64,000 nucleotides of DNA, taken from a bacterium. GTDB taxonomy: Bacteria; UBA8248. This document shows positions 1 to 64,000 of the stretch, in pieces. The notes beneath the pieces were generated by a model that ran no database searches, had not been told where the DNA came from, and was given only the letters and a program-made list of their open reading frames with translations. The first letter of the stretch is position 1. Every line of letters starts with the position of its first letter. The translations under genes and the position numbers were made by a program. Where the stretch lies: contig OZ253442.1 of assembly GCA_965261085.1 (NCBI GenBank), forward strand, positions 1,568,001 through 1,632,000, read 5' to 3'.

Positions 1-1045
1 TTTCCGAGGATAGGAATTTCGACACCGAATCCGCAGTCCATTCCACCAGCGACACGGCGCGATCGTAGCGCATGCGCTTGGGCCCGATGATGCCGATGCT
101 GCCCAGCGGGCGGTCGTCCATGTAGTAGCGCTGGGCGACGATGCTGCAATCCTTCATTTCTTCGAAATCGTTCTCGGAGCCGATGAGAATCGTGATGTCC
201 GAGGATTCAAGACACTTGTCCAGCAGGCGCACGAGTTTTTCCCTCTCCTCGAACGTACGGTAGAGAGACTGGAGCTTCTCGGTGTTGGTGGCGAAGTCCG
301 GCTGTGAGAACACGCGCGAGGCCCCTTCCACGAAAAGGGATTCCTGCGCGTCTTCGGATTCTGAGAGCGCCTCTTTGCTGAGCTTGAGGGCTAGCTGGAA
401 GAGAGTGTCGAGGTTGTCCCGCGCATGGGACATTTTCTGGATGATCTTCTCGCGCACCTCCCTCAAGGCGACGCCGCTGAATTCCTCGTTCAGCAGGTTC
501 GAAATCCTGTTCAACTCGTCCTGGCTGATGGGGGCCTCCATCGGAATGACGCGGTTCTGAACCACCCCGCTCATCGAGACGATGACGGCCAGGGTTTTTT
601 CCTCCGACATCTTCACGAAATTGATGTGCTTGAAGTGGAGTTGCTCCCCTGCGGGCAGGAGCACGAGCCCCGCCGTGTTGGTGAGTTCGGAGAGCACGCG
701 CGTCGCCTGTGCGAGCACTTGTTCGATTTGAGCGGCCTGCGCGGTAGCGCCTAAGCGCATGGATTCCTGCTCCTCGCTCGTGAGGGTATGGGAATCCATC
801 AGGTCGTCGACGAAAAAGCGATACCCCAAGTCGGTAGGGAGCCTGCCGGAGGAGATGTGGGACTTGGTGAGGAAGCCCGCATCGGCCAGGTCGCTCATGA
901 TGTTGCGGATGGTGGCGGGGCTCAGGGCCAGGTCTGAATGCTTCGAGAGCGTGCGACTCCCCACGGGTTCGCCCGTATCCACGAAAATGTTGATGATGGC
1001 GCGCAGGATTTCCCGGTTTCTCCGGGCAAGTTCCAGGGCGTCCAT
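1..1045 (-). CDS. hrcA: Heat-inducible transcription repressor HrcA (3' end outside window)
   Basis: Manual translation MDALELARRNREILRAIINIFVDTGEPVGSRTLSKHSDLALSPATIRNIMSDL...SPHISSGRLPTDLGYRFFVD, plus C-terminal GIIGPKRMRYD. GGAGG RBS and an upstream CIRCE. Confidence 0.95.
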   Translation of the reverse strand, partial: MDALELARRNREILRAIINIFVDTGEPVGSRTLSKHSDLALSPATIRNIMSDLADAGFLTKSHISSGRLPTDLGYRFFVDDLMDSHTLTSEEQESMRLGATAQAAQIEQVLAQATRVLSELTNTAGLVLLPAGEQLHFKHINFVKMSEEKTLAVIVSMSGVVQNRVIPMEAPISQDELNRISNLLNEEFSGVALREVREKIIQKMSHARDNLDTLFQLALKLSKEALSESEDAQESLFVEGASRVFSQPDFATNTEKLQSLYRTFEEREKLVRLLDKCLESSDITILIGSENDFEEMKDCSIVAQRYYMDDRPLGSIGIIGPKRMRYDRAVSLVEWTADSVSKFLSSE

Positions 1046-1089
1046 TCCGAGTGCCTCCCGGTGGGGCGTCTTCCCCGCTGAATTTTGGT

Positions 1090-1116
1090 GTGGCACTCAA
1101 GGGGATTGAGTGCTAA
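1090..1116 (-). promoter_or_regulatory. CIRCE operator upstream of hrcA
   Basis: Minus strand TTAGCACTC-N9-GAGTGCCAC versus consensus TTAGCACTC-N9-GAGTGCTAA. Confidence 0.93.
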
Positions 1117-1123
1117 TTTATGC

Positions 1124-1152
1124 ACGATATGGGGGGATTTTCCCCGTGTCAA
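1124..1152 (-). promoter_or_regulatory. sigma70-type promoter of hrcA
   Basis: Minus strand TTGACA-17 bp-TATCGT just upstream of the CIRCE. Confidence 0.7.
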
Positions 1153-1250
1153 GCGGGTGGCGCAGGGTTAGGGGGAGTGGTTTTCCGAACCGGAAGTCTA
1201 AACCCCGGGGTCTGCGCCGAGTTGAGCGAAAGAGGCCGATTTTCTAAGGA

Positions 1251-3485
1251 ATGCAGATGCCGAACGCATGGACGAGAGCCTTTCGGGCGATTTGGAGACG
1301 ATGGTTCGGGCGTCGGACGCCGTCGCGCTCCCCATCCGTCCGCGAAACCGGGGATTCGGCGCGCTCGCGCATCGCCCAGTCGCGCCGGGCGAACCGGAAG
1401 TTCCAGTATTGCACGATAAGCGCGACGTTCATTTTGATAGTGATATTGAGTTTTCTCTCCTACCGGCTCTACGTGGACACCAAGGCCGAGACCGAGGAGA
1501 GGTCCAACCGCCGCCAGCTTCTTCTCGTGGAGCAGTCCGGCGATAGAATCGCCTCGTTCCTGGAGGCGCTCACGGCGTCTTTGCGCTACAGCGCGGGGTT
1601 TCTGCGCACCATCGAACCCGATCATCCCGGACGAATGGCGGTGATGATGGGATTGTACGAAAGGCTGGGCGGAAGGTTCCGCGTGAGCGAGCTGGGCTAT
1701 TTGCAGGAAAACGATGGGCAGATCGCCACCATACCGAAGGAATACCTCGAAAGACTGGCGAACTGCTCCTGGCCGAAGGGCGCCTGTATCCTCGTCATTC
1801 GCGACGAAGCCCAAAGGGTCTCCTCCTTGTTCGCGGCGGTGCCGGTGGAATCCAGAGGGGATGGGACTGAAGGAGTTGAGGCGCAGCGAAAGCGCGACTG
1901 GCTCTACGCGCAAATTTCCATGGCGGATCTGGTGCGCGCCTTCGTCGAGCCCGTTCAATCGGGAGGCCGCGAGCGGGCGTGGCTCGTGGACGGGACGGGC
2001 AGAATCATACTCCCTCCGGGCATCCCCCGGCTGGAGGGGGTTCATTTGTCCACCCTCGCGCGCGAATTGGGAGATGTGAGACTCGAAAAACTGGCCGGGC
2101 GCATGAAGAAAGAGGACAACGGTTTCGATTGGCATCTCGACCTCAGGCCCGATAAGAAAGAAAAACGCATGCGTTACCTGACGGCTTTCAGCAACTTCCC
2201 TGTCGGGCATGAGAAGTGGACTTTCGCTCTCACGGCGCCGTCTACCGAGTTCGTCGGTCTGATCGGGCGCTTGTTCCGAAAAGGTCTGCTCTTGACGGCT
2301 TTCGGGTTCGTCGCCTTGATTCTGGCCGCTCTTTTGATACTCGACCGCGAGCGCAGGCGCATACGGGCCGAGGATAGAATCCACTGGTCCGAGCAGGTGC
2401 TGGAGAGCAACAGACGCCTTCAGGCCCTGTTCGACGGCATCACGGACGCCATCGGCATTCTGGATGAGGATTTCCGCATCCGAATGCTCAATCGCTCGAT
2501 GGGCAGACTCTTCGGACGCGAGACATCCGATTTGCTGGATCAGAAATGGGAGATATCGCCGCTCACCGCGGTGCCGGAGTCTTTCGTCGAGCGATCCCTC
2601 GTCGTCAATACGTTCGCGACCGGCGAACCGGGCTTTTTCGAAAAGTCGATTTCGTGGGAAGATGGGCGCCGGATGGATATGGAATACTATACCTATCCGA
2701 TTCTCGACGCCTCGGGAGCGACGCTCCAAGTGATTTTGTATTTGAAGGATGTGACCGAGCGCAAGGCGCTCGAAAAAGAAGTTCTCCAAAGCGACAGACT
2801 CTCGATCGTCGGCAAGATGAGCGCCCAGGTGGCGCATTCCATACGCAATCCCCTCTCGGCCATCAACTTGAACTCGGAATTGCTCGGCGATGAATTGGCG
2901 CAATTCAAGGAGGCGGACACCTCCGAGGCGTGGGCGCTGCTCAAATCCGTGAGGGCGGAGGTGGATATCCTCGGCCAGGTGACGGCCGATTATCTCAAAT
3001 TCGTGCGGATGCCCAGTTTGGAGAGGACGCCGGTCGACTGCAACGATATGCTCGAGGATTTGCTGGACCAGCACGCGGAAGTGGCGGTGGGCAGGAAGAT
3101 CCGGATCGAAAAGGATTTCGAAAGAGACATCCCCGAGGTCGTCCTGGATGAAACGCAAATGCGCGTCGCGATTCAGAATCTCATCTTGAACGGTTTTGAC
3201 GCGATGCCCGATGGCGGTCGCCTGCTGGTGAAGACCGAATCGGAAAATCAGCACCTCGCTATCCGGATTTCGGACAGCGGCAAGGGCATCAGCCTCGAGG
3301 AGCAGGCTTCTTTGTTTACGCCGTTTTTCACGACGAAGGCGAACGGAACCGGCCTAGGCCTCGTGTTGAGCCAACAAATCATCACCGAGCACAACGGGAG
3401 CATCCACTTCGAGAGCGAGGAGGGGACGGGCGCCACCTTCATCGTCGAACTCCCGCTCGCCGTTGCGCAGGAGGCGAAGGTATGA
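1251..3485 (+). CDS. Membrane sensor histidine kinase (periplasmic Cache-like, PAS, HisKA, HATPase); start codon uncertain
   Basis: Two TM segments, H-box AHSIRNPL, N-box NLILNG, DSGKG, FTPFFTTK and GTGLGL. Confidence 0.9.
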   Translation: MQMPNAWTRAFRAIWRRWFGRRTPSRSPSVRETGDSARSRIAQSRRANRKFQYCTISATFILIVILSFLSYRLYVDTKAETEERSNRRQLLLVEQSGDRIASFLEALTASLRYSAGFLRTIEPDHPGRMAVMMGLYERLGGRFRVSELGYLQENDGQIATIPKEYLERLANCSWPKGACILVIRDEAQRVSSLFAAVPVESRGDGTEGVEAQRKRDWLYAQISMADLVRAFVEPVQSGGRERAWLVDGTGRIILPPGIPRLEGVHLSTLARELGDVRLEKLAGRMKKEDNGFDWHLDLRPDKKEKRMRYLTAFSNFPVGHEKWTFALTAPSTEFVGLIGRLFRKGLLLTAFGFVALILAALLILDRERRRIRAEDRIHWSEQVLESNRRLQALFDGITDAIGILDEDFRIRMLNRSMGRLFGRETSDLLDQKWEISPLTAVPESFVERSLVVNTFATGEPGFFEKSISWEDGRRMDMEYYTYPILDASGATLQVILYLKDVTERKALEKEVLQSDRLSIVGKMSAQVAHSIRNPLSAINLNSELLGDELAQFKEADTSEAWALLKSVRAEVDILGQVTADYLKFVRMPSLERTPVDCNDMLEDLLDQHAEVAVGRKIRIEKDFERDIPEVVLDETQMRVAIQNLILNGFDAMPDGGRLLVKTESENQHLAIRISDSGKGISLEEQASLFTPFFTTKANGTGLGLVLSQQIITEHNGSIHFESEEGTGATFIVELPLAVAQEAKV

Positions 3486-4861
3486 GCGAACACGACGGGG
3501 TGCGCGTGCTGGTGGTGGACGACAAGCGCGGCAGCCGCGAAGCCCTCCAGAAGATGATCGCCAAGGAAGGGTTCGACGTCGCCATGGCCCACGACGCGGA
3601 AACCGCCGCCGAGAAGTTCGGCGCCGAGCCCGTGAATCTGGTGATTACCGATCTCAGAATGCCCGGAATGGACGGCATCGGTTTGCTGAAGGAAGTGAAA
3701 CGCCTCAGCCCGGATACGGAAGTGATTCTGATTTCCGGCGCCGGGAGCATCGAGTCGGCCGTCGAGGCGATGCGCGAGGGGGCGTATGATTTTCTGACCA
3801 AGCCCCTGGAGCGCGTGGTCGTCTTGAAGGCGATAGACAAAGCGCTCGAAAAACAGACCCTCATGCGAGAGAACGCGGATTTGAGGGCGCAGCTCCAGAG
3901 CCTGAGGGACACCTCGGGCATGATGGGGGACCACCCCTCGATTCGCCGGGTGAAGGATATGGTTCGCCAGGTCGCGCCCACCTCCGCCAACGTCCTCATT
4001 CTGGGCGAGAGCGGAACGGGCAAGGAACTGGTGGCGAGCGCCCTGCACGAAGGGAGCGAGAGGGCGGGCAAGGCGATGGTGAAGGTGAACTGCGCCGCGC
4101 TGCCGGAGACGCTCCTTGAGAGCGAACTGTTCGGCTACGAGCGCGGGGCGTTTACGGGCGCCGTGGGCCGCAAGGAGGGCCGTTTCAAGATCGCGCACGG
4201 GGGTACGCTGTTTCTCGATGAAATCGGGGACATGCCCCTCGTGTTGCAGCCGAAGATTCTTCGTGTATTACAGGAGGGGGAATTCGAACGCGTCGGCGGG
4301 ATCGAGACGCTCAAGGTGGACGCGCGAATCGTGGCTTCCACCAACGCGGACTTGCAAACCGCCGTGGCCGAGAAGACGTTCCGCGGGGATCTCTACTATC
4401 GCCTGAACGTGATCACCATCCACCTGCCCGCCCTGAGAGATCGGCGAAGCGATATTCCGCTGATCGCCGAGCATTTCCTCCAGCGCTTCGCCGCGAAGAA
4501 CAACCGGCCCGTTCTCGCGTTTTCGCGCGAGGCGCTCGATGCGATGTCGAACTACCATTGGCCGGGAAACGTGCGTGAACTCGAAAACATGGTGGAGCGC
4601 GCCGTGGTGTTGGGCCGTGGAGTAATTCTCTCGATGGATGACCTCCCTGCGCAGGTCGCACGGGGCGAGCCCACGAACGGGGAGCAGTCGATGGCGCCCG
4701 ACTCGCCGCTCATCAACCTCGAAGTCGGCACCCCGCTCGCGGAAGTCGAGCGGCGGGTCATTCTGGAGACTCTCCGGCATACGGGCGGCGACAAGAGCGC
4801 CGCCGCCCGCCTCTTGGGAATCGCCACGCGCACCATTTACCGGAAGCTGGACGGGAGTTGA
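3482..4861 (+). CDS. sigma54-dependent response regulator (NtrC/AtoC/ZraR family)
   Basis: Receiver domain, GESGTGKE, GAFTGA, LFLDEIG, WPGNVRELEN and a Fis-type HTH. Overlaps the kinase stop (ATGA). Confidence 0.95.
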   Translation: MSEHDGVRVLVVDDKRGSREALQKMIAKEGFDVAMAHDAETAAEKFGAEPVNLVITDLRMPGMDGIGLLKEVKRLSPDTEVILISGAGSIESAVEAMREGAYDFLTKPLERVVVLKAIDKALEKQTLMRENADLRAQLQSLRDTSGMMGDHPSIRRVKDMVRQVAPTSANVLILGESGTGKELVASALHEGSERAGKAMVKVNCAALPETLLESELFGYERGAFTGAVGRKEGRFKIAHGGTLFLDEIGDMPLVLQPKILRVLQEGEFERVGGIETLKVDARIVASTNADLQTAVAEKTFRGDLYYRLNVITIHLPALRDRRSDIPLIAEHFLQRFAAKNNRPVLAFSREALDAMSNYHWPGNVRELENMVERAVVLGRGVILSMDDLPAQVARGEPTNGEQSMAPDSPLINLEVGTPLAEVERRVILETLRHTGGDKSAAARLLGIATRTIYRKLDGS

Positions 4862-4933
4862 TCGCTGGCGCATGCCGCTTCATGAGCGGGTTGTGCTAAG
4901 GTGTTGTGCGAAAATCTGCGTGGGAGTTTGCCG

Positions 4934-5587
4934 ATGCGGGGTCGTTTCATCACGTTCGAGGGTGTGGAGGGTTGCGGCAAGTCGACCCAGATGGCGCGCC
5001 TGCACGCGTGGATGGAAGAGGCGGGACTCGCGGTTCTCGCCACGCGCGAGCCCGGCGGCACGGAAGTAGGGGAGGGGATTCGCGAGTTGCTCCTTGCTCC
5101 GCGCGATGAGGGCCTGGGCGCCGCCACGGAACTCCTGCTCTACGAGGCGGACAGGGCGCAGCACGTGAGCGAGGTAATTCTGCCGGCACTCGAGGCGGGC
5201 GCCCACGTTCTTTGCGATCGGTTCTTTGATTCCACGACGGCGTATCAGGCCTTTGGACGGGGGCTGGATGAGCGCATGGTGCTGGAGATGAACCGGATGG
5301 CGAGCGGTGGACTTGTCCCCGAACTGACGCTGCTGTTCTCCGTAGCGATTGAGGAAGGCCTCGGGCGCGCGCGGGGGGAGAGCGCGGGTGATCGGCTCGA
5401 GGGCGAGAGCTTGGCGTTTCACCGAAAAGTGCAGGCGGGCTTCGCGGCGCTGGCGGCGCGCGAGCCCGGGCGTTTTCGCGTGCTGGGCGAGGGCGCGATC
5501 GAGGAGGTGCACGAAGAGGTGGTGGCCATCGTGAAGGAAAGATTCGAATGGGCTGGAAATCCATCCGCGGCCAGGACGCGGCTTTAG
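4934..5587 (+). CDS. tmk: Thymidylate kinase
   Basis: FITFEGVEGCGKST, TREPGGT and CDRFFDSTTAYQ motifs. Confidence 0.95.
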   Translation: MRGRFITFEGVEGCGKSTQMARLHAWMEEAGLAVLATREPGGTEVGEGIRELLLAPRDEGLGAATELLLYEADRAQHVSEVILPALEAGAHVLCDRFFDSTTAYQAFGRGLDERMVLEMNRMASGGLVPELTLLFSVAIEEGLGRARGESAGDRLEGESLAFHRKVQAGFAALAAREPGRFRVLGEGAIEEVHEEVVAIVKERFEWAGNPSAARTRL

Positions 5588-6573
5588 ACCTGCTGAGAAG
5601 GGACTTATCCTCCGGGCAGGTGGCGGGCGCTTATATGTTTTATGGCCCCGACGGGGTCGGCAAGGCGAGCGCGGCGCGTCTTTTCGCCCAGACCCTCCAA
5701 TGCGCCGGCGATGCTCCGCCGTGCGGGGTCTGTAGGGCGTGCGAGAAGGTGCGCGCGAACGTCCATCCCGACGTCGTCTCCATCGGCCCGGTCGCGGGGT
5801 CGCGCTCCATCAAGGCGGAGGAGATCAGAGAAGAGGTGATCCGGCGCGCCCATCAGCGTCCCAACGAGGGGATGTGGCAGGTCTTCATCATCGAAGACGC
5901 GCATCTGCTGACGCGGGTGAGCCAGAACGCTCTGCTCAAGACGCTGGAGGAGCCGAGCGCCGGCACGATTTTGATTCTGGTGACGCCGAACCTCCACATG
6001 CTGCTGCCGACGATCATCTCGCGTTGCCGGAGGCTCAGGTTCCAGGCTCTGCCTCGTGCGGATATGGTCGCTATTCTCGAGGAACGATGCGGGGACGATG
6101 GGGCGGACGTGGAAAAACTCGTCTCTCTCAGCATGGGGAGGCTGGGCGTCGCCCTATCTTCTGACGTCGAGGCTCTCTCCGAGCGCCGGGACGAGGCGAT
6201 GAGGTTCCTGGAGGAGTTGAGCGCGCCGGCGGGCCGGGCGGACGAGGTAGTCCTCATCACGCTCGCCTCCGAACGGGCGGGCAGCGGGGCTTCGGGCAGA
6301 AACGAGACAATTCTCTTTTTGGAAATGCTTCGCGGGCTGCTTCGCGATATACTCATCACGCAGGAAGCGCCCGAGGCGATAGAATTGTGGCACACGGATA
6401 TTCGGGCGGCGTTGGCCGCCATGGGAGAGCGCTGGGGAAGCGCAGGTCTGACCAAGGCCCTCGAGAGGGTGGGGTCGGCCATGCGCGACGTGGGCGGCGG
6501 GAATACCAACCCGTCCCTGACGCTCGAAACTTTGGTATATTCCCTGCGGGAGACAGTTCCCGCCGGGGTTTGA
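5548..6573 (+). CDS. holB: DNA polymerase III delta' subunit
   Basis: GPDGVGK, Zn finger (C...CGVCRAC), HPDV, NALLKTLEEP, LLPTIISRC; follows tmk. Confidence 0.93.
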   Translation: MGWKSIRGQDAALDLLRRDLSSGQVAGAYMFYGPDGVGKASAARLFAQTLQCAGDAPPCGVCRACEKVRANVHPDVVSIGPVAGSRSIKAEEIREEVIRRAHQRPNEGMWQVFIIEDAHLLTRVSQNALLKTLEEPSAGTILILVTPNLHMLLPTIISRCRRLRFQALPRADMVAILEERCGDDGADVEKLVSLSMGRLGVALSSDVEALSERRDEAMRFLEELSAPAGRADEVVLITLASERAGSGASGRNETILFLEMLRGLLRDILITQEAPEAIELWHTDIRAALAAMGERWGSAGLTKALERVGSAMRDVGGGNTNPSLTLETLVYSLRETVPAGV

Positions 6574-6582
6574 GGTGAGCGA

Positions 6583-7521
6583 ATGAGTGATACATCGAAT
6601 GGCGGCGTCGCCCTCGAGGCGGCGCCCGAGACGCGCAAAATCGGCGTGGTCGGGGTCAAGACGCGCTTCGGCGCGCGGCCGGTTCATCACACCTACGGGG
6701 AATTGCGCCTTCGCGTCGGCATGAAGGTCATGCTCAAGAGCAACGATGGGGATACGGAGTTCGGCGAGATATCCGAGAATCCCCGGGTCATGGGTTCGCG
6801 CTATTATCCCGAGCCCCTCCCCGAGGTGTTGCGGATGGCCACCGAGGATGATGAGAAAAAGGTGGTCCGCACCGAGGCGAACGAGAAAAACGCCTATGAT
6901 TTTTGCCGGACGAAAATATCGGAACTCAAACTGCCCATGCGCCTCATCGAGGTTCGCTACATTCACTCGAACAAAAAGGCGACGTTTTATTTCTCCTCCG
7001 ACGGGCGCGTGGATTTCCGCAAACTGGTGCGGGTGCTCGCCGAGCGCCTCTCCGTTCGTGTGGAGATGCGCCAGATCGGCGTGCGCGACGAGGCGGGCAT
7101 GAAGGGCGGTTGTGGAGATTGCGGGCGCACCTATTGCTGCAGTTCCTTTCTCAAGTCGTTCGACCCCATTTCCGTCCGCATGGCGAAGGATCAGAGTCTG
7201 AGCTTAAATCCCGTCAAACTTTCCGGCGGCTGCGGGCGGCTCAAGTGCTGCCTTCGCTTCGAGCATTCCCACTACGTGTCGGTGAAGAAGAAATTGCCCG
7301 CGTGCAAGAAGAAAGTCGGCGGCTGCAACTGCGGCGCGACCGTCGTGCGTCAGGACCTGCTCAAAGAAGAGGTCACCCTGGCTCTCGAAACGGGAGATTT
7401 CATGACGGTTCACGCGAAGGATTTGATGCGCTTGCCCACGGGCCAGTTCTCGCTTAAAGCCGCCGTCGAGACCGATGCGCCCGGAGATGTTCCAAATAAG
7501 GAAAACGGCCCGAAACGATGA
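6583..7521 (+). CDS. ricT: PSP1-domain protein RicT/YaaT
   Basis: RVDFRKLV, MRQIGVRDEA, CGRTYCC, KLSGGCGRLKCCL; conserved holB-ricT synteny. Confidence 0.88.
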   Translation: MSDTSNGGVALEAAPETRKIGVVGVKTRFGARPVHHTYGELRLRVGMKVMLKSNDGDTEFGEISENPRVMGSRYYPEPLPEVLRMATEDDEKKVVRTEANEKNAYDFCRTKISELKLPMRLIEVRYIHSNKKATFYFSSDGRVDFRKLVRVLAERLSVRVEMRQIGVRDEAGMKGGCGDCGRTYCCSSFLKSFDPISVRMAKDQSLSLNPVKLSGGCGRLKCCLRFEHSHYVSVKKKLPACKKKVGGCNCGATVVRQDLLKEEVTLALETGDFMTVHAKDLMRLPTGQFSLKAAVETDAPGDVPNKENGPKR

Positions 7522-9467
7522 GCAAAAAACCATTTTACGTCTCTACGCCGATATATTACGTCAACGACAAGCCGCATCTCGGTCATGCCTACACGACGGT
7601 GGCGTGCGACGCCAAGGCCCGCTTCCACAGGCTGCGCGGCGAGCCGACGCAGTTTCTCACCGGAACCGACGAGCACGGCCAGAAGCTCGAGCGCGCGGCC
7701 AGAGAAGCCGGCATGTCGCCCCTGGCGTTCTGCGACATGAACAGCGCGAAGTTCCGCGAACTCTGGGAGAAGCTCGATATCTCCTATGACGATTACATCC
7801 GCACGACGGAGGAGCGCCACATTCGCGGCGTGCAGGAACTCTGGCGCCGCGTGGAGGCGGCGGGCGACATCTACCTGGGCGCCTACGCCGGCTGGTACGC
7901 CGTTCGGGACGAGGCCTTCTACACCGAGAGCGAACTCACGGAAGCCCCCGGAGGCGTGAAACTCGGCCCCACGGGTGCGGAGGTCGAATGGGTGGAGGAG
8001 CCGAGCTATTTCTTTCGACTGAGCAATTACGCCGAGCCGCTCCTCGCGCACTATGAGAAAAATCCCCTGTTCGTTCAGCCCGAGAGCCGAAGAAACGAGG
8101 TGATGAGCTTCGTGCGGGGCGGACTCAAGGATCTTTCCCTCTCACGCACGAGCTTTCAGTGGGGAATCCCCGTGCCGGGGGATGAGAAACACGTGATCTA
8201 CGTGTGGTTCGACGCGCTGAGCAACTACCTGACCGCTCCGGGCTTCGATGAGAACGGGGTTCGCGAGGGAAGCCCCTGGCCGACGGACCAGCATTTCATC
8301 GGCAAGGACATTCTGAGGTTTCACGCGGTCTACTGGCCCGCCTTTTTGCTCTCCGCCGGGGTTCCCCTGCCGGGCCAAGTCTTCAGCCACGGGTGGTGGA
8401 CGGTCGAGGGCCAGAAGATGTCCAAGAGCCTGGGCAACGCGGTCGACCCGCACTGGCTGATCGAGGAATACGGCGTCGACGCCATCCGCTATTTCCTGCT
8501 CAAGGAAATCCCCTTCGGGCTGGATGGGGATTTCTCCCACAACGCGCTGATCGACCGCATCAACAGCGACCTGGCGAACGATCTGGGAAACCTGCTGCAC
8601 CGGACCCTGAGCATGGTGAAGCGCTACAGAGAGGGCCGGCTGGAGCGCTCCCCGGCGGGCGATTCCGAGGCGGAGAGCGCGTTTCGCGAGTTCGTCGCCG
8701 AGGCGGCCGTGAAATACGAGCGCGGCATGTCGGCGACCCGCTTCCAGCACGGCTTGAGGGCCGCTTGGGAGGTGATTTCCTGCGCGAATAAATACATCGA
8801 CTCGAACGCCCCCTGGGCGCTCGCCAAAGAGGGCGACGAAGCCCGCCTTGGTTCGGTGCTCTGGCACGCGGTGGCGGCGATTCGCGTCGTCGCGGCCATG
8901 ATATCGCCCGTCATGCCCGCCTCCGCGCAGAAGATAGCGGCGCAACTCGGTCTGGCCGAAGACTGGGCGAGCGCGCCTTATTCCGAATTGATGGACATGC
9001 GGGGGTTGCCGGAGGAGCTGATCACCAGGCTTGGGCTTCCTCTGTTTCCGCGCATCGAGGCTGAGGCGAAAGAAGCCATCCAGGAGAAGGTGGCCAGGCG
9101 CATCGCCGGTGGTGCGGAGGCCGCGCCGGAAGAGGATGCGAAAGAGCGGATATCCTTCAAGGAATTTCAGAAAATGGATTTGCGCACCGCCCAGGTGCTC
9201 GAAGCCGAGCGTATTCCGAAGTCGAAAAATTTGCTGAAGCTCACCGTTTCTCTCGGAGAGGAAACTCGGACCGTCGTGGCGGGTCTGGCGAAACACTACG
9301 CGCCCGAGGATTTGCGGGGCCGCCAGGTGATCCTGGTGGCCAATCTCGAGCCCGCGAAGCTCATGGGCGTCGAGTCGCAGGGCATGGTCCTCGCCGCCGA
9401 GGATGGCGAGAAGCTCCTGCTCGCAGGCGTGGATAAAGCGGTGGCGCCGGGCGCGCCGATTAGGTGA
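7518..9467 (+). CDS. metG: Methionine--tRNA ligase with C-terminal tRNA-binding domain
   Basis: HLGH (HIGH), GTDEHG, KMSKS and a C-terminal OB fold (ESQGMVL). Confidence 0.97.
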   Translation: MSKKPFYVSTPIYYVNDKPHLGHAYTTVACDAKARFHRLRGEPTQFLTGTDEHGQKLERAAREAGMSPLAFCDMNSAKFRELWEKLDISYDDYIRTTEERHIRGVQELWRRVEAAGDIYLGAYAGWYAVRDEAFYTESELTEAPGGVKLGPTGAEVEWVEEPSYFFRLSNYAEPLLAHYEKNPLFVQPESRRNEVMSFVRGGLKDLSLSRTSFQWGIPVPGDEKHVIYVWFDALSNYLTAPGFDENGVREGSPWPTDQHFIGKDILRFHAVYWPAFLLSAGVPLPGQVFSHGWWTVEGQKMSKSLGNAVDPHWLIEEYGVDAIRYFLLKEIPFGLDGDFSHNALIDRINSDLANDLGNLLHRTLSMVKRYREGRLERSPAGDSEAESAFREFVAEAAVKYERGMSATRFQHGLRAAWEVISCANKYIDSNAPWALAKEGDEARLGSVLWHAVAAIRVVAAMISPVMPASAQKIAAQLGLAEDWASAPYSELMDMRGLPEELITRLGLPLFPRIEAEAKEAIQEKVARRIAGGAEAAPEEDAKERISFKEFQKMDLRTAQVLEAERIPKSKNLLKLTVSLGEETRTVVAGLAKHYAPEDLRGRQVILVANLEPAKLMGVESQGMVLAAEDGEKLLLAGVDKAVAPGAPIR

Positions 9468-9506
9468 AGACGAGACGCCCCGCCCAGAAGAATTGGAGTT
9501 TGTGGA

Positions 9507-11237
9507 GTGAATGAATCAGTCGAGTCCGGGCCGGACTCATCCGGAGATAAGGACTCATTCTCAGGCGCGGAAAAAAAAGGACGACCCAACCGTCGCAGAC
9601 GCAGACGCGGCCGGAGGGGCGGGAAACGCGCAGAACACACGGAACGGCCGAATACATCCGCGAAAACCGAACCCGCCGTGCGCGCGCAAAACGGGGAGAA
9701 AACAGTTGCGCGCCCGGAAAACGGCGCATCGCGGGATGCCGATTCCCGGCGCAAGCCTCACGGGCGCAAGGGCAGGAACCGCCCGCGCGAAGAGCGGAGG
9801 CAAAGACCCAAACCGCAGGTCATCATCGCCGATCTGCCCGATACGAACGGCCTGCCCGTACTGGTGGACACCCACGCCCATCTCATCGACAAGGCGTTCG
9901 AGCCGGACCGCCAGGGGGTGGTGGAGCGCGCCATCGAGGAGGGGGTGCACTACATCATTTCGATGGGCACCTGCCTGGAGTCGAGCCGCGATACCCTGGA
10001 CCTCGCGGCGTCCTACGCGGGCGTCTACGCGGCGGTGGGCGTGCATCCGAGCGACGTCAAGGACGTAGACGAGCGAACCATCAGGGATATCGCCAGGCTC
10101 GCGGAGGATCCCAAAGCGGTGGCCGTCGGCGAGATCGGGCTGGACTACTACCGGGACAACGCCCCGCGCAAGACCCAGCGCAGGTGGTTTCGGGAGCAAA
10201 TCAGGCTGGCCGTCGAGGTGGGCAAGCCCATCGTCGTCCATTGCCGAGACGCGGCGGATGACGTTTATGAAGTACTCAATGAAGAAAAGGCGTGGCGCGC
10301 GGGCGGGGTCATCCATTGCTTCACGGGCGATGACGAGCAGGCGCGAAAATTTCTGGACATCGATTTTCATCTGGGCGCGGGCGGAGCCATCACCTTTTCG
10401 CGCTCAGAAGAACTCCGCGAAGTCTTCGAGCGCATCCCCATCGAGCGCGTGCTGCTCGAGACGGACAGCCCCTATCTCGCCCCCCCGCCCCACCGGGGCA
10501 AGCGAAACGAACCGGCTTACGTCGCGCGCGTGGCGGAGACCCTCGCCGAACTCCACGGGATGTCGACGGAGGAGGTGACGCGCCTCACCACGGAGAACGT
10601 GCGCCGCCTGTTCGGGGTAGGACCGGAACGCGACGGGGGGAGCATCGCCTATTCCCTCGGCGATACGCTGTATCTCAACATCACGAACGATTGCCAGAAT
10701 TCGTGTTTTTTCTGCGGTCTTCTGAGCGATTGCGTCTACAAGGGCCACAATCTGGCTCTTCAAGCAGAACCCGACGCGGGCGAGGTTCTCGCCGCCGTGG
10801 GCGACCCGTCCCGTTACGAGGAAGTCGTCTTTAGCGGATTCGGCGAGCCGACGCTTAGGCTCGACGTGGTGAAGGAGGTGGCGGGCGAGCTCAAGCGCCG
10901 GGGCGCCAGGCGAATCCGCCTGGTGACGAACGGACTTGCGAACAAGACGCACGAGAGAAACATTCTGCCCGAGTTGGGCGGCCTCGTGGACGCGATATCC
11001 ATCAGCATGCAGGCGGAAAGCCCCGAGGCCTATGCGAAAATCTGCAAGACCAAGGACATCGAAGACCCCTACCCGCTGGTCAAGGAGTTCGTCCGCTGGG
11101 CGAAGAACTACATCCCCGAAGTAGAGGTGACGGCGGTCAACATGTCCGGCCTCATCGACATCGAAGCGTGCGAGAAGGTGGCGACCGAGGAGTTGGGCGT
11201 GCCCTTCAGAGCGCACGATTACGTGCGGATGGATTAG
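9507..11237 (+). CDS. TatD-family nuclease fused to a TatD-associated radical SAM domain, with an Arg-rich N-terminal extension
   Basis: DTHAH, GVHP, GEIGLD, LETDSPYL, then LYLNITNDCQNSCFFC (CxxxCxxC) and GFGEPTLR. Confidence 0.9.
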   Translation: MNESVESGPDSSGDKDSFSGAEKKGRPNRRRRRRGRRGGKRAEHTERPNTSAKTEPAVRAQNGEKTVARPENGASRDADSRRKPHGRKGRNRPREERRQRPKPQVIIADLPDTNGLPVLVDTHAHLIDKAFEPDRQGVVERAIEEGVHYIISMGTCLESSRDTLDLAASYAGVYAAVGVHPSDVKDVDERTIRDIARLAEDPKAVAVGEIGLDYYRDNAPRKTQRRWFREQIRLAVEVGKPIVVHCRDAADDVYEVLNEEKAWRAGGVIHCFTGDDEQARKFLDIDFHLGAGGAITFSRSEELREVFERIPIERVLLETDSPYLAPPPHRGKRNEPAYVARVAETLAELHGMSTEEVTRLTTENVRRLFGVGPERDGGSIAYSLGDTLYLNITNDCQNSCFFCGLLSDCVYKGHNLALQAEPDAGEVLAAVGDPSRYEEVVFSGFGEPTLRLDVVKEVAGELKRRGARRIRLVTNGLANKTHERNILPELGGLVDAISISMQAESPEAYAKICKTKDIEDPYPLVKEFVRWAKNYIPEVEVTAVNMSGLIDIEACEKVATEELGVPFRAHDYVRMD

Positions 11238-11271
11238 GTCAATCCCGACCGATGAGGGAGGGGCTGTTTTT

Positions 11272-11598
11272 GTAGGGACAGGCCGCGTCCTGTCCCTACG
11301 GCGAAAACTTTTGTAGGGGTCGCATATATGCGACCCGCCTTTTTTCGGGTGGCCTGCGTGCCCACCTCTTCATACATCATACCTGAGAACACGCGGTAGG
11401 GGCGGTTCTCGAACGGTGGGACAGCCCCGAAGAGGGGCTGTCCCTACGGGGAACTCCCGTATGCGGGCAGGTTTTGTTCGTCGTTTCAAGCCGATACCTT
11501 CCCCGCCTGCGCGGGACGCATATATGCGTCCCCTACACTTACGTCTACGCGAATGAAGGGTGGACACACAGGTGGCAGACATATATGTCTGACCCTAC
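11272..11598. repeat. Cluster of GTAG-type REP-like palindromes
   Basis: GTAGGGACAG...CTGTCCCTAC, GTAGGGGTCGCATATATGCGACCC, GGGACGCATATATGCGTCCCCTAC and others. Relatives at about 12762, 30314, 30470, 43608 and 47738. Confidence 0.75.
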
Positions 11599-11810
11599 AA
11601 AAACCACCGCAATCCGGGATATTCTCCCCTGAGGGGGAGTAATTCCCCAAGCTAGTCGTTCCCGATCGAAAAGAAGTTTGCCGTCTACAGAACAATAAAC
11701 AACCCGGCCCCGTTGGGGTAGAATGGCCCCATGAATAACCGACATTCCCCGGAAAAATTTACGAGGCCCTTTCAGCCGAATCCGCGCATCATCCTTTGGA
11801 ACGACAGGCG

Positions 11811-12749
11811 ATGAACCGGCCCTTCTTCATCCTCTCACTCGACGGCGGGGGCTCGCTCGGGGTCTACACCCTGGGCGTGCTGGCCGAGGTGGAGCGCATG
11901 CTGGGACGCCCCCTGCACGAGATGTTCGACCTTGCCTACGGCGTCAGCACGGGTTCGATCATCGCCTCGATGGTGGCCCTGGGCGACCCGGTCGAGCCGA
12001 CGATTGCGGAGCGCTATTTCGAGCTTGCGCCCGACGTGCTGGGGCCATTGCTCGCGCGCTCGAAGACAAAGGCGCTTGAGCGGCACTCCCAAAGAATCTA
12101 TGGCGAGAGAACTTTTGAGGATTTCACGATGGACGTCGGAATCCTCGCTACGCACGCGGAACATGATCGCCCCATGGTGTTCAAAAGAGTCGTCAAACAA
12201 GCCGGCGGCGGCCCCGATAGTTTCTTATCGGGCCGGGGCCTCAAAATATCGGATGCGATTATGGCGTCTTGCGCCGCCTATCCGTTCCTGAAATACAAGC
12301 GCATCGCCATGCCCATTCATGGTGAGCGCACCGCGCTCGATGGCGGGTTCACGGCGAACAACCCCACGCTTTTCGCCATCGCGGACGCCCTCGGGCCGCT
12401 CGGCGTCGCCCGGGAGGATATCCGCATACTGAGCGTCGGGACGGGCAGTTATCCCGAGACGCGCAAATGGACGCGGCGGATTATCGCAGGAGTACGGCCG
12501 ATCAAGACCTTCATGACGCTCTCGAGAACGAGTTCGAACACCGTCGATACGCTGCGCGATCTTTTCTTCCCGGACATTAAAACCCTGCGGATCAACGAGT
12601 CGTTCACCGACAGCGCCTATGAGACGGATTTCATGGAGCACGACCCGGGAAAGCTCAAGAGCATATTCCAACTCGGGCGCAAATCCTTCGAGGGCGCCGA
12701 GGCCTGCCTGCGGGATTTTTTCAAGGATGCGCAGCCGCAGGCGAAGTGA
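11811..12749 (+). CDS. Patatin-like phospholipase
   Basis: LSLDGGG glycine-rich loop, GVSTG nucleophile elbow, DGG catalytic Asp and LSVGTG. Confidence 0.9.
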   Translation: MNRPFFILSLDGGGSLGVYTLGVLAEVERMLGRPLHEMFDLAYGVSTGSIIASMVALGDPVEPTIAERYFELAPDVLGPLLARSKTKALERHSQRIYGERTFEDFTMDVGILATHAEHDRPMVFKRVVKQAGGGPDSFLSGRGLKISDAIMASCAAYPFLKYKRIAMPIHGERTALDGGFTANNPTLFAIADALGPLGVAREDIRILSVGTGSYPETRKWTRRIIAGVRPIKTFMTLSRTSSNTVDTLRDLFFPDIKTLRINESFTDSAYETDFMEHDPGKLKSIFQLGRKSFEGAEACLRDFFKDAQPQAK

Positions 12750-12963
12750 GGTTTTGACGTTGTAGGGGCGGACCTGCGTGTCCGCCCTTTTTTGTTTTCT
12801 TTCTTGTTCGCGTAAGTAGGTTCGTGGTTTTCCTGTTGCGGGCGGACACGCAGGTGGCAGACATATATGTCTGACCCTACGGTAGTCATCCCCGACCGGT
12901 AAAAGAACGCGCCCTTGAGGCGTGGATTCCATCCGCCCCCGTTTGGGGTAGAATGCCTCCGCT

Positions 12964-15900
12964 ATGGACAGACACTCATTTCATCCGCTGATTACGCGCT
13001 GGTTCTGTGAGAAATTCGGGGAGCCGAGCGCTCCCCAGGATGCGGGCTGGCCCGAGATAGCCACCGGGCGCGACACGCTCATCGCGGCCCCCACGGGCAC
13101 GGGCAAGACGCTGGCCGCCTTCTTGTGGTCTCTCGATTCACTCATTCGAGACGCGCTTGCGGGTGAACTCGAAGACGCCTGCCGCCTCGTCTACATCTCT
13201 CCCTTAAAAGCGCTCGGCAACGACATCCAGAAGAACTTGCAGGAGCCTTTGAGCGAAATCCGCGCGCTCGCGCGAGAAGAGGGCGTGGAGCTTCCCGAGA
13301 TCCGCGTGGCGGTGCGCTCGGGCGACACGCCCGCGCGAGAGCGCAGGCTCATGCTCAAAAAACGCCCCCACATCCTCATCACCACGCCTGAATCGCTCTA
13401 TATCCTCTTAACGGCCGAGCGAAGCCGGAAGGTGCTGGAATCCGCGCGCGCCGTCATCGTGGATGAGATTCACGCGGTCGCAGGGGATAAGCGCGGCGCG
13501 CACCTGGCGCTTTCTCTGGAGCGGCTCGACGCGCTTTGTAATGATCGGCTCCAGCGCATCGGCCTGAGCGCCACGCAAAAGCCGATTGACGAGATAGCGC
13601 GCCTGCTCATCGGCGCGGGGAGGCGTAGGGAGGACGGTTCTCCTGATTGCGCTATCGTGGACGTGGGCCACAAGCGCGAGATGGCGCTCACAGTCGAGGT
13701 GGCCGATCTGGATATCGGCCCCATCGCCTCGCACGAGTACTGGGCCGAGGTGTTCGAGCGCATCGCCGCCCACATCGAGAGCCACCGCACCACCATCGTG
13801 TTCGTCCACACGAGGCGGCTGGCGGAGCGCGTCTCCCACCGGCTCACGGAGAAACTCGGCGAGGGGCGCGTGGCCGCGCACCACGGCTCCTTGTCGCGCA
13901 AAATCCGCTTAGACGCCGAAGAAAGACTCAAATCCGGCGCACTCGCGGCCATCGTCGCCACGGCGTCGCTCGAACTCGGAATCGACATCGGCCACGTCGA
14001 CCTCGTCTGCCACCTGGGCGCGCCGAGAACGCTCGCTTCCCTGCTTCAGCGCGTGGGGCGTTCGGGCCACTGGAAGGGCGCGGTGCCGAAGGGAATCGTC
14101 TTTCCCCTGACGAGGGACGAACTGTTGCAAAGCGCCGCCGCGATTCGCTCGGTGCGGGGAGGCGCGCTCGACCTGGTGGTCTTCCCCAAAGCGCCCCTCG
14201 ACATCCTGGCCCAGCAGATGGTGGCCGAGGTCGCGGCGCAAGAAGAGGTGGAAGAAGAGGCGCTGTGGTCGCTCATCAGGCGCGCTCAGCCTTACGGGGA
14301 GCTTGAGCGGAGCGTTTTCGAGGACGTGCTCGAGATGCTCTCGGAAGGCATTTCCACCAGCCGGGGCAGGCGCACCGCCTACCTGCACAGAGACCGCGTG
14401 AACGCCCTCTTGAGACCGAGGCGCGGTGCGCGACTTTGCGCCATCACTTCGGGCGGCGCGATTCCCGACACGGCGGATTACGACGTGGTCGAAGGCGCGG
14501 CGGAGACCTTCGTGGGCAAGGTGAACGAGGATTTCGCCATCGAATCGAACGCGGGCGACATTTTCCTGCTCGGCAACCACTCCTGGCGCGTCAAGCGCGT
14601 GGAGCGCGGCAAGGTGCGCGTGGAGGACGCCGAGGGTCTTCCGCCCAACATCCCCTTCTGGCTGGGCGAGGCGCCCTCGCGCACGGCGGAACTCTCGGAA
14701 GCCGTCTCCGCGCTCAGGAGTGAGTTGGCGGGGCGTCTCGACGCTCCGGGCGAGGCGATTCGGTGGATGCGCGCCGAATGCGGGCTTTACGCCGCAGGCG
14801 CATCGCAGCTTATTGATTACGTGCGCGAGACCGTGCGGGTGCTGGGCCGCGTGCCCACGCAGGGCGAGATCGTGGCCGAGCGGTTTTTCGACGAGGCGGG
14901 CGGGATGCAGCTCGTGATTCACTCGCCTTATGGAGGGCGCATCAACCGCGCGTGGGGCCATACGCTCAGGAAGCGCTTTTGCCTCACGTTCGATTTCGAA
15001 CTCCAGGCCGCCGCCACGGACGACGGCATCGTACTCTCGCTCTCATCGCAGCACAGCTTTCCGCTCGAATCGATTTTCGGCTACGCGCGCCTGGCTTCGC
15101 TCAAGAAAGACATGCTCCAGTCCGCCCTGCAGTCGCCCATGTTCACCAACCGCTGGCGCTGGAACGCCACGCGAGCCCTCGCCCTGCCGAGGCGCAGCGG
15201 GGGCAAGAAGGTGCCGGTCGCGATTCAGCGCATGCGCGCGGAGGATTTGCTCGCCGCCGTCTTCCCGGCTCAACTCGCATGTCAGGACAACCACCACGGC
15301 CCCATCGAGCCTCCCGACCATCCCCTGGTGAACGAGACGGTGGAGAACTGCCTGACGGAAGCAATGGACATCGAGAGTCTGAGGGCGCTCATCGCCGAGG
15401 TCGAAAGCGGAAAAATCATGACTTTCGGCGTCGAGACACCAGCGCCCTCGCTCATGTCGCACGAGATACTGAACGCGAATCCCTACGCCTTCATCGACGA
15501 CGCTCCATTGGAGGAGCGCCGCTCACGCGCGGTGCCGCTCAGGCGCGCCCTGCCCGATGACGCGGAAAACGCCCGGCTCGACGCAGACGTCATCGAAGAA
15601 GTTTGCGAGCAGGCCTGGCCTGCTCCGCGCGACGCGGATGAGCTGCACGACGCGCTGCTCTCTCTTTGCGTGCTGCCGGTGGAGGAAGCGGGCGAATGGT
15701 CCGCCTGGGTGGATGAACTCCTCGCCCGGAACCGCGTGGCGAAAGCGGCTTGGGGGGCGGAGGGCGTCGAACGGGAAGGCTTGGTTCCGGCGGAGAGAAT
15801 GGCGCTGATACGCGCTGCGATCCCCGGAATCAAGCTCACGCCAGAGTCGATTCCCTTCCAGGGGGATGAGGCGGAAACGCCCGCGCAGGATGAGGCGGCT

Positions 15901-17289
15901 CTCGCTCTCGTTCGGGGGTGGATGGAGGCGTCGGGCCCCGTGACCGCCGAGGAGCTCGCCTCGCGGGTCGGCCTCGCGTTGCCGGACGTCAATATCGCCC
16001 TGGCCGCTTTGGAAGGAGAAGGAGCGGTTCTGCGGGGCCGCTTCGCGCGCCTTGCGCCCGAGGCCGAAATCGAATGGTGCGACCGCGTATTGTTGGCCCG
16101 CATCCACAGGATGACGCTCGGCAAGTTGAGACGGGAGATAGAACCCGTCACGGCGGCGGATTTTATCCGCTATCTGCTCAGGTGGCAGCACGTGCACGAG
16201 GACGCCATGCTGCACGGGCGCGACGGCGTGCTCGAGGTGATCCGCCGGCTTCAGGGGCTGGAGCTTCCAGCGCCCGCCTGGGAGGAGCGGATTCTTCCCG
16301 CGCGAATCAAGAACTACGACGCAGCCGATCTGGAGGCGCTTTGCCTCTCGGGCCTCGTCGCGTGGGGACGCCTGCGACCGGGCGCTCCGCCCGAGCCGCT
16401 CGATGTTCCGGAGAGCGGGAGCCGATCCAGAGGGACCCAGAAGGCGCAGCCTTCGCGCCGGGCCCTTCTGGCCTTTCTGTTGAGAGAGGAGGTGGGGCTG
16501 TTCCTGAAACCACGCGAAACCGAAGATGCCTGGCGGGGGAATCTATCTCGCACGGCGCGTGAGATACTCGATTTTCTGAAGGACAGGGGGGCCTCTTTTC
16601 TGGCCGACATCACGGCGGCGACGGGCAGGCTCAGAACCGAAGCCGAAGAGGCGCTTTGGGAACTCGTCGCGCGCGGTCTGGTGACGGGCGACGGCGTGGC
16701 GGGTCTCAGGGCCCTGATAGCGAGCGCGAAGGAGAAGAAAAAGGGCGAGCGGCGGCTGCGCGCCCTGCCGGGCGGGAGGGCCATATCGCGCGAGGCGAAA
16801 AAGCGCTTCATGCCCGTGGGCCGCTGGTCGCTTTGGGGAAGCGCTATCGCCCCGCTCGATGAGGAGGCCGTGCGCGAGGCCTATGCGCGGCAGTTGCTCA
16901 AACGCTACGGTGTCGTGCTCCGCGAGTTGGCCGTGCGCGAGGCCGCCGCTCCGCGCTGGCGTGAAATGGTGCGCGTATTCAGACGCCTGGAAGCGAAGGG
17001 CGAGATTCGGGGCGGGCGCTTCGTCTCGGGCTTCATGGGCGAGCAGTTCGCCTTGCCCGAGGCGGTGGAGGCCCTGCGCGCCGTGAGGAGGATTCCGGCG
17101 CGGGGCAAGCCCACCATGGTTCATGCGAGCGACCCGATGAATCTGGTGGGCGTCATCGCGCCCGGATCTAAAATTTCGGCCAGATCGCGCGACGTCATCC
17201 TCTACCGCGACGGCCTGGTGGCCGACAGCGGCCCGCTAGGCGAGGTGAGGAGTCGTCTTGCGAATGAATCCCTCACGGGCGGGGGGTAG
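12964..17289 (+). CDS. lhr: Lhr-family SF2 helicase with C-terminal winged-helix region
   Basis: APTGTGKT, SPLKAL, TTPES, DEIH, HHGSL, LELGIDIG, QRVGRSGH and C-terminal GEIRGGRFV. Confidence 0.92.
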   Translation: MDRHSFHPLITRWFCEKFGEPSAPQDAGWPEIATGRDTLIAAPTGTGKTLAAFLWSLDSLIRDALAGELEDACRLVYISPLKALGNDIQKNLQEPLSEIRALAREEGVELPEIRVAVRSGDTPARERRLMLKKRPHILITTPESLYILLTAERSRKVLESARAVIVDEIHAVAGDKRGAHLALSLERLDALCNDRLQRIGLSATQKPIDEIARLLIGAGRRREDGSPDCAIVDVGHKREMALTVEVADLDIGPIASHEYWAEVFERIAAHIESHRTTIVFVHTRRLAERVSHRLTEKLGEGRVAAHHGSLSRKIRLDAEERLKSGALAAIVATASLELGIDIGHVDLVCHLGAPRTLASLLQRVGRSGHWKGAVPKGIVFPLTRDELLQSAAAIRSVRGGALDLVVFPKAPLDILAQQMVAEVAAQEEVEEEALWSLIRRAQPYGELERSVFEDVLEMLSEGISTSRGRRTAYLHRDRVNALLRPRRGARLCAITSGGAIPDTADYDVVEGAAETFVGKVNEDFAIESNAGDIFLLGNHSWRVKRVERGKVRVEDAEGLPPNIPFWLGEAPSRTAELSEAVSALRSELAGRLDAPGEAIRWMRAECGLYAAGASQLIDYVRETVRVLGRVPTQGEIVAERFFDEAGGMQLVIHSPYGGRINRAWGHTLRKRFCLTFDFELQAAATDDGIVLSLSSQHSFPLESIFGYARLASLKKDMLQSALQSPMFTNRWRWNATRALALPRRSGGKKVPVAIQRMRAEDLLAAVFPAQLACQDNHHGPIEPPDHPLVNETVENCLTEAMDIESLRALIAEVESGKIMTFGVETPAPSLMSHEILNANPYAFIDDAPLEERRSRAVPLRRALPDDAENARLDADVIEEVCEQAWPAPRDADELHDALLSLCVLPVEEAGEWSAWVDELLARNRVAKAAWGAEGVEREGLVPAERMALIRAAIPGIKLTPESIPFQGDEAETPAQDEAALALVRGWMEASGPVTAEELASRVGLALPDVNIALAALEGEGAVLRGRFARLAPEAEIEWCDRVLLARIHRMTLGKLRREIEPVTAADFIRYLLRWQHVHEDAMLHGRDGVLEVIRRLQGLELPAPAWEERILPARIKNYDAADLEALCLSGLVAWGRLRPGAPPEPLDVPESGSRSRGTQKAQPSRRALLAFLLREEVGLFLKPRETEDAWRGNLSRTAREILDFLKDRGASFLADITAATGRLRTEAEEALWELVARGLVTGDGVAGLRALIASAKEKKKGERRLRALPGGRAISREAKKRFMPVGRWSLWGSAIAPLDEEAVREAYARQLLKRYGVVLRELAVREAAAPRWREMVRVFRRLEAKGEIRGGRFVSGFMGEQFALPEAVEALRAVRRIPARGKPTMVHASDPMNLVGVIAPGSKISARSRDVILYRDGLVADSGPLGEVRSRLANESLTGGG

Positions 17290-17303
17290 CGGATCAGTGA
17301 ATG

Positions 17304-17780
17304 ACCCCCCACCGGCGCGACTTCGGGCTTCGCCCTCGTCTTGCCGACAATCCCTCATTCTTCAATCGGCAATCGCTCCTTCCTCAGTCGCGATTGACCC
17401 TCAAGGGGGGAGTAATCAAACGCTCGAAACGATGTAGATGAAATATTATTCCAATCGAGATGCCACTTCAAAATCACTCCCCCCTTGAGGGTCAATTCCG
17501 ACCGAGGAGGGAGGGAGTGTCGCAGAAGCCGAGCGCTGGCGAAGGCTGATGCGGTGGGGGGTCAAACCGGACAGATGAGGGGTTATTCAACAACCCCTGC
17601 CCGGTCGGGTTTGACACCGGAATGACGGCGGAATGGTTCAGTCTCGTCGGATGCGAGGGGGTGTAGGTGGCGGTCCCTCCCTCTCCGGTCGGAACCGACT
17701 CTTCGGGGCCGCCCCACGCATATATGCGACCCTCCTTTTTCGCCTTCCAGCGATGGGCCGCATGTATGCGGCCCCTACAA
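17304..17780. repeat. Mosaic of palindromic intergenic repeats (CTCCCCCTTGAGGGGGAG family, 21-nt micro-element, solo IS1182-type end, GTAG REP)
   Basis: 17304-17415 is the approximate reverse complement of 47615-47705. 17474-17561 matches 18678-18742. GGGGTTATTCAACAACCCC at 17579. Confidence 0.75.
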
Positions 17781-17830
17781 ATAGAGAGTTCATCGATTGG
17801 ATGGACGATGAATCCTCCGCGCCTTTCTCT

Positions 17831-17867
17831 AAAAAAGAAAACCCCGGCGAATCGCGCCGGGGTTTTC
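17831..17867 (-). terminator. Rho-independent terminator of the cytochrome c' gene
   Basis: GAAAACCCCGGCG stem with matching arm, followed by a U-tract on the minus strand. Confidence 0.8.
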
Positions 17868-17886
17868 CTGTATCTTTCAGGTCTCG

Positions 17887-18432
17887 TTATTTCTTTTTTT
17901 TCTTCTTCCTGAACGACTTGTGGCATGCTCCGCATTGTTTGCCGATAAGGCCCACAGCCTTCTTGATGGCCGCCGGGCCGCCCTTGTAGTGGATTTGCGC
18001 CAAGACGGCGGCGTTCGCGGCCAGACCGTCCGCAATGAGAGCGAATTTCGCCTTGTCCTTCCAGATGGCGGCGGTCGATGTCGTCTTGCCCGCCAGGGTG
18101 TTTTTCTTGAACGCCTTTTTGATCTTGCTCGCTTTCTTGTACATGTCCCCGGCGGCCTGGCGCACCTGCTCCTCGACCACCCAGCCGCTGCCTTGCTTCA
18201 TCGCGGTTTTCAGGCGCTTCATGTCGGCGCCGATGCCGCGCATGAGTTTCTTCCGCGCCGTGACGGCGGGGTCCTCACCGCCCTTCATCATCTTCTTGCC
18301 CATTATCTTGTCTTTCATGCCCGTCATTGCTTTCTTCATCTTGCCCATCATCTGGTCGTCCGCGCAGCCCGTAATGAGCGCGCCCGCGACCACTAGAACG
18401 GCCAGGCTTCTGAATACGTCTTGTTTTTTCAT
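17887..18432 (-). CDS. Class II cytochrome c (c'/c556-like), predicted lipoprotein
   Basis: C-terminal CGACH, ARKKLM and AIWKD motifs; lipobox ITGC. Confidence 0.85.
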   Translation of the reverse strand: MKKQDVFRSLAVLVVAGALITGCADDQMMGKMKKAMTGMKDKIMGKKMMKGGEDPAVTARKKLMRGIGADMKRLKTAMKQGSGWVVEEQVRQAAGDMYKKASKIKKAFKKNTLAGKTTSTAAIWKDKAKFALIADGLAANAAVLAQIHYKGGPAAIKKAVGLIGKQCGACHKSFRKKKKKK

Positions 18433-18677
18433 GACCGGATTTCCCCCACAAAATCAGAAACGAAAAAGAACGCTCAGGCGGACCTGAATGAAACCCTCTT
18501 GCGCCGAAGCGCGTGAAAACCAAGCATGGGCGGATATTTACCCAGCTTCACTGTGTATGGCCTCATATTAGCCTAAAAGAGGTCAAGCGGCCAGCCCGAA
18601 AAACGGGTGGGGGCGGGGCGCTTCAAAGGGGTAGTGTTTTCAGGGATGGGCATTTCCTCGCTCTTTAGTCGGAAATT

Positions 18678-18885
18678 ACTCCCCCCTTGAGGGGGAGTCG
18701 CAGAAGTCGAGTCCGTGGACGAAGGCTGATGCGGTGGGGGGTATGATTCTAAAATAAAAGTACCCCCCACCGGTTCGCTTTCGGGCTTGCGCCCTTACCT
18801 TACCGACTCCCCCTCAAGGGGGGAGTGATTTTTAGCGCTATCAAGGGGGGAGTGATGCCCCGAGGTCAATCCCGACAGGGGCGGG
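18678..18885. repeat. CTCCCCCTTGAGGGGGAG-type palindromic repeat cluster
   Basis: Paired hairpins at 18678-18698 and 18807-18826; similar to the copies at 17474 and 47615. Confidence 0.7.
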
Positions 18886-19128
18886 TAAGTCCGCACGCCT
18901 TCATTCCCGCGCCGTCGGGGCGGCGTTGATCCCGAGGCCCATTTGTGAAACCTTGGGACATTCCGAGGGATTCATGAGCGTCTTGCCTTCCATTCCGGCG
19001 AAGGCCGGACGGGGAGGAGAGATGAGAGACGCCGCGATGTCCGCGGCGTGAAATCTTTATTTCATTTGCCGGGTCGCTCGGCCCGAACCGCTTCCGGTCG
19101 GGCGGCCCCATTTGCGAAAGGAGTGAAC

Positions 19129-19422
19129 ATGAGCGCATTCGTGGTCGGACACATCACCGTCAAGGACGAAGAAGGATTCAACAACTACGCCGAACAGGGA
19201 CTCGCCATCGTCGCCTCCGTCGGGGGCGAGTTCGTGCTGGGCGGAGAACTCGTAAAGGTTCTCACCGGCGAGCACGACAGGCAGATGTTCGTCCTCCTGA
19301 AATTTCCCGACCAGGAGGCTGTGGAGAAATGGTATTACTCGGACGGCTACCAGGCCCTGATTCCCGGCCGCAACGAGGCGGTGGACATCACCTTCATCTC
19401 CTATGACGAGCCGTCGGAGTAA
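19129..19422 (+). CDS. DUF1330-family protein
   Basis: MSAFVVGHITVKD...FPDQEAVEKWYYSDGYQALIPGR; AAGGAG RBS. Confidence 0.85.
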   Translation: MSAFVVGHITVKDEEGFNNYAEQGLAIVASVGGEFVLGGELVKVLTGEHDRQMFVLLKFPDQEAVEKWYYSDGYQALIPGRNEAVDITFISYDEPSE

Positions 19423-19560
19423 GCATTTGAGGAGGGGGGACGCTCGGGCTGGAGCGCCGTTGCCCGCTTCTCCCATCCAGTCTCCATGCGCGCCGGGAAT
19501 GCGCATCCGCTGCGCCGCGGCGTTGAGCGGCCCGGCTTTCCGAGCGGAGGAATTTGAGGG

Positions 19561-20190
19561 ATGAAGCGTCTCTACCCCGACCTTTGGCGGACGGCCGAGG
19601 AGAAGCAGTTCGGCGTCTTGACCGTTCACGCCTATCTGCTGGAGCGCCCGGGGGGAAACGTCCTCTTCTACAACCCGAGGAGCACCGTAGATTTTGAGGA
19701 GATAAGCGATCTGGGCGGAATCGCGCATCACTGCCTGAGCCATTGCCACGAGGTGGATGAATCGCTCGCCGAGGTGACCGGGCGTTTCGGCTCCAAATTG
19801 TGTTGCCACGCGCTCGTGGAACCTTATCTCCCAGAAGCGGTTTCCGCCGACGTGCTTTTCGGTTCTCCCCCGCGCGAGTTTCTGGGCGGCGACATAGAGG
19901 TTATCCATACGCCCGGCCACACGAATAACAGCGTCTGCTACCGCTACCGCTCACCCCACGGCAAGACGTATCTCTTCACGGGCGACGCGATTTATCTCGA
20001 CGATGGAGAGTGGAAGACCATCGTCGTCGCCGATGACGGGGGCGATGAGGCGGAACTCGCGAGCAGTCTCTTATCCCTCAAGGATCTTCAGGTCGACGTC
20101 GTGATATGCAGCGTCTCGATAGGTGAGATGCGAATCGTGGAAGTCACGCCCGATGAATGGCGAAGCATCATCGATGGTTTGACGGGGTAG
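19561..20190 (+). CDS. Metallo-beta-lactamase-fold protein
   Basis: SHCHE, HTPGHT and LFTGD motifs. Confidence 0.8.
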   Translation: MKRLYPDLWRTAEEKQFGVLTVHAYLLERPGGNVLFYNPRSTVDFEEISDLGGIAHHCLSHCHEVDESLAEVTGRFGSKLCCHALVEPYLPEAVSADVLFGSPPREFLGGDIEVIHTPGHTNNSVCYRYRSPHGKTYLFTGDAIYLDDGEWKTIVVADDGGDEAELASSLLSLKDLQVDVVICSVSIGEMRIVEVTPDEWRSIIDGLTG

Positions 20191-20293
20191 GGGGGGGTGA
20201 AGTGGTTGAGGCGTATTGCGGTTCTTGTGCGATGGCTCATTTTCGGCAAGGATGCGACTCGAATCGCTTCCCCTGCTTGTTTAGGACTTACCC

Positions 20294-20881
20294 ATGCCTA
20301 TCATCCGGCAGACGCCCGATATTTCGAAATTCAATCCCGACATAGAGTCGCCTTATCAGCTTCGCCGGGAAGATTTTGCATTGGTCATGCAAGATGTCTA
20401 CGATTTCTTTTTTGACGTAAATACGCATTTGTTCAACAAGGGCATCAAACGCCTGGATGAAATGTTGCGGCCCGCCGCCATGTCCGGGCTGATTTCCGAC
20501 ATGATTACGGCGAGCATGGCGCAGCACTCGCGAACCCTGGTTGAGAACCGGTATCACAACGGTCACCCGGACCTCATTGTGAACGGTGTATATCCTAATG
20601 ATTCAGTAAAGGCCGGAGATGAAGGCGTCGAGGTTAAAAGTACGCGTAAACCAGGAGGAGCCGTCGATACGCACGGCGCAAGGAAGCAATGGATGTGCGT
20701 CTTTGTTTACCTAGTCGACAAAGAGACGGAACCTGCTGTTGATCGCGCAGCCATGAAATTTTCTGAAGTCTATCTCGGCCACGTCACCGTCGATGATTTT
20801 CGTAAAAATCCGCGAGGCGAACTGGGGACCAGAACGGCTACTTTGGACAGAGAGGGTATTCGAAAGTTGCGGCGCAGTTGA
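20294..20881 (+). CDS. Putative type II restriction endonuclease (PD-(D/E)xK); possibly slightly truncated
   Basis: HPDL...VEVKS motif; convergent with a DNA methyltransferase; lower GC. Confidence 0.7.
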   Translation: MPIIRQTPDISKFNPDIESPYQLRREDFALVMQDVYDFFFDVNTHLFNKGIKRLDEMLRPAAMSGLISDMITASMAQHSRTLVENRYHNGHPDLIVNGVYPNDSVKAGDEGVEVKSTRKPGGAVDTHGARKQWMCVFVYLVDKETEPAVDRAAMKFSEVYLGHVTVDDFRKNPRGELGTRTATLDREGIRKLRRS

Positions 20882-21812
20882 GTGTATCTGGACACCTGAT
20901 TGCTTCCAGTTTCGGTATGGCCTGTTGGGCGAGTTTCACGTATCGCTCTGAGGATTCGACCCCGATGCTTCGGTAGCCGATGTGGTTGGCGGCGGCGAGC
21001 GTCGAACCCGAACCCGCGAACGGGTCGAGTATCACGCCCTTTTGCAGCGGCAGGGCGGCGCGGACCAGTTGACGCAAAAATGCTTGGGGTTTTAAGGATG
21101 GATGCGGCGCCAAGCGTTTCTCCGACGATCTGGTTGGATGCGACGAGATGACGTCGCCGAAAGGTTTTTTGTTTGATATTCGGCGGAGTCCACCGGTTCC
21201 CCATTTGCGCAAATTGTCCTGGACCCGGCCCTCCAAAGGTTTGCGGAACAACAACCAAGGTTCGGCCATCGAGCGAGGCATCACAGTGACGTCGGAGAAT
21301 TCTTCGTGCGCGTTCTTCGGGCGATCACCGCCGCGCATCGTCATGACGAGTCGAGTGATGACGCCCCGGTTTTCCAGCCCGGCGGCGGCTAGCGCAGACG
21401 CGACGATATGAGAAACCAAGGGATTGGACGCCATAAAGATATGAGCGCCGGGAACCAGAGCGCGCGATGCGCTGCGACCGAAACGCTCGAAAAATTCATG
21501 CATATTTTCGAGATCGGAGGTGCTCAAGGTAGTGAAGCGAGGGAGCGGCGCACGTTGGCAGCCGTCGAAGGATGGAGGGATTCGCCAGACCCCGCCTTTA
21601 CCTTTGAAAAGTTTACGTTGCTCTTTCTCTGTGTATTCGACTAGGCCATAGGGTGGGTCCGTCACGATCGCATGAATGCTTTCTTCACGGCAATTTTCTA
21701 ACCACTCGAAACAATCTTGGTGGTGCAATGCCGCTTTGCCGTGAACGATTACGGGTTTGGCGACTTTGCATGTTTTCTCGATGATGGAGGCCATGCTCAT
21801 CCAGTTTCGCAT
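20838..21812 (-). CDS. Beta-class N4-C/N6-A DNA methyltransferase
   Basis: TDPPY precedes HPSLKP and DPFAGSGST (motif IV before motif I). Confidence 0.9.
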   Translation of the reverse strand: MRNWMSMASIIEKTCKVAKPVIVHGKAALHHQDCFEWLENCREESIHAIVTDPPYGLVEYTEKEQRKLFKGKGGVWRIPPSFDGCQRAPLPRFTTLSTSDLENMHEFFERFGRSASRALVPGAHIFMASNPLVSHIVASALAAAGLENRGVITRLVMTMRGGDRPKNAHEEFSDVTVMPRSMAEPWLLFRKPLEGRVQDNLRKWGTGGLRRISNKKPFGDVISSHPTRSSEKRLAPHPSLKPQAFLRQLVRAALPLQKGVILDPFAGSGSTLAAANHIGYRSIGVESSERYVKLAQQAIPKLEAIRCPDTLNCAATFEYPLCPK

Positions 21813-22086
21813 TCAAGCTGGTGGCGGCTATGCCCGGTGTGTTTGAACATGTCGGGCGGGATCGTATGTAGGGGCGGACAAAAATCAGGAAAACTGCCAG
21901 CCTTAACTGCTATCGCCCATTTAATCTCCTGAACATTGATATCATCATCCCTCCCAATCGGGCAAGTAGTAAGTGTGTCTCGGATGATGTCGGGGAAATG
22001 TTTCTCGGGAGCGGACGATGAAGATTCGGATTCACTTCTTGTCTCGATCGCCAGTTCCTCCGTTCCCCATCGGAAATAATCCAAAC

Positions 22087-22416
22087 GCATTTCCCCGCAT
22101 ATTCCGTCGCGGGTTTTTCGGGGCGATGGGGTATGCCCGGAAGGCCGCCCGACCGCCTTCGGTTTTTCAGGTGGCGGAGGCGGCGCGGACTACAGGAGTC
22201 GGGCGGTCGCTCAGGCGAAGTGAGGGACACGCAAAATGCAAAAAATAATATGTGAAAATATCGATAAAATTAGATAAATTCACGGTGTTATTCGATAAAT
22301 AAATGAATACTTTTGGGAGGGTCGGAAAGACGCCGCCGCATTGCAGCGCAGAGGAATTCTGCCATGGACCGCTACTCCTGCGGTGACGGCAAATGCGCGG
22401 AATTGCGGGGAGTTGC
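22087..22416 (+). repeat. RM-border element, short copy D
   Basis: GCATTTCCCCGCA at the left end, core ATATCGATAAAATTAGATAAATTCACGGTGTTATTCGATAAATA, and GACGGCAAATGCGCGGAATTGCGGGGAG at the right end. Matches copies A-C. Confidence 0.6.
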
Positions 22417-22529
22417 GCGCCCGCTCGGGGTGTCCGCCCGGCGCCGGGAGAGTAAGTTCACGCATCCATGAATGGCGCCTCTCGCTCTCTAATCGCATCG
22501 CCTAAGACGCTGTAAATATTTGATTTCGT

Positions 22530-23306
22530 TTATCTTCCCTTGAATTCGGCGGCTCTTTTCTCCAGGAACGCGGAGGCGCCTTCGACCTTGTCCTCGGTCG
22601 TCATCAGGCAGGCCTGGCCGAGCCGTTCGGCCACCATGCCCGCCTCGGGGCCGAACTTGAGCCCCGTGTTGATGGCGATTTTCGCGATGCGCACCGCCAG
22701 CGGGCCTTTGCTCATCATCTTTTTCGCGCATTTGCGCGCAGTTTCCAGCAGTTCCTCGGCCGGGACGACCTGGTTCACCAGCCCGATGCGGTGGGCCTCG
22801 CGCGCGTCGATGATGTCGCCCGTCAGGATGAGTTCCTTCGCTCTTCCGACGCCCACGAGGGAGACGAGCCTTTGGGTGCCGCCGGCTCCGGGCATGATGC
22901 CGAGATTGACTTCCGGTTGTCCGAATCTGGCGTTTTCGCTCGCGATGCGGATGTCGCAAGCCATTGAAAGTTCACAGCCTCCGCCTAGAGCAAAGCCGTT
23001 GACCGCGGCGATGACGGGCTTCTCAATTGCCTCGAGCCGCATGAGGGCGCGCTGCGAGGGGGCCGCCAGCCCGTCGATGAAGCTTCGCTCCTTGATCTGG
23101 GCGATGTCCGAGCCCGCGGCGAAGCATTTCTCGCCCGCGCCCGTGAAGATAATGACCTGAACGTCGGTGTCCGCTTCGAGTTCTTCCACCACGGTCCCCA
23201 CCTCGCGCCACGTCTGCGGGTCGAGCGCGTTTCGCTTCTCGGGACGGTTGATGGTGATGAGCGCGATGCCTTGTGATTTCTCGATCAACAGGTTCTTGTA
23301 CGGCAT
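22530..23306 (-). CDS. Enoyl-CoA hydratase/crotonase
   Basis: NRPEKRNAL, FAAGSDI, GFALGGGCEL and QPEVNLGIMPGAGGTQRL. Confidence 0.93.
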   Translation of the reverse strand: MPYKNLLIEKSQGIALITINRPEKRNALDPQTWREVGTVVEELEADTDVQVIIFTGAGEKCFAAGSDIAQIKERSFIDGLAAPSQRALMRLEAIEKPVIAAVNGFALGGGCELSMACDIRIASENARFGQPEVNLGIMPGAGGTQRLVSLVGVGRAKELILTGDIIDAREAHRIGLVNQVVPAEELLETARKCAKKMMSKGPLAVRIAKIAINTGLKFGPEAGMVAERLGQACLMTTEDKVEGASAFLEKRAAEFKGR

Positions 23307-23545
23307 TTCAATCAAACTCCTTCTGCGTTGCGTATGAGAGGTTCTCCATAGCGAGGAGAAACGTGGATGCCATAATTCGACGAGAAGATAGCCCATGATG
23401 CGGAATACGTCACCCGATCACGGGATGGACGAAGGGCGGGATTTTGCGAAAATTCCAGGAATTTATTCATACTGGACCCGCCGCCATTTCCGGATGTGCC
23501 GATAAGTAAATAGAAATCAGATATTTAATTGAAGTAGCCGCGTTG

Positions 23546-23572
23546 TTAGCAGTCTAGTACCTTGAGTGCTAA
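23546..23572 (+). promoter_or_regulatory. CIRCE operator of groESL
   Basis: TTAGCAGTC-N9-GAGTGCTAA. Confidence 0.93.
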
Positions 23573-23578
23573 CAGCGC

Positions 23579-23607
23579 TTGACATATGGTCTCTTTTTCC
23601 CTATACC
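23579..23607 (+). promoter_or_regulatory. sigma70-type promoter of groESL
   Basis: TTGACA-17 bp-TATACC. Confidence 0.7.
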
Positions 23608-23738
23608 TCGCTCAGAAGGAATGAGGTGAGAGTTCAAGAGTCGTTTCGCCCGAAAGACGACTTGCGGACGATAGAGATCATTTTCAGTTGGGTGTCCCGA
23701 TTAGAAGCAACATTTCTTTATTTTACAAGGAGGAAGTG

Positions 23739-25711
<1,973 letters not shown>

Positions 25712-25729
25712 GTTGTTGTTCTGATGTTC

Positions 25730-25760
25730 AAAGGGGGCCTCTCGGAGGCCCCCTTTTTTT
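25730..25760 (+). terminator. groESL terminator
   Basis: GGGGGCCTC-tcg-GAGGCCCCC followed by T7. Confidence 0.9.
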
Positions 25761-25905
25761 GTGTGGCGATGCGCTTTCTTGGACGCCTTGAAGAGAAGCC
25801 ACTCGTCTCATAAAATCAAAATCGAAGGGTTTTGAGCACTCAGGCCACGCGTTTACCTTCTCGCACTCATACAGACGATAATGGAGATTGAGCAGAGAGG
25901 GATAT

Positions 25906-27183
25906 ATGGCGAGAAATGAGTCGAAAAAACTTCCGTTCACCCTTTTCTTGATATCGCTATCATTGCACTTGTTCGTATTCGCGGCCTCAAGTCATGAATA
26001 CGTTTGGAGCAAACCTGTCAAGACAAGCCGTCCTCTGAAGTTTCGAGTCGTAGCCGTCGAGAAGGCCAAGAAAAAACTTCCACCTAACCCCCAAAGTCGG
26101 TTTTTATCGAATGCCAACCGAAAAGAAAGTGGTTCCGGCAAACCCGGCAAGACCCCGCTCTTAAGGCGCGAAAACAAAGACCGTATTCCCTCGCGTAGAG
26201 GTGAGCTTGTCCCTAATGTAGCGTCTTTAGCGCCAGCTCCAAAATCGAAGCTTCCAGTTCCAGTCGCCACGCCGGTGCGGCCTACACCCCCGGCAGTCGC
26301 AATGCCAAAGCCTGAGCCTAATAAGGTGGAGAAATCGAAGGAAAGGAAAGCTCTGCCGACACCGGAAACAAAGGAAACGCCCCAGTTAATAGAAACGGCG
26401 AGACTTAGCCCGGCCCCTAAGCCTCCACTTAAAATCCCATCACCTGCTCTTAGAGAAAAAATCAAACCAAAAGAAGAAAAGATAAAATCAAAAGCGCGTG
26501 TAGAACCAATAAAGAAAAAAATCGTAAACAAGGTTGTTGCAAAAGACAAGCGCAAGCCTAAACCAGTGGTCAAGAAAAAGGTGCTGAAGGAGATCGTCAG
26601 GAAGAAACCTCCCAAAGAGAAAAAGAAAGTCCAAGCAAAGGGAATAAGAAAAGAGAAGCTTAAAGTAGCCGCGTTGAAACCGGTTCCTCGGCCGATTCGG
26701 CCGCGACGTCCAGCCCCCAAGCGGCCTGAAACAAAAGACCCTTTGGCGCTATTTAGAGTGAAGCCCCAGCCAAAGGGAAAGCCCAATGCCCCCAAGTTCG
26801 ATCTCTCGGATGAAGAGGCGGACAGAATCGCAAAAAAAAGTTTGTTGGATAAAGACCTGGAAAAAGAAGAAGGTGAAACGATTTCGCTTGATACGCGTGA
26901 TTTTCGATACGCTTCCTATTTCGCTCATATAAAGAGAAGAATCCAGAATGCCTGGATATGGCCTCCAGAGGCGCAAAAGTACGGGGGCAAGTTGTTGTTG
27001 CGTTTTAAGCTGAGAGAAAATGGAACTTTGGAGGAAGTGCGTCTAATAAAGTCTGCAGGCATTCGAATTCTCGATGACTTGGCAATGGCCGCGGTCACCA
27101 AGGCGGCGCCGTTCGAGCCGATTCCTGTGGGTCTTAAGCGTCTAATGCGTAAATCAATAACAGCCACGTTTGTGTATGATTGA
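25906..27183 (+). CDS. TonB-family energy transducer
   Basis: N-terminal TM with SxxxH (SLSLH), long Pro/Lys-rich linker, and a TonB_C-like end (WIWPPEA...SAGIRILDDLAMAAVTKAAPF). Confidence 0.8.
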   Translation: MARNESKKLPFTLFLISLSLHLFVFAASSHEYVWSKPVKTSRPLKFRVVAVEKAKKKLPPNPQSRFLSNANRKESGSGKPGKTPLLRRENKDRIPSRRGELVPNVASLAPAPKSKLPVPVATPVRPTPPAVAMPKPEPNKVEKSKERKALPTPETKETPQLIETARLSPAPKPPLKIPSPALREKIKPKEEKIKSKARVEPIKKKIVNKVVAKDKRKPKPVVKKKVLKEIVRKKPPKEKKKVQAKGIRKEKLKVAALKPVPRPIRPRRPAPKRPETKDPLALFRVKPQPKGKPNAPKFDLSDEEADRIAKKSLLDKDLEKEEGETISLDTRDFRYASYFAHIKRRIQNAWIWPPEAQKYGGKLLLRFKLRENGTLEEVRLIKSAGIRILDDLAMAAVTKAAPFEPIPVGLKRLMRKSITATFVYD

Positions 27184-27228
27184 GTCGGATAGGAGCCCCA
27201 TTAGCGCATTTTGGGGTGATATAATTGG

Positions 27229-27257
27229 TTGACACCTGCAAGTGCTGAATTTACGAT
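27229..27257 (+). promoter_or_regulatory. Putative sigma70 promoter of the DtxR/MntR gene
   Basis: TTGACA-17 bp-TACGAT. Confidence 0.55.
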
Positions 27258-27295
27258 AATTTTTTGGTTTTTAATGCTAAGCAGGGGATTGTTCT

Positions 27296-27967
27296 TTGCC
27301 CGAGTCATCGTCACGGTTAAGCAAACATATCGAAGATTATTTGAAAAATATCTTCAAGCTTCAACAAAAGGCGTCTCCCGTCACTACGAGCGCGATTGCC
27401 GAGTGCATGGAAATATCGGCGGCATCGGTAACGAGCATGGTCAAAAAACTCGATCACTTGGGTTTGTTGACATATAAGCCATACAAGGGGGTTGTCTTAA
27501 GCAAAAAAGGCGAGAAAGTCGCTTTAGAGATTATTCGGCATCATCGATTGCTCGAACTGTATCTCAACCAAAAGATGGGAATTGAATGGGACAAGGTAGA
27601 TGTCGAGGCGGAAGAATTGGAGCATGTCTTGAGCGAGGAGTTGGAAGCCGTTTTGGACAAAGAACTTGGCTATCCCACCTTGGATCCCCACGGGGATCCG
27701 ATTCCCGCAAAAGATGGCACCATGATTGATACGAAGGAAATTGGTCTACTATCGCTTGAGGTGGGGCGAGCCACAAAAATCACCCGTGTTTTGCAAGATG
27801 ATCCAAATATATTGCGCTACTTGGGAGAGCTTGGTTTTTTCCCCGAAATGGCCATTGAGGTCATCGAGCAATCGCCTCTCGCAGGTACGGTAACGTTATT
27901 GGTCAATGGAAACAGACATATATTGGGCCGTGATATCGCCTCTCGAATTTTTGCTCTAAACGAATAG
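27296..27967 (+). CDS. DtxR/MntR-family metal-dependent regulator with FeoA domain
   Basis: EDYLKNI, RHHRLLE, EELEH and DPHGDPIP; TTG start. Confidence 0.9.
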   Translation: MPESSSRLSKHIEDYLKNIFKLQQKASPVTTSAIAECMEISAASVTSMVKKLDHLGLLTYKPYKGVVLSKKGEKVALEIIRHHRLLELYLNQKMGIEWDKVDVEAEELEHVLSEELEAVLDKELGYPTLDPHGDPIPAKDGTMIDTKEIGLLSLEVGRATKITRVLQDDPNILRYLGELGFFPEMAIEVIEQSPLAGTVTLLVNGNRHILGRDIASRIFALNE

Positions 27968-28170
27968 AATTGTATCTTTCATCGAAATCAATTCCTTGTT
28001 TCGTAGTTCTTTCAGCATAAAGTATACTTTTCCATATGGCGTTTATTTGAAGTAATTGCTGGACAGAACTTGGCCATACTGTCTGAGAGCAAAAAGACGA
28101 ATCTCAGCCAAAACCATTTGGAAAAACAACAGCATCGTGGGGTTTTTGAGCATTTTCATTAGGAGATGAC

Positions 28171-28734
28171 ATGCCTGCAAAGAAACAGACAACCAGGGGA
28201 AAGGCCGCCAAACAAGATTTTGACCACCGTTTCCGCGCCATCTATGCCAAGGATGTCGAGTGGCAAGAAGATGTGAGCAACGAACTGCTTACGCTGCCGA
28301 AAGGGGTTAAGGTGAAGATATTCGCCCATGATCCGGTGATGAAGCGCATCGACATGAAGGTGAAATTTCCGAAAGGCTATGTGGAACCTAGTCATACGCA
28401 CAAGAGTTGGCATTCCATTCTGGTGACTCGGGGTAGGATGTGCGTAGCGGGCAAGGATTTGAGGCCGGGCGATTATGTTTTCGGGTGGGATTTGCCGCAT
28501 GGACCCTATGAATACCCCGATGGCTGTGAGGTTTTTGTCGTCTTCATGGGCGACGGCACACAGCACGTTTGGGAAGAAGAAAAGCATCTCAAGCACAAAT
28601 TAAAGTGGGAAGCCGAATCGGCTGCGGGCAAAAAAGCCGCCGCCAAGGGCGATATGGCAAGGAAGCAGGCATTGGCGAAAAAAAGAGTGGCTGCAAAGTC
28701 CGCAGGGAAGAAAAAAACGGGTCGCGCGGGATGA
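28171..28734 (+). CDS. Cupin-domain protein (ChrR-like)
   Basis: PSHTH...PGDYVF...PHGP cupin motifs; AGGAG RBS. Confidence 0.7.
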   Translation: MPAKKQTTRGKAAKQDFDHRFRAIYAKDVEWQEDVSNELLTLPKGVKVKIFAHDPVMKRIDMKVKFPKGYVEPSHTHKSWHSILVTRGRMCVAGKDLRPGDYVFGWDLPHGPYEYPDGCEVFVVFMGDGTQHVWEEEKHLKHKLKWEAESAAGKKAAAKGDMARKQALAKKRVAAKSAGKKKTGRAG

Positions 28735-28738
28735 GATA

Positions 28739-29758
28739 ATGACGCCGCAACGAATCGCCGTAATAGGAGCCGGCGCCTGGGGAACGGCGCTGGCGGATTT
28801 GTTCTCTGAAATCGGCCACGAAGTGACGCTTTGGGTTTTTGAAGCCGACCTTTGTGTTCGCATGGCCTCGCAACGTGAAAATGACGTGTATCTCCCGGGT
28901 ATCGCCCTTCATGAAAACTTGCGGTTCACGTCCGATTTGGCCGAAGCCGCCTCGGCGGGGCAGGATATTCTCGTGAGTGTGATGCCGAGCCACGTTGTTC
29001 GAGGAGTGTGGGCGAAGCTGGCGCCTTCGATTCACGAGGAAACGATTATCGCCAGCGCCACGAAGGGCGTGGAAGAAAATACCCTGCGCCTGCCCAGCCA
29101 GATTATCTCTGAATGCATCGGTGAAGCAGGTGGCGAGCAGCGCGTGCTCGCTTGTCTCTCTGGGCCTACGTTCGCTCGCGAGCTTGCGGAGAGAAGACCC
29201 ACGGCCATCACGGCGGCGTCTGATGATTCCGAAGTGGCGCACGCGATTCAAGAAGCGCTCTCCGCGCCCCATTTCAGGATTTACACGGGCGTTGACCCCA
29301 TCGGCGCCCAGCTCGGCGGGGCGCTCAAAAACGTCATCGCCCTGGCGGCGGGCATCGCGGACGGCATGGAACTCGGGCTCAACGCGAGGGCGGCGCTTAT
29401 CGTGCGCGGGCTGGCGGAAATCGGGCGATTGGGCGTAGCGATGGGCGGGCGGGCGGAGACGTTCGCAGGCCTCGCGGGAATGGGCGATCTTGTGCTCACG
29501 TGCACGGGAGATCTGAGCAGGAATAGAACGGTGGGCGTGCGATTGGGGAGAGGGGAACCCTTGCAGAAGATACTCGAATCCATGACGGCCGTCGCCGAGG
29601 GCGTCTCCACTGCGCCGGCGGCCGTGGGGCTGGCGGATAAGTTCGGGGTGGAGATGCCCATATGCCGCGAGGTGCACGCCATATTGTTCGAGGGCAGGGG
29701 TCCCAAGGACGCCGTGAGGGCCCTCATGTCGCGTCCGCTGAAGGCTGAACTCCCCTAG
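28739..29758 (+). CDS. gpsA: NAD(P)H-dependent glycerol-3-phosphate dehydrogenase
   Basis: GAGAWGTALA, LSGPTFA, GALKNVIA and GMGDLVLTC...SRN. Confidence 0.96.
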   Translation: MTPQRIAVIGAGAWGTALADLFSEIGHEVTLWVFEADLCVRMASQRENDVYLPGIALHENLRFTSDLAEAASAGQDILVSVMPSHVVRGVWAKLAPSIHEETIIASATKGVEENTLRLPSQIISECIGEAGGEQRVLACLSGPTFARELAERRPTAITAASDDSEVAHAIQEALSAPHFRIYTGVDPIGAQLGGALKNVIALAAGIADGMELGLNARAALIVRGLAEIGRLGVAMGGRAETFAGLAGMGDLVLTCTGDLSRNRTVGVRLGRGEPLQKILESMTAVAEGVSTAPAAVGLADKFGVEMPICREVHAILFEGRGPKDAVRALMSRPLKAELP

Positions 29759-29763
29759 GAGGC

Positions 29764-30290
29764 TGCGGGCAATTGCGGGCAGGTGCGGGGAAATGCGGGG
29801 GAGGCGAAAACCTTTTTTTGTCGCTAAATCTGAGTGCAAGTCGCAAAGATTTGAAAGCAACTCTTTGTATTACAACCGTTTACATGGCTAATTCTTTTTA
29901 GAAATTTATCGAAAAACCCCGTGAATTTATCGATATTTGCAGGAAATTGGATTATTTTCATTTTTCTCGTCATTTCCAGGTCCATGAGCACGCCTCCCCT
30001 GCTCGCCGTGACCGATCCCGAGCGGTGAGGATCAAACATGATTGATGAGGGATGGGTTCTTCCGACTGAGTACGCGGCAATCGCCGCCTTCACGCTCGCC
30101 CTCTCGCCGGTTTCCATAAGAAAGCCTCCTCTCCTCTTGGTGATCAATCCCGATTGATGAATGAGGGATTGACCCCAGCGGTCAGCGAGGGTCGATTCCG
30201 ACCAAAGCGGAAGAAATTCCTTCCCCGCGTCGCGCGCACGATAGCGGAATACGGGATATGAGGAAGTACGGCAATTGCGGGGAATTGCGG
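29764..30290 (-). repeat. RM-border element, copy A (small ORF 29824..30117, internal start at 29985)
   Basis: Four tandem TGCGGG decamers, TTTATCGA core and GCGCACGATAGCG...TACGGCAA end, shared with 43637-44187 and 47008-47510. Confidence 0.8.
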
Positions 30291-30685
30291 TCTTGTCCGG
30301 TTTTATGGAAGTTGTAGGGGCGGCCCTCTGTGGCCGCCCGCGCCGCTTTCCCGAGGAGGGGATGAGCATGCGCGTTTGCTCGTGGGCGTGAGAAGGTGAA
30401 TAAGTGATAATACGATAGAAGGATATGTTGTCCGCCCTTGATTGCGTTGCTCCGATGTTGACGATCTTTGTAGCGGGCGGCTCGCGAGCCGCCCGCGCTT
30501 CTTTGATATTACCGTGATTCCGGCGCATGCCGGAATCCAGAACTGAACAATTTCTCATCCGACTAGTCCCCCGTGGTTGCCACCGGTTTTTGCCGGAGTG
30601 ACGAGGTGGTGAGATCAATTCCGGTTAGGGAGACAAATTGGCAACTGGTATATAGAGGGGGCAATGAGATCTCGGTGCGCGAACT

Positions 30686-31141
30686 TTATCCGTTCGTCTT
30701 GGATTCTTCTGCTTGCCGAAACGTTTCTTCCACTTCTTTAATTCGCTGTGATTTTGCAAACCCCCGAATCTCGGAATATGTCTTGGGGCTGGACATACTT
30801 TTGATGAACTGTTTCTTGGCGTATTCGTTTTTGAGAACCTGCGGGATTACTTCGCGCATGTAATCTTTCACTTGTTCCTTGGTGGTGCCATAAAAGAGGC
30901 TCTTGTTGTGCAGGTGGCATGTTCCCTCAAGCAGACTCAGAACTTCGACTAACTCGAAGTTTTTGTTCTTCTCTTCCGCGTCCCTGAATTTCCGCCAACT
31001 ATTAGAGAATTGTTCTCTGATTTGCAAATAGCTATTCAGGTCACTCGTTCTTGCTTGTCTGCGAATCCACCAAGCGGTGAAACCAAGCGTGATTCCATTG
31101 AGAACAAGTAGACCAAAAAGTATCCAATCTCCACTGTCCAT
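30686..31141 (-). CDS. Hypothetical protein with N-terminal TM helix (start could be 31177)
   Basis: Intact low-GC ORF; hydrophobic WILFGLLVLNGITLGFTAWWI followed by a helical region. Confidence 0.65.
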   Translation of the reverse strand: MDSGDWILFGLLVLNGITLGFTAWWIRRQARTSDLNSYLQIREQFSNSWRKFRDAEEKNKNFELVEVLSLLEGTCHLHNKSLFYGTTKEQVKDYMREVIPQVLKNEYAKKQFIKSMSSPKTYSEIRGFAKSQRIKEVEETFRQAEESKTNG

Positions 31142-31181
31142 GTTATTGATGAAGCAATATAACCAAGACAAATCCAAAACC

Positions 31182-31439
31182 CTACTGCTTCTGATTTGGT
31201 TTATCTTGGGAACTTATCCGTCGCTCTCCTGTTCCCTTTTGCAGATTATCGCCGTCGCCCGAGCCGTCGCTAGGTGGATTGCCACTATTCTTTAGGTCCT
31301 CGTTACTAATAGCGGGTAGAATTTGGAGATGATGGGAAACCGGCTCGCTTAATTCGAGCATTTCCGATTCGTTAAATGGGAGCTTTTCAAGAAGTTTAGA
31401 GCGAGATTTGACCGACCTTTCGTGGTCCTTGTCATTCAT
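31182..31439 (-). CDS. Small hypothetical peptide (85 aa), paralog of 31529..31750
   Basis: GAAAGGA RBS; shares PxSHH and SDGS(Q)GDG(D/E)N motifs with its neighbour. Confidence 0.55.
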   Translation of the reverse strand: MNDKDHERSVKSRSKLLEKLPFNESEMLELSEPVSHHLQILPAISNEDLKNSGNPPSDGSGDGDNLQKGTGERRISSQDKPNQKQ

Positions 31440-31528
31440 AATGTTTTCCTTTCACAATTGTGTTACTCGCCACCATCAAAACTTGAACCGAGGAGCTTTT
31501 CCATCATCATCAACCGGGCTGATATGTT

Positions 31529-31750
31529 TTAAGATTCATCGCTCTGTGTATTCTCGCCGTCGCCTTGGGAACCATCGCTGCTACTTGCGTTGCCACCGGA
31601 TTGTTCTACTTCTTGTCCCCCACCTTCTCCGTCACTATCCAAGGTATCAGTGTGATGACTTGTAGGAGTCGCCGCATCCTTAATTAAACGTTCTTGAGAC
31701 CTAATGGGTGCAGATAACTCCTGTGGCTCTTTGTTGTCTTCGCCCGTCAT
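31529..31750 (-). CDS. Small acidic hypothetical peptide (73 aa)
   Basis: GAAGGAG RBS; paralogous motifs with 31182..31439. Confidence 0.55.
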   Translation of the reverse strand: MTGEDNKEPQELSAPIRSQERLIKDAATPTSHHTDTLDSDGEGGGQEVEQSGGNASSSDGSQGDGENTQSDES

Positions 31751-31905
31751 GGTGTTTGCTCCTTCTCATCTGCGTTCTGAATGTTGAAGAACCCCGCTTA
31801 GAGCATCATATTATCATTTCCAGATTCATCTTGAGCAACTCCGCTAGCGCATCCTCTTCGGAAATGCCAGTGAACTGGCCGTAGGGACACTACGGTCTTC
31901 CCCCC

Positions 31906-32991
31906 CTATATCTCCTCAAGCAACTCTTTCCAGCGTTGTCTGTTGCTCGGCTGCGTGCCGTATTCGTCCAACTGCTTGCCGACGTTTCCCAGAAAATCTT
32001 TTCTGCCGGGTTCGCCGGTGAGGCAGAGGCCGACCCTGACGAGTTCATCGATGGAAAGACGATAAAGATTCGTGCCCGACGCCCATGTCTTGGCGAACAA
32101 ATCGGCAATTTCTTCTTTTTCGGGTGGATTCGCGCCGGGCGCATTGAACAGCAACTCGCGTAAGGAGGCCTTTCGCGCTTTAAACACCGCGCTTCTCACG
32201 TCCGCAAGCGTCACGTTTCTTTCCTTCACCTCTATTGCGAGTCTCAATTCTCCGTCGCCGCCGATGCACTCGATATCTCCGGCCATACCCGTCGCTTGAT
32301 CGGCAGCGTTTATCGCGTGGCGCTTCACCTCCCTGTAAATTCCAAAATACCTGCCGAACGTCTCGAACAAGGCCGCCGCAACGGAAAGCCCCCGGTCGCC
32401 TCCGCTGCTTTCGGACAAAAATTCACCGATGAGCTTTTCCGTCTGCTCGATGCTCACTCTCTCCGGCACGATGTATTCGAAAACGAGTTCGGCGAATTTC
32501 CCGTGAATGCTCCGTAACGTCTGCGACATGCGCAGGCGCGCGTATTCTTGCGAACCTCGCCGTTCGACCTCATCCAGAACCCGATACAGTAAAACCCACT
32601 CTTCTTTTCCTTTGACGTTTTGGGGATTTTCTTCAAGGCGCGCCTTGCGGAGGGGCTTGCTTACATACGGGTCAGGGCTCGTACCCAAGACGGACTGGTT
32701 TTCCGCTGACCATGGAACGATTACTTTGTTTGAAAAACTTCTGGGGTCCCACTGCGAATCGGAATCGCCACTGCCCTTTTGCAGGCAAAGGCAATCCAGC
32801 TTGGGGTCGGTGAGTTTTCCGAGCAACTGGGTCGGCAAACAATATCGAATCGAAACAAAGCGGCTGCCGACGAGTTTGGCGATATCCTGGTTTATTTCCC
32901 CACTTTCTTCTTGAGTTACTATTTCCCAAAGTTCATCCAGCAACTCACGCGCCGATTCAACATCCGGGGAGATTTTCTTCTCCGCCACCAT
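31906..32991 (-). CDS. SacI-family-like restriction endonuclease
   Basis: PTQLLGK, DPRS, LGTSPDPYVSKP, and AADQATGMAGDIEC...AIEVKE (PD-(D/E)xK); overlaps the MTase gene. Confidence 0.75.
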   Translation of the reverse strand: MVAEKKISPDVESARELLDELWEIVTQEESGEINQDIAKLVGSRFVSIRYCLPTQLLGKLTDPKLDCLCLQKGSGDSDSQWDPRSFSNKVIVPWSAENQSVLGTSPDPYVSKPLRKARLEENPQNVKGKEEWVLLYRVLDEVERRGSQEYARLRMSQTLRSIHGKFAELVFEYIVPERVSIEQTEKLIGEFLSESSGGDRGLSVAAALFETFGRYFGIYREVKRHAINAADQATGMAGDIECIGGDGELRLAIEVKERNVTLADVRSAVFKARKASLRELLFNAPGANPPEKEEIADLFAKTWASGTNLYRLSIDELVRVGLCLTGEPGRKDFLGNVGKQLDEYGTQPSNRQRWKELLEEI

Positions 32992-33931
32992 TATCTCCCG
33001 GATGAAAGTTCAACCACAAAGATTCCTGTCTTTGCCCCTTCGATGAATTACACGTCTTGGTCGGCGCATCGATTCTCACCCAATCGGCGAACAGCCTGTC
33101 GTAGAGAGCTGTCCTGTACCCCGATACGACGGCCCTGCCGCGAATGGAATGCAGCATATCGGCGAGCTCCGCGTGTTCCTCGTCCGTCATCTCGTATCCA
33201 TAGGCATTGGAATCGTTGCGGCTTTCGTGCACATACGGGGGGTCCATGTAAAACAACGTATCTTCCGTGTCGTAGCGTTCGATGAGTTCCAACGCGGGGA
33301 CATTTTCAATCTGCACCCGCAGAAGTCGCTGGACTATCTCAGGCAGCCCGTCGATGGCGCCTAGCCAGCGCGAAACCGCTCCGGCCATACCCGCCCGGGA
33401 GGTGAGCACGCAATGGGCCCAGCGACCCTCGCTGCTCGTTTGGGCCAAGCCGGTGCGCGTTTGTCTGGCTCTTACATAAAACCTTCTCGCCCTTTCCAGA
33501 CTGGGCAAGTCGGGTTCGAAACGACACGCCTTGACGAGTTCTTCCCGTGAAAACGGCGTGAGGCTGATCGCCTTGATCAGTTCCTCCCCGTGGTTCCTCA
33601 ATGTTTCGAAGAAATTGACCAGTTCCGAATCGAGGTCGTTGTATGTTTCCACCAAACTGGGTTTTCGGTTGATCAAAATCGCCGCCGATCCGCCGTATAC
33701 ATCACAAAAATGCACGGCGTCGTCCGGCAAATGCGGCAAAATGAAATCGAGGTGCGAGAATTTTCCGCCATACCAGCCAAAGGCGATCATCTTCTTCCGC
33801 CTTCGGCTCGCGTTCTTCACTATCCGCCTGCGGTTAATCGACCTTTGCATTTCATGTCCTTTTGACCCATTTGCTTCTGTGGGTACACTAGTAGCCTCAA
33901 CAGACGTCATTTCGCTCTGTTTCGCTCTCAA
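32957..33931 (-). CDS. Dam-like (D12, alpha-class) DNA adenine methyltransferase; start uncertain
   Basis: WYGGK, DVYGGSAA, YNDLD and YMDPPY. Confidence 0.9.
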   Translation of the reverse strand: MRAKQSEMTSVEATSVPTEANGSKGHEMQRSINRRRIVKNASRRRKKMIAFGWYGGKFSHLDFILPHLPDDAVHFCDVYGGSAAILINRKPSLVETYNDLDSELVNFFETLRNHGEELIKAISLTPFSREELVKACRFEPDLPSLERARRFYVRARQTRTGLAQTSSEGRWAHCVLTSRAGMAGAVSRWLGAIDGLPEIVQRLLRVQIENVPALELIERYDTEDTLFYMDPPYVHESRNDSNAYGYEMTDEEHAELADMLHSIRGRAVVSGYRTALYDRLFADWVRIDAPTKTCNSSKGQRQESLWLNFHPGDNGGGEENLPGC

Positions 33932-34036
33932 TCGGGGTCTCGTTCGGGCGTGGAATGATCCTGTTCACCCATACTAATGGGGATTTGGTTTTTCGTCAAG
34001 CATTTTCGTTAAATTATCGTCTTGTCCCCTAGCTCC

Positions 34037-34558
34037 CTAAAAAGGCAGCCAGCCGAATCCTGTAATGAATCCCCGGAGATAGCAAATTTGTCCGCCGTGC
34101 TGGATGTTGTCGGCGGCCACCCTGCCCAGATAGTCCCCGATTTTGATGGTCTGGCCCATCGTGGCGGAGATTTCCTTGTCCAGATCCTCGGGCGAGAGGT
34201 TCTCCAGCACCGAAGACGCACGCGCCCGAACGGCGTCGGCGTAGCCAAGCAGGTTTTCTTTCTTGCACTCGAGGCTTATCACTTGTTCGAGTGAATCCCC
34301 AAAGCCCATTTGCCCCGGGTTCGGTTCCATGCCGAATTTCTCGTGCCACTTATCTGAAATCCAGAACTGCTCCTGGCCTGAGGCGTCCGCAAAGGCGATG
34401 TCCTCGACCCTCGTCTTGTGCCAGATCAGCCAGCCGATGGTGTTGTCCTGATCGCTCGGCCGCTTGATGAGGTCCGCATCCTCCAGCCCCTCCAGGGCCC
34501 GCCTGACGAGGCTGTCGCTCATCTCCAGCATGCCGGAAAGTATTTTTGCGCCGTTCAT
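34037..34558 (-). CDS. DinB/YfiT-family protein
   Basis: NTIGWLIWH and C-terminal QHGGQICYLRG. Confidence 0.8.
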   Translation of the reverse strand: MNGAKILSGMLEMSDSLVRRALEGLEDADLIKRPSDQDNTIGWLIWHKTRVEDIAFADASGQEQFWISDKWHEKFGMEPNPGQMGFGDSLEQVISLECKKENLLGYADAVRARASSVLENLSPEDLDKEISATMGQTIKIGDYLGRVAADNIQHGGQICYLRGFITGFGWLPF

Positions 34559-34753
34559 GAAAAACTCCCCTTTTCGAGTAGTGCGCCTGATGAATTTCAT
34601 AACAAACCGTATGCGCAGGCATATTCCTCTTGCGCTCCGCCGTCAAGGTTGCATGGGAGTGGATTTGCGCTCGTCCGCCTTGTCGGGGAGCAGGATATGG
34701 GCCATGCTTGCGGGTGTTCGCCTTGCCGCCCGAGGACCGAGACGGGTGAGTTC

Positions 34754-35470
34754 ATGAAATCGTTTTTGTACCGGCCCCTGGCCTGGATGATCGCCATATT
34801 CATGCTGCCCGCCTGTTGGGCGGCGGCGTTTTCGTTCGGAATAAACCTCCCGGCTGCTTTTCTCACAGGCGGCGCGGGCTCGTTTATGCCTGCGCCGGAG
34901 GGCTGGGCCTTCATCGCGGGCGTTATCGCATACGCCCTCTGGCATCGCTTGCGTCCCCCTGAGTTTCTCTACGCCTTCGTCCATGAGTTCACGCATATGG
35001 CCTTCGCCCTGCTCACTGGCAAGAAGGTGAGTTCCTTTGAAGTCAACCGGGGGAGCGGGAAGGTGGGCTTGAGCGGAACGAACCCCGTCATCACCCTGGC
35101 GCCTTATTTCTTCCCGCTTCTGACGATCGTGGTCCTGCTTCTGGGCGCGACGCTCGACTGGATTTTTGGTTACCCGCAGATTCGCTGGGCGACGGCGTTT
35201 CTCGCCGGCCTCACGCTCTGCCTGCACGTCCTCATGACGTTCCGGGCCCTGGGCGCGTCGCAGCCCGACATTGCGCGCGGCGGGCGGGTTTTCTCCTGGG
35301 CCTTCATCTTTTTCTTCGGATTTGTCTTTATCGGAGGCGCCGCGCTCGTCTCGACGGGGGGTTGGGGGGTGGCGGCTTCATACGGCGCGTCGATTTGGCG
35401 TGAAAGCTGGAATGCGTATGCGCTGCTCTTTGGCTGGATGGAGAGAATCGCATGGGGTGTCGGCTCTTGA
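34754..35470 (+). CDS. Membrane protein with HExxH motif (peptidase M50B-like)
   Basis: FVHEFTH, TLAPYF and multiple TM segments. Confidence 0.7.
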   Translation: MKSFLYRPLAWMIAIFMLPACWAAAFSFGINLPAAFLTGGAGSFMPAPEGWAFIAGVIAYALWHRLRPPEFLYAFVHEFTHMAFALLTGKKVSSFEVNRGSGKVGLSGTNPVITLAPYFFPLLTIVVLLLGATLDWIFGYPQIRWATAFLAGLTLCLHVLMTFRALGASQPDIARGGRVFSWAFIFFFGFVFIGGAALVSTGGWGVAASYGASIWRESWNAYALLFGWMERIAWGVGS

Positions 35471-36084
35471 AACGCAAGGTTTTCGCACCGAGGTTTCGAT
35501 ATTGCTTGATGGTGATATCACTCCTCGTGGTTTCATCCTGCGCCTATGAGGTATCGACGATACAGGGCGTCGCCAGGCCGGGGAAAATACGAACGCTCGA
35601 GCGCATCGCCGTCGCCCCTTTTCACTATCCGAGTGACTGGACGGGACTTTTCCGGGACGTCTACGCGCAGGCGGGGCTCAAGGCGCCCGAGGGGAAGAAA
35701 ATCGAGTTGATCCAGGGCGCCTTTCTGGTTCGAGACGCCCTCAGCGCCAAGGGGTATATAGTTCTTCGCTGGCCGAAGGAACTCGAAAAAACAAAAGCGG
35801 ACGATTTGCTGAACGCGGAAGGCGAAATCGCGGGCGCCCATTTGGAGAGGTTGAGAGATTCGGGCGCGCAGGCGGTGGTGTTGGCCCGTGGCGGCCGCAC
35901 CTGCGCAGACGTCGAAGTGTGTACGGCGAGGGTCGAAATACGCCTGCTGGACTTAGGCTCCCAAGAGGAGTTGTGGGAATCAGAAGCCGGCGCAACGACG
36001 GCGCTATCCCAGGGAGATGAGATGAAAGCCGCCGTTTCCGAGGCGCTCGACGAATTTCCCAGGCAATCGTCCGATTCGGGTTGA
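35452..36084 (+). CDS. Putative lipoprotein
   Basis: Hydrophobic segment ending in VSSC; RIAVAPF...RLLDLGSQEELW pattern. Start uncertain. Confidence 0.6.
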   Translation: MGCRLLKRKVFAPRFRYCLMVISLLVVSSCAYEVSTIQGVARPGKIRTLERIAVAPFHYPSDWTGLFRDVYAQAGLKAPEGKKIELIQGAFLVRDALSAKGYIVLRWPKELEKTKADDLLNAEGEIAGAHLERLRDSGAQAVVLARGGRTCADVEVCTARVEIRLLDLGSQEELWESEAGATTALSQGDEMKAAVSEALDEFPRQSSDSG

Positions 36085-36128
36085 ACCAGGAAAATTCCGT
36101 CCATATAGCCAATCCCACCCATGACGAT

Positions 36129-36165
36129 TTGTCGTTTTGCCGGGCATAGTGTGACAAAATGACAA
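36129..36165. promoter_or_regulatory. Putative enhancer (bEBP upstream activating sequence)
   Basis: Inverted repeat TTGTCGTTTTG-N15-CAAAATGACAA (10/11 match), centred about 107 bp upstream of the predicted sigma54 start. Confidence 0.6.
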
Positions 36166-36227
36166 TTTTACCAATCGTATTAATTCTTATCTCATTGATA
36201 AATAATGAGTTTTTTGTTTTTGATAAA

Positions 36228-36243
36228 TGGCACGGCACTTGCA
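36228..36243 (+). promoter_or_regulatory. sigma54 (-24/-12) promoter
   Basis: TGGCACGGCACTTGCA matches TGGCACG-N4-TTGCW; preceded by an AT-rich tract. Confidence 0.85.
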
Positions 36244-36253
36244 TATTATATGA

Positions 36254-36408
36254 GCAGTGCTAGTCGCGGCGTTCTTAGGCGGCACGCCTCGGTTAGCCGG
36301 CGCGGGGAGTAGCTGATTGGGTCGGCGCTCCTCCGCCACGCAATTATCCATCTCGCGTCTTTTACCCCTCGCGAGAGCCTCCTCCCCGCAAGGGGAGGAG
36401 GTTTTTTT
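36254..36408 (+). ncRNA. Candidate sigma54-dependent small RNA (~155 nt)
   Basis: Lies between the sigma54 promoter and a strong terminator, has several hairpins, and has no RBS-led ORF. Confidence 0.6.
36378..36408 (+). terminator. Rho-independent terminator
   Basis: CCTCCTCCCC-GCAA-GGGGAGGAGG followed by T7. Confidence 0.9.
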
Positions 36409-36555
36409 ATTCGTCCGTTTTTCTCGGGTGTAATTTCCCCCTGCATGGTTTTCAAGCGGGCGATATTGGTTTATGGTGCTTTTCGTATGCAATCATGCGG
36501 TGTCTAGTCTGCAGGATGCCGAGAATTCACCCATTCAGGAAATGAGGAGTCGAAA

Positions 36556-37554
36556 ATGGCTACGGGTAAAGTGCGTCTCGCCTCTGTCGGGCTTGGCTGG
36601 TGGGGCGGTGTTCTGGTGGACGCCGTGAACCGCGGTGGTTCCGGCGAAGTGGTTTCGGGTTTCGCGCGCAGCGAGGATGCCCGAAAAGCGTTTTCGGAGA
36701 AATTCGGCTGCCGGACGGCGGACAGCCTGGACGATCTCTGGAACGACCCGGAGGTGGAGGGCGTCATCGTCGCGACGCCTCATTCGACGCATCTGGATAT
36801 AATTTCCGCGGCCGCGTCGGCGGGTAAGCATGTTTTTGTCGAAAAACCACTCACCCTGACCGTCGATGAAGCCAAAAAGGCGATCGAGGCGACTTCGAGC
36901 GCGAATGTCACCCTGCAGATAGGACATCACCGCCGCCGCCTCGGCGCGAACCGCAAGATCAGGGAGATGATAGACAGCGGCGAGTTGGGCGTGTTGCATC
37001 AACTGGAAGCCAACCTCTCGCTCCCCATGGGGTTCGAACCCAAGCAGGGCTGGCGCAACGACCCGGCGGAATGCCCCGCGGGCTCGATGACGGGCTTGGG
37101 CGTCCACATGATCGACAACCTCCAGTATCTGGCCGGCCCCGCGAAAAAGGTGGCCGCGTTCAGCAAGAAGGTGCTGGGCAAAACGAACCTGGACGACACG
37201 ACGAGCATCATCATCGAATATGAAAACGGCCCGCTGGGCTATATCGGGTCCACCTTCGTTATTCCCAAAATCTGCGACACTGCGGCTTTCGGGACGAAGA
37301 TGAGAGCCTATAGCGAAGAGGAAGGCGGAAAACTCTACGTGGCGAAAGTCGGCGAGGAGGCCCGGACGGAGGTTGACGTCGTGGGTGGAGACGCCCTGGC
37401 GGATGAGATGAATGAATTCTGCAGGTGCACCCGGGGCGAGGCGACTCCCGAAACGGGCGGGCCCGAGGGGCTCGAAGTCGTCGCCGTCCTCGAGGCGGTC
37501 GTGCAGAGCGCGACCACGGGTCAGGTGGTGGATGTCGCATCCCTTCGCGGATAG
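36556..37554 (+). CDS. Gfo/Idh/MocA-family oxidoreductase
   Basis: VGLGWWG, GKHVFVEKPL and GVHMID. Confidence 0.92.
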   Translation: MATGKVRLASVGLGWWGGVLVDAVNRGGSGEVVSGFARSEDARKAFSEKFGCRTADSLDDLWNDPEVEGVIVATPHSTHLDIISAAASAGKHVFVEKPLTLTVDEAKKAIEATSSANVTLQIGHHRRRLGANRKIREMIDSGELGVLHQLEANLSLPMGFEPKQGWRNDPAECPAGSMTGLGVHMIDNLQYLAGPAKKVAAFSKKVLGKTNLDDTTSIIIEYENGPLGYIGSTFVIPKICDTAAFGTKMRAYSEEEGGKLYVAKVGEEARTEVDVVGGDALADEMNEFCRCTRGEATPETGGPEGLEVVAVLEAVVQSATTGQVVDVASLRG

Positions 37555-37581
37555 CTTGCGAGTCTTATTCTGGAGGAAAAG

Positions 37582-39828
37582 ATGGTTCAGATGACGCATG
37601 TCGGCACGTCGCCGACGAAAGACGACGCTTTGGCGAAAGCAGTCGGCGATACCGTTTACGGCGATGATTTCCATTTGCCGGGCGAGATATACGGGCGAGT
37701 CGTACGCGCCTCGATGACGCCGGCGAAGATCAAGGAGATAGACGCGAGCGCGGCGCTCGCCCTGCCGGGCGTGCACTGTGTTTTGACCGCAAAGGACATT
37801 CCCGGGAAAAACGAGGGCCGCTATCCCGATTTCCCGGTGCTGGCCGAAGATGTTGTGGCGGACATCGGCGACGCCGTGGCCCTGGTGGCCGCCGACACCC
37901 GTGATCTGGCCGAAGAAGCGGCCTCGCTCGTGCGCGTCGCCTACGAGCCGTTGCCCGGGGCGTACGACTTCGCCGGCCTCGAGGAGGGCGAGGTGGTCTG
38001 CGACTGGAAGACCGACAAGGGAGACGTGGAGGCCGGCTTTGCGGCGGCGTACGTGGTCGTTGAGAACACCTATTTCTCCGCCTGTCTGGATCACGCCTTC
38101 ATCGAGCCCGAAGGCGGCGTGGCCTGGGTGGACGAGCGCGGGGTGGTGAACATCCGCGTGCCCACCCAGATGATCGAGAACTACCAGAACGTGGCGAGGA
38201 CGCTTGATTTGCCGCTCAGCCGTGTCCGCTACGAGTGCCCGATGCTGGGCGGCGCCTTCGGCGGCAAGGAGCACCCGCTGCTGGGCGCCTTCATGGCGCT
38301 TCTGGCGATCAGGACGGGGCGGCCCGTGCGCATGGCCTACTCGCGCGAGGAGACCATGAACACCGGCAGCAAGAAGCACCCCTTCCTCATGAAGTACAAA
38401 ACCGGCGTAACGAAGGACGGAAAGCTCACCGCGATAGAAGTCGACATCATCGGCGATGCGGGCGGGTATGCAGCCAACAGCAAGGGCCTGCTCCTGGGGG
38501 CGCTCGTGGTGAGCGGAGGCCCCTATGATATCCCCAACGCCCGGGGCCGCGCGCGCGCCGTCAAGACGAACAACCCCTTCACCGAGGCGATGCGCGGCGT
38601 GGGCGCGAACCAGGTGTGCTTCGCCTATGAGGCGCAGATGGATGAACTCGCGGCGCGCCTGGGGATGAACCCCCTGGAGTTTCGCGAGATGAACTTCATC
38701 ACCAAGGGCGAAACCCTCATGCAGAACCAGCCCGTGCCCTCCCGGGTGATGCTGCCCGAACTGGCGGCGGAGACCAAGAGGCTCATCGGCCGCCCGGCGG
38801 GCCGCGTCCCAGAGAAGGACCACGGCCCCTGGCGCGTGGGCGTCGGGGTCGTCGCGAACATGGGCGGATACGGCAGGCCCAGGAACGAGGGCGAGGTCTA
38901 TGTGTCCATCGACGAGGACGGCAGCGTGAGCGTGCGCACCGGCGCCTCGGACGTGGGCGCGGGCCAGACCCAGACGAATCGCCAGATTGCCGCCGAAGCC
39001 TTAGGGATCGCACTGGATGACGTGACGGTGACGATGTCGGATTCCCACGTCACCCCGCTCGTTGGGGTTACGGCCGGCAGCCGCCAGACGATGATTTCGG
39101 GCGGTTCGTGCTACCGCGCGTCAAGCGAACTGAGGGATAGAATCCTGAAAGGCGCCGCCGAGTTGCTCGAAGCGGATCCTGAGGATCTGGATATTCAAGG
39201 CGGAAGAGTTTTCGTCAAGGCCGCAGAGGAGCGCGGGGTCGCCTTTGCGGAAGCCGCGGCCCAGTGCAAGAAGATGGGGGTCGACCTCCACACCGTGGGC
39301 AAGACGAAAATCGGCGTCCACGAGTTCGAGGGCCACGAGCAATACGGCGACGCGGGCGGCTGGATGGATTACGTGTTCGGGGTTCACGCGGCGGAAGTCG
39401 AGGTGAACGTCGATACGGGCGAGCTTCGCGTGCTCAACTACTGGTCGGGCCACGACGTCGGCCAGTCCATCAACGTGCAGCACGTGGAAGGACAGTTCGA
39501 GGGCGGCGCGATGATGGGCGTCGGCCACGCACTGGCCGAAGAAGTTCTGACGCAAAAGGGCGCGCTCCTGAACAACGAGTTCCACGGCTACCTCATCCCC
39601 ACCTCGGTGGATACGCCCGAGTGGGACAACGTCATCCTCGAATCCGGCGAAGGCCTCGGTCCCTACGGGGCGAAGGGAATCGGCGAGCCCCCCTGCACGG
39701 CGGGAGCCGCGGCGGTGGCCTGCGCGGCGGGCCAGGCGATAGGCGCGCGCATCACGCGCATCCCCATCACGCCGGATCACGTCATGGAGGTCCTTGGCCG
39801 CCTGCGCACCAACGGAGATCAGGCCTAG
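37582..39828 (+). CDS. Xanthine-dehydrogenase-family molybdopterin-binding large subunit
   Basis: GGAFGGK, AMRGVG, GAGQ, TAGSR and GAKGIGEP. Confidence 0.92.
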   Translation: MVQMTHVGTSPTKDDALAKAVGDTVYGDDFHLPGEIYGRVVRASMTPAKIKEIDASAALALPGVHCVLTAKDIPGKNEGRYPDFPVLAEDVVADIGDAVALVAADTRDLAEEAASLVRVAYEPLPGAYDFAGLEEGEVVCDWKTDKGDVEAGFAAAYVVVENTYFSACLDHAFIEPEGGVAWVDERGVVNIRVPTQMIENYQNVARTLDLPLSRVRYECPMLGGAFGGKEHPLLGAFMALLAIRTGRPVRMAYSREETMNTGSKKHPFLMKYKTGVTKDGKLTAIEVDIIGDAGGYAANSKGLLLGALVVSGGPYDIPNARGRARAVKTNNPFTEAMRGVGANQVCFAYEAQMDELAARLGMNPLEFREMNFITKGETLMQNQPVPSRVMLPELAAETKRLIGRPAGRVPEKDHGPWRVGVGVVANMGGYGRPRNEGEVYVSIDEDGSVSVRTGASDVGAGQTQTNRQIAAEALGIALDDVTVTMSDSHVTPLVGVTAGSRQTMISGGSCYRASSELRDRILKGAAELLEADPEDLDIQGGRVFVKAAEERGVAFAEAAAQCKKMGVDLHTVGKTKIGVHEFEGHEQYGDAGGWMDYVFGVHAAEVEVNVDTGELRVLNYWSGHDVGQSINVQHVEGQFEGGAMMGVGHALAEEVLTQKGALLNNEFHGYLIPTSVDTPEWDNVILESGEGLGPYGAKGIGEPPCTAGAAAVACAAGQAIGARITRIPITPDHVMEVLGRLRTNGDQA

Positions 39829-39862
39829 ACGAACATACCGAGCACAAGATTCTACTCGCATG

Positions 39863-39893
39863 AAGCGCCCCGCACGCGCTGCGGGGCGTTTTT
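39863..39893 (+). terminator. Rho-independent terminator
   Basis: CGCCCCGCA-cgcgc-TGCGGGGCG followed by a T-tract. Confidence 0.8.
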
Positions 39894-39989
39894 GCGTCTC
39901 AAGGCGTGTTGGTGCGGATGCCAGCGTGAGATCGTTTGTATATCTAGGACTCGGGCGCCTGCGCCATCGCCCGGTTTCCGTTTTTAGCC

Positions 39990-40120
39990 GTCATTCCGGC
40001 GAATGCCGGAATCCAGGGAATTTGCTTTTCGCCGCTATTCCCGCTCGATTAGAAAAGTAATGAAATTCCGGAATGTCTCCACCCTCATCGGTTCTGGATT
40101 CCGGCATTCGCCGGAATGAC
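39990..40120. repeat. Inverted pair of GTCATTCCGGCGAATGCCGGAATCCAG palindromes (dRS3/RPE-like style)
   Basis: Copies at 39990-40016 and 40094-40120 (reverse); further copies at about 30517, 40373 and 40488. Confidence 0.75.
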
Positions 40121-40241
40121 GAACGAAGGCTACAGGGGAGCCTCTGTGAAACGGATAAGTTGCAGAATCACTCCCTGGAGAACTGTTGTCGACCGACGAG
40201 AGTAGAGAATCACTCCCTTGAGGGTCAATCCTGACCGATGA

Positions 40242-40558
40242 GGGGCTGTTGAAAAAGTCCCGAATTCGTGATTCGGTGTATGTAGCCGACCGGGGAGGGA
40301 GGAGTGTATGGTTGGCGTTCTGCAAGGGGGGTCCGTAGGGACAGGTCACTACGAGGCGGTGCGGTTTTGTTCGTCATTCCGGCGCATGCCGGAATCCATG
40401 TGTTTTGCCTTTGTTTTTTATTTTCTGATTGGTTCCCGCCAATGACGGGGAGATGAAAAGCCGGAGTATTGTCATTCCGCTTGGGAATGGATTCCGGCTT
40501 TCGCCGGAATGACGGCGGTGGTCAATTCCGAGCGAGGAGGGGCTTTTTCAACAACCCC
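40242..40558. mobile_element. Non-autonomous IS1182-type MITE (317 bp)
   Basis: Ends GGGGCTGTTGAAAAAG and CTTTTTCAACAACCCC resemble the TIRs of the IS at 51635. Flanked by a 5-bp GATGA duplication; no transposase. Confidence 0.75.
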
Positions 40559-40727
40559 GATGAGGGAGGGATTGCGGGCGATGGGGGGGGTATTTGTAGG
40601 AGAGCGACTGCAGTTGCCGGAAGATGGGGAAGGGGGTATTTTCTCTGGCGGCCTTTCCATTAAAAGAAACAATCTCGAAATTTTGACTGGCCTTGCCCGT
40701 AGGCGGACTCAAGGGAGATTGCCCTAG

Positions 40728-43595
40728 ATGCAAAGAGCGTCCACGACGGAGCAGTTTTTTAATTCCGTGTTCGGCCAAGTATTGCGCGAAAAACACCCGC
40801 TTTGGAAAGAATCCATTGGTGTTGAGCAAACTCATGTCCTGCAAGGATCTGCGGGAAAACAGCCTGACCTGATACTTTCGCTTCCGGATACCTCTCCGGT
40901 GGCGATAGAGACGGAGTTCATGCCTGCCGCCACGGTTGAGGAGGACGCCGCTTCCCGCCTGGGTGAAAGTTTGGCGAGTGACGCTAGAACGATAGAAAAC
41001 GTCATTGCGCTTCGCATTCCGTCCGAACTGCGGACTGTAGATCAGGGTGGAATTGCAGACGCAATCAGGGAAGCGAATTTCACCTATTGTGTTCTTTCTG
41101 AAACAAAAATTGGGGACACTGAAAGATGGCCCGAGAAGGGCTGGCTGCAAGGAGGCATCGACGACGTGGCGAACTGCCTGGAATCGGTGAGCCTCTCCGA
41201 ATCCCTCATATCAAGAACTACGGACGTTCTTGAAGAGGGAGTTACCCAAGCAGCTAACATCTTGAAAACGGCGGATTTGAGCGTACACCAAAAAATCGCT
41301 GAGCATCTGCACCAGTCTTCAGGAGAGCAGACCAACCGCATGGCGGTCGCCATCATCGCCAACGCCGCCGTGTTTCATACGCGCATCGAGGGACGGCAGG
41401 GGATATCCCCGATTGGTGAATTGAGGGGCCCGACCGGGTTCATCAATATCGAAGTCATCGAATGTTGGCAGTGGATCATCGAAAACGTCAACTACTGGCC
41501 GATCTTCAAGATTGCGTCGGATTTACTGAGCAACATACCGACGGTGCAAGCGAATCGGGTGTTGAACCTGCTTTACAGGACGGCGTCCAAACTGGCGGAT
41601 ATGGGCGCTACGAGCCTGAACGATCTTTCCGGTCGCATGTTCCAGAAGCTCATAGCCGACAGGAAGTTCCTCGCAACTTTTTACACCCTGCCGGTGTCCG
41701 CCACCCTGCTTGCCGAGCTTGCCGCCTCAAGATTGCAAACAGACTGGCGAGACGCGGATGTGGTGAAGGACTTGAGAGTCGCTGATCTCGCTTGCGGAAC
41801 CGGAACCCTCATCGGCGCGCTCTACCACGCCATTTTGACCCGCCATCGCCGAATGGGGTGTGACGACGCGGCGATTCATTCCGCCATGATCGAGGAATCC
41901 CTTTACGCTTTCGACATCATGCCCGCCGCCACGCATCTTGCGGCATCCACATTGTCGAATGCTCACCCCGACATCGTCTTCGGGACCACCAGAATCGTTA
42001 CGATGCCCTACGGCTACGACAAGAACAAGCATCCGCACATCGGTTCGCTGGAACTCATTGACCACATCTACATAACGCCCCTTCTTAGCTTGGGCGAAAA
42101 GAGAATCGTTGGCCGTAGGAGCAAGAAGACGGATAAGAGACTCGGCGTTCCACCTTGGTTGTTTGATATCGTGATTATGAATCCACCCTTCACGCGCCCG
42201 ACCAACCACGAAACGGCGGAAGTTCCTGTTCCCTCCTTTGCCGGCTTCAACACTTCCGAAGATGAACAGAAAGCTATGAGTGCCCGGTTAAAACAAATAC
42301 GCAAAAGCCTCCCTCAACCCTTTGGGCACGGCAACGCCGGACTGGCGTCGAACTTCATCGATCTGGCGCACGTTAAGCTGAAACCGGGCGGCGTGCTGGC
42401 GTTGGTCTTGCCTGCGACCTTCGCCCAAGGCGAATCCTGGAGCAATGCGCGGAATATGTTGGCTGCTCGTTACCAGGACATTACTATCGCCTCCATCGCA
42501 AACGACGGGGCGACCAACCGGGCCTTTTCCGCTGATACCGGGATGGCGGAAGTGTTGGTTATCGCTACCAAGAAGATCGATGCGGACCGTAACCCCACAT
42601 TTCAGTTCGTCAATCTTAGGCGGCGTCCGGCGCATCACGTCGAGGCGGTCGAGTTGGCGAAGTTCGTCGCCGAACTGGATCGTCGACCGGGAGTCGGACG
42701 CATCGCCATCGGAAGTGAAGATAGTAACGGCAATTATATTAACGCCGAGCAATTCAGTTGTGGCTGTGCGGGCGTGGCGGAAGTTAATCTTGCCAGGTTC
42801 ATGCTGTCGCTTTCGGGTGGCGAGTTGTTGGCGATCAGAAGGAACGAAACAACGAAATTACCTGTTACGACGTTGAGTGAATTAGGGAATCGCGGCTTGC
42901 TTAGTCGCGACCTTGACGGACCGCCACCAAGGGGACCGTTCGACAAGGAATCGTTGCGACCGGGGCAAGTTCCAACCTACCCCACGCTTTGGAGCCACGA
43001 TGCGAGGCGTGAGCGGGCCTTTGTAGTTCATGTGGATTGCGAATTGCTGGCGCGAAGGGAATACGAAGAGCAAGCAGCCGACGTCTGGAAGCGCTTTGCG
43101 TCCCGCCTTCACCTGACAATTGATTTTCGGCTTAACTCGCAAAGTCTGGCGGCTTGTCTGACACCGGAAAAAGCCCTAGGCGGCAGGGCTTGGCCGAATT
43201 TCATCCTGGAGGAAGAGGGGCATGAGGGTGTTGTTATGCTGTGGCTGAACTCGACGCTTGGATTGATGAGTTATTGGTGGGGGGGAACCAGACAACAACT
43301 TGGCCGGGCAGTAGTGAAAATCACGGCTCTGCCATCGTTGTTGTCAATCGATCCTCGACAATTCGACAAGGCAATCCTCGCGAAAGCTGACATTTTGTTC
43401 GAGCGATTCCGCGACGTGGAGTTTCTACCCGCAAACGAGAGCTATCATGACCCCAACAGGAAGGCTCTCGATGAAACCTTGCTTGTCGAGTTGCTCGGTG
43501 TTCCAAAGGATATCGTGGACGACTTCGACGTCATACGACGGCAATGGTGCGCCGAGCCGAGCGTCCACGGTGGGAAAAGCACGAAGCCTTACTAA
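40728..43595 (+). CDS. Fused type IIG-like restriction-modification protein (nuclease-like N-terminus, gamma-class N6 MTase, TRD)
   Basis: PDLIL...VAIETE, FYT, DLACGTG and MNPPF. Confidence 0.8.
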   Translation: MQRASTTEQFFNSVFGQVLREKHPLWKESIGVEQTHVLQGSAGKQPDLILSLPDTSPVAIETEFMPAATVEEDAASRLGESLASDARTIENVIALRIPSELRTVDQGGIADAIREANFTYCVLSETKIGDTERWPEKGWLQGGIDDVANCLESVSLSESLISRTTDVLEEGVTQAANILKTADLSVHQKIAEHLHQSSGEQTNRMAVAIIANAAVFHTRIEGRQGISPIGELRGPTGFINIEVIECWQWIIENVNYWPIFKIASDLLSNIPTVQANRVLNLLYRTASKLADMGATSLNDLSGRMFQKLIADRKFLATFYTLPVSATLLAELAASRLQTDWRDADVVKDLRVADLACGTGTLIGALYHAILTRHRRMGCDDAAIHSAMIEESLYAFDIMPAATHLAASTLSNAHPDIVFGTTRIVTMPYGYDKNKHPHIGSLELIDHIYITPLLSLGEKRIVGRRSKKTDKRLGVPPWLFDIVIMNPPFTRPTNHETAEVPVPSFAGFNTSEDEQKAMSARLKQIRKSLPQPFGHGNAGLASNFIDLAHVKLKPGGVLALVLPATFAQGESWSNARNMLAARYQDITIASIANDGATNRAFSADTGMAEVLVIATKKIDADRNPTFQFVNLRRRPAHHVEAVELAKFVAELDRRPGVGRIAIGSEDSNGNYINAEQFSCGCAGVAEVNLARFMLSLSGGELLAIRRNETTKLPVTTLSELGNRGLLSRDLDGPPPRGPFDKESLRPGQVPTYPTLWSHDARRERAFVVHVDCELLARREYEEQAADVWKRFASRLHLTIDFRLNSQSLAACLTPEKALGGRAWPNFILEEEGHEGVVMLWLNSTLGLMSYWWGGTRQQLGRAVVKITALPSLLSIDPRQFDKAILAKADILFERFRDVEFLPANESYHDPNRKALDETLLVELLGVPKDIVDDFDVIRRQWCAEPSVHGGKSTKPY

Positions 43596-43636
43596 AGGCA
43601 AACCACGGGTGGCTCGCGAGCCGCCCCTACGGAATA

Positions 43637-44187
43637 TCTCCCTCTTCGGTCGGGAGGCTGCTTCTCCACGCAGCCTCACCCAGCATTTCCCCGCAATTGC
43701 CGTACACCCTGATATCCCGTACTTCGCTATCGTGCGCGCAGCGCGGAGGAGCAATTTCTTGCTTCCCGGTTTGGTCAATTCCTCCCGCCTTGGTCGGCAA
43801 ACGCTCGCTCCTCACTTGCGTTTGACCCTCCATCATCAGTCGGGATTGACGCGCAAAGGATAAGAGGCTTCCTCATGGAATCAGGCGTTAGGGTGAGAAT
43901 GAAGACGGCAATTCCTCGCTCGGTTTTGATCATCGTGAACCGGGGTGGCGCGCTCATGGACTTAAACGTAACGAGGATAATAAAAATAATCCAATTTCCT
44001 GTAAATATCGATAAATTAACGATGTTTTTCGATAAATACCTGAAAAGTGGGCGCGAGGAAATAACGTGATAATTAGTTATATTTCAGCTATTTATGGCGT
44101 TATATTCAAGCAGAAAACAAACATTTTATCGAATTAAAAAAAATTCTTCGTCCCCCGCATTTACCCGCACCTGCCCGCATTTGCGCA
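43637..44187 (+). repeat. RM-border element, copy B (small ORF 43875..44069, internal start at 43956)
   Basis: Highly similar reverse complement of 47008-47510. Confidence 0.85.
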
Positions 44188-44195
44188 AGTGGGAA

Positions 44196-45257
44196 TCATT
44201 GAGCGCCGCCGAGACAGGGAGATATCTCCCGGATAAAGCGATCGGCCACGGCGCGCCAGCAGTAAGACGCCGCACGCTCGATTCCGCGGCGGCCCAATTC
44301 ACCACGCAAGGCTTTGTTCCTCAGTAGATTGATGAGCGCATCGGCTAAAGATTCATCACTATCCAGCGGCAGCAGAATACCTGCATCACCCACTATCTCA
44401 GGCGCCGCCGCCACTTCGAGCGCCACCACGGGAAGGCCCACCGCCATCGCTTCCAAGAACGCGATGCCGAAGCCCTCCTGAAGCGAGGGCAGGCAGAAAA
44501 CATCCGCCCCCGCGTATTCATGGCGCACAGCTTCATCCTCGGGTACCTCGCCCAGGAGTGTCACGGCGTTCTCGATACCTAGGCTGCTCACCTGTTTTTC
44601 AAGGTTCTTCAAAGACGGTCCGCCCCCCACGATGCGCAACTTCGCATCGGGCACGGCCGCGAGCACCCTCGGCAAGGCCTGGATGAGGCTTTTGGTGTTC
44701 TTTCTGGGATATTGCCGCGCCACCGATAAAATGATTCGCCCCGATGGGTTCCTCATTTCGCGCACATGCTTCCAATCGGCAGAATGAATTCCGTTTCCCA
44801 CGACGCCGACTTTCTCGGCTGACAACCCATATGCCTCGCAGGCCACGCCCCGGCTGTATTCGCTGGTGACGATGACCCTGTCGGCGCGTTGCGCGTTGGC
44901 GCGCTCGAGATGGGAGAGCGCGCGTAGATACTGACGCGGCGCACCGCGTTCGAATCGCATTTCATCGGCCGATATCCCGTGCAGATACACGATGAAGGGG
45001 ACATTGATGTTCAAATCGAAACCGTCGATGTCGAAACCCACGATGAAGTCGAAATCATCGGGTGATATTCGATCCTTCAACTCCAGATTGTACAGGAGCC
45101 TTTGCAGTAGAAGGCTCGCTGCCCGCTCGTTCGGGCCGATGATCTCCACCATATGCCCGTTTGCTTCCAGCCCGCCCGCCAGGCCCATGATGGCAGCCGC
45201 CGTCCCTGAGCCTTTCGCTATATCGAGGGTCCAGGAGTTCAAAAAAGCGATTCGCAA
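44196..45257 (-). CDS. Glycosyltransferase family 4 (GT-B)
   Basis: PSLQEGFGIAFLEAMAVGLPVV; TTG start with GGAGG RBS. Confidence 0.92.
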   Translation of the reverse strand: MRIAFLNSWTLDIAKGSGTAAAIMGLAGGLEANGHMVEIIGPNERAASLLLQRLLYNLELKDRISPDDFDFIVGFDIDGFDLNINVPFIVYLHGISADEMRFERGAPRQYLRALSHLERANAQRADRVIVTSEYSRGVACEAYGLSAEKVGVVGNGIHSADWKHVREMRNPSGRIILSVARQYPRKNTKSLIQALPRVLAAVPDAKLRIVGGGPSLKNLEKQVSSLGIENAVTLLGEVPEDEAVRHEYAGADVFCLPSLQEGFGIAFLEAMAVGLPVVALEVAAAPEIVGDAGILLPLDSDESLADALINLLRNKALRGELGRRGIERAASYCWRAVADRFIREISPCLGGAQ

Positions 45258-45272
45258 ACCTCCCCTCCCCTC

Positions 45273-45305
45273 AAAATAAAAGAGGGCGTAATTTCACGCC
45301 CTCTT
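45273..45305 (-). terminator. Putative terminator after the PCD gene
   Basis: AAGAGGGCGT...ACGCCCTCTT hairpin with a U-rich tail on the minus strand. Confidence 0.55.
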
Positions 45306-45334
45306 CGTGGGTCCTCACAATAAGGATGCTCTCC

Positions 45335-45667
45335 TTATAAGGCCTGATCCGATTTGGCCGCGAAGACGAAATCGCTCTCAGTCAATCCGTCTATCTTGTG
45401 CGTCCACACCGTGACCTTCACCTTCCCCCACGCCAGATAGATATCGGGGTGATGGCCCTGCTCCTCGGCCATCTCACCCACGCGGTTCGTGAAATCAAGC
45501 GCCGTCTGAAAATCGGGAAAGCTGTATTCTTTTTCCAGATGGTGCTCATCCACCACGCGCCAATCACCACCCAACTGTTCTTGCAAGGCGGAGAGAGCCT
45601 CTCCCTGAAGCGGGGGCACGCCACCTTTGCACGGCACACACTCTTTGGCCGCAAGCTCGATGCTCAT
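45335..45667 (-). CDS. Pterin-4-alpha-carbinolamine dehydratase
   Basis: CVPC, GHHPDI and WTHKIDGLTESDF. Confidence 0.93.
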   Translation of the reverse strand: MSIELAAKECVPCKGGVPPLQGEALSALQEQLGGDWRVVDEHHLEKEYSFPDFQTALDFTNRVGEMAEEQGHHPDIYLAWGKVKVTVWTHKIDGLTESDFVFAAKSDQAL

Positions 45668-45767
45668 GGTTTTTTTGCTCCTCTATATTAATGATGAAAT
45701 AACCTGTTGACTCGCCTCGAAAGAACGCTTCATCATCGCGTCTTTCACAAAAAGCCGCAAGACCGTG

Positions 45768-46913
45768 TCATGCGCTCTTGAGTGTGGGCATCACGTCCTG
45801 TGCGAACTTTTCCATGCTGGAGGCAGCTTTCTCCACGCTCAAATTTCCGAAATGAAAGTAAATCACCATACCGCCGAAGCCCATTTGTTCTTTTTGCGTT
45901 ATCAGTTCATCACGCACTTCATCGGCGGTCCCTATGGCCGCCATGCCGTCATTCATGAGTTGCGCAGGGGTTCTCGCTTCCTCCCCGAGCAATCCCAAGG
46001 GTTTCCCCCGCGCAACTTCGGTTTCAGGGTTTGAAGGTTTGGGAGCAGGCAAACTGCCCGGAAAACGGCGTTTGAGTTCCGCCAGAATCTCCGGCTGCGC
46101 GCCGTAGAGATTTCGCCAGTAATACGAGAGCGCAGGCCCCGCCTCATCAAATGCCTGGGAGCGCGAATCCGCCACGTAAACCTGATGTTCGAGCCATACG
46201 TGCTCCGCTCCCGCCTCCCAGCCATGAGCGCGGCAGCGCTCGCGGTAATATGCCGCTTTTTTGAGCAAATCGTTGAAGGGCCTGTGGCTCAGCACCACGG
46301 GTGTTCTCATCCTGGCGCCCCAGTCGAGCGAGGCCTCGGAATCCGCCGGAAAGAGGATCGGTGGATGAGGCTGCTGCCAGGGCCGCGTCCAGAGCTGGCA
46401 GCGCGGGTAGTGGAAATACTCTCCCTCCCAATCAAAGGGATCAGGCTCGCTCCAGGCCTTGAGAATGAATTCCCACGCCTCCTGAAAACGCCCGCGGCTC
46501 TCGGCCGGATCCACGTTGTAGGCCAGATATTCCCTGTGCGCGCCGCGCAGGAAACCGGCTACGATGCGTCCGCCGCTCAGCACGTCGAGCGCCGCAATCT
46601 CCTCCGCCACGCGCAGCGGCTGGGGATAGAGCGGCAGGCAATAGCCGAGTATCGCGATTTTGGCCCGCCTCGTCCTCGCGGCGATGTGGCCCGCATAGAC
46701 GCCCGGCGTGGGCATCGAGCCGAAGTGCGTGCCGTGGTGCTCATTGAGGCCGATGCCGTCGAGCCCCGCCGCCTCCACGCGTTCCCAGAAGCGAAAATGC
46801 GCTTCCCAGAGCGCGTGGGCCTTCTCGGCGTCGAACTCCGACGCATCGTGCGGATAGCGCGTCTTGCCCTTCAGATACGGCCAGGGAATGGTGTCGAACG
46901 AATAGATTTCCAG
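45768..46913 (-). CDS. LLM-class flavin-dependent oxidoreductase (apparent CTG start)
   Basis: NEHH, PLRVAEEIAALDVLSGGR and QQPHPP; GAGGAGG lies 7 nt before the CTG. Confidence 0.88.
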   Translation of the reverse strand: MEIYSFDTIPWPYLKGKTRYPHDASEFDAEKAHALWEAHFRFWERVEAAGLDGIGLNEHHGTHFGSMPTPGVYAGHIAARTRRAKIAILGYCLPLYPQPLRVAEEIAALDVLSGGRIVAGFLRGAHREYLAYNVDPAESRGRFQEAWEFILKAWSEPDPFDWEGEYFHYPRCQLWTRPWQQPHPPILFPADSEASLDWGARMRTPVVLSHRPFNDLLKKAAYYRERCRAHGWEAGAEHVWLEHQVYVADSRSQAFDEAGPALSYYWRNLYGAQPEILAELKRRFPGSLPAPKPSNPETEVARGKPLGLLGEEARTPAQLMNDGMAAIGTADEVRDELITQKEQMGFGGMVIYFHFGNLSVEKAASSMEKFAQDVMPTLKSA

Positions 46914-47007
46914 GAAACCGCCTCCTCGCCGAATGCAATGCCCGTTCACCTTCTTGTAACACCCTTTCACGCCGCTGCAAACGGAGGCGGGCCTTACGTC
47001 AAGCGCG

Positions 47008-47510
47008 TGCGCAAATGCGGGCAGGTGCGGGGAAATGCGGGGGTCGAAGAATTTTTTTTAATTCGATAAATTTCGATAAAATGTTTGTTTTCTGCTTGAA
47101 TATAACGCCATAAATAGCTGAAATATAACTAATTATCACGTTATTTCCTCGCGCCCACTTTTCAGGTATTTATCGAAAAACCTCGTGAATTTATCGATAT
47201 TTTCAGGAAATTGGATTATTTTTATTTTCCTCGTCACTCCTGAGACCATGAGCGCGCCTCCCCGGTTCACGGTGAGCAAAACCGAGCGAGAAATTGCCGT
47301 CATTACTCTTGTCCCATCGCCTGATTCCATGAACACGCCTCCTTTCCCACAGTAAATTCCGACACGCCCAGAAGGTGGGGCGATAACGGGAATTGTTTTC
47401 CCGCGTCGCGCGCACGATAGCGAAGTACGGGGTTTCAGGGAGTACGGCAAATGCGGGGAAGTGCGGGGTGAGGCTGCGTGGAGAAGCAGCCTCCCGACCG
47501 AAGAGGGAGA
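47008..47510 (-). repeat. RM-border element, copy C (small ORF 47136..47330, internal start at 47249)
   Basis: Inverted relative to copy B; same decamer arrays and core. Confidence 0.85.
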
Positions 47511-47865
47511 GTGCGAGATCATCCACCGGTGAGGCTGGCATTTTAGGCGAAGGGGGAGGGAGTGTTTGCGCTTCTCCTCCTCGGGAGGCCCGACGGAAAG
47601 ACGAAAGAGGAAAAATACTCCCCCCTTGAGGGTCAAGCCCGATTGAAGAATGAGGGATTGTCAGCAAGACAAGGGCGAAGCCCGCAGTCGCGCTGGTGGG
47701 GGGTCAATCGTGACCGATGAGAGAGGGTTTCGTTTTTGTAGGGGCGGACCTGCGTGTCCGCCCGCGCGGTTCGCCGGTCGAGAAAGCCCGCTATTTGATC
47801 CTCACGCAAAAAGCCGATGCCGCTCCGCCCTTGCGCATCCCCGCCCAATCGGCGAAAAGATAGCC

Positions 47866-50800
47866 ATGAGCGCAACGAACCGGAACTTGACGGCGGCAGT
47901 GGAGGGCTACTTCTCCGATCTCGCGCGCACGCGCGCATCAGGCGGGGCGACGGGAGAACTTTCATACCATACCCCGCTTGCGAACCTGCTGAACGCCGTC
48001 GGAGGCGCGCTCAAGCCCAAGGCGTTCTGCGTCCCCGAGCTTGCGGATCAGGGTGATGGTCGACCCGATTTCGGCCTATTTGCAGCGAGGCAGATACAAA
48101 AGAGCAAGCCGCGCGAGGGCCAGACGCCAGAGCGCGGCGTGGTGGAGGTGAAGTCCGCAGAAGACGACGCCTGGCTCACGGCGGAGGGTGAGCAGGTGAG
48201 CCGCTACTGGAACCGCTACCGGCTCGTACTGGTCACGAACACGCGTGATTTCGCCCTCGTGGGAGAGCGGGCGGGCCGACCGATCATGCTGGAGAGATTC
48301 AGGCTCGCCGAAAGTATGGAGGATTTCGAGCGGCGTCTGGAAAGACCCCGCGTCTTCGCCCGCAGCATGGGAGCCGGACTGGCCGAATACTTGACCCGCG
48401 CGCTATCGCATCAGGCGGCCATCGCGGAACCCAAGGATTTGGCGTGGCTTTTGGCGTCCTATGCGCGCGACGGCCTCTCACGCGTCGAGCGCATCGACGC
48501 AAGCGGCGACGCGCTGGCGGCGTTGCGAGGCGCTTTGGAAGAAGGCCTCGGCGTGCGCTTCGAGGGCGAGCGGGGACTTAGCTTTTTCCATTCGACGCTG
48601 GTGCAGACGCTCTTCTACGGCGTGTTTTCCGCATGGGTGCTCTGGGCGAGACAATTGCCGTCGCCTGCTGGCCCGTTCAACTGGCATGAGGCCGTCTGGC
48701 ATCTGCGCGCGCCGGTGATGCGTAGTCTCTTCCAGCAGATTTCTGACCCTGGCCGCCTTCGCTCCCTGAATCTGGTCGAGGTGCTGGACTGGACGGCCGC
48801 CGCGCTGGATCGCGTGGATAGAGAAGCCTTCTTCGCCCGCTTCGCCGAGGGCGAGGCGGTGCCTTATTTCTACGAACCCTTCCTCGAAGCGTTCGACCCC
48901 GCCTTGAGAAAACAACTCGGCGTCTGGTACACGCCGAACGAAGTCGTGCGCTATATGGTCGCCCGCGTGGACAAGGCGCTAAAAGACGACCTCGGCATCG
49001 CGGACGGCCTGGCGGCGGATAACGTCTATGTCTTGGACCCCTGCTGCGGCACGGGGGCCTACTTGGCCGAAGTGCTGAAGCGCATCGCCCAGAATCTTGA
49101 GACCCAGGGCGTGGGCGCGCTCGCGGGCGCGCGGGTAAAGGAAGCGGCGCTCAATCGTGTGTTCGGCTTCGAGATCATGCCCGCTCCTTTCGTCGTTTCG
49201 AATTTACAGGTCGACCTCACAATGCGGGAACTCGGCGCGCCGCTTGCGGAGGAGGAGCGGGCGGGCGTTTTTCTCACCAACGCGCTCACGGGCTGGGAAC
49301 CCAAAGCGAACAAGCCGCTCCCATTTCCCGAGCTGGAAGAAGAGCGCGACCGCGCGGAGAGGGTGAAGCAGGAAACACCGGTTCTCGTGATTCTCGGCAA
49401 CCCGCCCTACAACGGCTTGTCCGGCTTCGACATGGATGAGGAACAGGAACTCATGGTCGCCTACCGAAAGACAAAGCGCGTCCGAAAGCCAGCAGGCAAA
49501 GGACTGAACGACCTCTACTTGCGTTTTTTCCGCATGGCGGAGCGGCGCATCGTTGAGAAGACGGGCCGGGGTGTGGTGTGCTTCATCTCTAACTACTCAT
49601 GGCTCGATGGGTTGACGTCTGCGGGGATGCGGGAGCACTACCTACATGCGTTCGACGCAATCCGCATCGACTGCCTGAACGGGGATATTCGTAGTGGCGG
49701 AAAGACGCCTGATGGAGAGCCAGACGGAAGTGTTTTTACGACGGACAGCGCGGTGGGCATCAAAGTCGGCACTGCAGTCGCGACGCTGGTACGCAAAGAA
49801 GATCACGCTCCAACAGAACGGATCGACTTTCGCCATCTGTGGGGAGGGGCAAAGTTCAAGCGAGAGAAACTTCTGGCGACAGCGGAAGCCAAGCCTGGCA
49901 CGCTCTATAAAAGTGTTGAGCCTGTACTTCCCCTCGGCCTTCCTTTTGTGCCAGTGAGGGTAAGCGAGGACTGGTTCGACTGGCCCGCCCTGCCCGATCT
50001 GTTTTCTACTTCGTTTCCAGGAGTCGTAACCAATCGCGACCCTTTTCTCGTGGATATCGATCTTGACCGGCTTCAAGCGCGTATCGCCGACTATTTCAAC
50101 CCAAGTTTGAGCCACGAGGAGATCGCCCGTCGCTATCCAATCATTATGAATACAGCGCGACATTTTGATGCTCACTCAACGCGCGATGCGTTACTTAAAC
50201 GCGGCGGACCGAACGAGAGCGGCTTCATCCGCTACTCCTACCGTCCCTTCGACAATCGCTGGCTCTATTGGGAAGCCATCGGAACGCTACTTCATCGCCC
50301 GCGTGCAGACTACATGCTCCACCTGTTTGAGGGAAATATGTGGCTATCCGCAGCACCTCACCTGAGGAAAGATGTGACGGAACCACAAGCCTGTTTCGCC
50401 CAACATGCCGCTTCGCTGCACTTGATTGAACGCGGGACGGACATGTTCCCAGCTTGGCTCCGCGATGAGGACGATAAGGTCAAAAAAGAAAAGCGTCGCC
50501 CTAACCTCTCCGAAGCGGCGCAAGGCTACTTGAAACGCATCGGCGCAAACGTGGAGGATTTGTTCCACCATGTTCTCGCCACGCTGCACGACCCCGCCTA
50601 CCGGGCGGCCAACGCGGGCGCGCTCAGAATGGAATGGCCGCGCATTCCCCTTCCGGGCAGGGCGAAAGACGCTGCGGAAATTTTAGCCGAATCCGCCGCG
50701 CGTGGCCGCGAACTCGCCCGCCTGCTGGATACGGACGCGCCCGTTCCAGGCGTAACGCAGGCTCCTTTGAGATCAGAGATGGCCGCCATCGCCGTTCCCG

Positions 50801-51195
50801 CCACGGCGAGGGGAGGCCAGATGATGAGCGATGATTTCGCCGTAACGGCGGGCTGGGGGCATTACGGAGCGGGCGAGGCCGTGATGCCGGGTTCTGGCCG
50901 CGCCGTCGAGCGGGCCTATACGGAAGAGGAACGCGCCGCCCTGGGCGATGCTCGGTCTGTGCTCGGCGAGACGGCTTTCGATGTTTATCTAAACGATCGC
51001 GCCTTGTGGCGATGCGTCCCCGCCGCCGTCTGGCGGTATAAGCTAGGCGGCTATCAGGTCTTGAAGAAGTGGCTCTCCTACCGCGAACAGGCCATCCTCA
51101 AACGCTCCTTGAAGCCTGAGGAAGTCCAGCACTTCACCGACACGGCGAGACGCATCGCGGGGATTTTGATGCTGACGAAAGGGACGCATCCGTAA
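47866..51195 (+). CDS. Fused restriction-modification enzyme (PD-(D/E)xK nuclease, N6 MTase, type ISP-like C-terminal specificity domain)
   Basis: RPDFG...VEVK, GVWYTP, LDPCCGTG, GNPPY, YRPFD, EWPRIP and GGYQVLKKWLSYR; no helicase motifs seen. Confidence 0.85.
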   Translation: MSATNRNLTAAVEGYFSDLARTRASGGATGELSYHTPLANLLNAVGGALKPKAFCVPELADQGDGRPDFGLFAARQIQKSKPREGQTPERGVVEVKSAEDDAWLTAEGEQVSRYWNRYRLVLVTNTRDFALVGERAGRPIMLERFRLAESMEDFERRLERPRVFARSMGAGLAEYLTRALSHQAAIAEPKDLAWLLASYARDGLSRVERIDASGDALAALRGALEEGLGVRFEGERGLSFFHSTLVQTLFYGVFSAWVLWARQLPSPAGPFNWHEAVWHLRAPVMRSLFQQISDPGRLRSLNLVEVLDWTAAALDRVDREAFFARFAEGEAVPYFYEPFLEAFDPALRKQLGVWYTPNEVVRYMVARVDKALKDDLGIADGLAADNVYVLDPCCGTGAYLAEVLKRIAQNLETQGVGALAGARVKEAALNRVFGFEIMPAPFVVSNLQVDLTMRELGAPLAEEERAGVFLTNALTGWEPKANKPLPFPELEEERDRAERVKQETPVLVILGNPPYNGLSGFDMDEEQELMVAYRKTKRVRKPAGKGLNDLYLRFFRMAERRIVEKTGRGVVCFISNYSWLDGLTSAGMREHYLHAFDAIRIDCLNGDIRSGGKTPDGEPDGSVFTTDSAVGIKVGTAVATLVRKEDHAPTERIDFRHLWGGAKFKREKLLATAEAKPGTLYKSVEPVLPLGLPFVPVRVSEDWFDWPALPDLFSTSFPGVVTNRDPFLVDIDLDRLQARIADYFNPSLSHEEIARRYPIIMNTARHFDAHSTRDALLKRGGPNESGFIRYSYRPFDNRWLYWEAIGTLLHRPRADYMLHLFEGNMWLSAAPHLRKDVTEPQACFAQHAASLHLIERGTDMFPAWLRDEDDKVKKEKRRPNLSEAAQGYLKRIGANVEDLFHHVLATLHDPAYRAANAGALRMEWPRIPLPGRAKDAAEILAESAARGRELARLLDTDAPVPGVTQAPLRSEMAAIAVPATARGGQMMSDDFAVTAGWGHYGAGEAVMPGSGRAVERAYTEEERAALGDARSVLGETAFDVYLNDRALWRCVPAAVWRYKLGGYQVLKKWLSYREQAILKRSLKPEEVQHFTDTARRIAGILMLTKGTHP

Positions 51196-51634
51196 AGACG
51201 CTTCCAAAATTACCGGGGAGAACACACAGGTTCTCCCCTATAGATCGTTTCCCACCAAGGAGGGCAATCCCCCCTCATCGCCTGCAATCCCTCCCCCTCA
51301 CCCAAAAGGCCGCGCCGCGCAGCCTGCGAATCCATGGAGGGTTCACGCCCGCATTTTCCTGGATATATCCGGGCGACAAACCAAAAGCGAGCCGCGAGGA
51401 TCAATTCCAACCGGGAAGGGGTTGTTGAATAACCCCCTCAAGGGAAAAATGCCTGCGGCGCATTCGCCGCCCTGGCGCGTAATACCTCCCTCGTCCCGAA
51501 CAAGTCCGTCGAACCGCGACGACACTCACCCCTCATCCCGAGTAGGCGCGCTTGCGCGCCGTATCGAGGGAGAGCCGGGGCGCATCGGGAGCGCGTCGAA
51601 GGGGAGCGCCCTTCGATACAAACGCTCCTTTTTC

Positions 51635-53156
51635 GGGGTTGTTGAATAACCCGGTTTCGGGAGCGGGCGGTATGGAGGGTCACGCGGCGGCGGACAGGAA
51701 GCCCACGCAGCTTGCGAGGCCGCGATGGACGCACAGAGGCTCTTCCCGGGCCGACCAGGCCCTCCAGAGGGCGAATAACCTTGCAGCAAGTGCGGCGGAG
51801 AGCCGCTTGAGGTTGATCGCCGCCGCCGTCAGGTAGGACTGTATCTTCATGTTCTCAAGACCGCGCCGCACCGCGCGCGCAAGCCCGTGCCAGGTCTTCG
51901 CCTCGCCGTGGTAGCCCTCCGAGCGCCACATATGACGCCGGTACATCCGCCGCTCCTCCTCCCTCCATCGCGCATGGCGCCGGCGCGCGCGCAACAGCGC
52001 CGGATACGCATGCGGAACCAACACCACCTTGCTCGACCACGCCTTCGGCAGGCAATCCTCGCGAAGCGCGCAGCCCGCGCAATCACGGGTCTTCGAACGA
52101 TAATAACGCCCCCCCTTTGCGGGCCGACGGGGGCTCAGTATCTTGCCGCGCGGACACTTCACGATGTCGTGCCGCGCGTCGTAGCGGAACAGGCGCAACG
52201 GAACACGGCTCTGCGAGGGTTCCCTCTTCGCCGGAATGAGCGCGGCCACACCCCGGCGCTCCAGGGCCGCGTAGACCTTCGAGTAGGCGTAGCCAGAGTC
52301 CGCCGTCACCATCGCGGGCGCGCGCCCCGATACCTCGCATACCGCTTCCACCTGCGATTCGAGCACCTCACGCTCGTTCACCGTACCCTCCGTCACCGAT
52401 ACGTCGAGCACCACCCCGCGCGTGTCGTCCACCACAGCGTGCTGCTTGTAGCTCGGCTCGAATCCCCCGCCCGTTCTCGCCAGCCGCGCGTCCGGGTCCG
52501 TCCGGCTCACCTTCCCGGAACCCCCGCCACGGCGGCCTCCTCCACCCTTCTTCCCGGCCTCCTCCTCGACGGGGTTCTCCGCTATCACCTCGTCCACGTG
52601 ACGCTCCACCAGACTCTCCCAACTCACGTCCGCGCGGATCAATGAGGCGTCCACGTGCACGACTTCGGCCTTGGCCACCTTCGCATCCAGGCACGCACGG
52701 ACCGTGCGGCGGAATATCTCCCGGAACCGGGCCTCCCCCCAGCGCTGCCGTATCCGCGTCAGGCTCGAATGATCCGGCAGCCGATCCTCCAGCCCGTAAC
52801 CGATGAACCACCGGATCGCGATGTTCACCTGCGCCTCGCGCATCAACCGACGGTCGTGCACGAACCCCAGCAGAAGGCCCGCCAACATCAACCGAACCGC
52901 CACTTCGGGGTCGATCCCAGGACGGCCGTTGTCCGCGCAATAACAATCCGCCACTTCCTCGCGCAGCCAACTCAGGTCCAGAACGCGGTTCACGCGGGCC
53001 AATATGTGATCCTCGGGAATCAACCTCTCCAGCGAACCGGTGATGAACAAATCCATCTGGGCGCGGTTCTTGCGTCCCAACATCGCGGATATTCCCTTCT
53101 CGGGCGCGTAATATCCATACATCCAAGCATAGAGTCAGGGGTTTTTCAACAACCCC
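51635..53156 (-). mobile_element. IS1182-family insertion sequence (1522 bp)
   Basis: TIRs GGGGTTGTTGAATAACCC and GGGTTTTTCAACAACCCC (17/18 match); 5-bp TTTTC target duplication. Confidence 0.92.
51680..53083 (-). CDS. IS1182-family DDE transposase
   Basis: IPEDHIL, GRPGIDP, PDHSSL, VDASLIRA, TDPDA, ADSGY and HGLARA..RG. Confidence 0.93.
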   Translation of the reverse strand: MLGRKNRAQMDLFITGSLERLIPEDHILARVNRVLDLSWLREEVADCYCADNGRPGIDPEVAVRLMLAGLLLGFVHDRRLMREAQVNIAIRWFIGYGLEDRLPDHSSLTRIRQRWGEARFREIFRRTVRACLDAKVAKAEVVHVDASLIRADVSWESLVERHVDEVIAENPVEEEAGKKGGGGRRGGGSGKVSRTDPDARLARTGGGFEPSYKQHAVVDDTRGVVLDVSVTEGTVNEREVLESQVEAVCEVSGRAPAMVTADSGYAYSKVYAALERRGVAALIPAKREPSQSRVPLRLFRYDARHDIVKCPRGKILSPRRPAKGGRYYRSKTRDCAGCALREDCLPKAWSSKVVLVPHAYPALLRARRRHARWREEERRMYRRHMWRSEGYHGEAKTWHGLARAVRRGLENMKIQSYLTAAAINLKRLSAALAARLFALWRAWSAREEPLCVHRGLASCVGFLSAAA

Positions 53157-53189
53157 TTTTCAGTCGCGTTTGACCTTCGGCGGCTACTC

Positions 53190-53266
53190 AGGGTGAGGTC
53201 GATACGGTGGCCATGAGGGTGAGGTCGATACGGTGGCCATGAGGGTGAGGTCGATACGGTGGCCAT
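53190..53266. repeat. 26-bp tandem repeat, 3 copies
   Basis: AGGGTGAGGTCGATACGGTGGCCATG repeated three times with no spacers (last copy 25/26). Confidence 0.9.
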
Positions 53267-53768
53267 ACAAGACGAGGGGAGCGGGCGGTATGGCGGTTCA
53301 CGCGGAAGTTGTTCAGGCAGAGCTTTCGTTTGTCGAGAGGCGTGATGTTCGGTGGCCTCTTCCCCCCGAGACGCGCTCATGCGGGGCGCCGGAGGTGCGT
53401 TTGCTGTTCGAGCGCGAGCGGATGTCGCTGCCGCCCGCGGCGGAGCCCGGTTCGGTCGGCCTGGAGCTCGCACTGCGCCTGCCGGCGCTGCCCCACAGCG
53501 GAATCCATCCAAAATACACGATAACAACACGATATTTCCGCAAATATTCACACTAAGTTCACGAATTTTGTGCTTAAATGGGTTCATGGTTATTTGCAGC
53601 GCTTTGGAGAGCGACCTTGGGGCGGTTCCTGGGTTTGGGCGGTCCACGGGGAGTTTTTGGTGCGCGTGAGCGTTTTGGGGGATTTTCGGGATCCCTCTCT
53701 GAAGAGAACCGAGTTGTGTCCGCCGGGGCGCCCATTGCCCCGGATTCACTTTAGAGAGGAGACATGCC

Positions 53769-53924
53769 GTGCCTGACGATTATTCGGCCACGACGCAGAC
53801 CAGCGGCGCGGTTGCGGTGGGCGGCCCGGCGACGGGCGAGATCGAGACCGGGGGCGACCGCGACTGGTTCGCGGTGACCCTATTTCGGAAACAGCGAGTG
53901 AAACTTGCGGTGGCGTGTATCTGA
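53769..53924 (+). pseudogene. 5' remnant of a secreted PPC-like repeat protein
   Basis: AGGAG RBS plus GTG; VPDDYSATTQTSGAVAVGGPATGEIETGGDRDWFAVTL, then the similarity ends abruptly. Confidence 0.65.
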
Positions 53925-53992
53925 AACCCACTCGATAGGGGATGAGAAATTCCTCCGAGTTGCGGAATCAGCCGGCGGGAGGTGATTTTCAG

Positions 53993-56212
53993 ATGGTTGC
54001 GAGGACGGGGGGCCGAGACGGCGAAAAGGAGATCCGGGCGGTTCTCTCGGAAAGCCGCTGGCTCTTGATTTCGTGCGGTTTTTTCAGTGTGGTGGTGAAC
54101 CTGTTGATGCTCACGGGTCCGCTGTTCATGCTGCAGGTCTACGACCGGGTGCTGGGCTCGCGTTCGATAGCGACCTTGGTGGCGCTGGTCGTCATCGTGG
54201 CGTTTCTGTTTTTGATAATGGGCGTACTCGACCACGCGCGCGGGAGGGTTCTCGCCCGCGTGGGCGCGCGGCTGCAGGCGCGGCTCGATTCGCGCGTGCT
54301 CAGGGCCATCCTCTCCCGCTCGGTCTCTCCCGCAGAACGCGCGCGCCCGGCGACGGGTCTTCGCGACTTGGAGGCGATCCAGCGTTTCGCCTCGGGTTCG
54401 GGGCCTTTCGGCTTCTTCGACGCGCCGTGGACGCCGGTGTTCCTGTTCGTGCTCTTCTCGTTCCACTGGATGCTCGGGTTGCTGGCGGTTTTCTCGGGTT
54501 GCCTGCTCGGCGGAATCGCCCTTCTTAATCAGGCGGGAACGTCGAGCATCCAGATGGAGGTCGGGCAGGCGAGCGCCAGTTCCGCCACCTTCATCGAGTA
54601 GATGCGCGCGGGCGGCGAAACCGTGCAGGGTCTCGGTATGCAGAACGCCATCGTGACGCGCTCGGCCAAATTGCGCGACATTGTGCTTGACAGGACGCTG
54701 GCGGCCTCGGACAGAAACGGCTTCTACAGCGTGCTCTCGAAAACGCTGCGCCTGTTCCTCCAGTCGATGATGCTCGGGCTCGGGGCCTTGCTCGTGATTT
54801 ATGGGGAACTGACGCCGGGCTTGATGATCGCGGGCTCGATCCTCCTGGGCCGGGCGCTCGCTCCCATCGATCAGGCGGTGGGCCACTGGCCGACGCTTCA
54901 GCGCGCGATTGCCGCGTGGCGCTCGCTCGCCGCCCTTCTGGACGATATACCGCCCGCCATCGACCGCACCAAGCTGCCCGCTCCACGCGCGATCCTCGAG
55001 GCGGAGGGCCTCATGGTCGCCGCCCCGGGAGCGAAGGTGGCGGCAGTGCGCGGCGCGTCGCTTCGTCTCGAGCCCGGACAGGCGGCGGGAATCGCGGGGC
55101 GCTCCGCCGCGGGCAAGTCCACTTTCGCGCGCGCGCTCGCCGGGGTGTGGCGGCCGATTGCGGGCTCGGTGCGACTCGACGGAGCGGAACTCGATCAATA
55201 CGGCGATGACATGGGGAAATACGTCGGCTATCTGCCCCAGGAGGTCATCCTGTTCGACGGGACCGTGGCGGAGAACATCGCCCGTTTCTCGCTCGAGGCG
55301 AAAGACGAGGACATCGTCGATGCCGCGAAGCGCACCGGGGCGCACGAGATGATACTCGAACTCCCGGGCGGGTACGATTTCCAGGTGTCCGCGGGCGGCG
55401 CCGCCCTCTCCGGCGGGCAGCGCCAGCGCATCGCGCTGGCCCGGGCGTTCTACGGCTCGCCCGTGGTGGTGGTGATGGACGAGCCCGACTCCAACCTCGA
55501 CGCCGAGGGCACCATGGCGCTCGCGAGCGCGGTGGAAGGTCAGAAAAAACGCGGCGGCACGGTGCTCATCGTGGCGCATCGCCACGGCGCGTTTGCGCAA
55601 TGCGACACGGTGTACGTGATGGAGAACGGACGTCCCGTCCCGGCGACGGGAGGGCAAGGCGGCGCGCAGCAAAGGGCCCAGGGTCGGGGCGCTCCCGAGG
55701 CAGCGGCCGGTCGTCAACCGCCGCGCAGCGGCGGGAGACGTGGCCAGGGAGGAGGACAGCCCGCGCGCCAGGCTCCGCCTGCGCCTGGGCGTGAAGGAAC
55801 TCCGGCGCGCGCCGCGTCTGGCGGGGGAGAAGATCCGAGTCCGCCCGCGCCCCCGGCGCGTGGGCGCGATGAGCAAATCGCCGGCGCCATCGAGCGAGTG
55901 AGGAGTTCGCCACCTCCCGGAACAGATGAGAATCAAACAGTAACTCCGCCTCCTGCGCCGCAGGGAAGTGCACAGGCGCGTCGGCCTGCGGGTGATGGGG
56001 GGCGAGCCGCTGCTCCCGCGTCTGCTGCTAGCGGACAAGCCTCTGAATCCAGGGGTGGCCGCGATGCGCAAATCGCCGCCGCCGTTGAGCGGGTGAGCGA
56101 TTCGGCTCCGGTTCCAGGCGCGAATGACAATGAAGAAACGGGCGCGCCCCCCGCGCCCGAGAGGGGTGAGGCCAGTTCCGGGAATCGCGCGAAACGAGGT
56201 GATGCGTCATGA
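53993..56212 (+). pseudogene. Type I secretion ABC permease/ATPase (PrtD/AprD-like) with in-frame TAG at 54599-54601
   Basis: MLQVYDRVL, FDAPW, GRSAAGKST, GYLPQ, LSGGQRQR and MDEPDSNLD; both halves are in the same frame. Confidence 0.85.
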
Positions 56213-57645
56213 ACGAGAGACGATTTTCGGCCCGCAAGGCGCTCTACATGGGGTTCATGACGATGTTGGTGATGGGAGGCGGACTCCTCGGCTGGAGCGT
56301 TTTCGCCTCCCTCTCGGGCGCCGTGATCGCTTCCGGACGCCTCGGGGTCAAGAACCGCAACCAGGTGGTCGAACACATCGACGGCGGCACGGTGAGCCGG
56401 ATTTTCGTGCGAGACGGCGATTCCGTAAAGAAAAACGACGTACTGCTTCGCTTCGACGTCTCGCTTCTGCGCTCCGAGGAGGCGATCTTCGCGTCGGAAT
56501 ACGCCGAACTCGTGGCCCGGCGCAACCGCCTGGAGGCCGAACTCGAGGGTGCGGACACAATTGTGTGGGAGGAAGATATCGCCGCGCTCTCGGGGAGCGA
56601 CTTGCGGGTGCGGAGCATACTCGACGGTCATGAGAGGCTCTTCCGCGCGCGGTTGGCCTCGCGCAACGGCGAGGTGGCTCAGCTTCGCGAGCGTATCGGC
56701 CAGGCGCGCAAGGAAATTAATGGACTCGAAGCGCGGGCCGTCTCGCTTGTGGAGCAAAGAGAACTCATCTTCCGCCAGCTCAAGGCGTATCGCGAATTGT
56801 TCGACAAGGGGCTGACCTCGCTCGACAGGCTTCTCGCACTCGAGCGTGCGGCGAAAAACATCGAGGGCCTGGTGGGAACGAACGCCGCCTCCATCGCCGG
56901 GGCTTGGGGCCGCATCTCGGAGTTGGAGATTCAGATACTCCGGGTCGACGCGCGGCGGATCGAGGAGGCGGAGCAGTTGGTCCACGAGGCGAAGTCCCGG
57001 GAGAACCAGATTCACGAACGCCTCGCAATGGTGCGCGAGCGTCTCAGTCACATGGAGGTCCGCGCGCCGGTTTCAGGCAGGGTGTTCGGCATGAAGGTGG
57101 TCGCTCCGCGCGAGGTCGTGCGTCCGGGCGAGCCGATCCTCTACGTCGTGCCGGAGGATTCGGGCCTGGTGGTGATGGCGCGCCTCAATCCGATTCACGT
57201 GGATCAGGTATATATGGGACAGGAGGCGCGGCTTCGGTTTTCCTCCTTTCCCGCGCGCGTGACGCCGGAATTCCCCGGATATGTGATTCGCGTGTCGGCG
57301 GATGCGGTCACCGACCTGAACAGCGGCCTGTCGTGGTACGAAATCGATCTCGCCATGGGCAAGCCCGATTCGAACGGGACGGTCGCTCCGGCCGCGAAAA
57401 CAGACGATTCGCCCGGCTCGTTCATGGACTTTCTCCGCTGGTTGACGGGAACCGGGCCCGAGGAGCCCGGCGATTCGCTTGAAACGATGAAAGAGCAGCG
57501 GGGGTCGGACGCGTTGCTCCGTGAACTGGCCCTCACGCCCGGTATGCCGGTGGAGGTGCACATACAGACCGGGGAACGCTCGCTGATAAGTTATCTCGCC
57601 AAGCCGCTCACGGACTTTTACAGCCGGTCCATGAGAGAGGAATAG
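56209..57645 (+). CDS. HlyD/PrtE-family T1SS periplasmic adaptor
   Basis: VEHIDGGTV, VRAPVSG and PGMPVEVHIQTGERSLISYLAKPL. Confidence 0.92.
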   Translation: MNERRFSARKALYMGFMTMLVMGGGLLGWSVFASLSGAVIASGRLGVKNRNQVVEHIDGGTVSRIFVRDGDSVKKNDVLLRFDVSLLRSEEAIFASEYAELVARRNRLEAELEGADTIVWEEDIAALSGSDLRVRSILDGHERLFRARLASRNGEVAQLRERIGQARKEINGLEARAVSLVEQRELIFRQLKAYRELFDKGLTSLDRLLALERAAKNIEGLVGTNAASIAGAWGRISELEIQILRVDARRIEEAEQLVHEAKSRENQIHERLAMVRERLSHMEVRAPVSGRVFGMKVVAPREVVRPGEPILYVVPEDSGLVVMARLNPIHVDQVYMGQEARLRFSSFPARVTPEFPGYVIRVSADAVTDLNSGLSWYEIDLAMGKPDSNGTVAPAAKTDDSPGSFMDFLRWLTGTGPEEPGDSLETMKEQRGSDALLRELALTPGMPVEVHIQTGERSLISYLAKPLTDFYSRSMREE

Positions 57646-57677
57646 GCTGCGCGCCTCTTTCGCGGGGAGAAGACATC

Positions 57678-58145
57678 TTGGAAGAAGATACCCTTGAAAT
57701 CTCGCTCGTCAACGATCTGAGGGAAATAGCCGGAGTCGCCACGCAGATCGATGAATTCTGCGCGGAGAGGAACTACGCTCCGCAAATCGGTTATTCGGTC
57801 AATCTCTCAATCGAGGAGATCCTCACCAACAGGATCAGCTTCGGGTATGAGGATGACGAACCCCACCGCATCGAGGTCATCCTGCGCGTGGAGGGAAAAG
57901 AACTCGTCGTCGTGTTTGTGGATAACAGCGCGCCGTTCGATCTCTCCTCCGTGGCGGAAACCGATATCGGGGGCGAGGCTCTTGAAGACGACCCTTTGGC
58001 CGGACTGGGCCTTTTCCTCGTGAATCAGATGATGGACAGCGTCGAGTATCGGCGGGAGAGCGGATGCAACGTCCTCATCATGACGAAGGAGACGCATGAG
58101 GCCCTCGAGGCGGAAGCGGACGTCGTGCCGGACCCGGAATCCTGA
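57678..58145 (+). CDS. RsbW-like anti-sigma factor / HATPase_c_2 protein
   Basis: EEILTN, DNSAPFD and GLGLFLVNQMMDSVEY; TTG start with GGAG RBS. Confidence 0.85.
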   Translation: MEEDTLEISLVNDLREIAGVATQIDEFCAERNYAPQIGYSVNLSIEEILTNRISFGYEDDEPHRIEVILRVEGKELVVVFVDNSAPFDLSSVAETDIGGEALEDDPLAGLGLFLVNQMMDSVEYRRESGCNVLIMTKETHEALEAEADVVPDPES

Positions 58146-58229
58146 CCCCGGAAGCGCATTCGCCTGTCACGCGCAAATTCCGCCGGAAAAATTTCCTCCC
58201 GTTTTTTGACTTTTGCTCGTGTCAATCAC

Positions 58230-60080
58230 TCAAAAGACGATCCGCAAAGCGAGCGAGAGGCGGTGGCTCCGGCGCGAGTCTTCCCCGAAGCGTCCGGAGT
58301 AGCCCACGAGGCCGCTCGCGCGCTCGCCGAGTTTCGCGCTCACGCCTAAGTCGGCGCTCACGGTGCTGCTCGAAGGGGTGAAGCCCGGGATGCTGAATCG
58401 CCCCGGCATGGTGTTCGAACCCGCCGATACGAGAATGGGGTCATCCTCGAGTTCGTGCTCATAGGCGATGCGGGCGTAGGGGCGGAGCCCGCCGATGCTC
58501 CAGGCGAAGCGATAGCCGCCGCGCGCGATGAGGGAGTTGCGCGAGAAGTCCGAGAAATTCATCGCGGTCGAGGAGTTTCCACTCTCCCGAAAGCCCTTGA
58601 CCTCCTGGTTGAGCAGCGAGAGACCGAAAAACGGCCCATGCCGCAGGCTCTCGGAGGCGCCCAATGTCCACCCCAAATCGAATTCGCCCCCGAACTGGGC
58701 GGCTTCGGTGGAGCCGCGCTCGGTGCGCGTGAACGCTCCGAGGGTGACCGGGCGCTCGACGTCCACAGAGGTCTGCCCCAGGGTAAGGGAGACGCTCACT
58801 TCGAGGCCGCCGCTGCGCCACGCGCCGTGCAGCGAGCCGAGCGCCACGTCGCTGTCCAGGTTCGCGCCCGAGAGTTCGTTCTCGTGGCGGGCGATGCTCA
58901 GCGCGGCGCCCCAGGAGAGGTCCGGCCCGGCGCGGTGGCCGGCGCCCAGGGTGATGACCGTCATGTCGGATTCGATATCCCCGAGACGCGCGAAAGCGCC
59001 CAAATCGCTCCCGCCGAACTGACCCCTCGCATAGCCGCGCCAACTCCCGACGGGCAGCGCGAAGTCGGCGGCCCGCTCCGCAGAAATGACGCCGTCGTGA
59101 GCCACCGCCGCCTCGGCGCCCGCCTCCCCTGCGAGCGAAACCTGCAGCGGAGCCGCGAGCGTGGAGGTCACCAGGCTTGCGAGCATCGCGTGGACGGCGC
59201 CGCTCGGGTGGCTGCGATCCGCGAACAGATAGGTATTGTTGGTATCGGGCGCATAGGTTACGGGAAAAGGAGAACCCGCAGGCCCGCATTGGATGGAGAG
59301 TGCGCTTCCCGCGTTCGGCGCCCCGCAGGCCGTCCCGGTGACGTTGGTAAGGCCGTATCTCCCGGGGTTTGCGGCGAGGGCGGTGAGCGCAACATTGATG
59401 TTGATGGGGACGACGCCCTCCTCATTCTCGCGAATGCCGGCGTAGAGTTTCTTGTTGTATTCGGTGACGAGCGCGGAGAGTCCCGCCTGGGCGGCGGGCC
59501 CCTGGGCGGCGGCGAAAGGCGCCAGAGAGGCGTCGGGCATGTTGAACACCACGACGTGGCGGGCGCCTGCTTCGCGGAGGCGGCGTATCTGCGCGGCGTT
59601 CACGTCCGCGGCCGCGAGAACGTGGCCCAGCGCGTTGAGCGGATCGCCTAGCGCGGAATCGGCGATGTCGTTCAGGCCGCCCCAGATGGTGTAGAGCGCA
59701 TTCGGGTCGAGGCGTCCGCCCCGCAAGGAAAGGTGTTGGCCTATCTGCTCCGTCACCGTCGGCACGTCGTCGAAGTCACAGGGCGTCGCCGGGTTCATGC
59801 ACGCCCCGCCGAAGGCGTAGTTCGGCCCGCGGGAGAGGGAGTTTTGCCCCGATGCGCCGAAGGCCCCTGCGATAATCTCGGCCCAGACGGGGTCGGGATT
59901 CGTGGTGAAGCTGGTGCCCGGGGGCAGCGGCAGTCCCGATGCCGCGGCCGCATTGCCGGAATCGCTCAGGCTGTCGCCGAACACGACGACGTTGCTGAAG
60001 CTCTGCGCCGAGGCGTTTCCGGCGAATCCCAGGGAGAGAATGAGAACAAGGACGCCGATAAGGCGAAGATGATGCGGCAT
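58230..60080 (-). CDS. GDSL esterase autotransporter (EstA/ApeE-like)
   Basis: Signal peptide, FGDSLSD, NYAFGG, GLND, DRSHP and a C-terminal beta-barrel ending in F. Confidence 0.9.
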   Translation of the reverse strand: MPHHLRLIGVLVLILSLGFAGNASAQSFSNVVVFGDSLSDSGNAAAASGLPLPPGTSFTTNPDPVWAEIIAGAFGASGQNSLSRGPNYAFGGACMNPATPCDFDDVPTVTEQIGQHLSLRGGRLDPNALYTIWGGLNDIADSALGDPLNALGHVLAAADVNAAQIRRLREAGARHVVVFNMPDASLAPFAAAQGPAAQAGLSALVTEYNKKLYAGIRENEEGVVPININVALTALAANPGRYGLTNVTGTACGAPNAGSALSIQCGPAGSPFPVTYAPDTNNTYLFADRSHPSGAVHAMLASLVTSTLAAPLQVSLAGEAGAEAAVAHDGVISAERAADFALPVGSWRGYARGQFGGSDLGAFARLGDIESDMTVITLGAGHRAGPDLSWGAALSIARHENELSGANLDSDVALGSLHGAWRSGGLEVSVSLTLGQTSVDVERPVTLGAFTRTERGSTEAAQFGGEFDLGWTLGASESLRHGPFFGLSLLNQEVKGFRESGNSSTAMNFSDFSRNSLIARGGYRFAWSIGGLRPYARIAYEHELEDDPILVSAGSNTMPGRFSIPGFTPSSSTVSADLGVSAKLGERASGLVGYSGRFGEDSRRSHRLSLALRIVF

Positions 60081-60332
60081 GTGAGCGACTCCTTTTTTTC
60101 GGAAGAGAACGAGTGTGGATATCGCGATATGATTCGCGTGTCGCATGAGAGCAACATAGCAAATTCGCGCCTTCGGAGGCAATGAAAAACCCGCGGCTCA
60201 CGGGTGTTTCTGCTCCGGGGGAGCTTTGTCCTGAAGCGTTTACGCGCGTTTGGGCCGGGGGGAATGAAACCGCCGCGAATAGTGGTATAATGCCGTCTCT
60301 ACTCTGACTACGTCTGAAAAATGGAGCGCGGC

Positions 60333-60596
60333 ATGGCGGATGGATTGTCCGGGTTCAGGGAGCGGATTGATGCGTGCGATGCGGAGATCATCCGCCTGCT
60401 CAACGCTCGGCTCAAAATCTGCCTCGAAGTCGGCGAATACAAGAGCGGACGGGGAATCGCCGTCAAGGACGAAGCCCGCGAGAGCGAAGTCATCGCCAAG
60501 GTTCTGGACGGCAACGAGGGTCCATGCCCGCCCGAGGACCTCGAGCGGATTTACCGCATTCTGATCGACACCGCCGTCCGCCTCGAGGAGGAATGA
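60333..60596 (+). CDS. Monofunctional chorismate mutase (AroQ type)
   Basis: RERIDACDAEIIRLLNAR, K...DEARE and IYRILI. Confidence 0.85.
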   Translation: MADGLSGFRERIDACDAEIIRLLNARLKICLEVGEYKSGRGIAVKDEARESEVIAKVLDGNEGPCPPEDLERIYRILIDTAVRLEEE

Positions 60597-60910
60597 TTTC
60601 ATACGGGCGGAGCGGAGCGAGGTGCTCAATCGTTTTTGCCGAGCCGTCACCGCCCCACGCAAAGTAGCTTGATACGGGCGGAGAAAAACGAGCGCCTGGC
60701 GCGTTTTCGCCGAGGGGAGCCGCGCGAGGGTGAGAATGGTTTCATGGGGACATCGGAGCGGTTCGCCGTATCCTCAGGAGAGCCGCTTGGAGAGCCCCGA
60801 TCCCGCCGGGAAGCATTTTTGAGCAAATACTGATACAATAAGTTACAAGTCGCTGGAACTTCCGCTACTCGCCCGAACCTTGAAATCATCGCCCCAGGGA
60901 GAATTCCCGC

Positions 60911-62442
60911 ATGGAAGTATGGCACGTCGCCTCGGGAGCCGCCGCTCTCGTTTTATGTTTCTGGTTCGCCATGAGGGCGCGGATTTCGGGCCTGTCCCGA
61001 ATGCTGAGCAACGCCGAGATGGAAAAGGCGGATGCGCAGGCCTCCCATGCCGCCGAGATCGAGAGGAATATGGGCTTGAGGTCGGACGTGGCGCGTCTTG
61101 AGTCCGATTTGGCGCACGAGCGCAAATCGGCGCAAGAGAAAATCGACCTGCTTCGCCGCGCGACGGAGGAGATGCGCGAGAGTTTCGGCGCGCTGAGCGC
61201 CGACGCCTTAAAGAGCAACAACGCCTCTTTTCTCGACCTGGCCAAGTCGACGCTCGAAAAATTCCAGAGCGAGGCCAAAGGCGACCTTGAAGCGCGCCAG
61301 AAGGCGGTGGAGAATCTGGTCGCCCCCATCCGGGAGTCGCTCGACAAGGTGGGGGGCAGGTGCAGGACCTCGAAAAGGCCAGGCGGGAGGCTTATGGCTC
61401 GCTCACCGAGCAGGTCAAATCCCTCGTGACCACACAGAAGGAGCTTCAATCGGAGACGGGGAATCTCGTGAAAGCCCTGCGCGCGCCGAACGTGCGCGGA
61501 CGCTGGGGGGAGATGCAGCTTCGGCGCGTGGTGGAGATGGCCGGCATGGTGGCGCATTGCGATTTCCTGGAGCAGCAGACGCTTGCGGGAGAAGAGGCGC
61601 GCCTGCGCCCCGACCTCATCGTGAAGCTGCCCGGCGGAAAGAACGTGGTGGTCGACGCCAAGGCGCCGCTCGATGCGTACCTCAACTCGCTCGAGGCGGA
61701 GGATGAGGACGCGCGCCGCGTTTTTTTGGGAGAACATGCGCGCCAGATTCGGGACCACATGAGCCGCCTGAGTTCCAAGGCCTATTGGGATCAGTGCGAG
61801 TCCACCCCTGAGTTCGTGGCGATGTTTCTGCCCGGGGAGAGCTTCTTCAGCGCGGCGCTCGAACAAGACCCCGGCCTGATCGAAGAGGGCGTGAACCAGC
61901 AGGTGATACTGGCGACGCCCACGACGCTCATCGCCCTGTTGCGCGCGGTGGCCTATGGCTGGCGGCAGGAGAAGGTGGCCGAGAGCGCCCAGGCCGTAAG
62001 CGCGCTAGGCGGGGAGCTTTACGCGCGCCTCAAGACGCTGGCGAAGCATTTCGACACCATGGGCCGGGGACTGGACCGCGCGGTCGAGTCCTACAACAAG
62101 GCGGTGGGTTCCTATGAATCGCGGGTGCTGGTGTCGGCGAGAAAATTCAGCGACTACGGCAGCGCGCCGGGAGGGGAGATCGACCTCGTTTCCCCGGTGG
62201 AGAAAACCCCGCGCGCGCTTCAGGCGCGTGAGGCGGATGAGGAAGGGAATGTTGTACGGATCTCCTCCGAGGAGGAAACACCGGAGGAGGTTGAAGCGCG
62301 TCAGGTGGATGGGCGGGAAGAGGGCGAGAGCTTGTCTGCTTCGGAGAAGACCCCGCGCCCGGGCGATGTGGGCGGCGTGGATGAGGCGCTCGAGACCTAT
62401 GGTGAAGAGAGTGAGCCGAACTTTCACCGCATCAGTCCCTGA
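60911..62442 (+). pseudogene. rmuC: DNA recombination protein RmuC, frameshifted at a G6 run (61351-61356)
   Basis: [31 protein letters not shown] and TPTTL; adding one G fuses the two ORFs. Confidence 0.85.
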
Positions 62443-62463
62443 TTCGGTTTCTGCTTATACCGA

Positions 62464-62937
62464 CTACAGACGTCTCAAGTATGGGTGTTTTCTGCGCATC
62501 CCGTCCTGGAACCAGCGCGGGTAGCCCGGCCAGCGCGCCTCGATGTGGTCGAGGTCCTCCGCGTCGGGGTCCAGGTCGTTGAGCCTGAGCGTGGGAGGAA
62601 GCCTGAGGGGAAGCGTGACGACCTCGCCTCTGAGCGCCAGGATTTTTTTGGCCCCGACGAGGCGGAGCCTGCCGTCCTCCACCTCTTCGACCGCATGAAA
62701 GCCTTTGACCACCTGGTGGAGATAGACGCTGAAAGCCTCCAGGTTTTTCTGGAATTCCTCCAGGGGCTCCACGCTCTCGTGCTCGAAGTGGAGGTGTCCT
62801 TCACGGATTTTTTCCGCAATTTCCCAGATGGGCATTTGCGCGGTCAGGGGCAGGTATTCGTCCACGATGCAGTCGGCGAGGTTGTATTTGTCCATGCCTT
62901 CGAGTATGAGGTCGAAATAATAGCGGTGCCGGCGCAA
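62464..62937 (-). CDS. Hypothetical protein
   Basis: Intact ORF filling the gap, with host-like codon usage. Confidence 0.6.
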   Translation of the reverse strand: MRRHRYYFDLILEGMDKYNLADCIVDEYLPLTAQMPIWEIAEKIREGHLHFEHESVEPLEEFQKNLEAFSVYLHQVVKGFHAVEEVEDGRLRLVGAKKILALRGEVVTLPLRLPPTLRLNDLDPDAEDLDHIEARWPGYPRWFQDGMRRKHPYLRRL

Positions 62938-63084
62938 GCGGAAATCCCCCCGTCTCGATTATCCCGCAGAGGGTCTGTTTCGTGGTGGATTTTGTCAAGA
63001 GATGGGTTCATAATCTCCTGAGAGTCAGGGTGGGGACCTTCCAGTCGCGCCCGCTTCATATATACGGTATTTGAGCCTACGGCA

Positions 63085-63396
63085 ATGAAGGAGAAACAAA
63101 GAATGCGCATGACCCTCGGCATGGGATTGGCGCTTCTCGCCGTCTTTCTCGTTTTGAGCGGGTGCGGCGACGTGGTGCCGCGCGGCGTGGAGGTGATCAC
63201 GGAGCCTCCGGGCGCCACGGTGAAGCTCGGCAAGGAGAAAATAGGCAAATCGCCGGTCATCATCCCCTGGAAGAAGATAAAGGACCATTACGCGGATACG
63301 TTTACGGTCGAAATTCTCAAGGAAGGGTATCGCCCTCATCATCTGGTGGCCGCGCAATACGGGGGTACGATACGGGTGGCTCTTCAGAAAAAATAG
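63085..63396 (+). CDS. PEGA-like domain lipoprotein
   Basis: LSGC lipobox; ITEPPGATV...GKSP...LKEGY. Confidence 0.75.
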   Translation: MKEKQRMRMTLGMGLALLAVFLVLSGCGDVVPRGVEVITEPPGATVKLGKEKIGKSPVIIPWKKIKDHYADTFTVEILKEGYRPHHLVAAQYGGTIRVALQKK

Positions 63397-63446
63397 TGTA
63401 AACTCTCCTTTTTCTATTTCCTGTTGCCAAAGAAGCAGAGGTGTTT

Positions 63447-64000
63447 GTGCGCACACATGGTATGGGTTTGCTTGCCGAATTGTTCGATTTCACCGAGGGC
63501 GAGGAAGGGGAAGCGCACGCGTGGCTCGATGAGGTTCGCCTCTCGAGGATGCTCGAAGTACCGGGCATGAAGGGAGGGGCGAGCTATGAGGTCATCGGTG
63601 GCGCGCCACGCTTTCTGAACTTGATCGAAGCGAATAACATTCATGTGTTCTACGGCGAGGAATTCACTACTCTCATGAATTCCGAGGAAATGCGCTTTCC
63701 CAAAACTCCCGGGACGCATATCCGACTCGTCTGCGCGCAGGTCTATCCCGGCCTTCCGGCGCGGCAACCCGATCTCCCCTCGGTGGATGTGGCGGGTCTC
63801 GGCCCCATCATTCAGTTCGGTAGAATCAACGTACCCGAAGAGAATCTCGGCGATTTCAACGGCTGGTACTCCTGTGATCGCGGCCCCCTTTGCGAGGAGG
63901 TGCCGGGGGTGAGGCGCCTGCGCCGCTACAACACCGTGGAGGGGCCGAGGCTCATGATCGTGCTCTACGAGATGGAAGATGAATCCGTGCGCGAAACGTC
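63447..64000 (+). CDS. Tandem EthD-like (dimeric alpha+beta barrel) protein, 3' end outside window
   Basis: Manual translation gives two repeats: AWLDEVRLSRMLEVPGM and FNGWYSCDRGPLCEEVPGVRRLRRY...LYEMED. Confidence 0.6.
   Translation, partial: MRTHGMGLLAELFDFTEGEEGEAHAWLDEVRLSRMLEVPGMKGGASYEVIGGAPRFLNLIEANNIHVFYGEEFTTLMNSEEMRFPKTPGTHIRLVCAQVYPGLPARQPDLPSVDVAGLGPIIQFGRINVPEENLGDFNGWYSCDRGPLCEEVPGVRRLRRYNTVEGPRLMIVLYEMEDESVRET

Follow-up and report, generated by a model that had tools for sequence, protein, structure and literature searches.

Described systems and their relation to the studied locus

Promoters recognized by sigma-54 share the consensus TGGCAC-N5-TTGC, in which GG at -24 and GC at -12 are held at a fixed spacing; they depend on an enhancer-binding protein that acts from sites located some 80–150 bp upstream. 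In Qrr/LuxO of Vibrio and in CrcZ/CbrB and NrsZ/NtrC of Pseudomonas, an NtrC-family protein acts with sigma-54 and the main output consists of small RNAs; the Qrr, CrcZ and NrsZ RNAs work with Hfq. The RsaE and RoxS RNAs of Firmicutes are sRNAs with C-rich loops that act independently of Hfq. To our knowledge, very little is known about the regulatory RNAs of uncultured lineages, and a full-text literature search on sRNAs of the host lineage studied here found nothing relevant.

The sRNAs GlmY and GlmZ have sigma-54 promoters that are controlled by an NtrC-family regulator; the regulator occupies conserved upstream sites, and IHF is required between these sites and the promoter (PMC3045617). 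The same study describes homologous copies of these sRNAs, a number of which now rely on sigma-70 promoters instead (PMC3045617). The cuckoo family of Alphaproteobacteria (CcsR/alpha-r14/RSs0680) is defined by 2–4 adjacent hairpins with CCUCCUCCC in each loop, a nonamer that resembles the anti-Shine-Dalgarno sequence (PMC4615179).

We analysed a 64,000-nt stretch of bacterial DNA (hereafter, the window) that contains, at positions 36122–36408, a unit comparable to these systems. Comparative sequence analysis makes it fairly probable that this unit is an independent gene for a regulatory RNA of ~155 nt, belonging to an undescribed family and acting in trans by base-pairing. As judged from its sequence, the RNA belongs to a new family of a known type, the enhancer-dependent small RNA predicted to be transcribed by sigma-54 RNA polymerase.

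The promoter design of glmY and glmZ is the closest to that found here (PMC3045617). In the GlmY/GlmZ system of Enterobacteriaceae, with GlrK/GlrR (QseE/QseF), the upstream sites are likewise followed by an IHF site, a sigma-54 promoter, the sRNA and its terminator, and the studied RNA, too, has second copies that lack a sigma-54 promoter. However, the two systems match in neither sequence nor structure, two 13-bp TGACA-N3-TGTCA palindromes take the place of the three GlrR sites, and kinase and regulator are encoded 32 kb upstream of the RNA rather than next to it. The lineages are also unrelated. The similarity to Qrr, CrcZ and NrsZ consists of one type of palindrome that precedes two small-RNA promoters in the genome studied here; there is no homology to these RNAs, no Hfq was found here, and the motifs and the biology differ. 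As with RsaE and RoxS, a C-rich single-stranded loop beside the terminator could occlude G-rich ribosome-binding sites in a genome without Hfq, but the studied RNA is not homologous to them and its target screen gave no signal. It also differs from the cuckoo RNAs in promoter type and lineage. It carries CCUCCUCCC once, in paired form, as the 5' arm of the terminator, and the loops of its hairpins H1–H3 (described below) have other sequences. Because the nonamer sits in a paired terminator arm and not in the loops, the RNA is not a member of the cuckoo family.

Rfam 15 was searched by a permissive scan of the window region and by a scan of 12 loci from seven genera at the gathering thresholds. 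The latter scan gave 0 matches in the 12 loci, in agreement with the original prediction, which had recognized no known RNA in the sequence. The best alignment overall, to anti-hemB (RF02837), scored 20.3 bits (E = 0.11), well short of the family's gathering score of 49.5, and covered only positions 36351–36424; in the permissive scan, ar14 reached 14.8 bits against a gathering score of 58.8. The Burkholderia anti-hemB RNA resembles the studied RNA in that its terminator is preceded by a short hairpin whose loop is C/U-rich, but the alignment consists of H3 and the terminator only and includes nothing of H1 or H2.

Organization of the element

The whole unit comprises two upstream palindromes, an AT-rich block, a promoter and four hairpins, including a strong terminator. 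All of these features lie on the forward strand, apart from the AT-rich block, which has no assigned strand. The candidate distal upstream activating site (36122–36134; TGACGATTTGTCG) is a 13-bp palindrome-like sequence centred at ~-126, and the candidate proximal site (36152–36164; TGACAAAATGACA), for which the family consensus is TGACA-N3-TGTCA, is centred at ~-96. Both are of the TGAC-N5-GTCA type and they are spaced by 30 bp. The original prediction, which was made from the letters of the window, had proposed two inverted-repeat sites of the form TGT-N11-ACA at about -107; the two inverted repeats are present, but their motif had been misassigned. The AT-rich spacer that it had noted contains a palindromic block, TATC-N5-GATA (36188–36200, centred at ~-60), which is conserved in the alignment and may serve as an IHF-like bending site. 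This block is followed by the predicted consensus sigma-54 (-24/-12) promoter, TGGCACG-N4-TTGCA (36228–36243; TGGCACGGCACTTGCA).

The geometry of this promoter would place +1 at ~36254, and a small RNA of ~155 nt, supported by its fold and by a covariance model (R1), is predicted at 36254–36408. Its first hairpin, H1 (36259–36297), has a variable, covarying stem and a nearly invariant apical part, GGCGUUCWUAGGCGGCACGCC. The second, H2 (36299–36337), is nearly invariant; its GAGGAG arm is paired with a CUCCUC arm, and its apex reads GAUYGGGUC. A 14-nt linker (36338–36351; ACGCAAUYAU...), unpaired in the fold and partly conserved across the family, leads to H3 (36352–36375), a CTCGCG-stem hairpin with a C/U-rich loop at 36358–36369 (TCTTTTACCCCT; also given as UCUUUUACCCCU), which is a candidate seed. 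The intrinsic terminator (36377–36408) consists of a GC-rich stem (36377–36401) that includes CCUCCUCCC, a GCAA tetraloop and a T7 (U7) tract that extends to 36408; the terminator hairpin was also recovered by a terminator scan. H2 and the terminator are both built on GAGGAG/CUCCUC-type pairing.

The ~155 nt of hairpins, the CTCGCG-stem hairpin with its single-stranded loop and the GCAA-loop terminator with T7 had all been described in the original prediction and were found as described. The same is true of the ATG at 36250, which lies upstream of the predicted +1; the RNA itself contains no internal ATG. A small peptide starting from this ATG was considered and rejected, as the frame and the ATG differ between species. 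The unit therefore combines the features of a trans-encoded sRNA, namely its own promoter, its own intrinsic terminator, a conserved structure and no conserved reading frame.

Promoter architecture

The promoter at 36228–36243 is the only match to the sigma-54 consensus with ≤1 mismatch in the window. Because at least one such match was also found in 34 of 100 shuffled windows, the match within the window is not significant on its own. On the scale of the 4.27-Mb genome, 172 sites score at least 10/12, and no other than this one reaches 12/12. In a survey of 39 covariance-model matches in the examined loci, 33 were distinct copies with TGGYAY-N5-TTGC, and the other six comprised two antisense terminator artefacts and four copies that lack the sigma-54 motif. 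Leaving aside the copies linked to a gene for an ARPP-1 domain protein, the motif is present in every one (33 of 33), and its distance to H1 is fixed in 32 of the 33 promoter-bearing copies, the exception being genome G015 with a 70-nt insert. A sigma-70-like promoter that overlaps the sigma-54 motif (TTGATA-18-TATTAT, 36220–36249) was also considered and rejected; its -35 element is not retained at all, and its -10 element is shared by the closest relatives alone.

Each of the 33 promoter-bearing copies has a proximal site with ≤2 mismatches to TGACA-N3-TGTCA, placed ~76 nt upstream of its promoter. The distal site is kept in the same-genus loci; in other genera, variants of the form TGAC-N5-GTCA or TGCC-N5-GGCA are found, and in g2 and g7 it is the TGCC-N5-GGCA palindrome that takes the place of the distal site. 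The 18-mer of the distal site recurs exactly upstream of the sigma-70-like promoters of two paralogous large genes in the genome from which the window comes, and for this reason the distal site may bind a different factor.

The spacer was scored with the IHF consensus WATCAANNNNTTR, and matches proved to be enriched: 25 of 34 copies have one with ≤1 mismatch in this region (6.1 expected), and 6 of 34 have an exact one (0.36 expected). The genome that contains the window has seven HU/IHF-family matches.

Secondary structure and covariation

The folding energy of the RNA, calculated for 36254–36410 (157 nt), is -79.1 kcal/mol (z = -4.65), and none of 200 dinucleotide shuffles was as stable. The four-helix structure was tested for covariation on 34 distinct RNA sequences from seven genera, the comparison with homologues that had been suggested together with the original prediction. 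In this alignment, 97.4% of the cells are paired, compared with 43–51% when the 3' partners are slid by 1–3 columns. Nineteen pairs change on both sides, compared with 3–9 in the slid controls, and none of 500 shuffles reached any of the observed measures. Most of the covariation is found in H1, where 9 of 16 pairs changed on both sides; the same applies to 4 of the 10 pairs of the terminator. In H2, 10 of the 15 pairs never vary. The covariation thus supports the predicted four-helix fold. The loop of H1 (GGCGG) might in addition pair with the base of H2 (CCGCC).

The stem of H3 is kept within the genus of the window, and the corresponding segment in the other genera is pyrimidine-rich but unstructured. 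The stretch immediately before the terminator is pyrimidine/C-rich in every genus and forms a hairpin loop only in the genus of the window. H2 (~40 nt, both strands) and the apex of H1 are almost invariant across the seven genera, in which the proteins encoded by neighbouring genes fall to ~65% identity.

Distribution of the RNA

The unit is present as a single copy in the window's own genome. A blastn search with 36100–36420 found it in all 22 same-genus genomes (E-values of 1e-32 to 5e-143) and gave partial matches in seven genomes from other genera of the family. A pattern derived from H2 matched 31 stretches in a collection of species-representative genomes, all of them in metagenome-assembled genomes titled Nitrospinota, Nitrospinaceae, Candidatus Tectomicrobia or 'bacterium'.

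The covariance model R1, which was built from the alignment of the 34 distinct RNA sequences, matched 37 of the 42 genomes of the family: 22/22 in g1, 4/4 in g9, 5/5 in g2, 2/2 in g8, 1/1 in each of g4, g6 and g7, 0/1 in g3 and 0/4 in g5. The sole g3 genome is uninformative, as only 220 nt of sequence precede the oxidoreductase gene on its truncated contig. There was no match in the nine genomes examined from the other three families of the phylum (51 phylum genomes in total). Weak R1 matches were also obtained (E-values of 2e-4 to 9e-3); the six that we aligned proved to be unrelated 3' ends of coding genes with terminators and were discarded as false positives. Judged from these genome sequences, the RNA does not occur outside a single family of this uncultured lineage. 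Within this family, the promoter, the upstream site, the fold and the terminator are conserved across seven genera, as the original prediction implied for the promoter and structure of a genuine sRNA gene.

Proposed action, targets and partners

We infer the transcription of the unit, its activator, its action in trans and its mode of pairing, and propose the following pathway. A PAS sensor kinase and an NtrC-family response regulator encoded at 1251–4861 of the window would sense a signal, and the phosphorylated regulator would bind to the TGACA-N3-TGTCA-type sites at ~-96 and ~-126. An IHF-like bend at ~-60 would then bring the regulator to sigma-54 RNA polymerase at TGGCACG-N4-TTGCA, and transcription would proceed from ~36254 and stop at the terminator (36377–36408). 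The RNA would act in trans through its pyrimidine/C-rich single-stranded stretch, presented in the genus of the window as the H3 loop, which would pair with G-rich ribosome-binding regions. The almost invariant H1 apex and H2 hairpin would meet another conserved partner, which might be a protein or a second RNA; such a partner is suggested because the near-invariance of these parts exceeds what structure alone requires.

A single-stranded C-rich stretch that is conserved in character fits the seed expected of an RNA that may block ribosome-binding sites. Domain searches of the 96%-complete, single-contig genome detected neither Hfq nor CsrA, and direct pairing is therefore the most likely mode of action. 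Target prediction, which had also been suggested with the original prediction, gave no signal above shuffled controls. Five segments of the sRNA were compared by RNAduplex with 4252 start regions, which had been called crudely; averaged over the ten best duplexes, the energies were no better than those of shuffled segments. Nor did the kinase, regulator, M50B-like, lipoprotein, GFO/IDH/MocA oxidoreductase and molybdopterin (MoCo) genes stand out, as their start regions ranked at best at the 4th percentile in 36 tests.

These null results for base-pairing would also be expected if the RNA served to sequester or scaffold a protein, with the H1 apex and H2 titrating a conserved protein in the manner of GlmY or CsrB-type RNAs. 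The near-invariance of these two parts over seven genera is consistent with such a role, and any protein partner would have to be a new one, given that neither Hfq nor CsrA was detected. However, no candidate protein was found; the sole consistent neighbour gene encodes a lipoprotein, which would be unable to meet a cytoplasmic RNA, and the invariance of the stem can also be explained by alternative pairing or by pairing with a target. We regard protein binding as an unlikely principal function, although a more probable one than the other alternatives considered here.

Genomic context

In the 30 loci first collected, the gene directly downstream is always that of a GFO/IDH/MocA oxidoreductase, followed by the gene of a xanthine-dehydrogenase-family molybdopterin subunit, and the primary copies of genus g2 are also directly upstream of, and co-oriented with, the oxidoreductase operon. 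On the upstream side, the element follows M50B-like and lipoprotein genes on the same strand. The lipoprotein gene is found in 27 of the 30 loci; in the others, it was not found (one locus), the contig ends (one locus) or the gene lies ~3 kb away (one locus). Five genomes of the genus carry a second copy 5.4–7.3 kb downstream, between a gene for an ARPP-1 domain protein and that of a sodium:solute symporter.

This arrangement would also fit a cis-acting leader or attenuator, the alternative that had been raised in the original prediction. The sigma-54 promoter would then regulate the GFO/IDH/MocA-molybdopterin operon itself, and the terminator would be a conditional stop that is relieved by a ligand or a protein, in the manner of a riboswitch or an antiterminator. 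The constant position of the primary copy directly upstream of a co-oriented operon, the second copies upstream of a solute symporter, and the combination of invariant loops with covarying stems, which resembles an aptamer, are all compatible with this explanation. An attenuation switch is conceivable because the 5' arm of H2 can pair with the 5' arm of the terminator, and as long as the 3' arm of the terminator has not been made, the nascent transcript has its minimum-energy fold with this pairing. In the full-length RNA, however, the fold with the terminator is more stable by 17 kcal/mol than any fold that lacks it. The positions of the alternative helix never vary, so that covariation speaks neither for nor against it.

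Three further observations weigh against a leader. First, genome G030 contains a second full copy with its own sigma-54 promoter and both upstream sites, located behind a gene for a thiamine-pyrophosphate enzyme, and ~40 nt past its terminator lies the end of a convergent gene of 187 codons. A co-oriented frame of 201 codons beside this copy looks like antisense noise. Second, the four g5 genomes have kept the GFO-MoCo operon (64–66% identity) but lack the RNA; in the g5 genome that was examined, the oxidoreductase gene begins 57 nt behind the M50B-like gene, and both the lipoprotein gene and the RNA are absent. Third, the block at 36447–36479 (forward strand; GGTTTTCAAG ... TTGGKTTATGGTGC), which lies past the terminator and outside the RNA, shows hardly any variation among 23 same-genus loci. 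Between it and the start codon of the oxidoreductase gene there is a separate, small 5'-UTR hairpin that covaries. We read this block as a putative sigma-70-like promoter (TTTTCA-17-TATGGT). The ARPP-1-linked second copies have no sigma-54 promoter, which also weighs against a leader, but their placement is 3'-UTR- or leader-like and in this respect counts against an independent sRNA.

A riboswitch or attenuator is expected always upstream of a co-oriented regulated gene, whereas the G030 paralogue precedes a convergent gene and the g5 operon stands without the RNA. Because of these two cases and the conserved sigma-70-like block behind the terminator, a trans-acting sRNA is favoured over a leader. 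The comparative evidence thus points to the independent sigma-54-dependent sRNA that had originally been put forward, and the attenuating leader has been weakened to the point where we consider it improbable.

Assembled contigs from four metatranscriptome runs (two studies), placed on 35000–38500 of the window at a depth of 2–13, cover the 3' end of the lipoprotein gene and the operon from 36521; none lies over 36076–36520, and at this depth, and as assembled contigs, they bear neither on transcription of the RNA nor on read-through into the operon. That the region is no RNA gene at all, but a DNA-level regulatory region with the terminator of the upstream lipoprotein operon, would agree with these contigs and with the position of the element behind same-strand genes, but it is hardly credible in view of the compensatory changes that preserve the RNA helices, the fixed spacing between the sigma-54 motif and H1, and the movement of the whole unit to other contexts.

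Candidate activator and a second predicted sigma-54 transcript

The trans-acting sRNA proposed above would require an enhancer-binding protein. The genome has one rpoN gene and only two matches to the sigma-54 interaction domain of the strength expected of enhancer-binding proteins. One of these is the NtrC-family response regulator encoded at 3482–4861 of the window (forward strand), in which a domain search identified REC, AAA+ and HTH_8 domains; its start overlaps the end of the sensor kinase gene (1251–3485, forward strand; PAS-HisKA-HATPase), and the two genes form the candidate activator pair. The regulator reached the cut-off of no curated NCBIfam subfamily. The other is a GAF-AAA-HTH protein, whose gene lies 2.7 kb from an intergenic 11/12 promoter that lacks the palindrome of the studied RNA. 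By elimination, and from the shared site described below, the regulator at 3482–4861 is the likely activator, which agrees with the suggestion made at the outset that this protein might activate the RNA; it is one of two true enhancer-binding proteins, and the other appears to have a nearby promoter of its own.

Of the 36 other RNA-bearing genomes, 35 encode an orthologue of the regulator (69–98% identity); the one that does not is a 91%-complete assembly. Among the five genomes without an RNA match, the orthologue occurs in one, and this is the genome whose contig is truncated. Neither the regulator nor the RNA is found in any of the four g5 genomes. This co-occurrence is only a hint, because it represents essentially one evolutionary event (g5, with reduced genomes).

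Among 13 intergenic sigma-54-like sites in the genome, only two have the palindrome within 260 nt upstream. One is the studied RNA, and the other, at genome position 216787 on the minus strand (upstream region around 216949), heads a terminator-ended transcript of ~190 nt that faces a convergent gene. This second predicted transcript is unrelated to the studied RNA and has no Rfam match. In 21 of 22 genomes of the genus, the transcript is conserved together with its promoter, an AT-rich block, the palindrome and a second half-site 30 bp away from it. Because only 28 such palindromes with ≤1 mismatch exist genome-wide, the sharing of the palindrome by two sRNA promoters is unlikely to be a coincidence.

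A more far-reaching possibility is that, in this small, uncultured, phylum-level lineage with neither Hfq nor CsrA, one two-component system signals entirely via sigma-54-driven sRNAs, the studied RNA and the ~190-nt RNA, and that H1 and H2 bind a conserved protein, which would constitute a new regulatory ribonucleoprotein pathway and set the RNA apart from ordinary base-pairing sRNAs. We put this forward tentatively, as an idea that is more doubtful than the trans-acting, base-pairing sRNA itself.

Conclusions

In this study, we describe a predicted sRNA with a nearly textbook sigma-54 architecture and a plausible dedicated sensor pathway, in a genome that has only two enhancer-binding proteins. 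If the regulon of two sRNAs is real, the use of an NtrC-type regulator with small RNA as its main output, familiar from Vibrio and enterobacteria, would extend to a distant lineage that lacks detectable Hfq.

Conserved and variable genes around the RNA locus

The predicted ~155-nt sRNA (window 36254-36408; the RNA) is preceded by a gene for an M50B-like membrane metalloprotease homologue with an HEFTH motif, which overlaps a lipoprotein gene (window 34418-36084). The lipoprotein consists of 210 aa with the lipobox VSSC, and its Atlas matches provide leads toward LpoB/GNA1162-like lipoproteins. Genus g5 of the same family retains the M50B-like gene but lacks the lipoprotein gene as well as the RNA and its candidate activator, the NtrC-family response regulator (window 3482-4861).

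The downstream operon (window 36556-39828), encoding a GFO/IDH/MocA oxidoreductase and a xanthine-dehydrogenase-family molybdopterin subunit, shows an unusually high identity of 83-97% within the genus, compared with ~55-90% for the genes upstream of the RNA. Metatranscriptome contigs cover both genes of this pair, and no gene for an iron-sulfur or FAD subunit was seen beside them.

The conserved locus is flanked on either side by restriction-modification-type genes (window 32957-33931 and 40728-51195), which include those for a D12 adenine methyltransferase, an Eco57I-like methylase and a type ISP enzyme. Where the window's genome has these genes, relatives carry an ARPP-1 gene, a second copy of the RNA and a symporter.

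Second copies and promoter variants of the RNA

Second copies of the RNA, with a gene for an ARPP-1 domain protein (PF20208) on one side and a sodium:solute symporter gene on the other, are present in five genomes of the genus (L049:5130-5291, L091:3878-4039, and loci L043, L058 and L064). The sigma-54 promoter is absent from all five of these copies; GCGCTTGYCYTGGATACANGAAAT is conserved upstream of them, and their U-tract is weaker. The copies could be derived from 3'-UTRs or could be paralogues driven by sigma-70.

At the primary locus, a sigma-70-like promoter (TTGATA-18-TATTAT, window 36220-36249; 10/12 match) overlaps the sigma-54 promoter of the RNA and is retained only in the nearest relatives. 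A similar overlap of sigma-70-type and sigma-54 promoters is found at Escherichia coli glmY. One species (L022 in genome G015) has an insert of ~70 nt, with a hairpin of its own, between the sigma-54 promoter and the first hairpin of the RNA, and this insert-bearing locus is present twice in the assembly (contigs C1 and C8).

A second candidate sigma-54-dependent transcript

Outside the window, the minus strand of the same contig contains a candidate sigma-54-dependent small transcript of ~190 nt (~216590-216960; L092:585-960), unrelated to the RNA. The palindrome TGACATTATGTCA lies ~175 nt 5' of TGGCATGATTCGTGCA; a further half-site is spaced 30 bp from this palindrome, and the region also contains an AT-rich block. 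The predicted transcript is strongly conserved, ends at a terminator facing a convergent gene, has a fold with z = -3.35, and matched no family in an Rfam scan. By blastn, the locus is kept in 21 of the 22 genomes of the genus and matches none of 20 genomes of other genera.

Recurrence of the distal upstream site

Two exact copies of the 18-mer at the RNA's distal site (window 36122-36134) occur on the contig outside the window, at 1876167 (+) and 3300314 (-). Both recurrences are located ~75 nt 5' of strong sigma-70-like promoters (TTGATT-17-TATAAT), which serve two paralogous large genes sharing identical 5' regions. Therefore, the distal site may belong to another regulator, or may tie the two large genes to the same signal as the RNA.
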